A stretch of DNA of 64,000 nucleotides from Haplodiscus bocki. Lineage: Eukaryota. Location: assembly GCA_965655095.1 (NCBI GenBank), contig OZ296654.1, positions 39,928,001 to 39,992,000 of the forward strand, written 5' to 3'. The position numbers and the translations under genes are program-made. The first letter of the stretch is position 1; every line of letters starts with the position of its first letter. A model generated the notes under the pieces. It worked only from the letters and a program-made list of their open reading frames with translations, searched no databases and was not told the DNA's origin. Of this stretch, positions 1 to 64,000 are shown piece by piece.

Positions 1-220
1 CAACGACATGTTCGAGGACTGAGTAAAGTGCAAATTTTAGCTCTGCAGGGTATGCTTAAATGCCCTCCTACGAATGACCGCAACAACCGCTACACACCAC
101 AGTGAAAACTGTCACGAACGATAACCTATTTGTTAATTAGTCTTATCCGAACGTTGGCGACGTTTAGTCTGACCTATCTTTATAGAGTGTTTACCTTAAG
201 TTGAAGTCCCATGTGGTTTT

Positions 221-607
221 TTGTCAATCAACGCTTCAACAATGAACTTTCGACAGTTCATACATCATTTGAAAGCAAATAAATTACAAACAACGACGGA
301 AATGATTACCTTGTTTTGGGGCTATCAGCACCGTACTTTAACATACGAGATATTCCAAAAAATCACGAATGAAAGAATTGAAGATCGCGGACATACTCTA
401 CCATGGCTTCGACTTTATACACAGCGGTGGTACCACCAAATGCTGGTGTTTGTTGAATTTAATGCCTTACCACATACATTTGAATGGAAAGCATTGGTTG
501 ACTCCGCTAGGCAATATGCTGACACCGAAGAGCTGCAAGATTTTCCTGACTGGCCTCTCACGTTCGAGCAGGCACTAAGGCGCACGTTATTTTGCATGGT
601 TTTATAA
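221..607 (+). CDS. Small ORF A, unknown function, member of a local W..P..W..L..A..A..DW paralogue family
   Basis: 128-aa ORF (ATG at 242). It shares the spaced motif RWYHQML...LPHTFEWKALVDSARQYA...DW with ORFs B and C. Confidence 0.5.
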   Translation: MSINASTMNFRQFIHHLKANKLQTTTEMITLFWGYQHRTLTYEIFQKITNERIEDRGHTLPWLRLYTQRWYHQMLVFVEFNALPHTFEWKALVDSARQYADTEELQDFPDWPLTFEQALRRTLFCMVL

Positions 608-733
608 TTTGACACATAATATCGCCTAATGATTTCGAATCAATCGTCATATATCTTATAAGCCTCTATAAAAACACAGATTTTTCACTTCTATCCTCAG
701 TCTTAAGTCAGATATTCAACGTATGCTAACACC

Positions 734-1015
734 ATGAGTCGTTTATTTTGGAAAATTCCCATCATTGAATAAGAATGTGCCATTCACGGTAATCCTCTTG
801 TCTGGAGAGTTACCCTTTCATACATTACCCCCCGAGCGGACTTCTCAATCCGTTATTGGAGTCAAGGAGCCCTCATACACAAAGATATTATAATCTACCC
901 GGATTCACTGGAATGGAGCACACTCATGAGTGTCGCTGCTCCATATGCTCATGACTTCACTTTGGCTGAAGTTCTCATTGACTGGATGGCAAGACAATTT
1001 CGAAGCCGTTTCTGA
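734..1015 (+). pseudogene. Small ORF B (one internal TAA), paralogue of ORF A
   Basis: Manual translation: MSRLFWKIPIIE*ECAIHGNPLVWRV...YWSQGALIHKDIIIYPDSLEWSTLMSVAAPYAHDFTLAEVLIDWMARQF. Confidence 0.5.
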
Positions 1016-1373
1016 ATTTTAGCGAATCCAGATTATGATGTCACGATTTTATTCAATCTTATAACCCGGGCTCTTTGACTGACTTTCTTTAATTTAGTTG
1101 TTATTTATCAGTAACTTAAAACTCGATTTTCAAAAAAATATGAATTTTTTCAATTATGTCACACAATATCTGAGTATCCAAAAACTAGTCTCCAAATCGT
1201 ATATTTTTGTTGAACCATTAGGACCTCAATTCTCTTTGGCATCAATACTGCTCGTTAAAAGACAAATACTCTACTTTGCTGTTAGACCTTCTTGCATATA
1301 TGAGAATGATTGACTGCCCTCGTCATTTTCTCGAGCGTATACTAATAACTTCGTGACGTTTCAGTTTTTGGCA

Positions 1374-1681
1374 ATGCACCTTTTAAATTGGCTTTATTAA
1401 CACGATTACTATGTTTGCGACGTATTCGGGAGAGTGCAACTAGTCGGTATTAGCGACGAATTTGGCTACCCCCACTGATTTCGACATTCCGCCGATGGAA
1501 CTATGGCCACTTACTGTATTGGCATGACCCTATATTCCCCAACACTCCAGCTTGGAATGAGTTGATCGCATGTGCTGCCCGTAACGCTGAAAGAGCCGGC
1601 TAAGATTCCTTCGTCGACTGGTTGATTCTCCTTGATGTCTTTGCCATACAATCAATGACTTGGCACAACCAGCACGACTGA
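1374..1681 (+). pseudogene. Small ORF C (stops and frameshift), paralogue of ORF A
   Basis: Manual translation: ...RWNYGHLLYWHDPIFPNTPAWNELIACAARNAERAG*DSFVDWL. Several differences from copy 2 are synonymous. Confidence 0.5.
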
Positions 1682-2742
1682 AGTTCACAGAAAAAAGATA
1701 GTACTCTTTTAAAAACAAAAAAAAACAAAACTCTCTAATATTGATTTTCTCTTTACATCTGTTTATCTTAGATTTCTCGCAGATGTTTTCCATTGAGTGT
1801 TTGTGTCATTTTTAGTTGAAGATTGAAGGCAGCCATATGGAAAAGTATCAGGACCAAATCTGATATACAAACTTTAACAATATTAAGATTTGAAGTTTTG
1901 GACCGCTTAGACGTCACCTGGGCCAACGTGCCTCCCGCATTTGCTATGCCTTTTCCTTTGCCTTTTCGGCTCGTCGAAGTTTCGCGTTTTAAGTGGGTTG
2001 CACAAAATTTCGCAAAATAGCTGCCCCACTTGATTTTTTGGTGGTACACAACTTCACGCATTGGACCACTGCAGGTTGCTGACTGAAATCCTTCACAGAT
2101 TGGCCCACGCCATTCGAACAATTGTTCATGGGTCAAGCCAAGTCTTGTACCCCCTCATCTTCTTTAGTCAACATGTGAAATTTTACAAAAAACTCGTTTT
2201 TTAACCGTCACTCAACCGAACTAAAGACTAGCGACTCCGACTTGCAATTACAACTAGTCCGATGGCAATAGGCTGTGTTGGGCGGAATGAATAGTGTATC
2301 TCCTGGAAATTGGACATAATAGCGTAGCTGCCCAGTTTTCTATCCTTCTTCCAATAGAAGGGAAGGACTTGACAAAGTGGAGTGCAAAATAGTTTCGATG
2401 AAACTCGTAACAATTTTGAAAGCATAACTAGTTCTGTTGAAATTTTCCTATTGAGAGACCCAAATTCTAACGGATCGGACAATATGTTGATTGCAGAGGA
2501 ATTTTCCTCGGATGAGGAAAGGCAACGACATGTTCGAGGACTGAGTAAAGTGCAAATTTTAGCTCTGCAGGGTATGCTTAAATGCCCTCCTACGAATGAC
2601 CGCAACAACCGCTACACACCACAGTGAAAACTGTCACGAACGATAACCTATTTGTTAATTAGTCTTATCCGAACGTTGGCGACGTTTAGTCTGACCTATC
2701 TTTATAGAGTGTTTACCTTAAGTTGAAGTCCCATGTAATTTT

Positions 2743-3129
2743 TTGTCAATCAACGCTTCAACAAGTAACTTTCGACAGTTCATACATCATTTGAAAGCAA
2801 ATAAATTACAAACAACGACGAAAATGATTACCTTGTTTTGGGGCTATCAGCACCGTACTTTAACATACGAGATATTCCAAAAAATCACGAATGAAAGAAT
2901 TGAAGATCGCGGACATACTCTACCATGGCTTCGACTTTATACACAGCGGTGGTACCACCAAATGCTGGTGTTTGTTGAATTTAATGCCTTACCACATACA
3001 TTTGAATGGAAAGCATTGGTTGACTCCGCTAGGCAATATGCTGACACCGAAGAGCTGCAAGATTTTCCTGACTGGCCTCTCACGTTCGAGCAGGCACTAA
3101 GGCGCACGTTATTTTGCATGGTTTTATAA
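2743..3129 (+). CDS. Small ORF A, second copy
   Basis: Near-identical to 221-607. Confidence 0.45.
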   Translation: MSINASTSNFRQFIHHLKANKLQTTTKMITLFWGYQHRTLTYEIFQKITNERIEDRGHTLPWLRLYTQRWYHQMLVFVEFNALPHTFEWKALVDSARQYADTEELQDFPDWPLTFEQALRRTLFCMVL

Positions 3130-3255
3130 TTTGACACATAATATCGCCTAATGATTTCGAATCAATCGTCATATATCTTATAAGCCTCTATAAAAACACA
3201 GATTTTTCACTTCTATCCTCAGTCTTAAGTCAGATATTCAACGTATGCTAACACC

Positions 3256-3537
3256 ATGAGTCGTTTATTTTGGAAAATTCCCATCATTGAATAAGAATGT
3301 GCCATTCACGGTAATCCTCTTGTCTGGAGAGTGATCCTTTCATACATTACCCCCAGAGTGGACTTCACAATCCTTTATTGGAATCAAGGAGCACTCACAT
3401 ACAAAGATTTTACAATCTACCCGGAATCACTGGAATGTAATACACTCATGAGTGCCGCTGCTCCCCATGCTCATGACTTCAACTTGGCTGAAGATTTCGT
3501 TGACTGGATGGCCAGACAGTTTCGAAGCCTTTTGTGA
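3256..3537 (+). pseudogene. Small ORF B, second copy
   Basis: Same early TAA as copy 1. The 3' part reads YWNQGALTYKDFTIYPESLECNTLMSAAAPHAHDFNLAEDFVDW. Confidence 0.45.
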
Positions 3538-3904
3538 AATCAGATCTTGACATCACAACTTTGATAACTCCTAGAGACAGAACTATCCTTTCCTGAATAT
3601 ACATATTTTAGTTTTTTTTGTTTTGGTAACTTGAACAAGAAAAACACAACACTTGTTTCATTGAGTTACGATATCTGAGTTTCCAAAATCCAATTTAGGA
3701 ATTGTATTTTGTTCATTCAAAAGGACAAAATTTTTCTTTGGCATCAGTTTGGCTTGATGAAAGCCAAACTGTATAATTTGCAGTTAGACTTTCTTGAGCG
3801 TATGACAACGTTTGACAGCCCTCGCCATTGCTGCATTCTGTCGAGCGTATACTAATGTTTTCAGTTTCAGTTTCAGTTTATACCAAAAAGTTTCAGTTTT
3901 GAAA

Positions 3905-4210
3905 ATGCACTATCTAAATTGGCTTTACTCCCATGGTTACTACGTTTGCGACGTATTTGGAAGAGTTCAACTAGTCGGTATTAGCGGTGAATTTCCCTAC
4001 CCCCTAATTTTGACTTTCCGCCGATAGATTTATGGCCATTTATTGTACTGGTATGACCCAAACTTACCGAACACCCCTGCTTGGAGAGAGTTGATCGCAT
4101 GCGCAGCCCGTAATGCGGAAACAGCCACCCAAGATTCACTTGTCGACTGGCTATTTCACCTTGACGTCTTTGCCATCCAATCCACGGCTTGGTATAATCA
4201 GCGCGAGTAA
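3905..4210 (+). pseudogene. Small ORF C, second copy (one internal TAG where copy 1 has TGG)
   Basis: MHYLNWLYSHGYYVCDVFGRVQLVG...RR*IYGHLLYWYDPNLPNTPAWRELIACAARNAETATQDSLVDWLFHL. Confidence 0.5.
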
Positions 4211-5319
4211 CTGTTAAAAAACTTTTCACTGGAATTTTAAGTTTCTAAACAATTCTACCAGTATAAATTTTCATTTTACACTTTGTCAAAATTGACCTTC
4301 ATTTTTATTGTTTTCACTTACATCGCACGAGACGCTCCAGTGAAATTAAATTTAAAAAAAAACAAACAAAACTGACACCGATAAATGTGTCAGATTGTAA
4401 CCACAGCCCCTGAATAATTTCAGACGGACATTTTCAGCTCTTTGGCCTTGTATAGTTTGGAAAAACGAGACCATCAATTTTGATGCTATAATTTTTTTCG
4501 TCTGAATGACAATACCTTTTTATTTTCTCAACTTTGTGATCGAAATTACAAAATGCGCGACCATACGATCTTTTGCCCGACTGTTGGCCTTCTTTTGAAA
4601 GACTTTTATGGCCTAATATTCGTCATATAGCAAAAAAACAGGGCCAATTTACCTTCAGACAGCTCAGCGCCGAACGGTCATTTTTACCGGTTTTTTATGG
4701 AAAACAAAACCAAATTTTTTCTCAGGTTTGTGGCGGAAATTCAGAAATCCACAACCAACATTTTTGTAGCAAGGTCTTACCTGTAGAATAAAATCTATGA
4801 TTGGAAGCTAGAGCCCCTGTGCTGCAAGGGCCACCCCTTAGCACTTTAGTGCCGCAGGTTGCTTGAGACCTCCACATGGGTGGATGCATAGTTATAACTC
4901 ACCTTGAGGTTCCCGCATCTCGAAAGATAGCGCATTCTGCAAACAGTTTTTGCGCTATCCCGCTTTTCGGTCATGTGTCTTCCCAATTAGTGCACATACG
5001 AATGATTCCGTGACTTGATAACAATCTAGTATCAATTACCATGAGAAGTTGTCTTTACCTGTATTTTTGCTCTTTCGATTTTACAGAAGACAACCAACGG
5101 CTTAATGGGTCTATAAAATTCTTACTGTATGCAAATGCCAAGTACCCTTCCGTTTATTTCTGTTTAAAGAAAAGTGTAACCTTCTTTTTCAACCCTTCTC
5201 CGCTCGACTCGTTTGCGACAGCGCCCAATTTTCAGCATTCGTCTTTTTTTCCTTGATACTATATAATTTCTTTATGGTGGCTTCTCCGGGAGGGGGTTTG
5301 AGTCAAACTGTAAACATTG

Positions 5320-6246
5320 TTATTGCTCGAATGTTGCTATCTTTTTCATCTTCCACTCTTGCAACTTGCCTAGTACTGTCTGATCGGAAACCTTTTTCAA
5401 CAATAAAATTTGCCTCTCCCGCTGTAGACCGGTCGCATAATATTTTAAAACTTGCGGTCTCATTCGTACATCATGCTGCATATAGCCCTCAAAGCCAACC
5501 ACCAGAGCCGGTCTCTCTCCCATAGTCAGTACGGTTTGAGCACAGAGTGCTGACTGTATCATCAAGGATCTGGGTTGTGTTATAAAAAACTTGACACTAT
5601 CCCTCCACTGTTTTGGCGGTGGCTTTGTTAAAAGATTCACGAGTGCCTTCACAGAGGTTAACAGTGCCTCCAGCCGCCTAGAAGGATTTCCACGTTTGGC
5701 TATTAAGATAAATTTCCCCAGGGGTACATAGGTGATGCTATCGTCCCCGCCATTTTCAACATGGCCTGAGGTAAACCACGAACCAAACGACATTATTCTG
5801 TCGCTTTTCGTAACTGTGAGACTCACAGGGCACTGCACATTCACTAGATTGTCCAAGTTAATGGAGACAGCAGTTGAGAATTCCGTAAATTCTTTGTCAT
5901 AACTTTTCATTGGCCCATAAATTTGCGTCTTAGGAATCAAGATTTCCTTCTTCATATGAAGTAACCACGCCAACCCTATTTTAGTGGTTGTTAGCTTCGT
6001 ACCAAACTCGTAATTGATCTTCAATAAGGCTTGGTTTGTGATCAATAACGGTTCCGTTGCCCGCTCTCCAGAAGACACAGAAGCCATCCCACAGCGCTCC
6101 ATTTGGATCCCGACTTTTTTCCATGTTTTACAGTGGGTCCCGTCAACCTCAAGTACGGGCCTCCATCCCAACTCCAAGAGGTTTTGTTCACTTAGCAATG
6201 CTTCCAACTGATTTATGCCCCAATGTTTTTCAATACACATTTCCAT
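5320..6246 (-). CDS. Uninterrupted 308-aa ORF, no recognisable domain
   Basis: Long ATG-initiated ORF with globular-protein composition in AT-rich DNA. I recognise no motif in it. Confidence 0.5.
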   Translation of the reverse strand: MEMCIEKHWGINQLEALLSEQNLLELGWRPVLEVDGTHCKTWKKVGIQMERCGMASVSSGERATEPLLITNQALLKINYEFGTKLTTTKIGLAWLLHMKKEILIPKTQIYGPMKSYDKEFTEFSTAVSINLDNLVNVQCPVSLTVTKSDRIMSFGSWFTSGHVENGGDDSITYVPLGKFILIAKRGNPSRRLEALLTSVKALVNLLTKPPPKQWRDSVKFFITQPRSLMIQSALCAQTVLTMGERPALVVGFEGYMQHDVRMRPQVLKYYATGLQRERQILLLKKVSDQTVLGKLQEWKMKKIATFEQ

Positions 6247-7099
6247 TCCTATAACAAAAAGCTCAATTTAAATACTTACCTCATTAACTCTTCATCCCAA
6301 TACAGCGCTACTGATCACTTTTCTCTCTGCTCCTTTTTAAAGTTTTTTCTGCGTTCACTGGTATTTCTCTTTAACACAGAAGTTCTTTAAAGAATCAAAT
6401 GAACGTCGTGCACTCACCAGGTTTTTATCCGCGTTAGAACCTTTCCCCCGTCGATTTGCTGACTCGTCAGCTCACTCTGAAAATACACTCCATTATTCGT
6501 TCTGCGTTTTATTGGGCTCAAGATCTTCCTTCACTTGTATGCAAGTCACCTATTTACTCAAACACTAATTTACTTCTGAACTGCAGTACAAATAGCTAGT
6601 TGACAAAAGTCCAAACAAAAACAAAATAACACTGCAAAGTTACTAGAACTATCACGCTCATCTGCTAAATAGTCTGCGGTAATCAAAGCTGCCTATTCTG
6701 TTCTGAAGTCGGCGAAAAAATCACAAGAAGGTAAAAAGAACTGTGGGATGCAGATCGTCACCCACGACTGGTCTCCGAGCTCTCCGTCTCCCGCAGGCCA
6801 GGGAGTTATGCAGAAGTCCAAGACCTTTTGCACGCAGTGATGCCCCACGAATGTCATCTTGTCACAACATGTTATGGTCTTGCCAGAGAAAATGTTTATA
6901 AAACACATGACTCTTCGAGCTCTGAAAAGCTCGGCATTTTTTTACACACTGTTTTCTTTTCACAAAAAATCAACAAAAACACAAAATTCCGAACCAAGAC
7001 AACACCGCATTTCGCCTTTCACCCAAAAAAAGTTTTTCATAAATTTTTTTTCTGGTGTATTGTATTTTTTCTCGCCGACACCTTCCGTGAAACGATTCA

Positions 7100-9342
7100 A
7101 CTCTTTTTACACGCAACACTTTTTTCAGTCCTTTCGCTCCTATTGAGTGCAATAGTTGCTCCTACTGAATGGAAATCTGACCTTATTGCGGACCAAGACT
7201 CTGGCGCAGTACTTGCAAATGGCTTTATTTTCAACCACGTTACCACAATTCTATCAGCTGAAAAGTTTATAACTGTTGATTTTCTGGTTCCCTTTCCAAA
7301 GTTTGACATTAACGTGAGTGCCGACTTAGGCGCCTACATAGAGAAACTGGGAAAGCTTTGGAGCCACCCAAGTTGGGAATGTCATTTGGATTACTCCTCT
7401 GATTTTCAAAAAAATGACTCTACAGTTGATATCCATTGGCTGTTACATCACGTTCGGAACGAAGTTCGCATTGCGAAACACGAGCTTATCGCTCTACGCA
7501 ACTACACTTCATCCTTCTTGAACACGCCACATGGTACCGCCTCCGGACACAACCGACCGCCGAGGGCAGCGCCACTTGCAATGATGTTGCTTGCTTCCAT
7601 TGGATTATTCGGATCAAGAAATGCCCTTGGAGCTGGCCATTGCGGACTTACAGAAATTTTTGGATCATGTCAAGAACGCGCGAAACAAAACGCAGCGAAC
7701 ATAAAACAAATAGCAAAATTTAATGAATCCCTAGCAGAAGATGTCTTCAAAGTGAGGAGCGACGTGAATGATAAGTTTTTCTTGGGTACGACGGAGCTTG
7801 CTGCACCTAAATACGTTCAAAAGGAAATGCTTGAAATAGAAAATTGTAACTGGAAAATTATAGGAGATAATTTTGAAATATTTGAGCACAATTTTCACGT
7901 TCTACGAGAATGTGACCAGCTCTTATTCTCTCGTCAGCAAGTAATTTTCAATAATGATACTAATTCTGCATTGCAGGCAGTAACTTTCGCTAACATTAAA
8001 AGCTATACAAAAGATCTGTTTACTTATTGGGTTAACTTGATGAAGTCAATACAGCCAATGCTCAATCATTATCTTCCTTTGTTGCTACTTCCCAAGCAAT
8101 CGCTCTTGAAAATTTAAGACAATGTTGTATTGGAACGATGGCGAGTATCAGACAGACTTCTTCAGCAATTGATTTTGATGAAAAAATAGCCTATTACGAA
8201 TCGAAACTTTTACGTGACTTTATAGTCGTTGAACAAGGACTTTTTATGCGAATAGCAATTCTACTAGCATCAAAGGAATCAACGTTTACAGTTTTTTGAG
8301 CTATAGCAATCCCTATGCCTCAATCGGAAATTGATATGGCAATTAAATGGAAATTAGAAGCACCTTACTCAGCAAATTCAGAAAATATCGACGACACCGC
8401 TTTCTTAACTGAATATGATCTCTCACGATGTATTGGATCTAATCGTTATCAAATTTGCTTAGATATAATTGCAACGGAAGCAGGGCACGAGTCCTGCCTA
8501 GCAACTCTTTACTTCAAAGATAGCGTTGAAGCTCTACAAACTTGCGAAACAGAACAAATAGTGTTACTGTCGACAGAAACTTTCCAGCTATCAAAGTGAA
8601 TGTGAAATTTCTCGATCCCTTGAAACAGTTATGGAGTGAATTACCAGCAATTGAGGCCATGCCTTATTACTATCGGAAGACAGAGGCAGGAGTTGCTTTA
8701 CTCAAAGAAGTCAGTGATCGTTTACTCGAAGGTCCCAAATTGCGCGACCCGAAAAAGTTTTTAGAAATAGCGCTTCCTATTACGTCTAAAATGACATAGT
8801 TGCGACCTTCCCTCTCTAAAGAATTTGCATCACATCTTTCTATTAAACACTCTTTGATCATGAGTCTGATTTCTTTTTTTGGTTCTGGTCTACTTCATGT
8901 AATTGTTGTTCGGCTGTATCATTGCTATATACATCGTCACCCCACTACTCCACTTCGGCGTGGCCTCTTTTGCCCCAGAGCACCTGAACCAACGCGAACA
9001 ATAAGCTGCTCTGAAGGAGCCCCTGCGTCCAGTGCTGAATTAAGCCCAATACACATACAGGTTCCTGATTATTCGACAAAATCTCGCAACCTTACTCCAA
9101 CTCAGTCACAAAAAAGTCTGCGCGCGAAATTCAACATTATCCTAGCTTCCTATCAGGAAATCAATTCAACGGCGCCGCCAGTTGAGGCTCTTCAAAACCC
9201 AGGAAATCTCTCGAGAAGTACTTCAATGACAATGTGCAGCAAGCCCTTTGACCGACACACAAACAGGAACGATTATAGTGACCATTCGGGTCTTTTCTGG
9301 AACCGTTGGAAAAGCAACCAGAACATTTTTTTCGCAAGCTGA
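7100..9342 (+). pseudogene. env: Envelope / class I fusion glycoprotein (errantivirus Env / baculovirus F-like), degraded
   Basis: Signal-like LFSVLSLLLSAIVA; RPPR furin-type site (7554-7565) directly followed by the hydrophobic fusion peptide AAPLAMMLLASIGLFG; heptad region; Cys-rich segment (SRCIGSNRYQIC, SCLATLY); TM-like SLIMSLISFFGSGLLHVIVV. Broken by stops and frameshifts (8117, ~8300, ~8580, 8799). Confidence 0.75.
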
Positions 9343-9689
9343 TTGAAATCCTCGTTATCATTTAGAACTTTTATTCACTGGAATTGATTCCACTTTTCTC
9401 ACTGTAATGCAGTTAAATATAAAAAACTTGTAAGCTTCTTGGGACTGGACGACTGTGTGTTGGAAACACAACGATAACTATTCTCGCTTTGGCATATTCA
9501 ATTTGGATATCGATTTTCATGTTGGATTTATTCTCAACTCTTCATTGATATTTTGGATCAACTTGTACCTTTTGGCTTCGGAAATTCAATTTACACTAAG
9601 CCTTTCTGGAGAAGACTGTACTGCATTTGGGACCCTGGTTTTCCCTCGCCATCTTCATTTTGATGATGCACCAGCAGCAAAGTGACAAC

Positions 9690-9700
9690 AAGGAGGGTAG
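9690..9700 (+). promoter_or_regulatory. Polypurine tract
   Basis: AAGGAGGGTAG lies immediately before TGTAAC and downstream of env. Confidence 0.65.
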
Positions 9701-10110
9701 TGTAACACTGCATGCTTGACTTGAAACAAAGGAGACTTATCTAAGGAATGTGCCCATTAAAATTTATCTTCACAGGAAATATGAACAAAACTTAAACTTT
9801 GCGCTTTCGGGAGTCTAAACTGCGCTATATTTCAGATAACCTTTTGCTGCTTATCTTTTGTTTAAACTTTACCTTATTCAATAGTTAATACTCTCAAAAA
9901 GTAGGACGCAACGAGAGTTGAACGCTCTAGAAAAAAGTTAACTTGTTAAACTAACCAAAACTCTTCTTCGACGACCTGCTGAGTTGAAGCTTGTATTAAG
10001 TACAATCGCATGGACCGCGTATCCATTAGAAAACAACTTCTACTTGAAACACAGAAGATACTAAAAACCAACTCTGGCATAGAAGAAGAAAAACTAGAAG
10101 ATACGCTACA
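9701..10110 (+). mobile_element. 3' LTR of env-bearing (probably Ty3/gypsy-type) retroelement
   Basis: Starts TGTAAC right after the PPT and ends ...GCTACA (TGTA/TACA). The right end is inferred because no second LTR is in the window. Confidence 0.55.
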
Positions 10111-10836
10111 GAAATTATAATCTGAAGACCAATTAGTCCATTTTCCAAGTTTTTTTGTTAACTCTCTTTAGATGTTTTACTCCGTTTACTAATTTATTGG
10201 TATTTCGAATGCCATTAATGGAGCCTCTTATTGCACCTGCTCGTTGGTGGTCCTGCTAGTGCCGGTAATGTGTTTCTGGCCGGCGAAGACTATAAAAAAC
10301 TTGAACTTTTCGAGATGCATACATGTCTTGGACCTGGTGCTCAATTGTAGTTGAATTGAAAATGAACGAAATTGAAAATGGATATAGGTTCTCTTTTACT
10401 GCCTTGTGTTGGTGAAAGTAGCTGCTTTGTTTATTCGAAGGAATTTCTTTTCTATTGGTCAGGTTGTGTGGTGAAGTTTTCTCGTTTTGCAGTGTTACGC
10501 TAACGTCTGCAATTGGGTTCCAAAAATTGATTGGACCGCGAATGGAATGATTTTGCAGTTTTTCTGTTAGAAAAGGCCCCACTTCGTCGATTTCGTATCT
10601 GTTTGGACTGAAGTTTGCAAGAATTGCTCAAATGTTACTTTTTTTGAGGACATGAAATCTTTTCGATAATTGGTTTGTGGGGGGTATTCTGTTCTGATGT
10701 TTAAATGTGCCTGTACCTTTTAGCCATAAGTCTTTGTAATATCGACGAATGTGCTTCATCCTTCCGTACCAACTTCACTTCCTGTATCAGGGCGTCTTTT
10801 GCTTCAGTTTTGCTGCAAGTAGTGATAGATTTCTGA

Positions 10837-11810
10837 CACTGTTGCGTTACCTCCAAAAGCGGGAAAATTTACCTGCGGAGAGACGCATGAAAAAGACCCC
10901 ACATGCAGTTTACCTTCGCTACATGCAGTTCACCTGTAAAAGACTCAAATTTTTTGCTTCTACGCGGTAAGCTTCTCACGTAGAGTACACACGATGGCAT
11001 GTAATAAAACGCGCAAGTCGCGGGTAAATTCACCTGCAGGCTGCAGGCTAACTTTTCCGAAATTTGCAGTTGAATTCACCTGCGGTGCGGTTGCAGATTG
11101 TTTGCAAACGCGGGTTTTTTTGTTTGCATTTGCTGGCCTTTTCGCCGGCAATGGCAGGTATTTTTGCCTGCAATTGCGGGTATTTTTGTGTGCAATTGCG
11201 GGCATTCTTGTGTGCAATTGCTAATATTTTTGCCTGCAATTGCTTGTTTTTTTCTCTGCAATTGCTGGTATTTTTAAATGCGTTTGCAAGTATTTTTGCC
11301 TGCAATTTCGGGTGTTTCTGCTTGAGATTGCTGGTATTTTTGCCTGCTTTTGCAGGTCTTTTTGCTTGCAGTTGCGGGTATTTTTGTGTGCAATTTCGGG
11401 CATTTTTGCGTGCAATTGCTAGTATTTTTACCTCAAATTGCTTGTTTTTTACCTGCATTTGCCGGTATTTTTAACTGCGTTTGCAAGTATTTTTGCCTGC
11501 AAGTGCGGGTGTTTTTGCCCGCAAAAACAGGCAATTTTGCTTGCCAGTCGCGAGCAAAGTTGAATGAGTTCCGCATGTAAAATTACTTGTAAAGTGCCCG
11601 TTACATTCAGATAAGTTTACAGGCGGCTGCAAGCAATTCGCGTGTATTTTGCGCGAAGAGCTTGCCTCGTAGATGACGATAAATTTACCTGTTTTTACAG
11701 GTAAAGTGCAGGTAACGCATATAAACTGCGTGTGGGGCCTTTTTACATGCGATCCGCAGGTAAAATTACCTGGATTCGCAGGTAATTTTGCACTCGTCAC
11801 TTTTACAGTG
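10837..11810. mobile_element. Non-autonomous DNA transposon with CACTG...CAGTG ends and ~120-bp imperfect TIRs
   Basis: The left end (CACTGT...aatttacctgcgga...aaaaagaccccacatgcagttt...cctgtaaaa) matches the reverse complement of 11680-11810. Confidence 0.7.
11100..11530. repeat. ~22-bp minisatellite inside the DNA element
   Basis: Units like tttttgcctgcaattgcgggta. It produces the repetitive ORFs seen on both strands here. Confidence 0.85.
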
Positions 11811-12293
11811 TTCTTATAAACAAGCTGTGTTGACATTTGGTTAGGTGGAACGTGAGGTGGTTGCACTGGGATTTGTTGAAGCGTTTCCAGGAAAATTACC
11901 AATAGTGTCGAGAGCCAGGGACGCTCTGTCTTTGTTTACTTTCATGCTTCAACGTCTTTTAAGATTGCTGAGACTCCAGCATTTTTTGAATTTTTCGGGA
12001 TTCGTCAAAAACGCTTCACGTTACTGTCGACTCTTCAATGTTTCAATTTTCTTTAGACCGGTTTTCTGACAGAAAACGAGCGGGATACTACAGGGCACTC
12101 TCGATCTTTGCACTTAGAGTGTAGAGATTATCTCACGTGGAATCTTCTCGGAGACTTTGAAATTTGTTAACATAGCCTTTTGATAGGCTATGTTAATTGT
12201 TGTGATAAAATTGTTGTGATAATCTTATTAAATAGTGTCTTTTCAGTTGCTATATGAGGGCAACCGGGGCATTTATTGTTTTATGGTCAATTT

Positions 12294-12903
12294 ATGAGAA
12301 TAATTGCAGCGAGCTCACTATCCTTAGCTCTACGAACCCTTTCTTTCAAAGCACAGCGGAGACTGAAGAGAAAAGGATTTGTTCTAACAACGACCCCTGA
12401 TCTCAATTGCCATGAGGAGACACCACCACGATGGAAGTCGGCTATTTTCTAATTGAGGAATTTCAAAAACGAAGAGGTGATTATTTGGCACGACGCCTTA
12501 AATAACTATTTATCGTCGCATCAAAACGACAACGAAAGTGCCTACTCGGGAAAAAAATTAGCAAACCATTTGAAGGCTTTTTTCGAGAAGAATACGTTCA
12601 ATAATTTACTGTCAAAGAGACAGAACACCCGATATTTACCAGGATCTAAAAACAGCAAACTTGCCTGTAGTCAGCATTACCAGAGATATCGTTTCAAAAC
12701 GGAAAGAGAAAAATAACCAGGAATTGAAAGAATATCGACCACTTCATCAATCTACTACCACTGAATTGAAAACCTTCTTTATCGTCCTAAGGCATAAAGG
12801 AGTTGCGAAACGGATTATTGGGAACAAACATCCTGAACGTCTAAACAAGATAAGAAGGAAAAACTATAATTTCTTTGCGCAGAGCCAGAACAGCGTCAAC
12901 TGA
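12294..12903 (+). pseudogene. Possible SGNH/GDSL esterase-like ORF of the LINE
   Basis: MRIIAASSL..., IIWHDALNN and late LHQ are spaced like SGNH blocks. One stop and one frameshift. Confidence 0.35.
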
Positions 12904-13022
12904 GTAAGTCTAGCATTCTTGTTAAAGGCTTGGAACTGAGTTGCTGTTTATCCTAGTGACCTGGTCTTGAGTACTAAGTTACAGGAGAGACAATTTCGTG
13001 GTTTTTGAGCCTTTTCCTAACT

Positions 13023-13837
13023 ATGTCAAACAGAACCAGGTTACAATCCGCAATGGACTCTCTCTCATATTGGCTAACATGCAAAAATGAAATTCCAACA
13101 AACGAGGAAGATTTGGACTGTTTCACTTGCGGCTATATGATGCATCTCAACGAAAAGTGCACACAACTTAGTAAAACTGCAATCTTAGGGATAAAAGAGC
13201 TCAGACAAAATGCACTCCTCATCTGCAACAACTGTGTTGCTCTCAAAAAACCTGACAAATTAATTGAAACTGCATCTAAAATTCAACAGCAGGCGCCAAT
13301 TGAGGATAAAAAGTTAAAGTCGCTACAAACTGAAGTGAACGATAATAAGAAAGCGATAACTGACCTGAAAGTTTCTTTCGAGCAAAAGTCAAGTGAACCT
13401 CCAAAACCATCTGCGCCAATCATCAAGACAACAAACACTGCAAAAGATTTTGACGGGATAAGAATACGAGGTCTTCAGAAAAGTGACGCTGAGAGTGCTA
13501 GAGAAAGAAACGAGAAAGATATGAGTGAAGTAAAAGCTACGCTGATTTTTCTAGAAGTAGACTGCGAAATCACCGAACTACGAAAAATAGAAAACAACAA
13601 ATAAACCGTACTAGAACACTAGTGTTTAAAGTCGCAAATAAATGGCATCGAAATCGCATCTTGCTCTCAGTCGCGAAACCAAAAAATTACAGTCAACAGC
13701 TCTTGGTAAGCAGAGAACTTAATGCTACAGAAACGAAACTCGAGATGGAAAGTCTCAAATGGAGGAAGGAGATAATTGAAAATGGGACCAGTCGGTCACA
13801 TATTACAATACGTGACCTAAGTTATATGGAAAAATAG
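13023..13837 (+). pseudogene. LINE ORF1 (PHD finger, coiled coil, RRM-like region)
   Basis: C..CFTCGYMMHLNEKC...LICNNC, coiled coil LKSLQTEVND, IRIRGL motif typical of LINE ORF1. Interrupted near 13604. Confidence 0.65.
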
Positions 13838-13921
13838 GAGAAACATGGAAAGAAGTAGAAATAAGCAAAAAATGAAAATTTGGGAAAGTGACTAACCGCT
13901 GCACCAGTACAAAACAACCTA

Positions 13922-16900
13922 TTGATTCTTCTCTACAATAATCGGAGCTTGATTGTTCTAAGTAAGCGAATATGTTTATCCAATGGAATTTCAATAAGTG
14001 ATAACTATGACCTTCTCTGCTTAACGGAAACTTGGCTAGTAAGTGCAATTCCCGACACCGCATTATTTTTAAATAGCTACTTTATACATAGAAACGACAG
14101 ATTCTCAACTGACGCTAAAAGCAAGCACGGGGGCGTACTAATAGCTGTTAAATCGCGTACTCGACACACTAGAATTCGCATTGATCCAAAGTACTTTGAA
14201 ACAGTGACAGTAAAAATCTCTTTACATGAAGTTGCTCATCTTGTTTGTTGTGTCTACAGTGCGCCAAAATCAGGCCAGTACCGAATTCCACCGCAAATAA
14301 AGATTGACTCGATAGACCTGCTCATTGCGGAATCCAAAAAACTCGGATGTGAAACTATACTGATCGTAGGTGATATAAATTTTGAAAACACAAATTGGAA
14401 GCAAATGCGATCAACTGACCACAGCGAAACTCTCGTTTTATTTTCGAAAGCGGTTTCCCACAATCAATAACTACTAAGAACAAACTACTGGACGTTATTC
14501 TTACAAATAACACTGACCCTGTTTTGAACGTTTCTGTTGATAATAGAGTGAAGAGCCTTTATAAGTCCGATAATCTGCCATATCGGGCTAAGTTTTCAGG
14601 ACAAAGCTGGTACCGAGCAGAATTCAAACGAAAGGATGCCAAGAAAAACGATTTGACGGTCTTTTCTTACACACGAGCTGATTGAGTCTCTTTATCTAAA
14701 CACATCGAAAAAAATTGCTCTGTTCCTTATTGCCTCAGCAATGTTGATATGATGGTTTCGCTGTGGTATGAATGGCTATACAAATGTTTACAATCTCACA
14801 TACCAACGAAGACAAGACATAGTATGAGCCTTGCTCCCTGGGTATCAAATGAAACCTCCAACCTCATTAAAAGGAAACAAACGCTTCAGAAGGCACTTCA
14901 AAAACAAACCAATGAAAACCGTCAGAGGAAATTAGAATTGCTGAATGGAAAAATAATTCTAGCTCTAGAGATTGATCAACGTAACGTCGAGAATACCGTT
15001 TTTGCCGGTGGAAAGTTCTCAGGTTTTCAGAAATAGTTCAAAAATATCAGGAAGACTACACAGTTCCCTGCGGAAATGTTCCTGGAAAATGAAACTGCCA
15101 GAACAGATCTTGAAAAAAATGAGCTTTTCAACATCTTTGCGCAATCTGTCTTCAGTTCAACTGACTATCAAAGCAAACCAGAACTCAAATCACCAATGAA
15201 AATTGAGAAAATGGATTCCACTTAATCCGAAATAACATCTGCTCCTGAGAACTTTGATGTTGCCAAATAGATAGGTCCCGATGGGCTAGGAAAATTACCG
15301 CTCAAAAAACAGTCGAACTCACTGTGCAAATCATTATCACTACTTTTCAACACAATTGCAAATAAACGTGCATATCCAATTGCCTGAAAAACCACCGAAA
15401 TCTTACTCTTCTTCAAAGACGGCCATAAACAAAACGTAGCTAAGTACCGCTTCATATCTCTTGTCTCCTGCACTTCAAAACTTCTAGAGACTTTATTCTT
15501 TTTAAAACTCTATGAAGTAATGAAAGACATAAATGCCCCAGAAAAATACGACTTCCGCAAAAACCGATCCTCCATCACGCAGATGGTAATGTATATGAGT
15601 GAAATATTTGACAACCTCGTTTCAACAACCTTAGCAACCATGTACCTGGACTTCGAAAACGCCTTCGACAAGGTCTCCCATGGAAAGTTATTGGAAAAAT
15701 TGACAAACGAAGGCATCAGAGAAGGTCTGCTAGAACTAATCGAAAACTCTCTGAAAGGAAGAAAGCAGAAAATTAAAATTGGATCATCTGTCTCAAGTGA
15801 ACTTGTCGTGCAAAGTGGCGTCCCACAAGGATCTGTACTTGGACCTTCAATTTTCATCCTTTTTATCAACGTTCTTCCAAAATGTTTCATGTAAACATGC
15901 TTTGGTTGGATATGCGGATGACTATAAGATTGTAGCAAAAAATGGGATAACACTTCAAATTGACGCCCACAAAATATGGAGATGGTGCTCCAGCGATCTC
16001 ATGAGTCTTAATCTGAACAAATGTAAAGTTCTGTGTTTGAAAGGTATAGAAGAACTCACTATACAAGGTCATCAACTTGACAACAGTATCGTTGAAAAAG
16101 ATCTGGGCATCATGATCTCAAACGATCTGACCTGGACAGCACAGACAGAAAAAAGATGCGAGAAAACCATGAAAGCATTTTTCACTATCAAACGAAACAT
16201 TGCCAATGGGACACCCTGGACAACTAGAAAGAATCTTACCGTAGCTACTTCGTTGCGCCGTGGCTTTGCGACTGGCTGCCAAAATTTGCGCAGCACATAC
16301 ATGTTGCTGTGGCCAAAATGTCGACGATTATGGTACTCATGGGCTCGCTTGCAAGAGGAGCGCCGGACGGTTTGCCCGACATGCTTTTTTCAATGATTTT
16401 ATTAGACGATCCTTAGCTTCGGTTGTGGTGCCCTCTGTTTTAGAGCCAGCGAGGTTGTCAAGGTCAGATCCGATGGTGTGACGGCCATGCCTTGGCAGCG
16501 AGGAAAGCCGCTGGTATGGGATGTGACTTCCGTGGATTCCCTTGCCCCGAGCAGAGCGCAACAGCAGGGAAGGTTTTCAACCGAGGCTGAAACCCGAAAA
16601 ACCTTGAAATATGCAAATATCGAGGAGCGGGGATAAATTTTCAAACCAATCGCCATGGATGTCCAAGGAGATTACGGAACTCAAACAGAAACTTTTTTCA
16701 ATTGCCTGACAATGAAAATTATTGACAACACCAGAGAACCCCGCTCCAAAACTTTTTCGTCAACGCATGTCAGTGGCCGTGCAACAATTCAACCTAAGAT
16801 GCCTGACTGGGACCCTTCGAGACGACGTCCAGGAGTCTCTGGAAGAAGTGTTCTATATGTCTCAAAGCTCCTGAGAGAAGGATTTAGTGGCATTACCCAT

Positions 16901-17695
16901 TAATTTGAGTTGAACTGTCTAATTTTCGATTTTGTGAATTAAAACTTATTTCCTGAAAATTTTAAACATGAACTGATGACCTACCTACGCAATCAATCCA
17001 AACATTCAATTTGGATCGAACCTGCTCCTGGTTTATAATTTGCCTCTGTAGTATATGTCGCTCCTAGTTTTAATTACTTTTGTTTGTAAAAGCCTACATT
17101 ACAACTGCTGGCCTATACCTCTATATTTAAATACCGTAGCTACATTGTACCACTATTATCTTTTGGTGCAGTCCTTGGGAAACCGAGTAAAACAGACCTG
17201 AAATCGATCGAATCAATACAAATGAAAGCAAGCAAATGGATACTGGGAACTAGTTAGCTAGAACACAAGGAGCGATTAGGACGGATTAATCTTCTACCCC
17301 TTGCTTCGTACCACGGAGTGCAAGTCTTACTGTTGTTTATACAAATTGTCTTGAATACGTACGACCTTGAATGGCGAAAGTTTGTGCTAATAGAAGAAGG
17401 GAAAACAAGAACGAAAGAGATCAGAGTTTTTAAAACCAGAAAACATTTCAAACAAAAACAAGCAAGTGACTTTTGGATGCGAGCGGTTTATTTGGCGAAT
17501 TTATTTGGAAACTACATCGGAACAAATGTCAACGATTTGCAAAGCCCGAAAACGATGATTTCCGATGTTTATTTCAAGTTTTTCGGAAAATCGTTTGATC
17601 CTCGAAATATGTGTACGTGGCGGCTATCCTGCCTTTGCACAGACTGCAGAAATATTCGAAAACTGAACCTTGACACAAAGGAATTGGGAAACTGA
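13922..17695 (+). pseudogene. LINE ORF2 (APE endonuclease + reverse transcriptase), many stops and frameshifts, split by an insertion
   Basis: LCLTETWL, RNDR, HGGVLIAVK, VGDINF (APE); YLDFENAFDKV, SGVPQGSVLGP, YADD, KDLG (RT). Confidence 0.9.
16249..17131 (+). mobile_element. 5'-truncated RLE-type non-LTR retrotransposon (CRE-like) nested in the LINE
   Basis: Flanked by the exact 12-bp direct repeat TACCGTAGCTAC (16237-16248, 17132-17143). Encodes a CxC-x7-H-x3-C knuckle, RH, PDG...WDVT and KxxKY of a restriction-like endonuclease. Confidence 0.85.
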
Positions 17696-20558
17696 ATATT
17701 TCCTTGGGCATTTAGCACTAAATTCAGTTGTATTATTATTATTAGTGTTTTAAGTATTGAAATTTTACGTTGCTGAGAATTCAAAATAGAATGTTTGATT
17801 CAGCACTTTGACCTTATCCCTTGTATCACTGCTACACATGATCTGCCGTAATCTTTTTCGACAACGCACTTGACTGTTGCGGTTTTTGGATGTCTAAAGA
17901 CCAAAATCTGATCCTTCTGTTCCATCAGAGTTTGTTGATAATTTGTTCTTTCCAGAGTTGGTGGTTGAGGGATCATCTCTGTGAGGTTGTCAACTCTTCT
18001 TTCTCGGTAACTCTCGGTTTTGGAAGAAATCCGTTATCTCGTGTCTGAGGTCTCCCAATTAGATGGAAAGAGCTACTGTTTTTCAAGGCGGAAGACTTGC
18101 AAATGAAATTTCGTTTTCAAACACGGACTTCAATGAAATCGCCGCAGTACCGGTACAACATTTCGCTCAATTTCAATTTAGAGTGGGCATCAACTCGAAT
18201 GCCTATGTACATCATTTTATCCATCAATTCTATATATGTAGTTCCAAAGATTCTGTTTTGCAAATGCTAGCTTGTTCTTCTTGTGGGACACTCAGCAGAA
18301 CAGAAATGGTTTTATGGTCAGTGCAAACAAAACGTTTTTTATTTTTTTCTTTCTTGACACAGCGGTTTTCATAGAGTTTCATCAAGCATTTTCTCAGGTA
18401 AGTGGCGAATTGTATCGCTTGTCTCAGCAGTTGCTCGGCAAAAGAATCATGGACCTCGTGATCACAACCTCTACAAATTACTAGAGTTAAGCAGTTTGTA
18501 AAAACAATTTGTGTCTTCATTTAACGCAAGATGTCTCAACTTAAATAAAACATTGCTTGCTATCTCAATAAAATTGTAATTCAGTCGTTATAGTTATGCC
18601 AAGTCAATGCAGTTTCAATACCTATATGTCAAGATTGAAGAAAACTACAAGTTGACTATTTTCAAAACTGCTAAAATAGCTCCGCTTTCAAGCTTCCAGC
18701 GTGAGAAAACCATTCAAAAAATCATCGAAAAAAATTCTTACTATTTAATGAGTGGAGCTCGAAACGTTGCCTGTACAAAATAAGTTTCACTCACTAGCCT
18801 ATGGTGAGAAAGAAGGACTTCTCATTGATTGAGTGTCGTCAAGCCACTCAAAATGAGATAAGTTTTCAGAATCAGAAGACTGTGGAAAATGTTCTGTCCA
18901 CAACCCAAGTACAGAATTTAATGGATTAGAGTCTAGTCATCCTTGTTTCAATCAGATAAGTACGTTAAGCTAACGGGAAAATGTAATTAGGTTTTCACTA
19001 GTAGTAGTAAAAGTAGTAGTAGTACGCTCAGGTCTGGCGCTTTCAGTTCTGTCAAAAACGCCAGTTTTCGGAAAACGCCAAATCTTCTCAACCCTCTCTC
19101 TGAAAAACGCCAGTAACTTTACACTGTCAACTTTGTTTATGAATCATCAGCTATTTTTGTGTTTCAAGGTAGTCCGCTATATTACCGCACTCCTTGACTG
19201 CTTTAATCGAAAATTTGAGCTGAAAGTTTTTTTCAGCTACTACTGGCTCTATTCGATAGTTATGAGGCACTGCTAGTTCAATAACGCCTGTCAAAAATTC
19301 TAAATCAGCCATTTTATAGTTACTACTACTTCTCTCAGTGAGAACGAATTAGTATCTAAAGGAGTAGAATCTGAATCATATTTGGGGTTACTATCTAAAA
19401 ATAACGGCTGCGATCATTTTTTGGGATTTATATCTAAAGATTCTGATACTATTCCTGTTTTTCGATACCCGTTTTGAGAATAATATCTCAAGTCTTGGAT
19501 GTCCCGGTTTCTGAATACCTGTTTTCGAGAATTTTTTCATTATATTAATGTATTTCGGGGCGTCATGAACTATGATAAAATTGCAGGTTGTCTTGAAGGT
19601 ACTAGCATTTTTTGCTGTGATGGTTCTTTTCATTAAAACATTGAGTACAAGGGCTAAATTAACTTGCGGTGCGTTCCCTTCAGAAAACTTTCCCGGTACT
19701 GCCTGTATTGAATTTGAGAAGTTTGCAATTAATCGAAAGCACAGTCACCCAAAAGGTTTTGCGTATATCAAAAGAAAATTCAAAGCAAAAAAAGAACGAG
19801 CCTCAAAAATGAAGAACGATACTGTTCCTGGTCCCCGAGTTGCTTATACGACAACAATCCAAAATTATTTGTAACAGCATTTAAAGTTCATTTGGGGCCC
19901 ATGCTCTTTTTGGCTATTAAAATTTGAGTTCCGTTCAGTTTTTGTGTCACTCTTCAAGCTTTTTATTCTGGATATATCAAATATGAACATCTGTGGTATC
20001 TTTTTGGGGTCTGTATGCTGACTCATGCAGCATAATACTCAACTTACGAACAATCCATTTCGGACGTTTCATGGGGAAACAGGTATTTAGTTGTCATGAG
20101 GAAACAAAACGTTTTCATTCAGAGATGATAGTGAATTCTATGAATATGATTTATTAAAGATGAAAAGTCGAGAAGAATTCTACAAGTTTCAACTAGGTTT
20201 CCCTGGTAGGCTCTTGTTACTTTTAGGGTAAAATCAATTTTTAGTTTTCAGGTGACTGTTGTTTGAGCTGTTTCCCGTTGGAATATAGCGCACGTTAGAT
20301 TCTCAAACAGGTTGTTGCAATTGGAAACAAGCTGTTCAGCCTCTCCGAAATCACCGACTTTCGGTTTGATGAAAAGAAAGTGCCTCAAAGTAGGCATTTA
20401 GTCATTGGATATACCAGTTCTGTGCCTAACGGGGACAGAAATCTAATTTACATTTTTTTTGAGTGGTTAGGTTTTGTTTATTGCATTTTATTTAATACTC
20501 CCTTGCAATTGATACATTTTCAGATTTTAAAATTTGTTGTGCAGTTTTCTCGGCTTCA

Positions 20559-23500
20559 ATGGAACCGAGGAGCCGGCGAAAATTGATTGGAATCCTCCAC
20601 GACTCATATCGTCAGAATCCCCTAAATTTCCAAGATGGGGACCCCGAAGACTTTATTGTCCAGGACACCGAGTTTGCTGGAAAAGGACTTTTCGTAAAGC
20701 GTTTTTTCCGGAAAGGCGAGTATCTTTTGAACTACCGAGGTAACAAGAGTAATGACAACAATAGTGATACTGTGTACATGTTCGATGTTGGAAAACCCGA
20801 AGGCATAGTGATCGACGCAACGAGTAGACCTGATTGCATGGGGCGCTACATAAATGATATTGACCCGTTTAATGTTCAAAATTGCCACCCGATAAAACAA
20901 TTGAATGATAGCAAGGATGTTCTTATTTGCTTTTTTGCAACAAAGAATATTGACACCGGACAAGAACTGAGATATGATTACAAAACAAACTATGCCCCTT
21001 GGAGGAAAGCAAGTTTTTTCAGTGAACCTAAAGGAGAGACTCAGTCTGTTGTCAAGGCGAGGAAAAAGAAAAAGGCCCCTGGAGAGCAACCTGATGGTAC
21101 ACAAAGTCATGAACCCAGTACAGATTATGGCGACCAGCAGAATAGTACAAGCAGTCAGAATGAAAAGGATATTGGAGAAAGTTTTCCAAAAAAATGCGTG
21201 GAAACTCAGATCGAAGTTGGGCTAGATGAAATGGGAAGTGAAGAGCTTGAGAGCATTCCGAACCTTGATAGCATTCCAAATGTTGATTCGGGTGAAAATT
21301 TTGAGAAGAGAAAGACTAGTAGACAAGATAGAGAATTCGACTCTCGCAGAACCGACGCAGCAGATAATGCAGTTGAACTCAATTTGAGCATCCAACACTG
21401 CCAAAATCCCATTCAACAGGATGACCAAACAATGACGTACACAAATCTGTTCTCAGAGGATGGGAATTCTTCGAACATCTCCTTCCGGGAGTTGAACTCA
21501 GAAGGTGATGTCACAACAGAGTCAGAGTCGACGGCCAGTAACAAATCTGATAGTAGTGAAGATGAAGAGCACGATGAGGATTCCTTCGGTGGAACGCCTA
21601 TGGTCCGAAGAAGCAGGAAGAAGAAACGACCGGACTTGGAGGAATGTAATATTTGCAGAAAAAAAGTGAAGAAAATGAGGGACCACTTAACTAATTCGCA
21701 TAAACTGAACCAAAACCTCCGAGTGAAACAGTTCATTTCAACCTATTATTCAACAATTGAAACTAAAAGATGTTATCAGTGCTTAGTCTGTTTAAAACGA
21801 ATGAGCTTCAAACATACTCATCCAAAGCACCATAAACTGGAAAGAATATTTAACCGACTGGACGAGAAATTTTTTCCCATTGAAATTCAATTGGCTCTAA
21901 GAGAATATCGGGAGTCTTACCGGAAGCCCTTTCATGAAATAGTTCTAGAGTTTGATGTCCACTGTCAAGGACTTGCAGATGACGGAGATGTTGTGTCTGT
22001 GTCGTCTATGTCAACAACTCTTCGTCAGTTTCTCGGTTTTGTTGTTTCTGAGACTAAAAAATTTAGCGAAACAACGTCCTTGGCACCTTGCATTCGCAAA
22101 TTTATGACTGACCACAACTTGAAACGAATAACAATATCCAACTATCTCTGCAAACTGAAGAAGTTCATGCGTTATTTGGAGTTACATTCCGGAGACAGGT
22201 ACCCTGATTTCAAAAAACACCCGTGGGAAAAGATTTTGGATGAAGTGAGAGTACGGTACCAAGTCGGATCGCAGAAGGAGAAAAGGAGAAAAACCAAAAA
22301 ATTGTTTGAGAAGGTCCCAAGTCTTCAAGAAGTTCAAAAGCTCAATTTTCAAGTTCAAGATTTTCTCAACAAGGACCTTGAAGAGCAAGTGCTTCATTTC
22401 AAAGAACTTTCCGTGCTCAATTTTTTAATTTTGTCTTTCCGTTTGAACTGCAGGGCTGGACCTTTGCTAAATCTAACTTGGAAGGACGTTGCAACAATAA
22501 AAAAAACAGGCCAGTTAGATACAGACCAGCATAAGACAGGTCGCTATTACGACGTCACAATTGCCATAGAGAAAGACCAACACAAATGGTTGAAACGTCT
22601 CAAAAGCCGGTTCGTCAAAGAATTTAAGCTTCCGCCAGATCTGGTTTTTGCCTCAATAAACAACAAAGTTGAACATTCGATGGCGAAAAACATCAAAACA
22701 GTTTTGTCTGATTTGTTTGATCCGAATTTGTCCACCAAAGATTTTCATGCCACGTCCATCAGAAAGATGTGGGACACCCATTTCCATAACAACAGGAAAA
22801 AGTACAAAGATTCCATTATCACTTCACACCTGCATCAGACCGGCCATACACAAGGAACTGCTCTCCAAAATTATGTTGCTCCGCCTGACAAAAGAGAGGT
22901 CCTAAACGCGTATCTTGAAGAGTTGTCCAAACTTCAAGACCAGACATTGACTGATGAACCAAGAATTGATCTCACTCTATTAGAACCTGCAAACAATTTG
23001 CCCCGTCAATCAAGCTCTACCCCACGACAACCGAGTTCAACTGATCCAAGCTCTAACCCACGGCAACCGAGTTCAACAGATCCAAGCTGTACCCCACGGC
23101 AACCAAGTTCAACAGATCCAAGCTCTACCCCACGGCAACCAAGTTCAACAGATCCAAGCTCTACCCCACGGCAACCAAGTTCAATTCAGCCAAGATCTAC
23201 GCCACGCCAATTAAATTCAACAGAGCCGAGATCTACACCATGCCAATTAAATTCAACAGAGCCCAGATATACACCATGCCAATCAAGCTTAAGACATCCC
23301 ATCACCTTTGATGAATCATCTCAGAATGACACTCCTCTTAGTCTAGACAAAGAAGAGCTCGTACCCCTTCAGAAACTTCGACAGAAAAAAAAGGGGCACC
23401 TCACAGAAGCAGCGCCGGATAATTATGATTCCAGTGGTTCTGACTTTCATCCCGAGGAAGCTGAAGACCATAGTGACGATAGTTGTGCAAAAGCTGCACG

Positions 23501-23765
23501 AATTAGAGGAAAGATACTTTGTTCGGTTGGCGCATCTCAACGTGATTTATTCATCAAGTCATTGCAAAGTCATAGGAATCACGTGCCAACTGATGATGAG
23601 AAACGGGCTCTTGAATTATTTTATTATGTAAAACATGGGGTGACGAAAAAGGATGTCATTGCTACAATCAAAAAAGCAGGGATTAACTTCAAAGATCCTC
23701 AAACTATGATCAGGCTCTATAACAAAATAAAATTTGCCTGCTGTACGTATTTACGAGAGTTTTAA
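20559..23765 (+). CDS. SET-domain lysine methyltransferase - zinc finger - tyrosine recombinase fusion, 1068 aa
   Basis: SET (KMT5A/SET8-like): GKGLF..FRKGEYLLNYRG, IDAT, GRYIND, GQELRYDY..PW. C2H2: CNIC..HLTNSH, with a second CLVC..H..H. YR catalytic set: NCRAG (R at 22452), HKTG, ATSIRK, GHT, QNY (Y at 22872). Confidence 0.9.
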   Translation: MEPRSRRKLIGILHDSYRQNPLNFQDGDPEDFIVQDTEFAGKGLFVKRFFRKGEYLLNYRGNKSNDNNSDTVYMFDVGKPEGIVIDATSRPDCMGRYINDIDPFNVQNCHPIKQLNDSKDVLICFFATKNIDTGQELRYDYKTNYAPWRKASFFSEPKGETQSVVKARKKKKAPGEQPDGTQSHEPSTDYGDQQNSTSSQNEKDIGESFPKKCVETQIEVGLDEMGSEELESIPNLDSIPNVDSGENFEKRKTSRQDREFDSRRTDAADNAVELNLSIQHCQNPIQQDDQTMTYTNLFSEDGNSSNISFRELNSEGDVTTESESTASNKSDSSEDEEHDEDSFGGTPMVRRSRKKKRPDLEECNICRKKVKKMRDHLTNSHKLNQNLRVKQFISTYYSTIETKRCYQCLVCLKRMSFKHTHPKHHKLERIFNRLDEKFFPIEIQLALREYRESYRKPFHEIVLEFDVHCQGLADDGDVVSVSSMSTTLRQFLGFVVSETKKFSETTSLAPCIRKFMTDHNLKRITISNYLCKLKKFMRYLELHSGDRYPDFKKHPWEKILDEVRVRYQVGSQKEKRRKTKKLFEKVPSLQEVQKLNFQVQDFLNKDLEEQVLHFKELSVLNFLILSFRLNCRAGPLLNLTWKDVATIKKTGQLDTDQHKTGRYYDVTIAIEKDQHKWLKRLKSRFVKEFKLPPDLVFASINNKVEHSMAKNIKTVLSDLFDPNLSTKDFHATSIRKMWDTHFHNNRKKYKDSIITSHLHQTGHTQGTALQNYVAPPDKREVLNAYLEELSKLQDQTLTDEPRIDLTLLEPANNLPRQSSSTPRQPSSTDPSSNPRQPSSTDPSCTPRQPSSTDPSSTPRQPSSTDPSSTPRQPSSIQPRSTPRQLNSTEPRSTPCQLNSTEPRYTPCQSSLRHPITFDESSQNDTPLSLDKEELVPLQKLRQKKKGHLTEAAPDNYDSSGSDFHPEEAEDHSDDSCAKAARIRGKILCSVGASQRDLFIKSLQSHRNHVPTDDEKRALELFYYVKHGVTKKDVIATIKKAGINFKDPQTMIRLYNKIKFACCTYLREF
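23010..23288 (+). repeat. 36-bp in-frame minisatellite (STPRQPSSTDPS repeats)
   Basis: About 7-8 degenerate 12-aa repeats after the YR domain. Confidence 0.9.
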
Positions 23766-23784
23766 TTTCCAGTATAGACTTCTT

Positions 23785-24520
23785 TTGCTTCTATGCTTGA
23801 TTATATGCGGTGTTATACCTTCTCCAAAGAACTCACTTGCATCTATTGCTGATTTTATTTTTGGGCTTTACCTTCTCTAGTGAACTGATTTGCTTCTATT
23901 TTTGATTATATGCGGGATTATACCTTCTCCAAAAAACTCACTTGCATCTATTGCTGATTTTGTTTTTGGGCTGTACTTTCTCCAGTGAACTGATTTGCTT
24001 CTATTTTTGATTATATGCGGGATTATACCTTCTCCAAAAAACTCACTTGCATGTATTACGGATTTTGTTTTTGGGCTGTACCTTCTCCAGTGAACTGATT
24101 TGCTTCTATTTTTGATTATATGCGGGATTATACCTTCTCCAAAAAACTCACTTGCATGTATTACTGATTTTGTTTTTGGGCTTTACCTTCTCTAGTGAAC
24201 TGATTTGCTTCTATTTTTGATTATATGCGGGATTATACCTTCTCCAAAAAACTCACTTGCATCTATTGCTGATTTTGTTTTTGGGCTGTACTTTCTTTCT
24301 CCAGTGAACTGATTTGCTTCTATTTTTGATTATATGCGGGATTATACCTTCTCCAAAAAACTCACTTGCATGTATTACGGATTTTGTTTTTGGGCTGTAC
24401 CTTCTCCAGTGAACTGATTTGCTTCTATTCTTGATTATATGCGGGATTATACCTTCTCCAAAAAACTCACTTGCTTCTATTGCTGATTTTATTTGGGGTT
24501 GAATCTTCTCCAGTGGATTC
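23785..24520. repeat. 105-bp tandem repeat, ~7 copies, itself a dimer of related ~52-bp subunits
   Basis: TCTCCAAA recurs at 23821, 23926, 24031, 24136, 24241, 24350 and 24455. Confidence 0.95.
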
Positions 24521-27432
24521 AATTGCATCTGTTAATGGTTGCTTTGGAGATTTATCTTACCCATTGAGCTCAACTACTTCTTGAGTAAAACATGTGAATT
24601 CTTGATGTCCGATTTTTCGGATAGTGCCGCAAACGTGTCGGAAGTGTGATTAGAAATTTCAATCAAATTTGATCGTTTCAGATATCAAATGTTAATAACT
24701 TCTTACACCGAGGCTTTTGCTTGGCTGTTTGATTTCTGTGAATCTACTTCAAAACAACTCCCAGCAGAGAAAGATTCTTTTCTGCAACCCTTGGAGCCCT
24801 GTGTTATTCGAATGGAATATATCAACTAAGAAGCAATTTGCGCTCAAGAAGACGATCATGCATACAACGCGGTCATTTCATTTCACCCTAGCTCTCAACA
24901 AAACATGAAAATGGCAACAATAACTCTACGAACATTCCTCACATGCTCCATTCAGAGCTCCAAGGTCGATGCTCCATCTCCAGCTGCTCACTACCACTCC
25001 TCTTTCAAATGCACCCTCAACTAAATCTGCGACCGCTAGCGTATGCTCAAGACTTGGAAACGGAGTAATCCACGCTTCGTCTCAGGAAAATAACTTGAAC
25101 TCCAAAAATTGTTACATGGTCTGGAAATGGGCCACAAAACAGTGGAACTAACGAGATTGGCAGCAGCACCGCCGAAAATAAAGACTTCGTGGGTTCTGAT
25201 CACTATTATTCAGAAGTGCAATATTAACATAACGCCTATGATGATGCAACCTTGACTCGCAATGTCTATTTGCCTTCAACGTTACCGCCAATCGCTGCCC
25301 AGTCGAGGATTGGATTGCACTCGCTGACTATCAATCGACGAGTTTTCGCCAGCGATCTCAAAACCCTTCAATCCATCGGAGGATTTATTCCGAGCCATCC
25401 AATTCTAATGTGTTCTACAAGGACACTAATGATCTGTGGAGTTCAACTGTGGTTTGAGGACTGTATCAAATCTGAATAGAACATATGAATATGCGGGATT
25501 AGTTGAATCGGCGGAGTATAGTTAGCAGTTGAAACCACTTACAGAACTAATTATGCAGTCCAGCTGTGAATCAGTTGCAACTCTTGAGCGACGATGAGCA
25601 GTGCAATGTGTCTGGCGTGCGTTTTATGCATGCTCATTTAAATCTTAATGCCTTTTTGTAGGAATGTAGATTTTACACTTGCGGAAGTAAGTGTTATGTC
25701 CCAGGCTTTTGACACATTGTTTTTTCCGATCCTTTCATAGCTCTCATGTGTGCCTACATTTTACTTCTGTATCCCGTCGGCACAAGGATTGCGAAGCACA
25801 GCTTCGCCTGTGTGTGTAAACCTGTGAAAAAAAATAAGTGTTGGTAACAGACTCTACCGGAGTCTGTCATGATTGCTGGCTCAGTATTAACGAAGGGGGT
25901 TAGAGAATTCAAAAAATTGGAAACGTTGAGCTCTTTTCAATCAAAACGTGATGGAAGTGTGTTTTCTGTGAGGTTGCTCGGATCAATAAGTTGCAGGGTC
26001 GGTACTTAGAAGTTATTTTGTTTCGTTTCTGTACACCTGAACAAACTGAAATGTTGGCACTTGGGTTTATCAAGGCTTTGGAGGAATGGTATAGCTCCTT
26101 GAAAAAGTGTTGAATTTTTATTTAGAGCTTCATTTTGCATCACTAATTCAAAGTCATCATTAGCAACTACAGTTCTGTTCTTGAGTCCATGTCCAGATAA
26201 AGTGCCTACATTCCCCACTTCAGCTTCTTTTATATTTATTTGGATCTGTTCTTCCGTCATCAGCTGTCCCGTCATCCTTTCTCGTTCCTAAACCCCTGAA
26301 ACAACAAAGCTTACCTACAAATCTGAGAACCATTATCTTTGACTTCTCGAGTTTGAACCCGCGAAATTTCTACAAGGGTACTGTTTTTCTTTGTTTTACA
26401 AATCCTTTGTGATCAGTGCCTTATGACTTCTCATGCTGAACGATTGTTCACTTTTTGAATGTTTTGTTTTTGCCCGATTTCAATTGCTTAAACGAGTTTT
26501 TCAATCGATTTATTGTTGATGATCGTCACATCACCTACACCTGAGAAAACGATAATACATTTATGCTAACACTGATTGATGTGATTTTTCATTCTTGTTT
26601 GAGATCGTCAGAAAAAAGACGTTTGAATAAAATATCTGAAACAGTCTATCATGTCATCTCGGTGACTTTTTTTGAACTTCTAACAGTGATACAGCTCACT
26701 CAGTTGGTTGTTCACCTACACAATGTGTTGTAGAAATCATCATGTTGAGACGATGCTTCTGTATGCCTATATATCAAATAATCCTAATTGTTTTTCTGAA
26801 ATTTGTGAGCGACTTTGGTCAAGAGATCAAAAGAGTATGTCCCAATGGTGGTGGATGGTCTGAACTGGATTGTTTGTCTGGGGGTGATATTCCATAAGTA
26901 GACTTTTTTGAGCTCAATAATTATCAATACTATGATTAAAATCTGGTGCGTTAATGAGTTACCAACGTTTTGAGAAACATGCTGATTTACATGAATGAGT
27001 TGAGAACGTTTGGAAAATTTACTTTTTTGGGATATGAATGATGAAGGGTTTTTCTCACGGTCCTCTAACTGCAAAAAAGTTAACATTCTTTCAGTTGGCA
27101 GGGAGGATTTCGGAATATCACTCGCACAATCATTATTGAAATTTTCATTAGTTTGGTGCAGTAGAATAGAGACTCTGCCGTAGTCAGATCTTTCTGTTAT
27201 TGACGAAGTACTCGGTAACCTGAGACGGTTACATTTTCTGAAAACTTGTGGAGATGTATCATGATCACAGATCAAGATACTAGGACGTTTATAAACGCCA
27301 GTAGTAGCAAGATTTTGCGCCAGGAAGTTGAAAATTGCCTGTAGTAGTAGGAATTGAATCCAGCCAATTCCTGTAAAACACTTAATATCGCCATTTGTCA
27401 ATTACGCCAGAAATTGAAAACGCCAGGGCTTC

Positions 27433-27464
<32 letters not shown>

Positions 27465-29201
27465 CATGGATTTATGGATTTACCCACTGGTTTCAAAAAC
27501 TTCGGATTTGTCTATCCTGTCAGTTTCAAGCCATCGGATTTTTCAGGTTTTTTTATTCCGTTGCAGTTTCCACAGGAGGATATCAGTTGCATTGTACAGC
27601 GATCCTCTGCACTTTAATAGTTTTCCACCATTTTCCAGTACAGATTATTGACACTCTTCCTACTCCATAAACGAGGCTCTTTTTCTAGAACTTTTCTGAG
27701 ATTAGTCAGTCTTTTCATTCTAACGTAGAAGTTTTCTATGGTTTTTTGTAGTCTGGTCTTTGGCTGCAAAACTTCTCGACTTCCTAGTCGTTCTTATCAG
27801 TCAGATATACCATGCCACAGTCGTATTTCCGTTTTAGGAACGATACAAATTACAGTATGTTGAACCAATTAAGGTAATGAGAAATCGGTAGCAGTTAGAG
27901 GTTTTTCAGTCTCTTTTTTACAAGTCTTCTTGTTAATGTTTTAAGTATTGAAATTTTACGTTGCTGAGAATTCAAAATAGAAGGTTTGATTCAGCACTTT
28001 GACCTTATCCCTTTTATCACTGCTACACATGATCTGCCGTAATCTTTTTCGACAACGTACTTGACTGTTGCGGTTTTTGGATGTCTAAAGACCAAAATCT
28101 GATCCTTCTGTTCCATCAGAGTTTGTTGATAATTTGTTCTTTCCAGAGTTGGTGGTTGAGGGATCATCTCTGTGAGGTTGTCAACTCTTCTTTCTCGGTA
28201 ACTCTCGGTTTTGGAAGAAATCCGTTATCTCGTGTCTGAGGTCTCCCAATTAGATGGAAAGAGCTACTGTTTTTCAAGGCGGAAGACTTGCAAATGAAAT
28301 TTCGTTTTCAAACACGGACTTCAATGAAATCGCCGCAGTACCGGTACAACATTTCGCTCAATTTCAATTTAGAGTGGGCATCAACTCGAATGCCTATGTA
28401 CATCATTTTATCCATCAATTCTATATATGTAGTTCCAAAGATTCTGTTTTGCAAATGCTAGCTTGTTCTTCTTGTGGGACACTCAGCAGAACAGAAATGG
28501 TTTTATGGTCAGTGCAAACAAAACGTTTTTTATTTTTTTCTTTCTTGACACAGCGGTTTTCATAGAGTTTCATCAAGCATTTTCTCAGGTAAGTGGCGAA
28601 TTGTATCGCTTGTCTCAGCAGTTGCTCGGCAAAAGAATCATGGACCTCGTGATCACAACCTCTACAAATTACTAGAGTTAAGCAGTTTGTAAAAACAATT
28701 TGTGTCTTCATTTAACGCAAGATGTCTCAACTTAAATAAAACATTGCTTGCTATCTCAATAAAATTGTAATTCAGTCGTTATAGTTATGCCAAGTCAATG
28801 CAGTTTCAATACCTATATGTCAAGATTGAAGAAAACTACAAGTTGACTATTTTCAAAACTGCTAAAATAGCTCCGCTTTCAAGCTTCCAGCGTGAGAAAA
28901 CCATTCAAAAAATCATCGAAAAAAATTCTTACTATTTAATGAGTGGAGCTCGAAACGTTGCCTGTACAAAATAAGTTTCACTCACTAGCCTATGGTGAGA
29001 AAGAAGGACTTCTCATTGATTGAGTGTCGTCAAGCCACTCAAAATGAGATAAGTTTTCAGAATCAGAAGACTGTGGAAAATGTTCTGTCTACAACCCAAG
29101 TACAGAATTTAATGGATTAGAGTCTAGTCATCCTTGTTTCAATCAGATAAGTACGTTAAGCTAACGGGAAAATGTAATTAGGTTTTCACTAGTAGTAGTA
29201 A

Positions 29202-29259
<58 letters not shown>

Positions 29260-30995
29260 CATGGATTTATGGATTTAACCACTGGTTTCAAAAACTTCGG
29301 ATTTGTCTATCCTGTCAGTTTCAAGCCATCGGATTTTTCAGGTTTTTTTATTCCGTTGCAGTTTCCACAGGAGGATATCAGTTGCATTGTACAGCGATCC
29401 TCTGCACTTTAATAGTTTTCCACCATTTTCCAGTACAGATTATTGACACTCTTCCTACTCCATAAACGAGGCTCTTTTTCTAGAACTTTTCTGAGATTAG
29501 TCAGTCTTTTCATTCTAACGTAGAAGTTTTCTATGGTTTTTTGTAGCCTGGTCTTTGGCTGCAAAACTTCTCGACTTCCTAGTCGTTCTTATCAGTCAGA
29601 TATACCATGCCACAGTCGTATTTCCGTTTTAGGAACGATACAAATTACAGTATGTTGAACCAATTAAGGTAATGAGAAATCGGTAGCAGTTAGAGGTTTT
29701 TCAGTCTCTTTTTTACAAGTCTTCTTGTTAATGTTTTAAGTATTGAAATTTTACGTTGCTGAGAATTCAAAATAGAAGGTTTGATTCAGCACTTTGACCT
29801 TATCCCTTGTATCACTGCTACACATGATCTGCCGTAATCTTTTTCGACAACGTACTTGACTGTTGCGGTTTTTGGATGTCTAAAGACCAAAATCTGATCC
29901 TTCTGTTCCATCAGAGTTTGTTGATAATTTGTTCTTTCCAGAGTTGGTGGTTGAGGGATCATCTCTGTGAGGTTGTCAACTCTTCTTTCTCGGTAACTCT
30001 CGGTTTTGGAAGAAATCCGTTATCTCGTGTCTGAGGTCTCCCAATTAGATGGAAAGAGCTACTGTTTTTCAAGGCGGAAGACTTGCAAATGAAATTTCGT
30101 TTTCAAACACGGACTTCAATGAAATCGCCGCAGTACCGGTACAACATTTCGCTCAATTTCAATTTAGAGTGGGCATCAACTCGAATGCCTATGTACATCA
30201 TTTTATCCATCAATTCTATATATGTAGTTCCAAAGATTCTGTTTTGCAAATGCTAGCTTGTTCTTCTTGTGGGACACTCAGCAGAACAGAAATGGTTTTA
30301 TGGTCAGTGCAAACAAAACGTTTATTTTTTTCTTTCTTGACACAGCGGTTTTCATAGAGTTTCATCAAGCATTTTCTCAGGTAAGTGGCGAATTGTATCG
30401 CTTGTCTCAGCAGTTGCTCGGCAAAAGAATCATGGACCTCGTGATCACAACCTCTACAAATTACTAGAGTTAAGCAGTTTGTAAAAACAATTTGTGTCTT
30501 CATTTAACGCAAGATGTCTCAACTTAAATAAAACATTGCTTGCTATCTCAAAAAAATTGTAATTCAGTCGTTATAGCTATGCCAGGTCAATGCAGTTTCA
30601 ATACCTATATGTCAAGATTGAAGAAAACTACAAGTTGACAATTTTCAAAACTGCTAAAATAGCTCCGCTTTCAAGCTTCCAGCGTGAGAAAACCATTCAA
30701 AAAATCATCGAAAAAAATTCTTACTATTTAATGAGTGGAGCTCGAAACGTTGCCTGTACAAAATAAATTTCACTCACTAGCCTATGGTGAGAAAGAAGGA
30801 CTTCTCATTGATTGACTGTCGTCAAGCCACTCAAAATGAGATAAGTTTTCAGAATCAGAAGACTGTGGAAAATGTTCTGTCCACAACCCAAGTACAGAAT
30901 TTAATGGATTAGAGTCTAGTCATCCTTGTTTCAATCAGATAAGTACGTTAAGCTAACGGGAAAATGTAATTAGGTTTTCACTAGTAGTAGTAAAG

Positions 30996-31039
<44 letters not shown>

Positions 31040-34000
31040 CATGGATTTATGGATTTACCCACTGGTTTCAAAAACTTCGGATTTGTCTATCCTGTCAGTT
31101 TCAAGCCATCGGATTTTTCAGGTTTTTTTATTCCGTTGCAGTTTCCACAGGAGGATATCAGTTGCATTGTACAGCGATCCTCTGCACTTTAATAGTTTTC
31201 CACCATTTTCCAGTACAGATTATTGACACTCTTCCTACTCCATAAACGAGGCTCTTTTTCTAGAACTTTTCTGAGATTAGTCAGTCTTTTCATTCTAACG
31301 TAGAAGTTTTCTATGGTTTTTTGTAGTCTGGTCTTTGGCTGCAAAACTTCTCGAGTTCCTAGTCGTTCTTATCAGTCAGATATACCATGCCACAGTCGTA
31401 TTTCCGTTTTAGGAACGATACAAATTACGGTATGTTGAACCAATTAAGGTAATGAGAAATCGGTAGCAGTTAGAGGTTTTTCAGTCTCTTTTTTACAAGT
31501 CTTCTTGTTAATGTTTTAAGTATTGAAGTTTTACGTTGCTGAGAATTCAAAATAGAAGGTTTGATTCAGCACTTTGACCTTATCCCTTGTATCACTGCTA
31601 CACATGATCTGCCGTAATCTTTTTCGACAACGTACTTGACTGTTGCGGTTTTTGGATTTCTAAAGACCAAAATCTGATCCTTCTGTTCCATCAGAGTTTG
31701 TTGATAATTTGTTCTTTCCAGAGTTGGTGGTTGAGGGATCATCTCTGTGAGGTTGTCAACTCTTCTTTCTCGGTAACTCTCGGTTTTGGAAGAAATCCGT
31801 TATCTCGTGTCTGAGGTCTCCCAATTAGATGGAAAGAGCTACTGTTTTTCAAGGCGGAAGACTTGCAAATGAAATTTCGTTTTCAAACACGGACTTCAAT
31901 GAAATCGCCGCAGTACCGGTACAACATTTCGCTCAATTTCAATTTAGAGTGGGCATCAACTCGAATGCCTATGTACATCATTTTATCCATCAATTCTATA
32001 TATGTAGTTCCAAAGATTCTGTTTTGCAAATGCTAGCTTGTTCTTCTTGTGGGACACTCAGCAGAACAGAAATGGTTTTATGGTCAGTGCAAACAAAACG
32101 TTTTTTATTTTTTTCTTTCTTGACACAGCGGTTTTCATAGAGTTTCATCAAGCATTTTCTCAGGTAAGTGGCGAATTGTATCGCTTGTCTCAGCAGTTGC
32201 TCGGCAAAAGAATCATGGACCTCGTGATCACAACCTCTACAAATTACTAGAGTTAAGCAGTTTGTAAAAACAATTTGTGTCTTCATTTAACGCAAGATGT
32301 CTCAACTTAAATAAAACATTGCTTGCTATCTCAATAAAATTGTAATTCAGTCGTTATAGCTATGCCAAGTCAATGCAGTTTCAATACCTATATGTCAAGA
32401 TTGAAGAAAACTACAAGTTGACAAAATTTTTCAAAACTGCTAAAATAGCTCCGCTTTCAAGCTTCCAGCGTGAGAAAACCATTCAAAAAATCATCGAAAA
32501 AAATTCTTACTATTGAATGAGTGGAGCTCGAAACGTTGCCTGTACAAAATAAGTTTCACTCACTAGCCTATGGTGAGAAAGAAGGACTTCTCATTGATTG
32601 AGTGTCGTCAAGCCACTCAAAATGAGATAAGTTTTCAGAATCAGAAGCTTGTGGAAAATGTTCTGTCCACAACCCAAGTACAGAATTTAATGGATTAGAG
32701 TCTAGTCATCCTTGTTTCAATCAGATAAGTACGTTAAGCTGACGGGAAAATGTAATTAGGTTTTCACTAGTAGTAGTAAAAGTAGTAGTAGTAGTAGTAG
32801 TAGTAGACATGGATTTATGGATTTACCCACTGGTTTCAAAAACTTCGGATTTGTCTATCCTGTCAGTTTCAAGCCATCGGATTTTTCAGGTTTTTTTATT
32901 CCGTTGCAGTTTCCACAGGAGGATATCAGTTGCATTGTACAGCGATCCTCTGCACTTTTATAGTTTTCCACCATTTTCCAGTACAGATTATTGACACTCT
33001 TCCTACTCCATAAACGAGGCTCTTTTTCTAGAACTTTTCTGAGATTAGTCAGTCTTTTCATTCTAACGTAGAAGTTTTCTATGGTTTTTTGTAGTCTGGT
33101 CTTTGGCTGCAAAACTTCTCGAGTTCCTAGTCGTTCTTATCAGTCAGATATACCATGCCACAGTCGTATTTCCGTTTTAGGAACGATACAAATTACAGTA
33201 TGTTGAACCAATTAAGGTAATGAGAAATCGGTAGCAGTTAGAGGTTTTTCAGTGTCTTTTTTACAAGTCTTCTTGTTAATGTTTTAAGTATTGAAATTTT
33301 ACGTTGCTGAGAATTCAAAATAGAAGGTTTGATTCAGCACTTTGACCTTATCCCTTGTATCACTGCTACACATGATCTGCCGTAATCTTTTTCGACAACG
33401 TACTTGACTGTTGCGGTTTTTGGATGTCTAAAGACCAAAATCTGATCCTTCTGTTCCATCAGAGTTTGTTGATAATTTGTTCTTTCCAGAGTTGGTGGTT
33501 GAGGGATCATCTCTGTGAGGTTGTCAACTCTTCTTTCTCGGTAACTCTCGGTTTTGGAAGAAATCCGTTATCTCGTGTCTGAGGTCTCCCAATTAGATGG
33601 AAAGAGCTACTGTTTTTCAAGGCGGATGACTTGCAAATGAAATTTCGTTTTCAAACACGGACTTCAATGAAATCGCCGCAGTACCGGTACAACATTTCGC
33701 TCAATTTCAATTTAGAGTGGGCATCAACTCGAATGCCTATGTACATCATTTTATCCATCAATTCTATATATGTAGTTCCAAAGATTCTGTTTTGCAAATG
33801 CTAGCTTGTTCTTCTTGTGGGACACTCAGCAGAACAGAAATGGTTTTATGGTCAGTGCAAACAAAACGTTTATTTTTTTCTTTCTTGACACAGCGGTTTT
33901 CATAGAGTTTCATCAAGCATTTTCTCAGGTAAGTGGCGAATTGTATCGCTTGTCTCAGCAGTTGCTCGGCAAAAGAATCATGGACCTCGTGATCACAACT

Positions 34001-34541
34001 TCTACAAATTACTAGAGTTAAGCAGTTTGTAAAAACAATTTGTGTCTTCATTTAACGCAAGATGTCTCAACTTAAATAAAACATTGCTTGCTATCTCAAT
34101 AAAATTGTAATTCAGTCGTTATAGTTATGCCAAGTCAATGCAGTTTCAATACCTATATGTCAAGATTGAAGAAAACTACAAGTTGACTATTTTCAAAACT
34201 GCTAAAATAGCTCCGCTTTCAAGCTTCCAGCGTGAGAAAACCATTCAAAAAATCATCGAAAAAAATTCTTACTATTTAATGAGTGGAGCTCGAAACGTTG
34301 CCTGTACAAAATAAGTTTCACTCACTAGCCTATGGTGAGAAAGAAGGACTTCTCATTGATTGAGTGTCGTCAAGCCACTCAAAATGAGATAAGTTTTCAG
34401 AATCAGAAGACTGTGGAAAATGTTCTGTCCACAACCCAAGTACAGAATTTAATGGATTAGAGTCTAGTCATCCTTGTTTCAATCAGATAAGTACGTTAAG
34501 CTGACGGGAAAATGTAATTAGGTTTTCACTAGTAGTAGTAA

Positions 34542-34599
<58 letters not shown>

Positions 34600-36324
34600 C
34601 ATGGATTTATGGATTTACCCACTGGTTTCAAAAACTTCGGATTTGTCTATCCTGTCAGTTTCAAGCCATCGGATTTTTCAGGTTTTTTTATTCCGTTGCA
34701 GTTTCCACAGGAGGATATCAGTTGCATTGTACAGCGATCCTCTGCACTTTAATAGTTTTCCACCATTTTCCAGTACAGATTATTGACACTCTTCCTACTC
34801 CATAAACGAGGCTCTTTTTCTAGAACTTTTCTGAGATTAGTCAGTCTTTTCATTCTAACGTAGAAGTTTTCTATGGTTTTTTGTAGTCTGGTCTTTGGCT
34901 GCAAAACTTCTCGACTTCCTAGTCGTTCTTATCAGTCAGATATACCATGCCACAGTCGTATTTCCGTTTTAGGAACGATACAAATTACAGTATGTTGAAC
35001 CAATTAAGGTAATGAGAAATCGGTAGCAGTTAGAGGTTTTTCAGTCTCTTTTTTACAAGTCTTCTTGTTAATGTTTTAAGTATTGAAATTTTACGTTGCT
35101 GAGAATTCAAAATAGAAGGTTTGATTCAGCACTTTGACCTTATCCCTTGTATCACTGCTACACATGATCTGCCGTAATCTTTTTCGACAACGTACTTGAC
35201 TGTTGCGGTTTTTGGATTTCTAAAGACCAAAATCTGATCCTTCTGTTCCATCAGAGTTTGTTGATAATTTGTTCTTTCCAGAGTTGGTGGTTGAGGGATC
35301 ATCTCTGTGAGGTTGTCAACTCTTCTTTCTCGGTAACTCTCGGTTTTGGAAGAAATCCGTTATCTCGTGTCTGAGGTCTCCCAATTAGATGGAAAGAGCT
35401 ACTGTTTTTCAAGGCGGAAGACTTGCAAATGAAATTTCGTTTTCAAACACGGACTTCAATGAAATCGCCGCAGTACCGGTACAACATTTCGCTCAATTTC
35501 AATTTAGAGTGGGCATCAACTCGAATGCCTATGTACATCATTTTATCCATCAATTCTATATATGTAGTTCCAAAGATTCTGTTTTGCAAATGCTAGCTTG
35601 TTCTTCTTGTGGGACACTCAGCAGAACAGAAATGGTTTTATGGTCAGTGCAAACAAAACGTTTTTTATTTTTTTCTTTCTTGACACAGCGGTTTTCATAG
35701 AGTTTCATCAAGCATTTTCTCAGGTAAGTGGCGAATTGTATCGCTTGTCTCAGCAGTTGCTCGGCAAAAGAATCATGGACCTCGTGATCACAACCTCTAC
35801 AAATTACTAGAGTTAAGCAGTTTGTAAAAACAATTTGTGTCTTCATTTAACGCAAGATGTCTCAACTTAAATAAAACATTGCTTGCTATCTCAATAAAAT
35901 TGTAATTCAGTCGTTATAGCTATGCCAAGTCAATGCAGTTTCAATACCTATATGTCAAGATTGAAGAAAACTACAAGTTGACAATTTTCAAAACTGCTAA
36001 AATAGCTCCGCTTTCAAGCTTCCAGCGTGAGAAAACCATTCAAAAAATCATCGAAAAAAATTCTTACTATTTAATGAGTGGAGCTCGAAACGTGGCCTGT
36101 ACAAAATAGGTTTCACTCACTAGCCTATGGTGAGAAAGAAGGACTTCTCATTGATTGAGTGTCGTCAAGCCACTCAAAATGAGGTAAGTTTTCAGAATCA
36201 GAAGCTTGTGGAAAATGTTCTGTCCACAACCCAAGTACAGAATTTAATGGATTAGAGTCTAGTCATCCTTGTTTCAATCAGATAAGTACGTTAAGCTGAC
36301 GGGAAAATGTAATTAGGTTTTCAC

Positions 36325-38830
36325 TAGTAGTAGTAAAAGTAGTAGTAGTAGTAGTAGTAGTAGTCATGGATTTATGGATTTACCCACTGGTTTCAAAAAC
36401 TTCGGATTTGTCTATCCTGTCAGTTTCAAGCCATCGGATTTTTCAGGTTTTTTTTATTCCGTTGCAGTTTCCACAGGAGGATATCAGTTGCATTGTACAG
36501 CGATCCTCTGCACTTTTATAGTTTTCCACCATTTTCCAGTACAGATTATTGACACTCTTCCTACTCCATAAACGAGGCTCTTTTTCTAGAACTTTTCTGA
36601 GATTAGTCAGTCTTTCCATTCTAACGTAGAAGTTTTCTATGGTTTTTTGTAGTCTGGTCTTTGGCTGCAAAACTTCTCGAGTTCCTAGTCGTTCTTATCA
36701 GTCAGATATACCATGCCACAGTCGTATTTCCGTTTTAGGAACGATACAAATTACAGTATGTTGAACCAATTAAGGTAATGAGAAATCGGTAGCAGTTAGA
36801 GGTTTTTCAGTCTCTTTTTTACAAGTCTTCTTGTTGCCCATTATTCAATTAGTAGCCTTTTTTTTGAACAAGCTCGAGCTATCTTTGCAGTGTTCTGCTT
36901 GGTGCCTAAGGCTGGGAGCCGTACACAAGGGTTGGAACAACGTAGCCAACATATGCATTTAGGCTTGTAATGATTGTGCACGTGTTCGAAAGATTTCTCT
37001 TTATTTGATGGAGGGCTTTTGTAGCTTTCTTCGTTCTTTGTTTGCAGTTATCCTTTCCGGGCAGGCTGCTAACAACAATCGAGCCGAGATCTTTCTGGGT
37101 TTGTTGACATGCTACCACTTCTTTTTTGATGCAGGCTCGCAGGTGGCCCTTGGTGTTCAACAAGTTGCTTTCACGAATATTCAGAGCCATGTTGTTTTCG
37201 TCTCAACAGCTTTCGATGCCATTCACACATTTGTCTACGTGTTGCTTCGAGCTGGCTGTTTTATTGAAGTCAACTGCAATGTCAAAACTATTGCACATTT
37301 GAAGTCTTTCTGGAAAGTCATTCACAAAGACCAAGAACGTTAGAGGGCTTAGAATGGAGCCCTGGGTAATTCCATTTGTGACATTGTTCAGTTAAGATTT
37401 ATGGCCAGAGATAGTGACCATTTTTATCCGGTTCCATGGGTAAGACGAAAGAAATTCCAGCATCTTTCCTCTAATCACTGAATTCTCCATATTTCGGATC
37501 AATCGGTCCTGTTGTACAATGTCGAATGCTTTGGCAAGGTCTAGGTACAGCACACTAGTTTCCGTGACAACGGGTCTTCACGCTTCCTATAAAGGACGTC
37601 GATGGGAACTATCAGTTTTAGAGTTGCAGATCTAGTTGTCTTTTTTGGTTGCAGTTTTCCTTCTAGAAAGCAATGGAGGGGCTCGGAGATCACCTTTTCA
37701 AACCTTTTGGAAACGTTACATAGTAGGCTGATTGTTCTGTAGTTTTCGATATCCTTCGGTCGCCATCCTTATATACAAGGGGTCACGTTTGGTTTTTTAG
37801 GAAGATCAGCGTACAGTCCTTCATTGATCAGAGTTTGTAAGAGCAGTTTCAGGGACTTAGGTGGGGTGCCACTGCAGCTCTTGAGTATCGTGTTGCCGAT
37901 TCCATCTGGCCCGGTCGCCTTGTTTTCCTCAAGTTTTGACAGTCTGAGGGCGACATCCTTTTCTGTTGTTTCCAGAAAGTTCAGCTCATTCTTGTTGGGT
38001 ATTTGTACTGGTTGTTCGTTGTACGCGCATTTGTTAGAAAGACTTGAGAAGAATGTGTTAAAGGCATTGGTTTCTCCCCTCGCTCGTAATCATAACCTCC
38101 TTGTGACGCATGGTCACGGTGAAGGAAGCCTTGCTTTTTTTGGTTGCTTGGTCCTTCTGTATTATACTGAAATGTCGTTCTGGAACACGTCCGATTGGGA
38201 GTCGCGAAGGTCTTGGTCCATCTGAATTTGGAGCTTGTGCTCCATTTTCTTTATCTTCAGTTCTTGAGACAAACTGAAATTTTTCTTTCTCTTCAGTGTG
38301 TTGATATTCATCATCAGGTGTGGAGAACCTCTGAAGTCCGTGGTTGCAGGGTTGCACGGTGTTTGGTTACTTTCGGCATGCGAGGTTTTGGTTTTCTGCC
38401 AGAACCATTCATAGCATTGATCGAACAAAAAATTCACATTGCTTCAGCAGATAGGATTGAAACTCTTCTCAGGTTTGTTGGCATTCATTGCTTCCCAGTT
38501 CGCTTTGTTCAAAGAGAACTTGTGACATTGGTCTTCAAAACTTCCCTTGGTAATGAAGCACAGGACTTTGGATGTGTATGCGAGATGGTCCGAACACTCT
38601 TGATTCGCACTCTAAGTGACAGCCATCTCATTGTCTTCGTTAGCTGTAATTTTATCTTGCTGGGCGTCGGTGAGAAACAAACGCAGTGTCTTGCTCTCTG
38701 GGAGGAAGTTCATGCAGCTCTTTTCCACCAGGATTTCCAATGTAGGCATCTAATTGGACTTCGCTTCGTCCGCTTGAAAAACTAGCAGAAGTGGATACAA
38801 ATTAAGTCTCCAAGATTTAATTCGTTAAAG
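36325..38830 (-). mobile_element. 5'-truncated, degraded CR1/L2-group LINE with (ACT)n tail
   Basis: Minus strand reads KATGPDGIGN, YLDLAKAFD, GITQGSILSP, QKDLG, NAYVGYVVPTLVYGS. It continues into 36835-36365 (CTMQLISSCGNC) and then (ACT)n. Confidence 0.85.
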
Positions 38831-40504
38831 GATGCTGCCAAGAGATACAATATATATTGGAAAGGTCTTCTTCAATGTTGGTTTATGATTGTGCTCATTG
38901 ATCTACAAAAAACTCTGGGAAATGAAATCTACGTTACAAAATTTTCCTTATGGTTTGGTTGTCCAAAAAAGCATCTGATCAATAGAGACTAGACAGCCCT
39001 TTGATCAGAAAGGTATGTGTAGGGAAAATTCTTCAAATAAGCTTTTCCTCTTCAAAGGTTTATAACCAAATCATCATTTTAAACAGAAGTACCGCAGAAA
39101 GCATTTATTTGGACTTTTCAACTTTTATTTATTGCATGCTCACTTAATTGCTTCCACACGAAACGCTGGCAAATCTATAAACAATGTACTCATGGATGAT
39201 GAAGGTCTTTTTGTGTCTGCTTGATAAACCGCCCCCCAATGGAGTGATGGCTCTGCAATTTTGTTTGATAACGTATCAATTAGCAAATTTTCTGAAAAAA
39301 TCATTTAGCTTCCAATTACTTCTTTAATAATGAATTTTTTCCAAAGATTTTTGCCACATATTTTATCTGACCAAAAATTTTGCAAGGGCTTGACTCGTTT
39401 TGACAATTATCTCTACTTCGTTCTTCACCAATTTTTGGCAAAAGTTTTCTCCAATATTCATCTTTAACGTTTAATTGCTTCGAATAAATGAAAATGGTTC
39501 GTTGGAAATGTGTTGCAGACCCCCAGCTAAAGATGTCATTCAACTGAGTTGGCTTGAGTGTGTTTCTTCAGCGATGGTTTCGATGGAATCGATATTCTAA
39601 ACATTCGTTAACTAGAGTAATCTGCGGATCTTGATACCAAAAATTTCTCGAAGGGTTCTGTTACTGCAAACCAATTCATAATAGTTTTATATACTTCAAT
39701 AATAAATCGGCTTTTCCGAAGAATTGAGAAAACTTGCCTAACACAATTCGAACTGGCTGATATCTGTCACATTATGTCGTGAAAGTTCTTCCTGATAACG
39801 TTACATCATTGAAAGCATCATCTGGAAATTTTTTCGACAGTTTTGGCAATACTTAGCTGAAAGAGTATCCATGTCTTTTTTCTAACATATCGGTTTCTGT
39901 TTCGCTTATATATTATACAAAGTATAGCTCACCCTTTTATTTGGAAAACGGCGATGAATTGTCCATTCGGTTAAGATCGTGATAAAACCCAAGTTTGTTA
40001 TCATTAACCGATTTGCATCAAGCCGAACGTTTTGATTGTTTGTGAGAACCTTCTCGCATTTTATCTTTTTCAAATACAGAGTCAAATCTCGCCCCATCTA
40101 ATTCGAAAAATCAAGAGCGCAATTCTCCAATTGGTTGAATTGTTTGGAAATAAGAAAGGACTCATTAGTCTGACTTGATTGTAAACTATACATCTTGCTT
40201 ACGAGAAAGTGTTTGACAAAAATCCCTTCTCGGCACTTATGCCTCAGTTGGTCCGGCTTGGTGTCCGGCAAAACGCACTTGCTGGAATGTAGTGTCGGTT
40301 AGACGTACCCTGTCTTGTGCAATTTAAATCCTGAGTAGTGTCCCATAGCCATCACTAGTGGGACATGTCCTGATGCTGCCTGTGCTTTTAAACAAGCCCG
40401 ACTTCTAGTGTGAAGTTCTCATTTTTTGATTCCGCTTGCGGTCACGGAATTGATGCTCCAGCAGTAGCATCAAATGTGTGTTCCGCATAATCGAAAACTT
40501 ATGC

Positions 40505-40575
40505 ATCTTACATGGCGGACTGGATGGGAAAAAAGTCTCCAACCCAGAGTTCCCGTTCGAACCCGGGCGAAGGCT
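40505..40575 (+). other. Degenerate Pol III A/B-box (tRNA-derived SINE head?)
   Basis: TGGCGGACTGG (40513) and GTTCGAACC (40555) at tRNA-like spacing. No full cloverleaf. Confidence 0.3.
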
Positions 40576-42534
40576 GTAATTTTTACATTTACTGGGGCGC
40601 GCTGGATACGATCAAAGGTTCCGAAGCCAATGACCGCGAGTTTTTTGAATCTGGTGAAGGTTGTATTTTCTAAATTTCATATGGCCATGTGAGTAGGACA
40701 GACTGGTTTCGAATCCTCAGGTCGTGGGCCTGAGCCCAAGTACAGGTTATATATTTTCACGTTTCGTACCTGAAATGTACGAAAAACTCATTTAATTTGA
40801 AAAAAAACTGCAACCAGTGGGCGAATTTTTTTTTTCGTGACTCTCCTTATGAAATCTACCGAATCAACTGGAAGTGGGCTTGAATCTTAGCCAAGTGTTC
40901 TTACGTTTAATTCTAAAACTACCAAAAAGCTGACTTTCCAAATATCAGAATCAACTCCAACCTGTTCGTACTTGTTTTGAGAAATACGAGCGGCGACACC
41001 GTAGGCCGCTCCCGACGTGTTTTTATTTGTTAGTGGTTTTCCTGCTTTTTTCACATTCATTTCAATGGTTGTTGGCAGATGTTGTGAAATCTATTTCTCT
41101 GTCTCTGAACTTTCAAAAGAATTCGGCTTGTCTTCAGTTTTGGAACATTCTAAATGGATTGTTGGTAAACAGTTTTGAAACGAAGTGTATGACCTACCAT
41201 GATGCTGTCGGTAGGTACACCATTTGGTGATGAACCATATAGAGTGCTTACCACGACGAGCTTATTTTTTCGTAGCTCAAACTTCAATTGAAATAACCAT
41301 CTGCATTAGAGATTACAAAACATTTCGCCTTGTTTTCACCCTTCAAAAATACTACCCTCGAGGATTCAAAGTCTCAAATTAATAACAATATAATGCCGCA
41401 AAGTTCTGTCGGTTTTATTTTCTGAGCCTCACTCTGGTCTGATTGGCCGATTTTAACAAGCTAAAATAGCTGAAAATGTTTAAAATGAAATGAAGAACCA
41501 TGGGCTCATATTATCTGATGAAATGTTTCAGAAAAAAATTTCCTATGAGCTCACTGATCGAATATTGCGCTAGCTGTCTTTAACTTGACTTACTCGATAA
41601 CAAAAAAGGTAGAAGGAGGGCGGAATATGATCGGGAGAAATCTCAGAAAAAATGCCAATTTATGGCATGCTTAGTAGCACAGTTCTGGAATCAGACCTGT
41701 CATGGACACCAATATTCAACTTTCGGTGAAACCAAAATGGGCGTTCAAAATTGTGGCAAAAAGTTTTACTAGATGTCAATCATACATTGTACTTTTTGAC
41801 TCTTTAATTTTTTTGTTCAATGCCTTCATGACATCCAATTCACAAGTGTATGAGGCTCTGTTTCTCGCCATAAATCAGATTTTTGGTTTGCAATAACAAC
41901 GAATGCTTTTGACGTTTTGGCATATGGTTTTTCATGTTTGTCTCAATATGTGTCATGCTGATGACTTCGTATTATTCTTGGACTATTTTTTCCCGCTCGT
42001 ATCTATAGAGTGGAAGGAAAATAATCCTGTCAACGCATAGCGTTCTCTTCATCGTTTACTTGCCAATTGAAAATGTTGGAATATTCTGAATTTGAAATTT
42101 TTTAAACACCAAATTATGGCAAATTTGCAGTAGAAGACGACTAAAATAATATTTCTCAAATACGTACGAGATTTGTGCTTTTTTGAAAAAAGTTGTATTC
42201 AATTTTTTTCAAAAAAATCGGTAAAATCGGCAAATTTGCTGTAAAATGCGTGTCAAATGATATGAATTCTTGAAAGTGTCTCCTCCAACTTAATTTTGAA
42301 GTTTTTTTGCAGAAATTCAGAAAATTTTTGATTTTGAAAATTTGATTAGTATTTGTTTTAAAAAAACAACGTATTCATCCTTTCAAAAAAATCGCTTACA
42401 AAATTGGTCGGTGGGAAATATGCCGGTGGTAGCCGGCCGTCTTGTGTTCAACCTTTTGAATTGAATTCCTTGCCCCAGTACAATTTTGTGAGATGATTGA
42501 TTTTCGCCTTTATTTTTTGAGAGGTTTAAGGTCT

Positions 42535-42712
42535 CAGATTTTTATTACAGATGTTATTCCCTCAAATCTTTATTTAACTCTTATTGCCTTTGATTTTATT
42601 CTCGAATTGATTTCTTTAGATTTTTTTCCATTAGATCTTATTCCATTAGATTTTATTACGGTTCCATTTCAAAGTTGCCTATTAAATTTTATTGCATTAG
42701 ATCTTATTCCTG
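42535..42712. repeat. Degenerate 15-bp minisatellite
   Basis: Units like ttagatcttattcca. Confidence 0.6.
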
Positions 42713-43428
42713 CCTCCCAACAATTGTATCAGTAATTGATTACAATATGTTTTTCCAATAGAGTGAACAAAGTCGTCTGAAAATCGAGTGGAATCCCCTT
42801 AAAGTTATTTACCGCTATCCTTCCAATCACGATATGTCGTTCTTTCTGCGAGCGGTCAACTCCCTCAAATATCTACCTCGACATAGCATCATTGAAATGA
42901 GAGGTTCAAGAAATAAATCAAAAAGTTCCTTTTTGACTAAATTGTTCAATGTTGATCTGAGGTGTCCAGATTTCAATTCTTTATTGGAATGAGTTGTTTT
43001 GGGTCTCTATATAAAAATTAAGTATATACTCTCTTTATCCTCCCTCTCTCTATCTATAATTATCGCAACCAAGACCTGAGTTGGCTTCAGAAGCGTGGCT
43101 ATGTTTGTTTTTTTGGGACTTTCAGCACTAGAAAGAATTTGCAGCTTCTTTTCAGATTTTCGATGTGAATGTTTCTTCGAAGGTGTGGAAAACCGAAGCA
43201 CTCAGGTTTTGTTGTTGTTGTGGATTTTCGGTTGCCCGAAAAGATTTCATTCCCTTTGTGGCCAATCAAACGATCGATTGGGTGGTTCAAAATTATTCGA
43301 TTCGGGAACAGTTTTCAAGAATTCACGCAATGACTGCTGAAGTTATGAACTAATTCAGCCAATTTATTTTTGCAACTTTTCACGTCGTTCCAAAATCAAA
43401 TTGACAAGAACAAACAATTTTCTCAAAA

Positions 43429-44733
43429 ATGTTGGACGTACGTGAATGCCATCCTTTGGTCGAATGGTTCTGCAGCAGCAGTGCTTCTCCTTGGAATCTC
43501 AGGGTAGCATCGTCTTCGTGTGCTCCAATTTTCTCGGAATCATTACATGCTTGGCCAACATGTTCTGTTACTTTTTACTTGTTTTTGCCCATTTCTATTT
43601 TCTTTGCCTTATCTTTAATTTGTAGAACGTGTGTTTCAAATAGTGTAGTTAGATTATCGAAAAGATGGTTTTTGATTTATAATTTTGCGTTAATCGGATG
43701 CTGTGCCTCCGCCTTGAGCGCTTTAGCTTTTTTCGCTATTTCGGTTTGGCTCCAGGTGAATAGAAGTTCTATCGTTTACTTCTCAGTCTTGTCAGTCTTA
43801 TTTCTGTTGCTTATGATGAAAATACATTCTTGCAGGCTACAAATTCAAACTTCAGCTCAGTTGTGTGCCGAAATTTGCCATTTCATTATTCTTTCACTTC
43901 TGCTATGTACCCAAACTATCATGGTCATCAAAGCTAGTTCACAGACAGATGCCAAAGTTATGCTTGTCGTTATGTTGGTTCTCAGTTATTTCATTTTTGT
44001 TATGTTGCTTGGATGCTTCTTCGCCCAAATTGTTATCATTTTTCGTCGGAAAAGCTTCATGTCGACCAGAAACAAATTATACACAGGGGATGGTTCAAGT
44101 TTGGGGTATGCAGAAAATGATGTCGGCATCTTCACATACTTGAGCATTGGATGGGTCGCGCCCCTGTTGAATCGAGGATGGTACGGGTATTTAACTTCCG
44201 TGCACGATACTTTCCATCTTCCCAGAAATATTGATATTCCCAAATGTGCTGATATTCTGGAAGAATCATTGCGCAACGAACTGACAGGATCTATAGAAAT
44301 GAATGAAAATAAGGAGGATGCGTCTGCAAAAAACGCAGTTGAGGGCACCCAAAATGAAAATTATGATAGCAACGAAGAAATTGTACTGGTGGACAGAAGC
44401 AACTGCAGAACTGGAAACAAAAAAGATCGTCACAGTTTTTCAGTTTTTGGTGTGTTCTCAAGAGTCTACGGCTGGTCTCTGCTACCTTTGCTATTTCTGA
44501 GAGTTTGTTCTGATGCATGTAACTTAGCAACCCCGCTTTTGTTGAACAAATTCATCTCCTTTTTGTCTCAAGAGGATGCGTCAATATATTTCGGGTCCAT
44601 TTTTGGGATCGGAATGGTATTACTGACTCTAGTTGGCGTCGTTATGGATCAAATGTACGAATATCAGAGCTGGAAATTAATGGTGAAAATCAAGGCAGCT
44701 TTTATGGTGACAATATACCGGAAAATTTTTCAG
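43429..44733 (+). CDS. ABCC10: ABCC10/MRP7-like ABC transporter, coding exon 1 (TMD0, L0 linker, start of TMD1)
   Basis: Multiple TM helices, AENDVGIFTYLSIGWVAPLLNRG..DTFHLP, PLLLNKFISFL, KIKAAFMVTIYRKIF. Phase-0 donor CAG|GTACAA at 44733/44734. Confidence 0.8.
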
Positions 44734-45644
44734 GTACAAAAAATGAAAGTCACTATGCTCTGCACACTTGATTGCAGTTATTAAATCTTAAAATTTTTTC
44801 CGATCCGTTCACAAGTGATACACGTTTCGTGATTTGACCAATGAAAGTGGAGTGGCTTAGGCACGAACCAGGAACCATTCGCGCTGCAGTCGCATGCTCT
44901 ACCTGATTGCCATTGTCGCTTCAGAAAAATTGTTTATTTTCAGAAAATCACGCCAATGAAATATTATAGCGTTTCTTACTTGTAAATCAATGTGCAAGAA
45001 TTAACTGAGTTTCTCTAAACTTGTTATCTGTAGTATTAGTAGTATCGTGATCCCTTTAGAAGTCAGTTATATTTAGTCGATTTGTTCATTAGTATTCCGT
45101 TGGCGCAAGTGTTGTGAAGCACAGCTTCGCCTCTGTGTAAAATTTTTTGAAACGAATTCTGAAAAAAATGCTCGTGCTGTCAACTTTGCTATGTTTTAGC
45201 GTGTTCGCATATTTTGTGCCCAATGAGTGCTTCGGAGCACATGGCATCCGGAAAAGTGTTTTTGCTTTCAATTTCAAAAAGTTGTGTGATTTTTTTTCGA
45301 AAAAAAAACAGCCAAGTTTCGAAGAGCAAAATCATGAGAACTCATGGTCGCCAATGTCAAGAAACCGTACCGCAAAAAAAGTATACAATAAAATTATTAT
45401 TTTTTACATTGTAAACAATCGTTTTTTTCGTGGCTGAAATCAAAGACTACTTGGGCGCAGTTGAGAAGAAATATGGTACATTAATCGCTTTTCGTATTCC
45501 GGATACTGAAGAAAATGAAGGTTAAATAAATACCTAAGTGCGTTTCAAGATTCGAAAGGAATGTTGGGATGAGCTGGTATGAAAAACAGACATCAAGTAA
45601 TTTGAATATTCACAGTTTATATTATATTCCATTGTGTCTCCCAG

Positions 45645-46003
45645 GTAAACCACTGCAGCATTTTGAAGTTTTCGACGGGCGAAATCCTCAATTACATGGA
45701 CAAAGATGCAGAAAACATCGGATGGCTCACTTTCTGTCTTCCTCTCGTCATCTCAATGCCTCTCAACATCTTTCTCGTTCTCTTTCTTCTTTATTGGCAT
45801 ATCGGACTCTCTTTTCTAGCTGGAATGATTATCTGTATTTTGTGCATACCAATCAACCAGATTTTAGTTGCGAGAATTTTCGATCTGAGCCAGAAGTATT
45901 CGAAATGCAGAGACGAGAGAGTGAATATGGTCACTGAAATTCTCAAAGGAATCCGAACTGTCAAACTTGGGGCATTGGAACGGTTCTTCATCAGCAAGGT
46001 TCA
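45645..46003 (+). CDS. ABCC10: ABCC10-like coding exon 2 (copy 1)
   Basis: Acceptor ctcccAG in phase with exon 1. FSTGEILNYMDKD...LYWHIGLSFLAG..IPINQ..RDERVNMVTEILKGIRTVK. Donor uncertain (after 45998 or 46003). Confidence 0.75.
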
Positions 46004-46130
46004 GTGATGTACATTTTGTTTTTGTCGGCGTCTGATAAAATAACACCCTAATTTTAGCTTAAACGAACTGAAGGTCCAGTTTTAGCGATTTAAAACCTAA
46101 ATGAATGCAAAATAGACTTGAAATTCTTCT

Positions 46131-46203
46131 GTCAAGGTAGACTAAACGGCAGAACGAAGGGGTTCCAAATCTGCAGGTTGCGGGTTCGAAGCCCAGCATT
46201 GAC
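46131..46203 (+). other. tRNA-like sequence (CCA in anticodon position; pseudo-tRNA or SINE head); copies at 50715, 56050, 60638
   Basis: 73 nt with a GTCAAGG/CATTGAC acceptor-like stem, GGGTTCGAAGCCC T-arm, TTCCAAA loop and downstream T-run. D and anticodon stems are poor. Confidence 0.45.
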
Positions 46204-46489
46204 TAAAAATATTTTTTACACATTCTGACTAAAAGAAAGAATGTATATTGGAAACCGGCTTATGCTTAGTTTTTTATCTTGTCCAAAACTTTCATTTTTT
46301 GACGTTATCAGAGTATAATCATCCAGTGGAAACGATGAAAAATGGATTCTATTTGGCAAGTACTTGTTCATTTTGGCGTTGCTCACTCTGAAAACGTCTT
46401 AAACATGGGCAGCAAAATAGCCTAGCCTAAAAAGATATGATTGGCACATCAAATCAAATTTTTGAGTATGAGACCCTGTTACTGACACT

Positions 46490-49400
46490 AGTAGTAAGGA
46501 AGGGGGGGTTAAATGCATTTTTCGACTCCCAAGCCGAAAATTTTCTAAGTCAAACAGTTCAAAGTACAAAATCAACTCCAACTGAATTGTTGACTATTTT
46601 GACAGTTAGCAATCCAACTGTCAAAATTCTTCTACCATTTAAACTTTCTAAGTTGGTTTCAGTGTAGGGTACCAAAATTGAACAAAACAACAAAAAATGA
46701 TTATTAGCTGTCATTTTGACAGTTTCATTCTGATAACCCGTTTTCTTAACTATTGCGCCGAAAACGAAGAATCTTATAAATTTAATTTCTCAAACGTTTC
46801 AACGGCCAACTTTCAAGAAATCTACTGTTAGGCATATTAACGTTATTGTACTGTTGAAAGCTCAACGTTATTGGAAAAACGTGAACCAGCAGGGTAAAAA
46901 GTCGTGGTCCAGTGAAACTAAAAAACATAAGGAATTTTTTTGTGCGTTTCTCGTTTTTTGCAAAGTTGTTACTTTTCCAAGTGAGACCACGACTTCTTCA
47001 AGTTCTTTCTCCGAGACCTCCCTAAAATGTTTCCATGTGATCAATGTGACAAATTATTGAGCTCAAAACGTGCTCTGAATGATCACAAGCGAAAGAAACA
47101 CAACTGTCAAGAGAATGTTTCTGCGAAAATTTTCAAGTGTGGTCATTGCGAGGTTTCCTTCGCGAAATCTTGCAATTTATTGCGCCATCTGAGGAGCCAA
47201 CGCGAGTCAGGCAGTAGTTATCGTTATTTTTTGTCCCACGTACTTTGGATAGTTGAAATCATTGACTGATCATCAGGAGCAGTATCACAACGATATATCT
47301 TCTTCCACTGCGAAAGTTGATTTCTCCGATTTGCTAGATTTCACAACAGAAGCAGTGAATTCAAAATTTAGAATTCATCGACTAAAATTGGATGACAGTA
47401 GTGTTTTGGAGCCGTTCAACTACCTTATTCTCGTGCGGGAAAAAATTATTTTTGTGATTGCGTTATTGAGAGAAACGTCGAAGTTGAAACTTGGGATGAG
47501 CATCGCTGTCAGGCTGGAAAAGCCTATGGAAGGTGAAGCCGTTGAGGCTTTCTTCAATTCGCCAATGTGTAGAATTGCCTGTGAGCTCACTGAAGACGAA
47601 TATATGCAACACATTGACGCATTGATGACACAATTGAATGTGTTCGCCACTGGTGGTTCAGGTTGGGTCGTGGAAACGATGAAACAGCTGGAGATAAAAA
47701 CTGCTGCTTGTCGCAATGTCACTGGGGGCTCTTATATAGAAACACCACCAATCCCCAAACCCTTGAAACGTTCCATTTTGAATGTAGTCAATAAGAGAGA
47801 TATTTTTTGTTTCCTTTATTGTATTGCAGCGGCAATTTTTTCCTTTGTTGGGCGACCTCGTAGTCCGAAGATTCACAAAAAAAATTTTGAACGATTATCT
47901 TTCAACCCGAAGTTATTGCCAATGCCGCTGTCCGCCATTCCTATGTTTGAAAAGCGGACTCGCTGCTCAATCAATGTTTATCAATTGGAGAACTCCAGGC
48001 TTGTGTCAGTGTATCATAGTAAGAACGGAAAAGGAATTTTAAAATTGACCTTCTGCGCTTACTGGAGAACAAAAACAGTCACTATTGTTTGATAAAAATA
48101 TCTCAAATTTGATTCATTTTCTCTGTCGCTCGAAATCGAAGCAAAATAAAGGGCCAAAATCACGATTTTGCCGAAACTGCTTTCAACCAATAGTTAAACC
48201 AAATTTCAAAAAACATGCACTTTTTTGCGAAAGCAACGCCCCACTCGAGATTCGAATGCCTATCGAGTCGCCATCTGTCGAGTTTGCTAACTGGGAAAAA
48301 ACGCAGAAATGTCCTTTTGTTGTATATGCTGATCTCGAAGCAATCAATGTTGCGTCGACACAGATTCCGAGAGTGAAAAGCCGGACAAGAGAAATTGAAC
48401 GACAGTATGAAGCTAGTTTCGGAGCAGTCCTCATTGATTCTAGAAGTTAGTTGTTTTATCAAAATACTAGTTTAATACATCTTTCGTTTAAACGTTTCTG
48501 CCAACTACAGGAGAAAGCACTTTCTTCATGTTCATTTCCTGTTATTGTTTTAGCCAGTGGAATTGCTAAGCAGAGTTGTTACAGAGAAGACTGTATCGCA
48601 AAGTTCTTGGACACGTTGCGTGATTGGGTCTTATGGAGCTATAACGAAAAGCAGGCTTTCAGACTCTTGAGAATATCCCAGCAAAAGCGAATGCGAATGC
48701 TAAACGTTTCTGCTCTTTTGTGTTGTATATGTGGTGAAGACGTTGAAAGAGCAGCAAGAGTCATCCACAATTGTCATCTTTCTGGAACACTTTTTGGGGT
48801 GGCTCATTCAAAATGCATTTTGAGAGCCAAATTTTTTACCTGTCTTTTTCCGTAATCTGTCAAGATACGATGCACATCATATTCTGAAACAGCTAAAGCT
48901 CAAATTATGCGAAGAACTCTCCGCAATTGCCAAAATCGACGAAACTTTCATTTCCTTCAGTGTCAATATGCCTGTGGGTTCATACACGAAGAAATCTGGG
49001 AAAACTGTTAAGCTCTTTCGATCCATGCGCTTCCTTGATAGTTACCAGTTTGTATCCCAAAGTTTGGACAATCTTGCGAAGACACTCAAAACCGGCGACT
49101 TCTTATTACTCAAGGAATTTTTTTTGGAACATTCCGGACCATTTGTTCTGTAAACTAACACAAAAAGGTTTTTTTTCCTGACAGTTTCCTCGACAGTTTC
49201 GCAAAATTGGAAGAGCCTTTACCAGATTTCGGTGACTCTTGGAAAAACAGCCTCACTGGTAAAGTTGATATTACCTCACAAGATTATCAACATGCACTTG
49301 CATTCTACAAAAAATTCGGTTGCGAAAACTTGGGAGACTACCATGAGGTCTATCTAAAAGCTGATGTGCTTCTTTTGGCTGATTTTTTTGAGAAGTTTCG

Positions 49401-49937
49401 AAGTGTCTGCTTGAACGTTTACCAGCTCGATCCCGCTCACTTTTACTCTGCTCCAAATTTGAGTTGGGAGTCTATGCTCATCTCGACAAGAGTGAAATTG
49501 GGACTTTTGGAAGATGTTGATATGCTTTTGTTTTTTGAGCGTGGCATCCGGGGTGGCATCAGTGGAGTTGGCGAGTTGCGGCATTTTACTGCGAACAATC
49601 TCCATCTCAACACATTCGATCCCAGTCAGAAAATAACATTCGGCGCATTTTATGATGTAACATCTCTCTATGCCGGCACAATGCAAAAAATGATGCCTCG
49701 GGGGAAACTACAGATGGAACTCAGAAATAACTGTCAAACAAATTTTGGAAAGTTCTAGTATAGGGTATTTTGTCGAAGTGGACCTCAAATATCCTCAACA
49801 TCTCCACGACCTTCACAATGGACTTCCACTTGCTCCTGAGAAGCGAAGCATAAGATCCTCATACCTTTCCCCATTTGCACAGTCTTTTGGCATTAAACCC
49901 AACAAAACTCCCAAGCTGATTGAAACCCTTTTAGATA
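46490..49937 (+). mobile_element. Polinton/Maverick left end with degraded protein-primed DNA polymerase B (copy 1)
   Basis: AGTAGT start, C2H2 fingers, GSGW..GGSYI, FVVYADLE (ExoI), HNLSRYDAH-like (ExoII), RFLDS, YLKADVLLLAD (ExoIII), ERGIRGG, YDVTSLY (motif A). Truncated after KLIETLLD. Confidence 0.85.
48446..48553 (+). other. Putative 108-nt GT-AG intron in pPolB (also 53043-53150, 58360-58467, 61745-61852)
   Basis: GTTAGT donor, pyrimidine tract and TTTTAG acceptor. Removing it joins AVLIDSR to TSGIAKQSCYR(G)ED in frame and deletes a stop. Confidence 0.65.
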
Positions 49938-50230
49938 TATAAGAAAAAGAAGTATACGCGAAAGAAGTATACAATAAAATTATTATTTTTTACATTGTAA
50001 ACGATCGTTTTTTTCCTGGCTGAAATCAAAGACTACTTGGGCGCAGTTGAGAAGAAATATGGTACATTATTCGCTTCTCGTATTCCGGATACTGAAGAAA
50101 ATGAAGGTTAAATAAATACCTAAGTGCGTTTCAAGATTCGAAAGGAATGTTGGGATGAGCTGGTATGAAAAACAGACATCAAGTAATTTGAATATTCACA
50201 GTTTATATTGTATTCCATTGTGTCTCCCAA

Positions 50231-50591
50231 GTAAACCACTGCAGCATTTTGAATTTTTCGACGGGCGAAATCCTCAATTACATGGACAAAGATGCAGAAA
50301 ACATCGGATGGCTCACTTTCTGTCTTCCTCTCGTCATCTCAATGCCTCTCAACATCTTTCTCGTTCTTTCTTCTTTATTGTCATATCGGACTCTCTTTTC
50401 TAGCTGGAATGATTATCTGTATTTTGTGCATACCAATCAACCAGATTTTAGTTGCGAGAATTTTCGATCTGAGCCAGAAGTATTCGAAATGCAGAGACGA
50501 GAGAGTGAATATGGTCACTGAAATTCTCAAAGGAATCCGAACTGTCAAACTTGGGGCATTGGAACGGTTCTTCATCAGCAAGGTTCAGTGA
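50231..50591 (+). pseudogene. ABCC10-like exon 2, copy 2 (acceptor CAG>CAA, frameshift)
   Basis: Acceptor reads ctcccaagtaaac; 2-bp deletion. Confidence 0.8.
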
Positions 50592-51073
50592 TGTACATTT
50601 TGTTTTTGTCGGCGTCTGATAAAATAACACCCTAATTTTAGCTTAAACGAACTGAAGGTCCAGTTTTAGCGATTTAAAACCTAAATGAATGCAAAATAGA
50701 CTTGAAATTCTTCTGTCAAGGTAGACTAAACGGCAGAACGAAGGGGTTCCAAATCTGCAGGTTGCGGGTTCGAAGCCCAGCATTGACTAAAAATATTTTT
50801 TACACATTCTGACTAAAAGGAAGAATGTATATTGGAAACCGGCTTATGCTTAGTTTTTTATCTTGTCCAAAACTTTCATTTTTTGACGTTATCAGAGTAT
50901 AATCATCCAGTGGAAACGATGAAAAATGGATTCTATTTGGCAAGTACTTGTTCATTTTGGCGTTGCTCACTCTGAAAACGTCTTAAACATGGGCAGCAAA
51001 ATAGCCTAGCCTAAAAAGACATGATTGGCACATCAAATCAAATTTTTGAGTATGAGACCCTGTTACTGACACT

Positions 51074-54000
51074 AGTAGTAAGGAGGGGGGGGGGGGGTTA
51101 AATGCAATTTTTGACTCCCAAGCCGAAAATTTTTTAAGTCAAACAGTTCAAAGTACAAAATCAACTTCAACTGAATTATTGACTATTTTGACAGTTAGCA
51201 ATCCAACTGTCAAAATTCTTCTACCATTTAAACTTTCTAAGTTGGTTTCAGTGTAGGGTACCAAAACTGAACAAAAACAACAAAAAGTGATTATTAGCTG
51301 TCATTTTGACAGTTTAATTCTGATAACTCGTTTTCTTAACTATTGCGCCGAAAACGAAGAATCTTATAAATTTAATTTCTCAAACTTTTCAACGGCCAAC
51401 GACCAAGAAATCTACTGTTAGGCATATTAACGTTATTGTACTGTTGAAAACTCAACGTTATTGGAAAAACGTGAACCAGCAGGGTAAAAAGTCGTGGTCC
51501 AGTGAAACTAAAAAACATAAGGAATTTTTTTTTGTGCGTTTCTCGTTTTTTTTTGCAAAATTGTTACTTTTCCAAGTGAGACCACGACTTTTTGAAGTTT
51601 TTTCTCCGAGACCTCCCTAAAATATTTCCATGTGATCAATGTGACAAATTTTTGAGCTCAAAACGTGATCTGAATGATCACAAGCGAAAGAAACACAACT
51701 GTCAAGAGAATGTTTCTGCGAAAATTTTCAAGTGTGGTCATTGCGAGGTTTCCTTCGCGAAATCTTGCAATTTATTGCGCCATCTCAGGAGCCAACGCTA
51801 GTCGGGCAGTAGTTATCGTTATTTTTTGTCCCACGTACTTTGGATAGTTGAAATCATTGACTGATCATCAGGAGCAGTATCACAACAATATATCTTCTTC
51901 CACTGCGAAAGTTGATTTCTCCGATTTGCTAGATTTCACAACAGAAGCAGTGAATTCAAAATTTAGAATTCATCGACTAAAATTGGATGACAGTAGTGTT
52001 TTGGAGCCGTTCAACTACCTTATTCTCGTGCGGGAAAAATTATTTCTTTTGTGAATGCGTTATTGAGAGAAACGTCGAAGTTGAAACTTGGGATGAGCAT
52101 CGCTGTCAGGCTGGAAAAGCCTATGGAAGGTGAGCCGTTGAGGCTTTCTTCAATTCGCCAATGTGTAGAATTGCGTGTGAGCTCACTGAAGACGAATATA
52201 TGCAACACATTGACGCATTGATGACACAATTGAATGTGTTCGCCACTGGTGGTTCAGGTTGGGTCGTGGAAACGATGAAACAGCTGGAGATAAAAACTGC
52301 TGCTTGTCGCAATGTCACTGGGGGCTCTTATATAGAAACATCACCAATCCTCAAACCCTTGAAACGTTCTATTTTGAATGTAGTCAATAAGAGAGATGTT
52401 TTTTGTTTCCTTTATTGTATTGCAGCGGCAATTTTTTCCTTTGTTGGGCGACCTCGTAGTCCGAAGATTCACAAACAAAATATTGAACGATTATCTTTCA
52501 ACCCGAAGTTATTGCCAATGCCGCTGTCCGCCATTCCTATGTTTGAAAAGCGGAATCGCTGCTCAATCAATGTTTATCAATTGGAGAACTCCAGGCTTGT
52601 GTCAGTGTATCATAGTAAGAACCGAAAAGGAATTTTAAAATTGACCTTCTGCGCTTACTGGAGAACAAAAACAGTCACGATTGTTTGATAAAAAATATCT
52701 CAAATTTGATTCATTTTCTCTGTCGCTCGAAATCGAAGCAAAATAAAGGGCCAAAATCACGATTTTGCCGAAACTGCTTTCAACCAATAGTTGAACCAAA
52801 TTTCAAAAAACATGCACTTTTTTGCGAGAGCAACGCCCCACTCGAGATTCGAATGACTTTCGAGTCGCCATCTGTCGAGTTTGCTAGTTGGGAAAAAACG
52901 CAGATATATCCTTTTGTTGTATATGCTGATCTCGAAGCAATCAATGTTGCGTCGACACAGATTCCGAGAGTGAAAAGGCGGACAAGAGAAATTGAACGAC
53001 AGTATGAAGGTAGTTTCGGAGCAGTCCTCATTGATTCTAGAAGTTAGTTGTTTTATCAAAATACTAGTTTAATACATCTTTCGTTTAAACGTTTCTGCCA
53101 ACTACAGGAGAAAGCACTTTCTTCATGTTCTTTTCCTGTTATCGTTTTAGCCAGTGGAATTGCTAAGCAGAGTTGTTACAGAGGAGAAGACTGTATCGCA
53201 AAGTTCTTGGACACGTTGCGTGATTGGGTCTTATGGAGCTATAACGAAAAGTAGGCTTTCAGACTCTTGAGAATATCCCAGCAACAGCGAATGCGAATGC
53301 TAAACGTTTCTGCTCTTTTGTGTTGTATATGTGGTGAAGACGTTGAAAGAGCAGCAAGAGTCATCCACAATTGTCATCTTTCTGGAACACTTTTTGGGGT
53401 GGCTCATTCAAAATGCATTTTGAGAGCCAAATTTTTTACCTGCCTGTTTCCATAATCTGTCAAGATACGATGCACATCATATTCTGAAACAGCTAAAGCT
53501 CAAAGTATGCGAAGAACTCTCCGCAATTGCCAAAATCGACGAAACTTTCATTTCCTTCATTGTCAATATGCCTGTGGGTTCATACACGAAGATATCTGGG
53601 AAAACTGTAAAGCTCTTTCCATCCATGCGCTTCCTTGATAGTTACCAGTTTGTATCCCAAAGTTTGGACAATCTTGCGAGGACACTCAAAACCGGCGACT
53701 TCTTATTACTCAAGGAATTTTTTTGGAACATTCCGGACCATTTGTTCTGTAAACTAACACAAAAAGGTTTTTTTTCCTGACAGTTTCCTCGACAGTTTCG
53801 CAAAATTGGAAGAGCCTTTACCAGATTTCGGTGACTCTTGGAAAAACAGCCTCACTGGTAAAGTTGATATTACCTTACAAGATTATCAACATGCACTTGA
53901 ATTCTACAAAAAATTCGGTTGCGAAAACTTGGGAGACTACCACGACGTCTATCTAAAAGCTGATGTGCTTCTTTTGGCTGATATTTTTGAGAAGTTTCGA

Positions 54001-55426
54001 AGTGTCTGCTTGAACGTTTACCAGCTCGATCCCGCTCACTTTTACTCTGCTCCAAATTTGAGTTGGGAGTCTATGCTCATCTCGACAAGAGTGAAATTGG
54101 GACTTTTGGAAGATGTTGATATGCTTTTGTTTTTTGAGCGTGGCATCCGGGGTGGCATCAATGGAGTTGGCGAGTTGCGGCATTTTACTGCGAACAATCT
54201 CCATCTCAACACATTCGATCCCAGTCAGAAAATAACATTCGGCTCATTTTATGATGTAACATCTCTCTATGCCGGCACAATGCAAAAAATGATGCCTCGG
54301 GGGAAACTACAGATGGAGCTCAGAAATAACTGTCAAACAAATTTTGGAAAGTTCTAATATAGGGTATTTTGTCGAAGTGGACCTCAAATATCCTCAACAT
54401 CTCCACGACCTTCACAATGGACTTCCACTTGCTCCTGAGAAGCGAAGCATAAGATCCTCATGGCTTTCACCATTTGGACAGTCTTTTGGCATTAAACCCA
54501 ACAAAACTCCCAAGCTGATTGAAACCCTTTTAGATAAAAAGAATTATATTTGTCATTATGAAAATCTCAAGTTTCATATCAAACACGGGTTGATAGTCGG
54601 AAAATTGCATCGTGTTTGCGAATTTCAGCAAAGCAGATGGTTGGGCGTCTACATTGAAAAAAATACTGTTATGCGGAAGCAGTCTACGAACGATTTTGAG
54701 AAAAACTTTTATAAGTTGATGAGTAATGCTTGTTTTGGAAAAACGATGGAAAATTTGAGAAAGCGATCCAAAGTAAAGTTTGTGTCAAATCCTCAACAAG
54801 CCGAAACCTTCGCTCAGAGAGCAACGTTCAAATCTTTCCAAATTATAAGACAAGATTTGGTCTGCGTGTCGTTCAAAAATTCGTCTGTGGTATGGACTAA
54901 ACCAACCCCCGTGGGTGCTTCTATTCTCGACTTGTCAAAATTATCACTGTACAAATTCTATTATGAGGAAATGGTACCTCGTTACTCGTCCAGTCAATTG
55001 AAAGTAGCCTATAAAGTCGCTGATCCGCTCCTCTATTTGATTGAAACGCCCGATCTGTACAATGATATGGCTTCCTTCAAACATCTGCTGGACCTTTCGG
55101 ATGACCCGCAAGAACACTTTTTGCATGATCCAACAAATAAGAAAGTACCATTAACGATGACAGACGAATTGCAAGGTAAAGTTCTGCGTGAAGTCGTTTG
55201 TCTCCGATCAAAACTCTACAGTATTGAATATGTAGGTGGGAAGAAGCAGAACGCTAAAGGCTTTCAAAAGTCTGTCAAAAAAACGTTGAATCACGACTTT
55301 TTTAGGAACTGCCTTTTCTCAAAGAAGGAAGTAATCAAAACGATGACACAATTGCGCTCACACTGTCATCGAATAGTGGTCAACGAAATTGATAAAGTGG
55401 CAATCAGCTCATTCGACGATAAACGG
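51074..55426 (+). mobile_element. Polinton/Maverick left end, longest pPolB copy (copy 2)
   Basis: As copy 1, plus ORF 54344-55450 with KLMSNACFGKTMEN (motif B), degenerate YKVADP (motif C position), LRSKLYS, KG and DDKR. Confidence 0.9.
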
Positions 55427-55564
55427 CTGAAAAAAATGAAGGTTAAATAAATACCTAAGTGCGTTTTAAGATTCGAAAGGAAAGTTGGATGAGCTGGTAT
55501 GAAAAACAGACATCAAATAATTTGAATATTCACAGTTTATATTGTATTCCATTGTGTCTCCCAA

Positions 55565-55925
55565 GTAAACCACTGCAGCATTTTGAATTTTTCGACGGGC
55601 GAAATCCTCAATTACATGGACAAAGATGCAGAAAACATCGGATGGCTCACTTTCTGTCTTCCTCTCGTCATCTCAATGCCTCTCAACATCTTTCTCGTTC
55701 TTTCTTCTTTATTGTCATATCGGACTCTCTTTTCTAGCTGGAATGATTATCTGTATTTTGTGCATACCAATCAACCAGATTTTAGTTGCGAGAATTTTTG
55801 ATCTGAGCGAGAAGTATTCGAAATGCAGAGACGAGAGAGTGAATATGGTCACTGAAATTCTCAAAGGAATCCGAACTGTCAAACTTGGGGCATTGGAACG
55901 GATCTTCATCAGCAATGTTCAGTGA
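55565..55925 (+). pseudogene. ABCC10-like exon 2, copy 3 (acceptor CAG>CAA, frameshift)
   Basis: Same lesions as copy 2. Confidence 0.8.
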
Positions 55926-56408
55926 TGTACATTTTGTTTTTTGTCGGCGTCTGATAAAATAAAACCCTAATTTTAGCTTAAACGAACTGAAGGTCCAGTT
56001 TTAGCGATTTAAAACCTAAATGAATGCAAAATAGACTTGAAATTCTTCTGTCAAGGTAGACTAAACGGCAGAACGAAGGGGTTCCAACTCTGCAGGTTGC
56101 GGGTTCGAAGCCCAGCATTGACTAAAAATTTTTTCTACACATTCTGACTGAAAGGAAGAATGTATATTGGAAACCGGCTAATGCTTAGTTTTTTATCTTG
56201 TCCAAAACTTTCATTTTTTGACGTTATCAGAGTATAATCATCCAGTGGAAACGATGAAAAATGGATTCTATTTGGCAAGTACTTGTTCATTTTGGCGTTG
56301 CTCACTCTGAAAACGTCCTAAACATGGGCAGCAAAATAGCCTAGCCTAAAAAGATTTGATTGGCACATCAAATCAAATTTTTGAGTATGAGACCCTGTTA
56401 CTGACACT

Positions 56409-59400
56409 AGTAGTAAGGAAGGGGGGGTTAAATGCAATTTTTGTTTCCCAAGCCGAAAATTTTCTAAGTCAAACAGTTCAAAGTACAAAATCAACTTCAA
56501 GTGAATTGTTGACTATTTTGACAGTTAGCAATCCAACTGTCAAAATTCTTCCATTGAAACTTTCTAAGTTGGCTTCAGTGTAGGGTACCAAAACTGAACA
56601 AAAACAACAAAAAATGATTATTAGCTGTCATCTTGACAGTTTCATTCTGATAACCCGTTTTCTTAACTATCGCACCGCAAACGAAGAATCTTATAAATTT
56701 AATTTCTCAAACGTTTCAACGGCCAAGAAATCTACTGTTAGGCATATTAACGTTATTGTACTGTTGAAAACTCAACGTTATTGGAAAAACGTGAACCAGC
56801 AGGGTAAAAAGTCGTGGTCCAGTGAAACTAAAAAACATGAGGAATTTTTTTGTGCGTTTCTCTTTTTATGCAAAATTGTTACTTTTCCAAGTGGGACCAC
56901 GACTTTTTCAACTTCTTTCTCCGAGACCTCCCTAAAATATTTCCATGTGATCAATGTGACAAATTATTGAGCTCAAAACGTGCTCTGAATGATCACAATC
57001 GAAAGAAACACAACTGTCAAGAGAATGTTTCTGCGAAAATTTTCAAGTGTGGTCATTGCGAGGTTTCCTTCGCGAAATCTTGCAATTTATTGCGCCATCT
57101 CAGGAGCCAACGCGAGTCAGGCAGTAGTTATCGTTATTTTTTGTCCCACGTACTTTGGATAGTTGAAATCATTGACTGATCATCAGGAGCAGTATCACAA
57201 CGATATATCTTCTTCCACTGCGAAAGTTGATTTCTCCGATTTGCTAGATTTCACAACAGAATCAGTGAATTCAAAATTTAGAATTCATCGACTAAAATTG
57301 GTTGACAGTAGTGTTTTGGAGCCGTTCAACTACCTTATTCTCGTGCGGGAAAAAATTATTTCTTTTGGGAATGCGTTATTGAGAGAAACGTCGAAGTTGA
57401 AACTTGGGATGAGCATCGCTGTCAGGCTGGAAAAGCCTATGGAAGGTGAGCCGTTGAGGCTTTCTTCAATTCGCCAATGTGTAGAATTGCGTGTGAGCTC
57501 ACTAAAGACGAATATATGCAAGACATTGACGCATTGATGACACAATTGAATGTGTTCGCCACTGGTGGTTCAGGTTGGGTCGTGGAAACGATGAAACAGC
57601 TGGAGATAAAAACTGCTGCTTGTCGCAATGTCACTGGGGGCTCTTATATAGAAACATCACCAATCCTCAAACCCTTGAAACGTTCTATTTTGAATGTAGT
57701 CAATAAGAGAGATGTTTTTTGTTTCCTTTATTGTATTGCAGCGGCAATTTTTTCCTTTGTTGGGCGACCTCGTAGTCCGAAGATTCACAAACAAAATATT
57801 GAACGATTATCTTTCAACCCGAAGTTATTGCCAATGCCGCTGTCCGCCATTCCTATGTTTGAAAAGCGGAATCGCTGCTCAATCAGTGTTTATCAATTGG
57901 AGAACTCCAGGCTTGTGTCAGTGTATCATAGTAAGAACCGAAAAGGACGGCACAAAATTGACCTTCTGCGCTTACTGGAGAACAAAGACAGTCACTATTG
58001 TTTGATAAAAAACATCTCAAATTTGATTCATTTTCTCTGTCGCTCGAAATCGAAGCAAAACAAAGGGCCAAAATCACGATTTTGCCGAAACTGCTTTCAA
58101 CCAATAGTTAAACCAAATTTCAAAAAACATGCACTTTTTTGCGAGAGCAACGCCCCACTCGAGATTCGAATGCCTTTCGAGTCGCCATCTGTCGAGTTTG
58201 CTAGTTGGGAAAAAACGCAGATATATCCTTTTGTTGGATATGCTGATCTCGAAGCAATCAATGTTGCGCCGACACAGATTCCGAGAGTGAAAAGCCGGAC
58301 AAGAGAAATTGAACGACAGTATGAAGCTAGTTTCGGAGCGGTCCTCATTGATTCTAGAAGTTAGTTGTTTTATCAAAATACTAGTTTAATACATCTTTCG
58401 TTTAAACGTTTCTGCCAACTACAGGAGAAAGCACTTTCTTCATGTTCTTTTCCTGTTATCGTTTTAGCCAGTGGAATTGCTAAGCAGAGTTGTTACAGAG
58501 GAGAAGACTGTATCGCAAAGTTCTTGGACACGTTGCGTGATTGGGTCTTATGGAGCTATAACGAAAAGTAGGCTTTCAGACTCTTGAGAATATCCCAGCA
58601 ACAGCGAATGCGAATGCTAAACGTTTCTGCTCTTTTGTGTTGTATATGTGGTGAAGACGTTGAAAGAGCAGCAAGAGTCATCCACAATTGTCATCTTTCT
58701 GGAACACTTTTTGGGGTGGCTCATTCAAAATGCATTTTGAGAGCCAAATTTTTTACCTGCCTTTTTCCATAATCTGTCAAGATACGATGCACATCATATT
58801 CTGAAACAGCTAAAGCTCAAAGTATGCGAAGAACTCTCCGCAATTGCCAAAATCGACGAAACTTTCATTTCCTTCATTGTCAATATGCCTGTGGGTTCAT
58901 ACACGAAGAAATCTGGGAAAACTGTAAAGCTCTTTCCATCCATGCGCTTCCTTGATAGTTACCAGTTTGTATCCCAAAGTTTGGACAATCTTGCGAGGAC
59001 ACTCAAAACCGGCGACTTCTTATTACTCAAGGAATTTTTTTGGAACATTCCGGACCATTTGTTCTGTAAACTAACACAAAAAGGTTTTTTTTCCTGACAG
59101 TTTCCTCGACAGTTTCGCAAAATTGGAAGAGCCTTTACCAGATTTCGGTGACTCTTGGAAAAACAGCCTCACTGGTAAAGTTGATATTACCTTACAAGAT
59201 TATCAACATGCACTTGCATTCTACAAAAAATTCGGTTGCGAAAACTTGGGAGACTACCACGAGGTCTATCTAAAAGCTGATGTGCTTCTTTTGGCTGATT
59301 TTTTTGAGAAGTTTCGAAGTGTCTGCTTGAACGTTTACCAGCTCGATCCCGCTCAGTTTTTCTCTGCTCCAAATTTGAGTTGGGAGTCTATGCTAATCTC

Positions 59401-59860
59401 GACAAGAGTGAAATTGGGACTTTGGAAGATGTTGTTATGCTTTTGTTTTTTGAGCGTGGCATCCGGGGTGGCATCATTGGAGTTGGCGAGTTGCGGCATT
59501 TTACTGCGAACAATCCCCATCTCAACACATTCGATCCAAGTCAGAAAACAACATTCGGCGCATTTTGTGATGTAACATCTCTCTATGCCGGCACAATGCA
59601 AAAAATGATGCCTCGGGGAAACTACAGATGGAGCTCAGAAATAACTGTCAAACAAATTTTGGAAACTCCAGAAAGTTCTAATATAGGGTATTTTGTCGAC
59701 GTGGACCTCAAATATCCTCAACATCTCCACGACCTTCACAATGGACTTCCACTTGCTCCTGAGAAGCGAAGTATAAGTTCCTCATGGCTTTCACCATTTG
59801 GACAGTCTTTTGGCATTAATCCTAACAAAACTCCCAAGCTGATTGAAACCCTTTTAGATA
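56409..59860 (+). mobile_element. Polinton/Maverick left end, pPolB copy 3
   Basis: Includes the 295-aa open stretch 57477-58364 (HYCLIKN, FCRNCF). Same 3' breakpoint as copy 1. Confidence 0.85.
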
Positions 59861-60151
59861 TATAAGAAAAGAAGTATACGCAAAAGAAGTATACAATAAA
59901 ATTATTATTTTTTACATTGTAAACAGTTTTTTTCGTGGCTGAAATCAAAGACTACTTGGGTGCAGTTGAGAAGAAATATGGTACATTAATCGCTTTTCGT
60001 ATTCCGGATACTGAAGAAAAAAATGAAGGTTAAATAAATACCTAAGTGCGTTTTAAGATTCGAAAGGAAAGTTGGATGAGCTGGTATGAAAAACAGCCAT
60101 CAAGTAATTTGAATATTCACAGTTTATATTGTATTCCATTGTGTCTCCCAA

Positions 60152-60514
60152 GTAAACCACTGCAGCATTTTGAATTTTTCGACGGGCGAAATCCTCAATT
60201 ACATGGACAAAGATGCAGAAAACATCGGATGGCTCACTTTCTGTCTTCCTCTCGTCATCTCAATGCCTCTCAACATCTTTCTCGTTCTCTTTCTTCTTTA
60301 TTGGCATATCGGACTCTCTTTTCTAGCTGGAATGATTATCTGTATTTTGTGCATACCAATCAACCGGATTTTAGTTGCGAGAATTTTCGATCTGAGCCAG
60401 AAGTATTCGAAATGCAGAGACGAGAGAGTGAATATGGTCACTGAAATTCTCAAAGGAATCCGAACTGTCAAACTTGGGGCATTGGAACGGTTCTTCATCA
60501 GCAAGGTTCAGTGA
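60152..60514 (+). pseudogene. ABCC10-like exon 2, copy 4 (frame intact, acceptor CAG>CAA)
   Basis: Acceptor reads ctcccaagtaaac; ORF 60170-60514 is open. Confidence 0.7.
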
Positions 60515-60996
60515 TGTACATTTTGTTTTTGTCGGCGTCTGATAAAATAACACCCTAATTTTAGCTTAAACGAACTGAAGGTCCAGTTTTAGCGATTTAA
60601 AACCTAAATGACTGCAAAATAGACTTGAAATTCTTCTGTCAAGGTAGACTAAACGGCAGAACGAAGGGGTTTCAAATCTGCAGGTTGCGGGTTCGAAGCC
60701 CAGCATTGACTAAAAATATTTCTTACACATTCTGACTGAAAGGAAGAATGTATATTGGAAACCGGCTAATGCTTAAATTTTTATCTTGTCCAAAACTTTC
60801 ATTTTTTGACGTTATCAGAGTATAATCATTCATTAGAAACGATGAAAAATGGATTCTATTTGGGAAGTACTTGTTCACTTTGGCGTTGCTCACTCTGAAA
60901 ACGTCTTAAACATGGGCAGCAAAATAGCCTAGCCTAAAAAGACGTGATTGGCACATCAAATCAAATTTTTGAGTATGAGACCCTGTTACTGACACT

Positions 60997-63242
60997 AGTA
61001 GTAAGGAAGGGGGGAGGTTAAATGCATTTTTTGACTCCCAAGCCGAAAATTTTCTAAGTCAAAGAGTTCAATGTACAAAATCAACTTCAACTGAATTGTT
61101 GACTATTTTGACAGTTAGCAATCCAACTGTCAAAATTCTTCTACCATTAAAACTTCCTAAGTTGGTTTCAGTGTAGGGTACCAAAACTGAACAAAAACAA
61201 CAAAAAATGATTGTTAGCTGTCATTTTGACAGTTTCATTCTGATAACCCGTTTTCTTAACTATTGCGCCGAAAACGAAGAATCTTATAAATTTAATTTCC
61301 CAAACGTTTCAACGGCCAACTTTCAAGAAATCTACTGTTAGGCATATAAACGTTATTGTACTGTTGAAAACTCAACGTTATTGGAAAAACGTGAACCAGC
61401 AGGGTAAAAAGTCGTGGTCCAGTGAAACTATAAAACATAAGGAATTTTTTGTGCGTTTCTCGTTTTTTTGCAAAACTGCTTTCAACCAATAGTTAAACCA
61501 AATTTCAAAAAACATGCACTTTTTTGCAAGAGCAACGCCCCACTCGAGATTCGAATGCCTTTCGAGTCGCCATCTGTCGAGTTTGCTAGTTGAGAAAAAA
61601 CGCAGATATATCCTTTTGTTGTATATGCTGATCTCGAAGCAATCAATGTTGCGTCGCCACATATTCCGAGAGTGAAAAGCCGGACAAGAGAAATTGAACG
61701 ACAGTATGAAGCTAGTTTCGGAGCAGTCCTCATTGATTCTAGAAGTTAGTTGTTTTATCAAAATACTAGTTTAATACATCTTTCGTTTAAACGTTTCTGC
61801 CAACTACAGGAGAAAGCACTTTCTTCATTTTCATTTCCTGTTATTGTTTTAGCCAGTGGAATTGCTAAGCAGAGTTGTTACAGAGAAGACTGTATCGCAA
61901 AGTTCTTGGACACGTTGAGTGATTGGGTCTTATGGTGCTATAACGCAAAGCAGGCTTTTAGACTCTTGAGGATATCCCAGCAACAGCGAGTGCGAATGCT
62001 AAACGTTTCTGCTGTTTTGTGTTGTATATGTGGTAAAGACGTTGAAAGAGCAGCAAGAGTCATCCACAATTGTCATCTTTCTGGAACACTTTTTGGGGTG
62101 GCTGATTCAAAATGCATTTTGAGAGCCAACTTTTTTACCTGTCTTTTTCCATAGTCTGTCAAGATACGATGCACATCATATTCTGAAACAGCTAAAGCTC
62201 AAATTATCCGAAGAACTTTCCGCAATTGCCAAAATCGACGAAACTTTCATTTCCTTCTGTGTCAAAATGCCTGAGGGTTCATACAGGAAGAAATCTGGAA
62301 AAACTGTAAAGCTCTTTCAATCCCTGCGCTTCCTTGATAGTCACCAGTTTGTATCCCAAAGTTCGGGCAATCTTTCGAAGATACTCAAAACCGGCGACTT
62401 CTTATTACTCAAGGAATTTTTTTTGGAACATTCCGGACCATTTGTTCTGTAAACTAACACAAAAAGGTTTTTTTTCCTGACAGTTTCCTCGACAGTTTCG
62501 CAAAATTGGAAGAGCTTTTACCAGATTTCGGTGACTCTTGGAAAAACAGCCTCACTGGTAAAGTTGATATTACCTTACAAGATTATCAACATGCACTTGC
62601 ATTCTACAAAAAATTCGGTTGGAAAACTTGGCATACTACCACGACGTCTATCTAAAAGCTGATGTGCTTCTTTTGGCTGATATTTTTGAGAAGTTTCGAA
62701 GTGTCTGCTTGAACGTTTACCAGCTCGATCCCGCTCACTTTTTCTCTGCTCCAAATTTGAGTTGGGAGTCTATGCTAATCTCGACAAGAGTGAAATTGGG
62801 ACTTTGGAAGATGTTGTTATGCTTTTGTTTTTTGAGCGTGGCATCCGGGGTGGCATCATTGGAGTTGGCGAGTTGCGGCATTTTACTGCGAACAATCCCC
62901 ATCTCAACACATTCGATCCAAGTCAGAAAACAACATTCGGCGCATTTTGTGATGTAACATCTCTCTATGCCGGCACAATGCAAAAAATGATGCCTCGGGG
63001 AAACTACAGATGGAGCTCAGAAATAACTGTCAAACAAATTTTGGAAACTCCAGAAAGTTCTAATATAGGGTATTTTGTCGACGTGGACCTCAAATATCCT
63101 CAACATCTCCACGACCTTCACAATGGACTTCCACTTGCTCCTGAGAAGCGAAGTATAAGTTCCTCATGGCTTTCACCATTTGGACAGTCTTTTGGCATTA
63201 ATCCTAACAAAACTCCCAAGCTGATTGAAACCCTTTTAGATA
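60997..63242 (+). mobile_element. Polinton/Maverick left end, pPolB copy 4 with ~1.2-kb internal deletion
   Basis: Junction at ~61473 joins the equivalents of 46962 and 48174. Same 3' breakpoint as copies 1 and 3. Confidence 0.85.
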
Positions 63243-63530
63243 TATAAGAAAAGAAGTATACGCAAAAGAAGTATACAACAAAATTATTCTTTTTTACATT
63301 GTAAACAGTTTTATTCGTGGCTGAAATCAAAGACTACTTGGGCGCAGTTGAGAAGACATATGGTACATTAATCGCTTTTCGTATTCCTGATACTGAAGAA
63401 AATGAAGGTTAAATAAATACCTAAGTGCGTTTTAAGATTCGAAAGGAAAGTTGGATGAGCTGGTATGAAAAACAGACATCAAGTAATTTGAATATTCACA
63501 ATTTATATTATATTCCATTGTGTCTTCCAG

Positions 63531-63889
63531 GTAAACCACTGCAGCATTTTGAAGTTTTCGACGGGCGAAATCCTCAATTACATGGACAAAGATGCAGAAA
63601 ACATCGGATGGCTCACTTTCTGTCTTCCTCTCGTCATCTCAATGCCTCTCAACATCTTTCTCGTTCTCTTTCTTCTTTATTGGCATGTCGGACTCTCTTT
63701 TCTAGGTGGAATGGTTATCTGTATTTTGTGCATACCAATCAACCAGATTTTAGTTGCGAGAATTTTCGATCTGAACCAGAAGTATTCGAAATGCAGAGAC
63801 GAGAGAGTGAATATGGTCACTGAAATTCTCAAAGGAATCCGAACTGTCAAACTTGGGGCATTGGAACGGTTCTTCATCAGCAAGGTTCA
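63531..63889 (+). CDS. ABCC10: ABCC10-like exon 2, copy 5 (acceptor and frame intact)
   Basis: cttccAG|GTAAAC acceptor; open frame with conservative substitutions relative to copy 1. Confidence 0.6.
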
Positions 63890-64000
63890 GTGATGTACAT
63901 TTTGTTTTTGTCGGCGTCTGATAAAATAACACCCTAATTTTAGCTTAAGCGAACTGAAGGTCCAGTTTTAGCGATTTAAAACCTAAATGAATGCAAAATA

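Follow-up and report, generated by a model that had tools for sequence, protein, structure and literature searches.

The window, i.e. the whole stretch of 64 kb from Haplodiscus bocki that was analysed here, harbours a tandem array of 1.79-kb units (17736-36835), the first unit of which is interrupted within its (TAG)n tract by an insertion of 8.41 kb (19025-27434). In the five following paralogous units (tracts at 29190, 30982, 32768, 34530 and 36325) the same flanks surround an uninterrupted tract and these units are therefore exact empty sites. They carry 8-19 repeat units and the filled site about 13. If the element is deleted in silico the repeat is restored, save for a single A at the junction that may belong to either side, and beyond this ambiguity of one nucleotide no bases are gained or lost between empty and filled sites. 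A second copy (L011), located on another contig of the same assembly, is 99.56% identical to the window element; the match is bounded exactly from tract to tract with identical junctions and unrelated flanks. Since it stops exactly at the tracts, the mobile unit comprises the whole 8.4 kb. Neither a target-site duplication nor, apart from the box described below, a terminal inverted repeat was revealed by comparison with the empty sites and a repeat search of 18500-28000, the search yielding no terminal pair longer than this 13-nt box. The features of the element are as follows, with offsets counted from its ends:

18999-19024, plus strand: left (TAG)n tract of the target microsatellite, uninterrupted in the five empty units; in the model proposed below, the side that would hold the overlap at attL
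19025-19033, plus strand: left 9-nt spacer CGCTCAGGT from the tract to the inverted hexamer, with family-specific sequence
19034-19039, minus strand: terminal inverted box, reading CGCCAG in this direction and followed by an A/T-rich flank that extends to 19046; TGGC at +11 in six families
19054-19064, plus strand: left direct box 1, AAAAACGCCAG, offset +36, its position kept within 2 nt in six families
19071-19081, plus strand: left direct box 2, GAAAACGCCAA, offset +53
19103-19113, plus strand: left direct box 3, AAAAACGCCAG, offset +85
19238-19248, minus strand: inverted composite box GCCAG-TAGTAG, about +214 to +224, conserved in relatives
19286 (CGCCTG) and 19308 (GCCA): weaker left boxes
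20559-23765, plus strand: single intact ORF of 1068 amino acids, the only coding region conserved between subfamilies
27294-27307, plus strand: right composite box AACGCCAG-TAGTAG, offset -138
27318-27323, plus strand: right box CGCCAG, offset -116
27336-27350, plus strand: degenerate composite TGCCTG-TAGTAGTAG, positional homologue of the -100 composite of the relatives
27363-27366, plus strand: right box core GCCA, offset -72, an offset common to six families
27389-27393, plus strand: right box CGCCA, offset -45
27405-27410, plus strand: right box CGCCAG, offset -29
27417-27426, plus strand: terminal right box AAAACGCCAG, offset -13
27427-27435, plus strand: right 9-nt spacer GGCTTCGAA in GTA register, with the consensus N-G-[CA]-T-[TC]-[AC]-G-A-[AT] across families
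27436-27464, plus strand: right (GTA)n tract of the target microsatellite

The encoded protein comprises a SET domain (residues 41-142, Pfam E-value 1e-7), two short C2H2-like zinc fingers (residues 363-425) and a Cre-like two-domain tyrosine recombinase with the catalytic residues R632, K659, R735, H763 and Y772. These five residues are intact, occur in the expected order and spacing and are invariant or nearly so among the full-length relatives. H763 and Y772 are separated by nine positions, as are the corresponding residues of Cre. The usual histidine three residues before the second arginine is replaced by threonine, and a histidine sits five residues before this arginine. The AlphaFold model of residues 440-880 (pLDDT 68) shows a two-domain fold with core-binding and catalytic parts. 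Its first 37 Foldseek matches in the PDB are all tyrosine recombinases or their kin, among them Cre (top), XerA, Tn1549 Int and the protelomerase TelA, at modest scores (best E-value 3.5e-3, probability about 1.0, TM 0.4-0.53 over about 370 columns), with lambda Int at ranks 40 and 45. In PHROG, integrase family 216 is matched by one relative (P0037) with an E-value of 7e-6 and by the window protein with 4e-3. Neither Phage_integrase nor DUF3504 of Pfam matched the recombinase at E-values up to 10, and from the missing DUF3504 match a close relationship with CryptonA can be argued against. Pfam searches with the recombinase, zinc-finger and C-terminal parts returned nothing above threshold, an NCBIfam search returned nothing and a profile search of PDB sequences with the recombinase was blank. 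The C-terminal region contains a conserved helical domain (residues ~985-1066, five helices, model pLDDT 79). Its fold matches to Fur-type and sigma-54 DNA-binding domains are non-significant (E-value about 2), so that a DNA-binding role of this domain is only a guess. Comparison of coding conservation among six subfamilies revealed neither a second conserved gene nor a reverse transcriptase.

The ends of the element are characterized by reiterated short motifs, here called boxes. The original prediction had placed direct boxes at 19056, 19072, 19104, 27293, 27317, 27404 and 27417 and AGT/ACT runs at 19238, 19321, 27301 and 27341, and all these coordinates are correct. The ACT run at 19238 turns out to be the inverted composite GCCAG-TAGTAG and the run at 27341 the TAG part of the degenerate -100 composite, while the run at 19321 is found without a box. 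An inverted repeat of 11/13 near the ends had been claimed as well. It is real in the window, where the right 13-mer TTGAAAACGCCAG (27414-27426) is identical in 11 of 13 positions to the reverse complement of CTGGCGCTTTCAG (19034-19046), one terminal hexamer being located 8 nt from the right end of the element and the other 9 nt from its left end, but among the relatives it is not conserved as a 13-mer. If both strands of the 64 kb are searched, seven of the twelve occurrences of CGCCAG fall within about 230 bp of the termini (binomial P 6e-15), and the same holds for all four occurrences of AACGCCAG. A weight matrix trained exclusively on the other subfamilies places its eight best hits in the window in the termini (P 1e-14), and on the plus strand GCCA reaches 26-41 copies per kb in the termini compared to 1.9-4.7 per kb inside the element.

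For comparison, nine relatives were retrieved by a word-based protein search, the eight closer ones being 43-67% identical to the window protein; L006, a single very distant relative, was also fetched. Together with two more loci from 90% clusters, these provided ten insertions beyond that of the window, whose recombinases share 43-66% identity with the one encoded in the window. The resulting set represents seven subfamilies and consists of nine complete insertions (including that of the window), the right end of L009 and the left end of L005. Outside the ORF blastn aligns the subfamilies only at the termini, and the DNA between the boxes has drifted. Nevertheless, one architecture is common to all insertions and the identity, orientation and position of the boxes are conserved in all seven subfamilies. 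Conservation of the motifs among relatives was the point at which the original prediction had expected to be refutable, and it has come out strongly in its favour.

At the left end the inverted box has its TGGC exactly at +11 in 6/6 families compared, and it is followed in six families by direct boxes at +36, +53 and +85/86. Farther inside, six subfamilies have kept an inverted composite, GCCAG-TAG(TAG), whose position is about +214 to +221; it is seen in L001, L002, L007 and L008 and its box is degenerated to CCAG in L003. Further left boxes lie near +248 and +263. At the right end direct boxes occur at -13, -29, -45, -72, about -100 (often as a composite with TAGTAG) and about -119, with more of them up to -150. 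Terminal and inner boxes follow the same consensus AAA[AC]CGCCA[GT]. In apparently recent families the terminal right box is degenerate, namely CGCCTG in L002 and L004 (subfamily 4) and CGGCGG in L003 and L012 (subfamily 3), which means that it is not strictly required in the consensus form. Between families the columns of the box cores reach an identity of 98% at the left end and 90% at the right end, compared to 48-50% in other columns. Not even one offset was shared in any of 20,000 random interior control sets, and with matrices built by leaving one family out 7-11 of the top 20 hits per locus were terminal (P 2e-9 to 9e-17, six loci). When all fetched DNA was scanned for box clusters, each locus showed them where the element terminates, right ends invariably having the signature +++... 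and left ends -+++, and the scan also uncovered the left end of L005 that is parted from its gene by a nested retrotransposon. One extra box cluster was found inside the left arm of L008. A chance or low-complexity origin of the boxes was considered as well and is ruled out by the cross-family matrices, the random controls and the column identities. The start of the ORF varies from 1.2 to more than 3 kb from the termini, and the boxes are locked to the termini within 2 nt.

The geometry of the junctions is equally constant. In GTA register every insertion has the layout (GNA)n, 9 nt, inverted hexamer ... hexamer, 9 nt, (GNA)n, with 9-nt spacers at both ends of the nine complete insertions (six subfamilies) and also at the right end of L009 and the left end of L005 (seventh subfamily). 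The right spacer is semi-conserved across families, whereas the left one is not conserved between subfamilies. What is conserved at the termini is the GCCA core with the A/T-rich flank on its 5' side and the distance of 9 nt to the tract. If the ends were joined, as in an excised circle, the order would be box, 9 nt, (GTA)k, 9 nt and inverted box, and for k = 2 this would result in a symmetric core of about 36 bp that belongs to the size class of loxP and FRT. A distance of 9 bp separates the conserved hexamers from the presumed sites of cutting, and the conserved bases lie 10-15 bp from the presumed centre.

With respect to the target, the strand of the repeat relative to the gene has one orientation in all insertions (P about 0.002), and the register of the repeat is identical in every insertion. 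Subfamily 3 is represented by two independent copies (L003 and L012) and both are inserted in (AGG)n rather than (AGT)n. Its termini closely resemble those of its sister subfamily 4 (L002 and L004), the proteins of the two being 59% identical. This can be considered an apparent natural experiment in target switching, since arms that are kept while the tract has changed are what would be expected if a short tract in the mobile form had to match the target, i.e. if exchange took place within the tract; a change in protein specificity would be an alternative explanation of the shift. Strand exchange inside the tract, as originally proposed, thus receives indirect support from the constant register and orientation, the clean empty sites and the (AGG)n sister with nearly identical arms.

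Taken together, the boxes probably act in cis as the recombination sites of a Crypton-like DNA transposon with a single gene, which would move by site-specific recombination, catalyzed by its tyrosine recombinase, into trinucleotide microsatellites, and most likely they serve as docking sites for the element's own enzyme. The box architecture and its conservation, the specificity for the target and the intact recombinase are direct observations, from which we infer binding of the recombinase or its zinc fingers to the boxes, the positions of cutting, the formation of a circle and an excision that leaves no scar. In the proposed mechanism two recombinase protomers would dock on the terminal inverted boxes, and their Cre-like catalytic domains would cut at the boundaries between spacer and tract. 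About two GTA units would then form an asymmetric overlap that must match the target, and this match would fix both orientation and register, with excision leaving behind the microsatellite only. The extra boxes (on the left, three direct ones and the inverted composites; on the right, six to eight direct ones) may load more protomers and build up an asymmetric complex able to capture a bare tract, in the way that attP of lambda captures attB. A division into core and accessory sites had been predicted. What has stood of it is the conservation of the boxes and their fixed positions, but separate core and arm sequences, and with them a split of the lambda type, are not evident because terminal and inner boxes share one consensus. 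As this consensus extends over about 6 bp per box, a single module probably reads all of them, and the pair of zinc fingers is the first candidate since two fingers would read about 6 bp. Alternatively, the boxes could be read by the N-terminal domain of the Cre-like part or by the helical domain at the C-terminus. Only tentatively we go one step further and suggest a eukaryotic tyrosine-recombinase transposon with a lambda-like intasome, whose zinc fingers would dock the protomers on the box array and whose target would be chosen mainly by tract homology between the circle junction and a genomic microsatellite. In this case a change of the tract from GTA to GGA would give the element a new target, which the (AGG)n subfamily suggests to have occurred in nature, and a naturally retargetable and scarless integrase system native to animal cells would be at hand.

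The common consensus of terminal and inner boxes, the semi-conserved right spacer and the degenerate terminal right box of subfamilies 3 and 4 would also fit a situation in which all boxes are accessory, with a core composed of the 9-nt spacers plus the tract and read by a Cre-like clamp, or in which the Cre-like N-terminal domain reads every box, as Flp does with the third FRT repeat, and the zinc fingers have another task. We regard this as unlikely, since the left inverted box found exactly at +11 in every family and the 9/9 symmetry point to a special terminal pair. The occurrence of an A-tract plus a CGCC-like motif upstream of the gene, in an element that carries a SET domain, could suggest transcription-factor, promoter or insulator sites of the host acting in the control of expression or chromatin. 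However, boxes are present at both ends and hence downstream of the gene too, their positions are fixed to the termini and not to the ORF, and the two terminal boxes are inverted relative to each other and lie at equal distances from the tract, which renders this explanation very improbable. E2F-like or other host-factor sites are not favoured, since the positions are locked to the termini.

The fact that every copy is flanked by microsatellites would be expected as well if the tracts were tails that the element produces or carries with it, in the manner of tailed retroelements, and if the boxes were functionless relics of common ancestry. This is hardly credible in view of five empty paralogous sites that already hold the tract, of box cores that are far more conserved than their neighbouring columns and of the lack of a reverse transcriptase. 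Reiterated subterminal motifs are typical of the ends of Ac/Ds, En/Spm, Mu and Tn7, and their presence here could mean that another enzyme, for example a DDE transposase acting on subterminal repeats, moves the element and that the tyrosine recombinase is cargo. This is the least probable of all explanations, because target-site duplications and terminal inverted repeats beyond the box are missing and because no gene other than the recombinase ORF is conserved and this ORF accompanies the boxes in each subfamily.

Among the classes of eukaryotic DNA transposons, Cryptons are to our knowledge the one that is understood least. According to the model of Goodwin from 2003 they reportedly integrate as circles and are excised without a scar. 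By structure, as far as this can be judged from DNA, the element is a Crypton, since it has a tyrosine recombinase only, no long terminal repeats and a short target-matching sequence at both junctions. Like Cryptons it has a single tyrosine-recombinase gene, is devoid of reverse transcriptase and long terminal repeats and carries at its two junctions one and the same short, target-matching sequence. This target is a trinucleotide microsatellite in the element and a 5-bp word in a Crypton. The active CryptonF-1_cRei of Chlamydomonas has a short terminal sequence matching its target and undergoes clean excision, and Crypton activity has been directly seen only in this alga (PMC9977147). Animal Cryptons were reported to have neither terminal repeats nor a C-terminal domain (PMC3212892). 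In contrast, each end of the element has an array of about 4 to 8 boxes in fixed positions, and the element adds a SET domain, zinc fingers and a C-terminal domain. Endogenous nimaviruses encode tyrosine recombinases with C2H2 domains that target repeats, in this case telomere repeats (PMC10871703). Unlike the element they are giant viral genomes residing in (TAACC)n, and no box arrays are described for them in the part of the source consulted. Searches of the full-text literature, Repbase reports being outside their scope, retrieved no description of this element family or of such end arrays in Cryptons. The new part is the end architecture with its conserved box arrays at both termini.

Among the better known recombination systems, lambda attP resembles the element in being a complex donor site that spans a few hundred bp and has its sites repeated along each arm, in recombining with a simple target and in the asymmetric overlap that sets the orientation, which in the element is a predicted one. 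In lambda, however, arm and core sites differ in sequence and are bound by different domains of Int, whereas the boxes of the element share one consensus. The predicted core (6+9, about 6 and 9+6 bp) is like the 34-bp class of loxP and FRT in having inverted half-sites and an asymmetric spacer; moreover, Cre is the best fold match and native FRT likewise has an extra direct repeat. In contrast with loxP and FRT, the conserved bases of the element are distal (see the distances from the centre given above), the inner parts of its half-sites differ between left and right and there are many extra boxes. Several motif copies per end are also found in the TnsB sites of Tn7 L and R, in L1-3 and R1-3 of Mu, in the IR/DR of Sleeping Beauty and in the AAACGG repeats of Ac/Ds, where, as in the element, number and spacing differ between left and right and the ends are functionally asymmetric. 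But these systems depend on DDE transposases and produce target-site duplications, whereas the element has a tyrosine recombinase, and its left inner boxes, unlike theirs, oppose the left terminal box.

The family offers an intact enzyme, two copies of 99.6% identity, exact boundaries and conserved candidate binding sites, and therefore the question of how a Crypton finds and cuts its ends and chooses its target becomes directly testable at the bench, with defined end sequences for an animal Crypton-like transposon. The proposed mode of movement would explain how such an element could live harmlessly and without scars in microsatellites, where its past activity would escape standard annotation. 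In metagenome contigs, where the host is probably absent, the predicted circle junction and the right-end pattern each gave 0 matches, and no tandem arrangement of element, tract and element was present in L008. Contigs from public runs that match the region 18700-24699 are short and end at the tract.

The end architecture of the element recurs in the seventh subfamily (43% identity), whose left end is the same as that of the other subfamilies. At this left end (L005:3831-3940) a short degenerate GTA tract is followed by the 9-nt spacer that separates the repeat tract from the terminal box, then by ATGGCG and by three direct boxes, i.e. the short motifs at fixed offsets that are the candidate recombinase sites. 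Nested between this end and the gene is a further mobile element:

L005:4882-8616, non-LTR retrotransposon (PHD, endonuclease, RT)

Among the box instances of all loci the core GCCA is invariant. The most frequent variant is TGCCA in place of CGCCA, and GGCCA is found as a further one. Methylation-driven decay of older copies would give such C-to-T changes at the CpG of the boxes.

A different motif is reiterated in the very distant relative at L006, whose protein (P0009) is 27% identical and has no SET domain. Directly downstream of its gene the 15-nt motif TCCTACAAAGCGCAC is present eight times, in direct orientation in five cases and inverted in the other three (L006:3173-3580); the ends of this element were not found on its 3.8-kb scaffold. 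Repeated motifs at the element ends may be a general feature of this lineage, possibly co-evolving with the protein.

The target tract differs in subfamily 3, where two independent copies are located in (AGG)n rather than (AGT)n (L003:6373-6528 and 13670-13940; L012:7233-7361 and 14204-14325). The left flank of the L003 copy reads (AGG)n(AGC)n(AGG)n, followed by about 47 AGT units, five AGG units and the element, and its right flank is again (AGG)n(AGC)n(AGG)n. Within this AGG tract, the extended run of AGT units could be the trace of an AGT-type element.

In contigs from three public runs, one of them a 2017 coral metagenome with ~90-95% identity, only one G separates window position 20606 from 23247. 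Such a copy has an internal deletion that removes about amino acids 16-896 of the ORF, which suggests non-autonomous derivatives that would rely on the element ends.

Within and around the window element the following features were recognized:

23784-24515, 105-bp tandem repeat, 6.9 copies, beginning immediately past the ORF stop
23011-23260, 36-bp in-frame repeat (PRQPSSTDPSST-like), 6.9 copies, within the C-terminal linker of the ORF
26784-27401, minus strand, 205-aa ORF overlapping the right arm
17736-36835, tandem array of about six 1.79-kb units, 98-99% identical

Both the 105-bp and the 36-bp repeats are also found in the second copy of the element (L011). The 205-aa ORF has no counterpart among the other subfamilies and is therefore probably not a gene.

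In each unit of the host array, ATGGATTTATGGATTT comes directly after a (TAG)n tract with 8-23 repeats, and the element occupies the first unit only. Other repeats of the window are unrelated to the element ends, namely four repeats of a ~4.6-kb unit with 95-98% identity (45371-64000), a 1-kb duplication (1-1016 versus 2523-3538, 97%) and a 22/66-bp tandem array (11103-11524).
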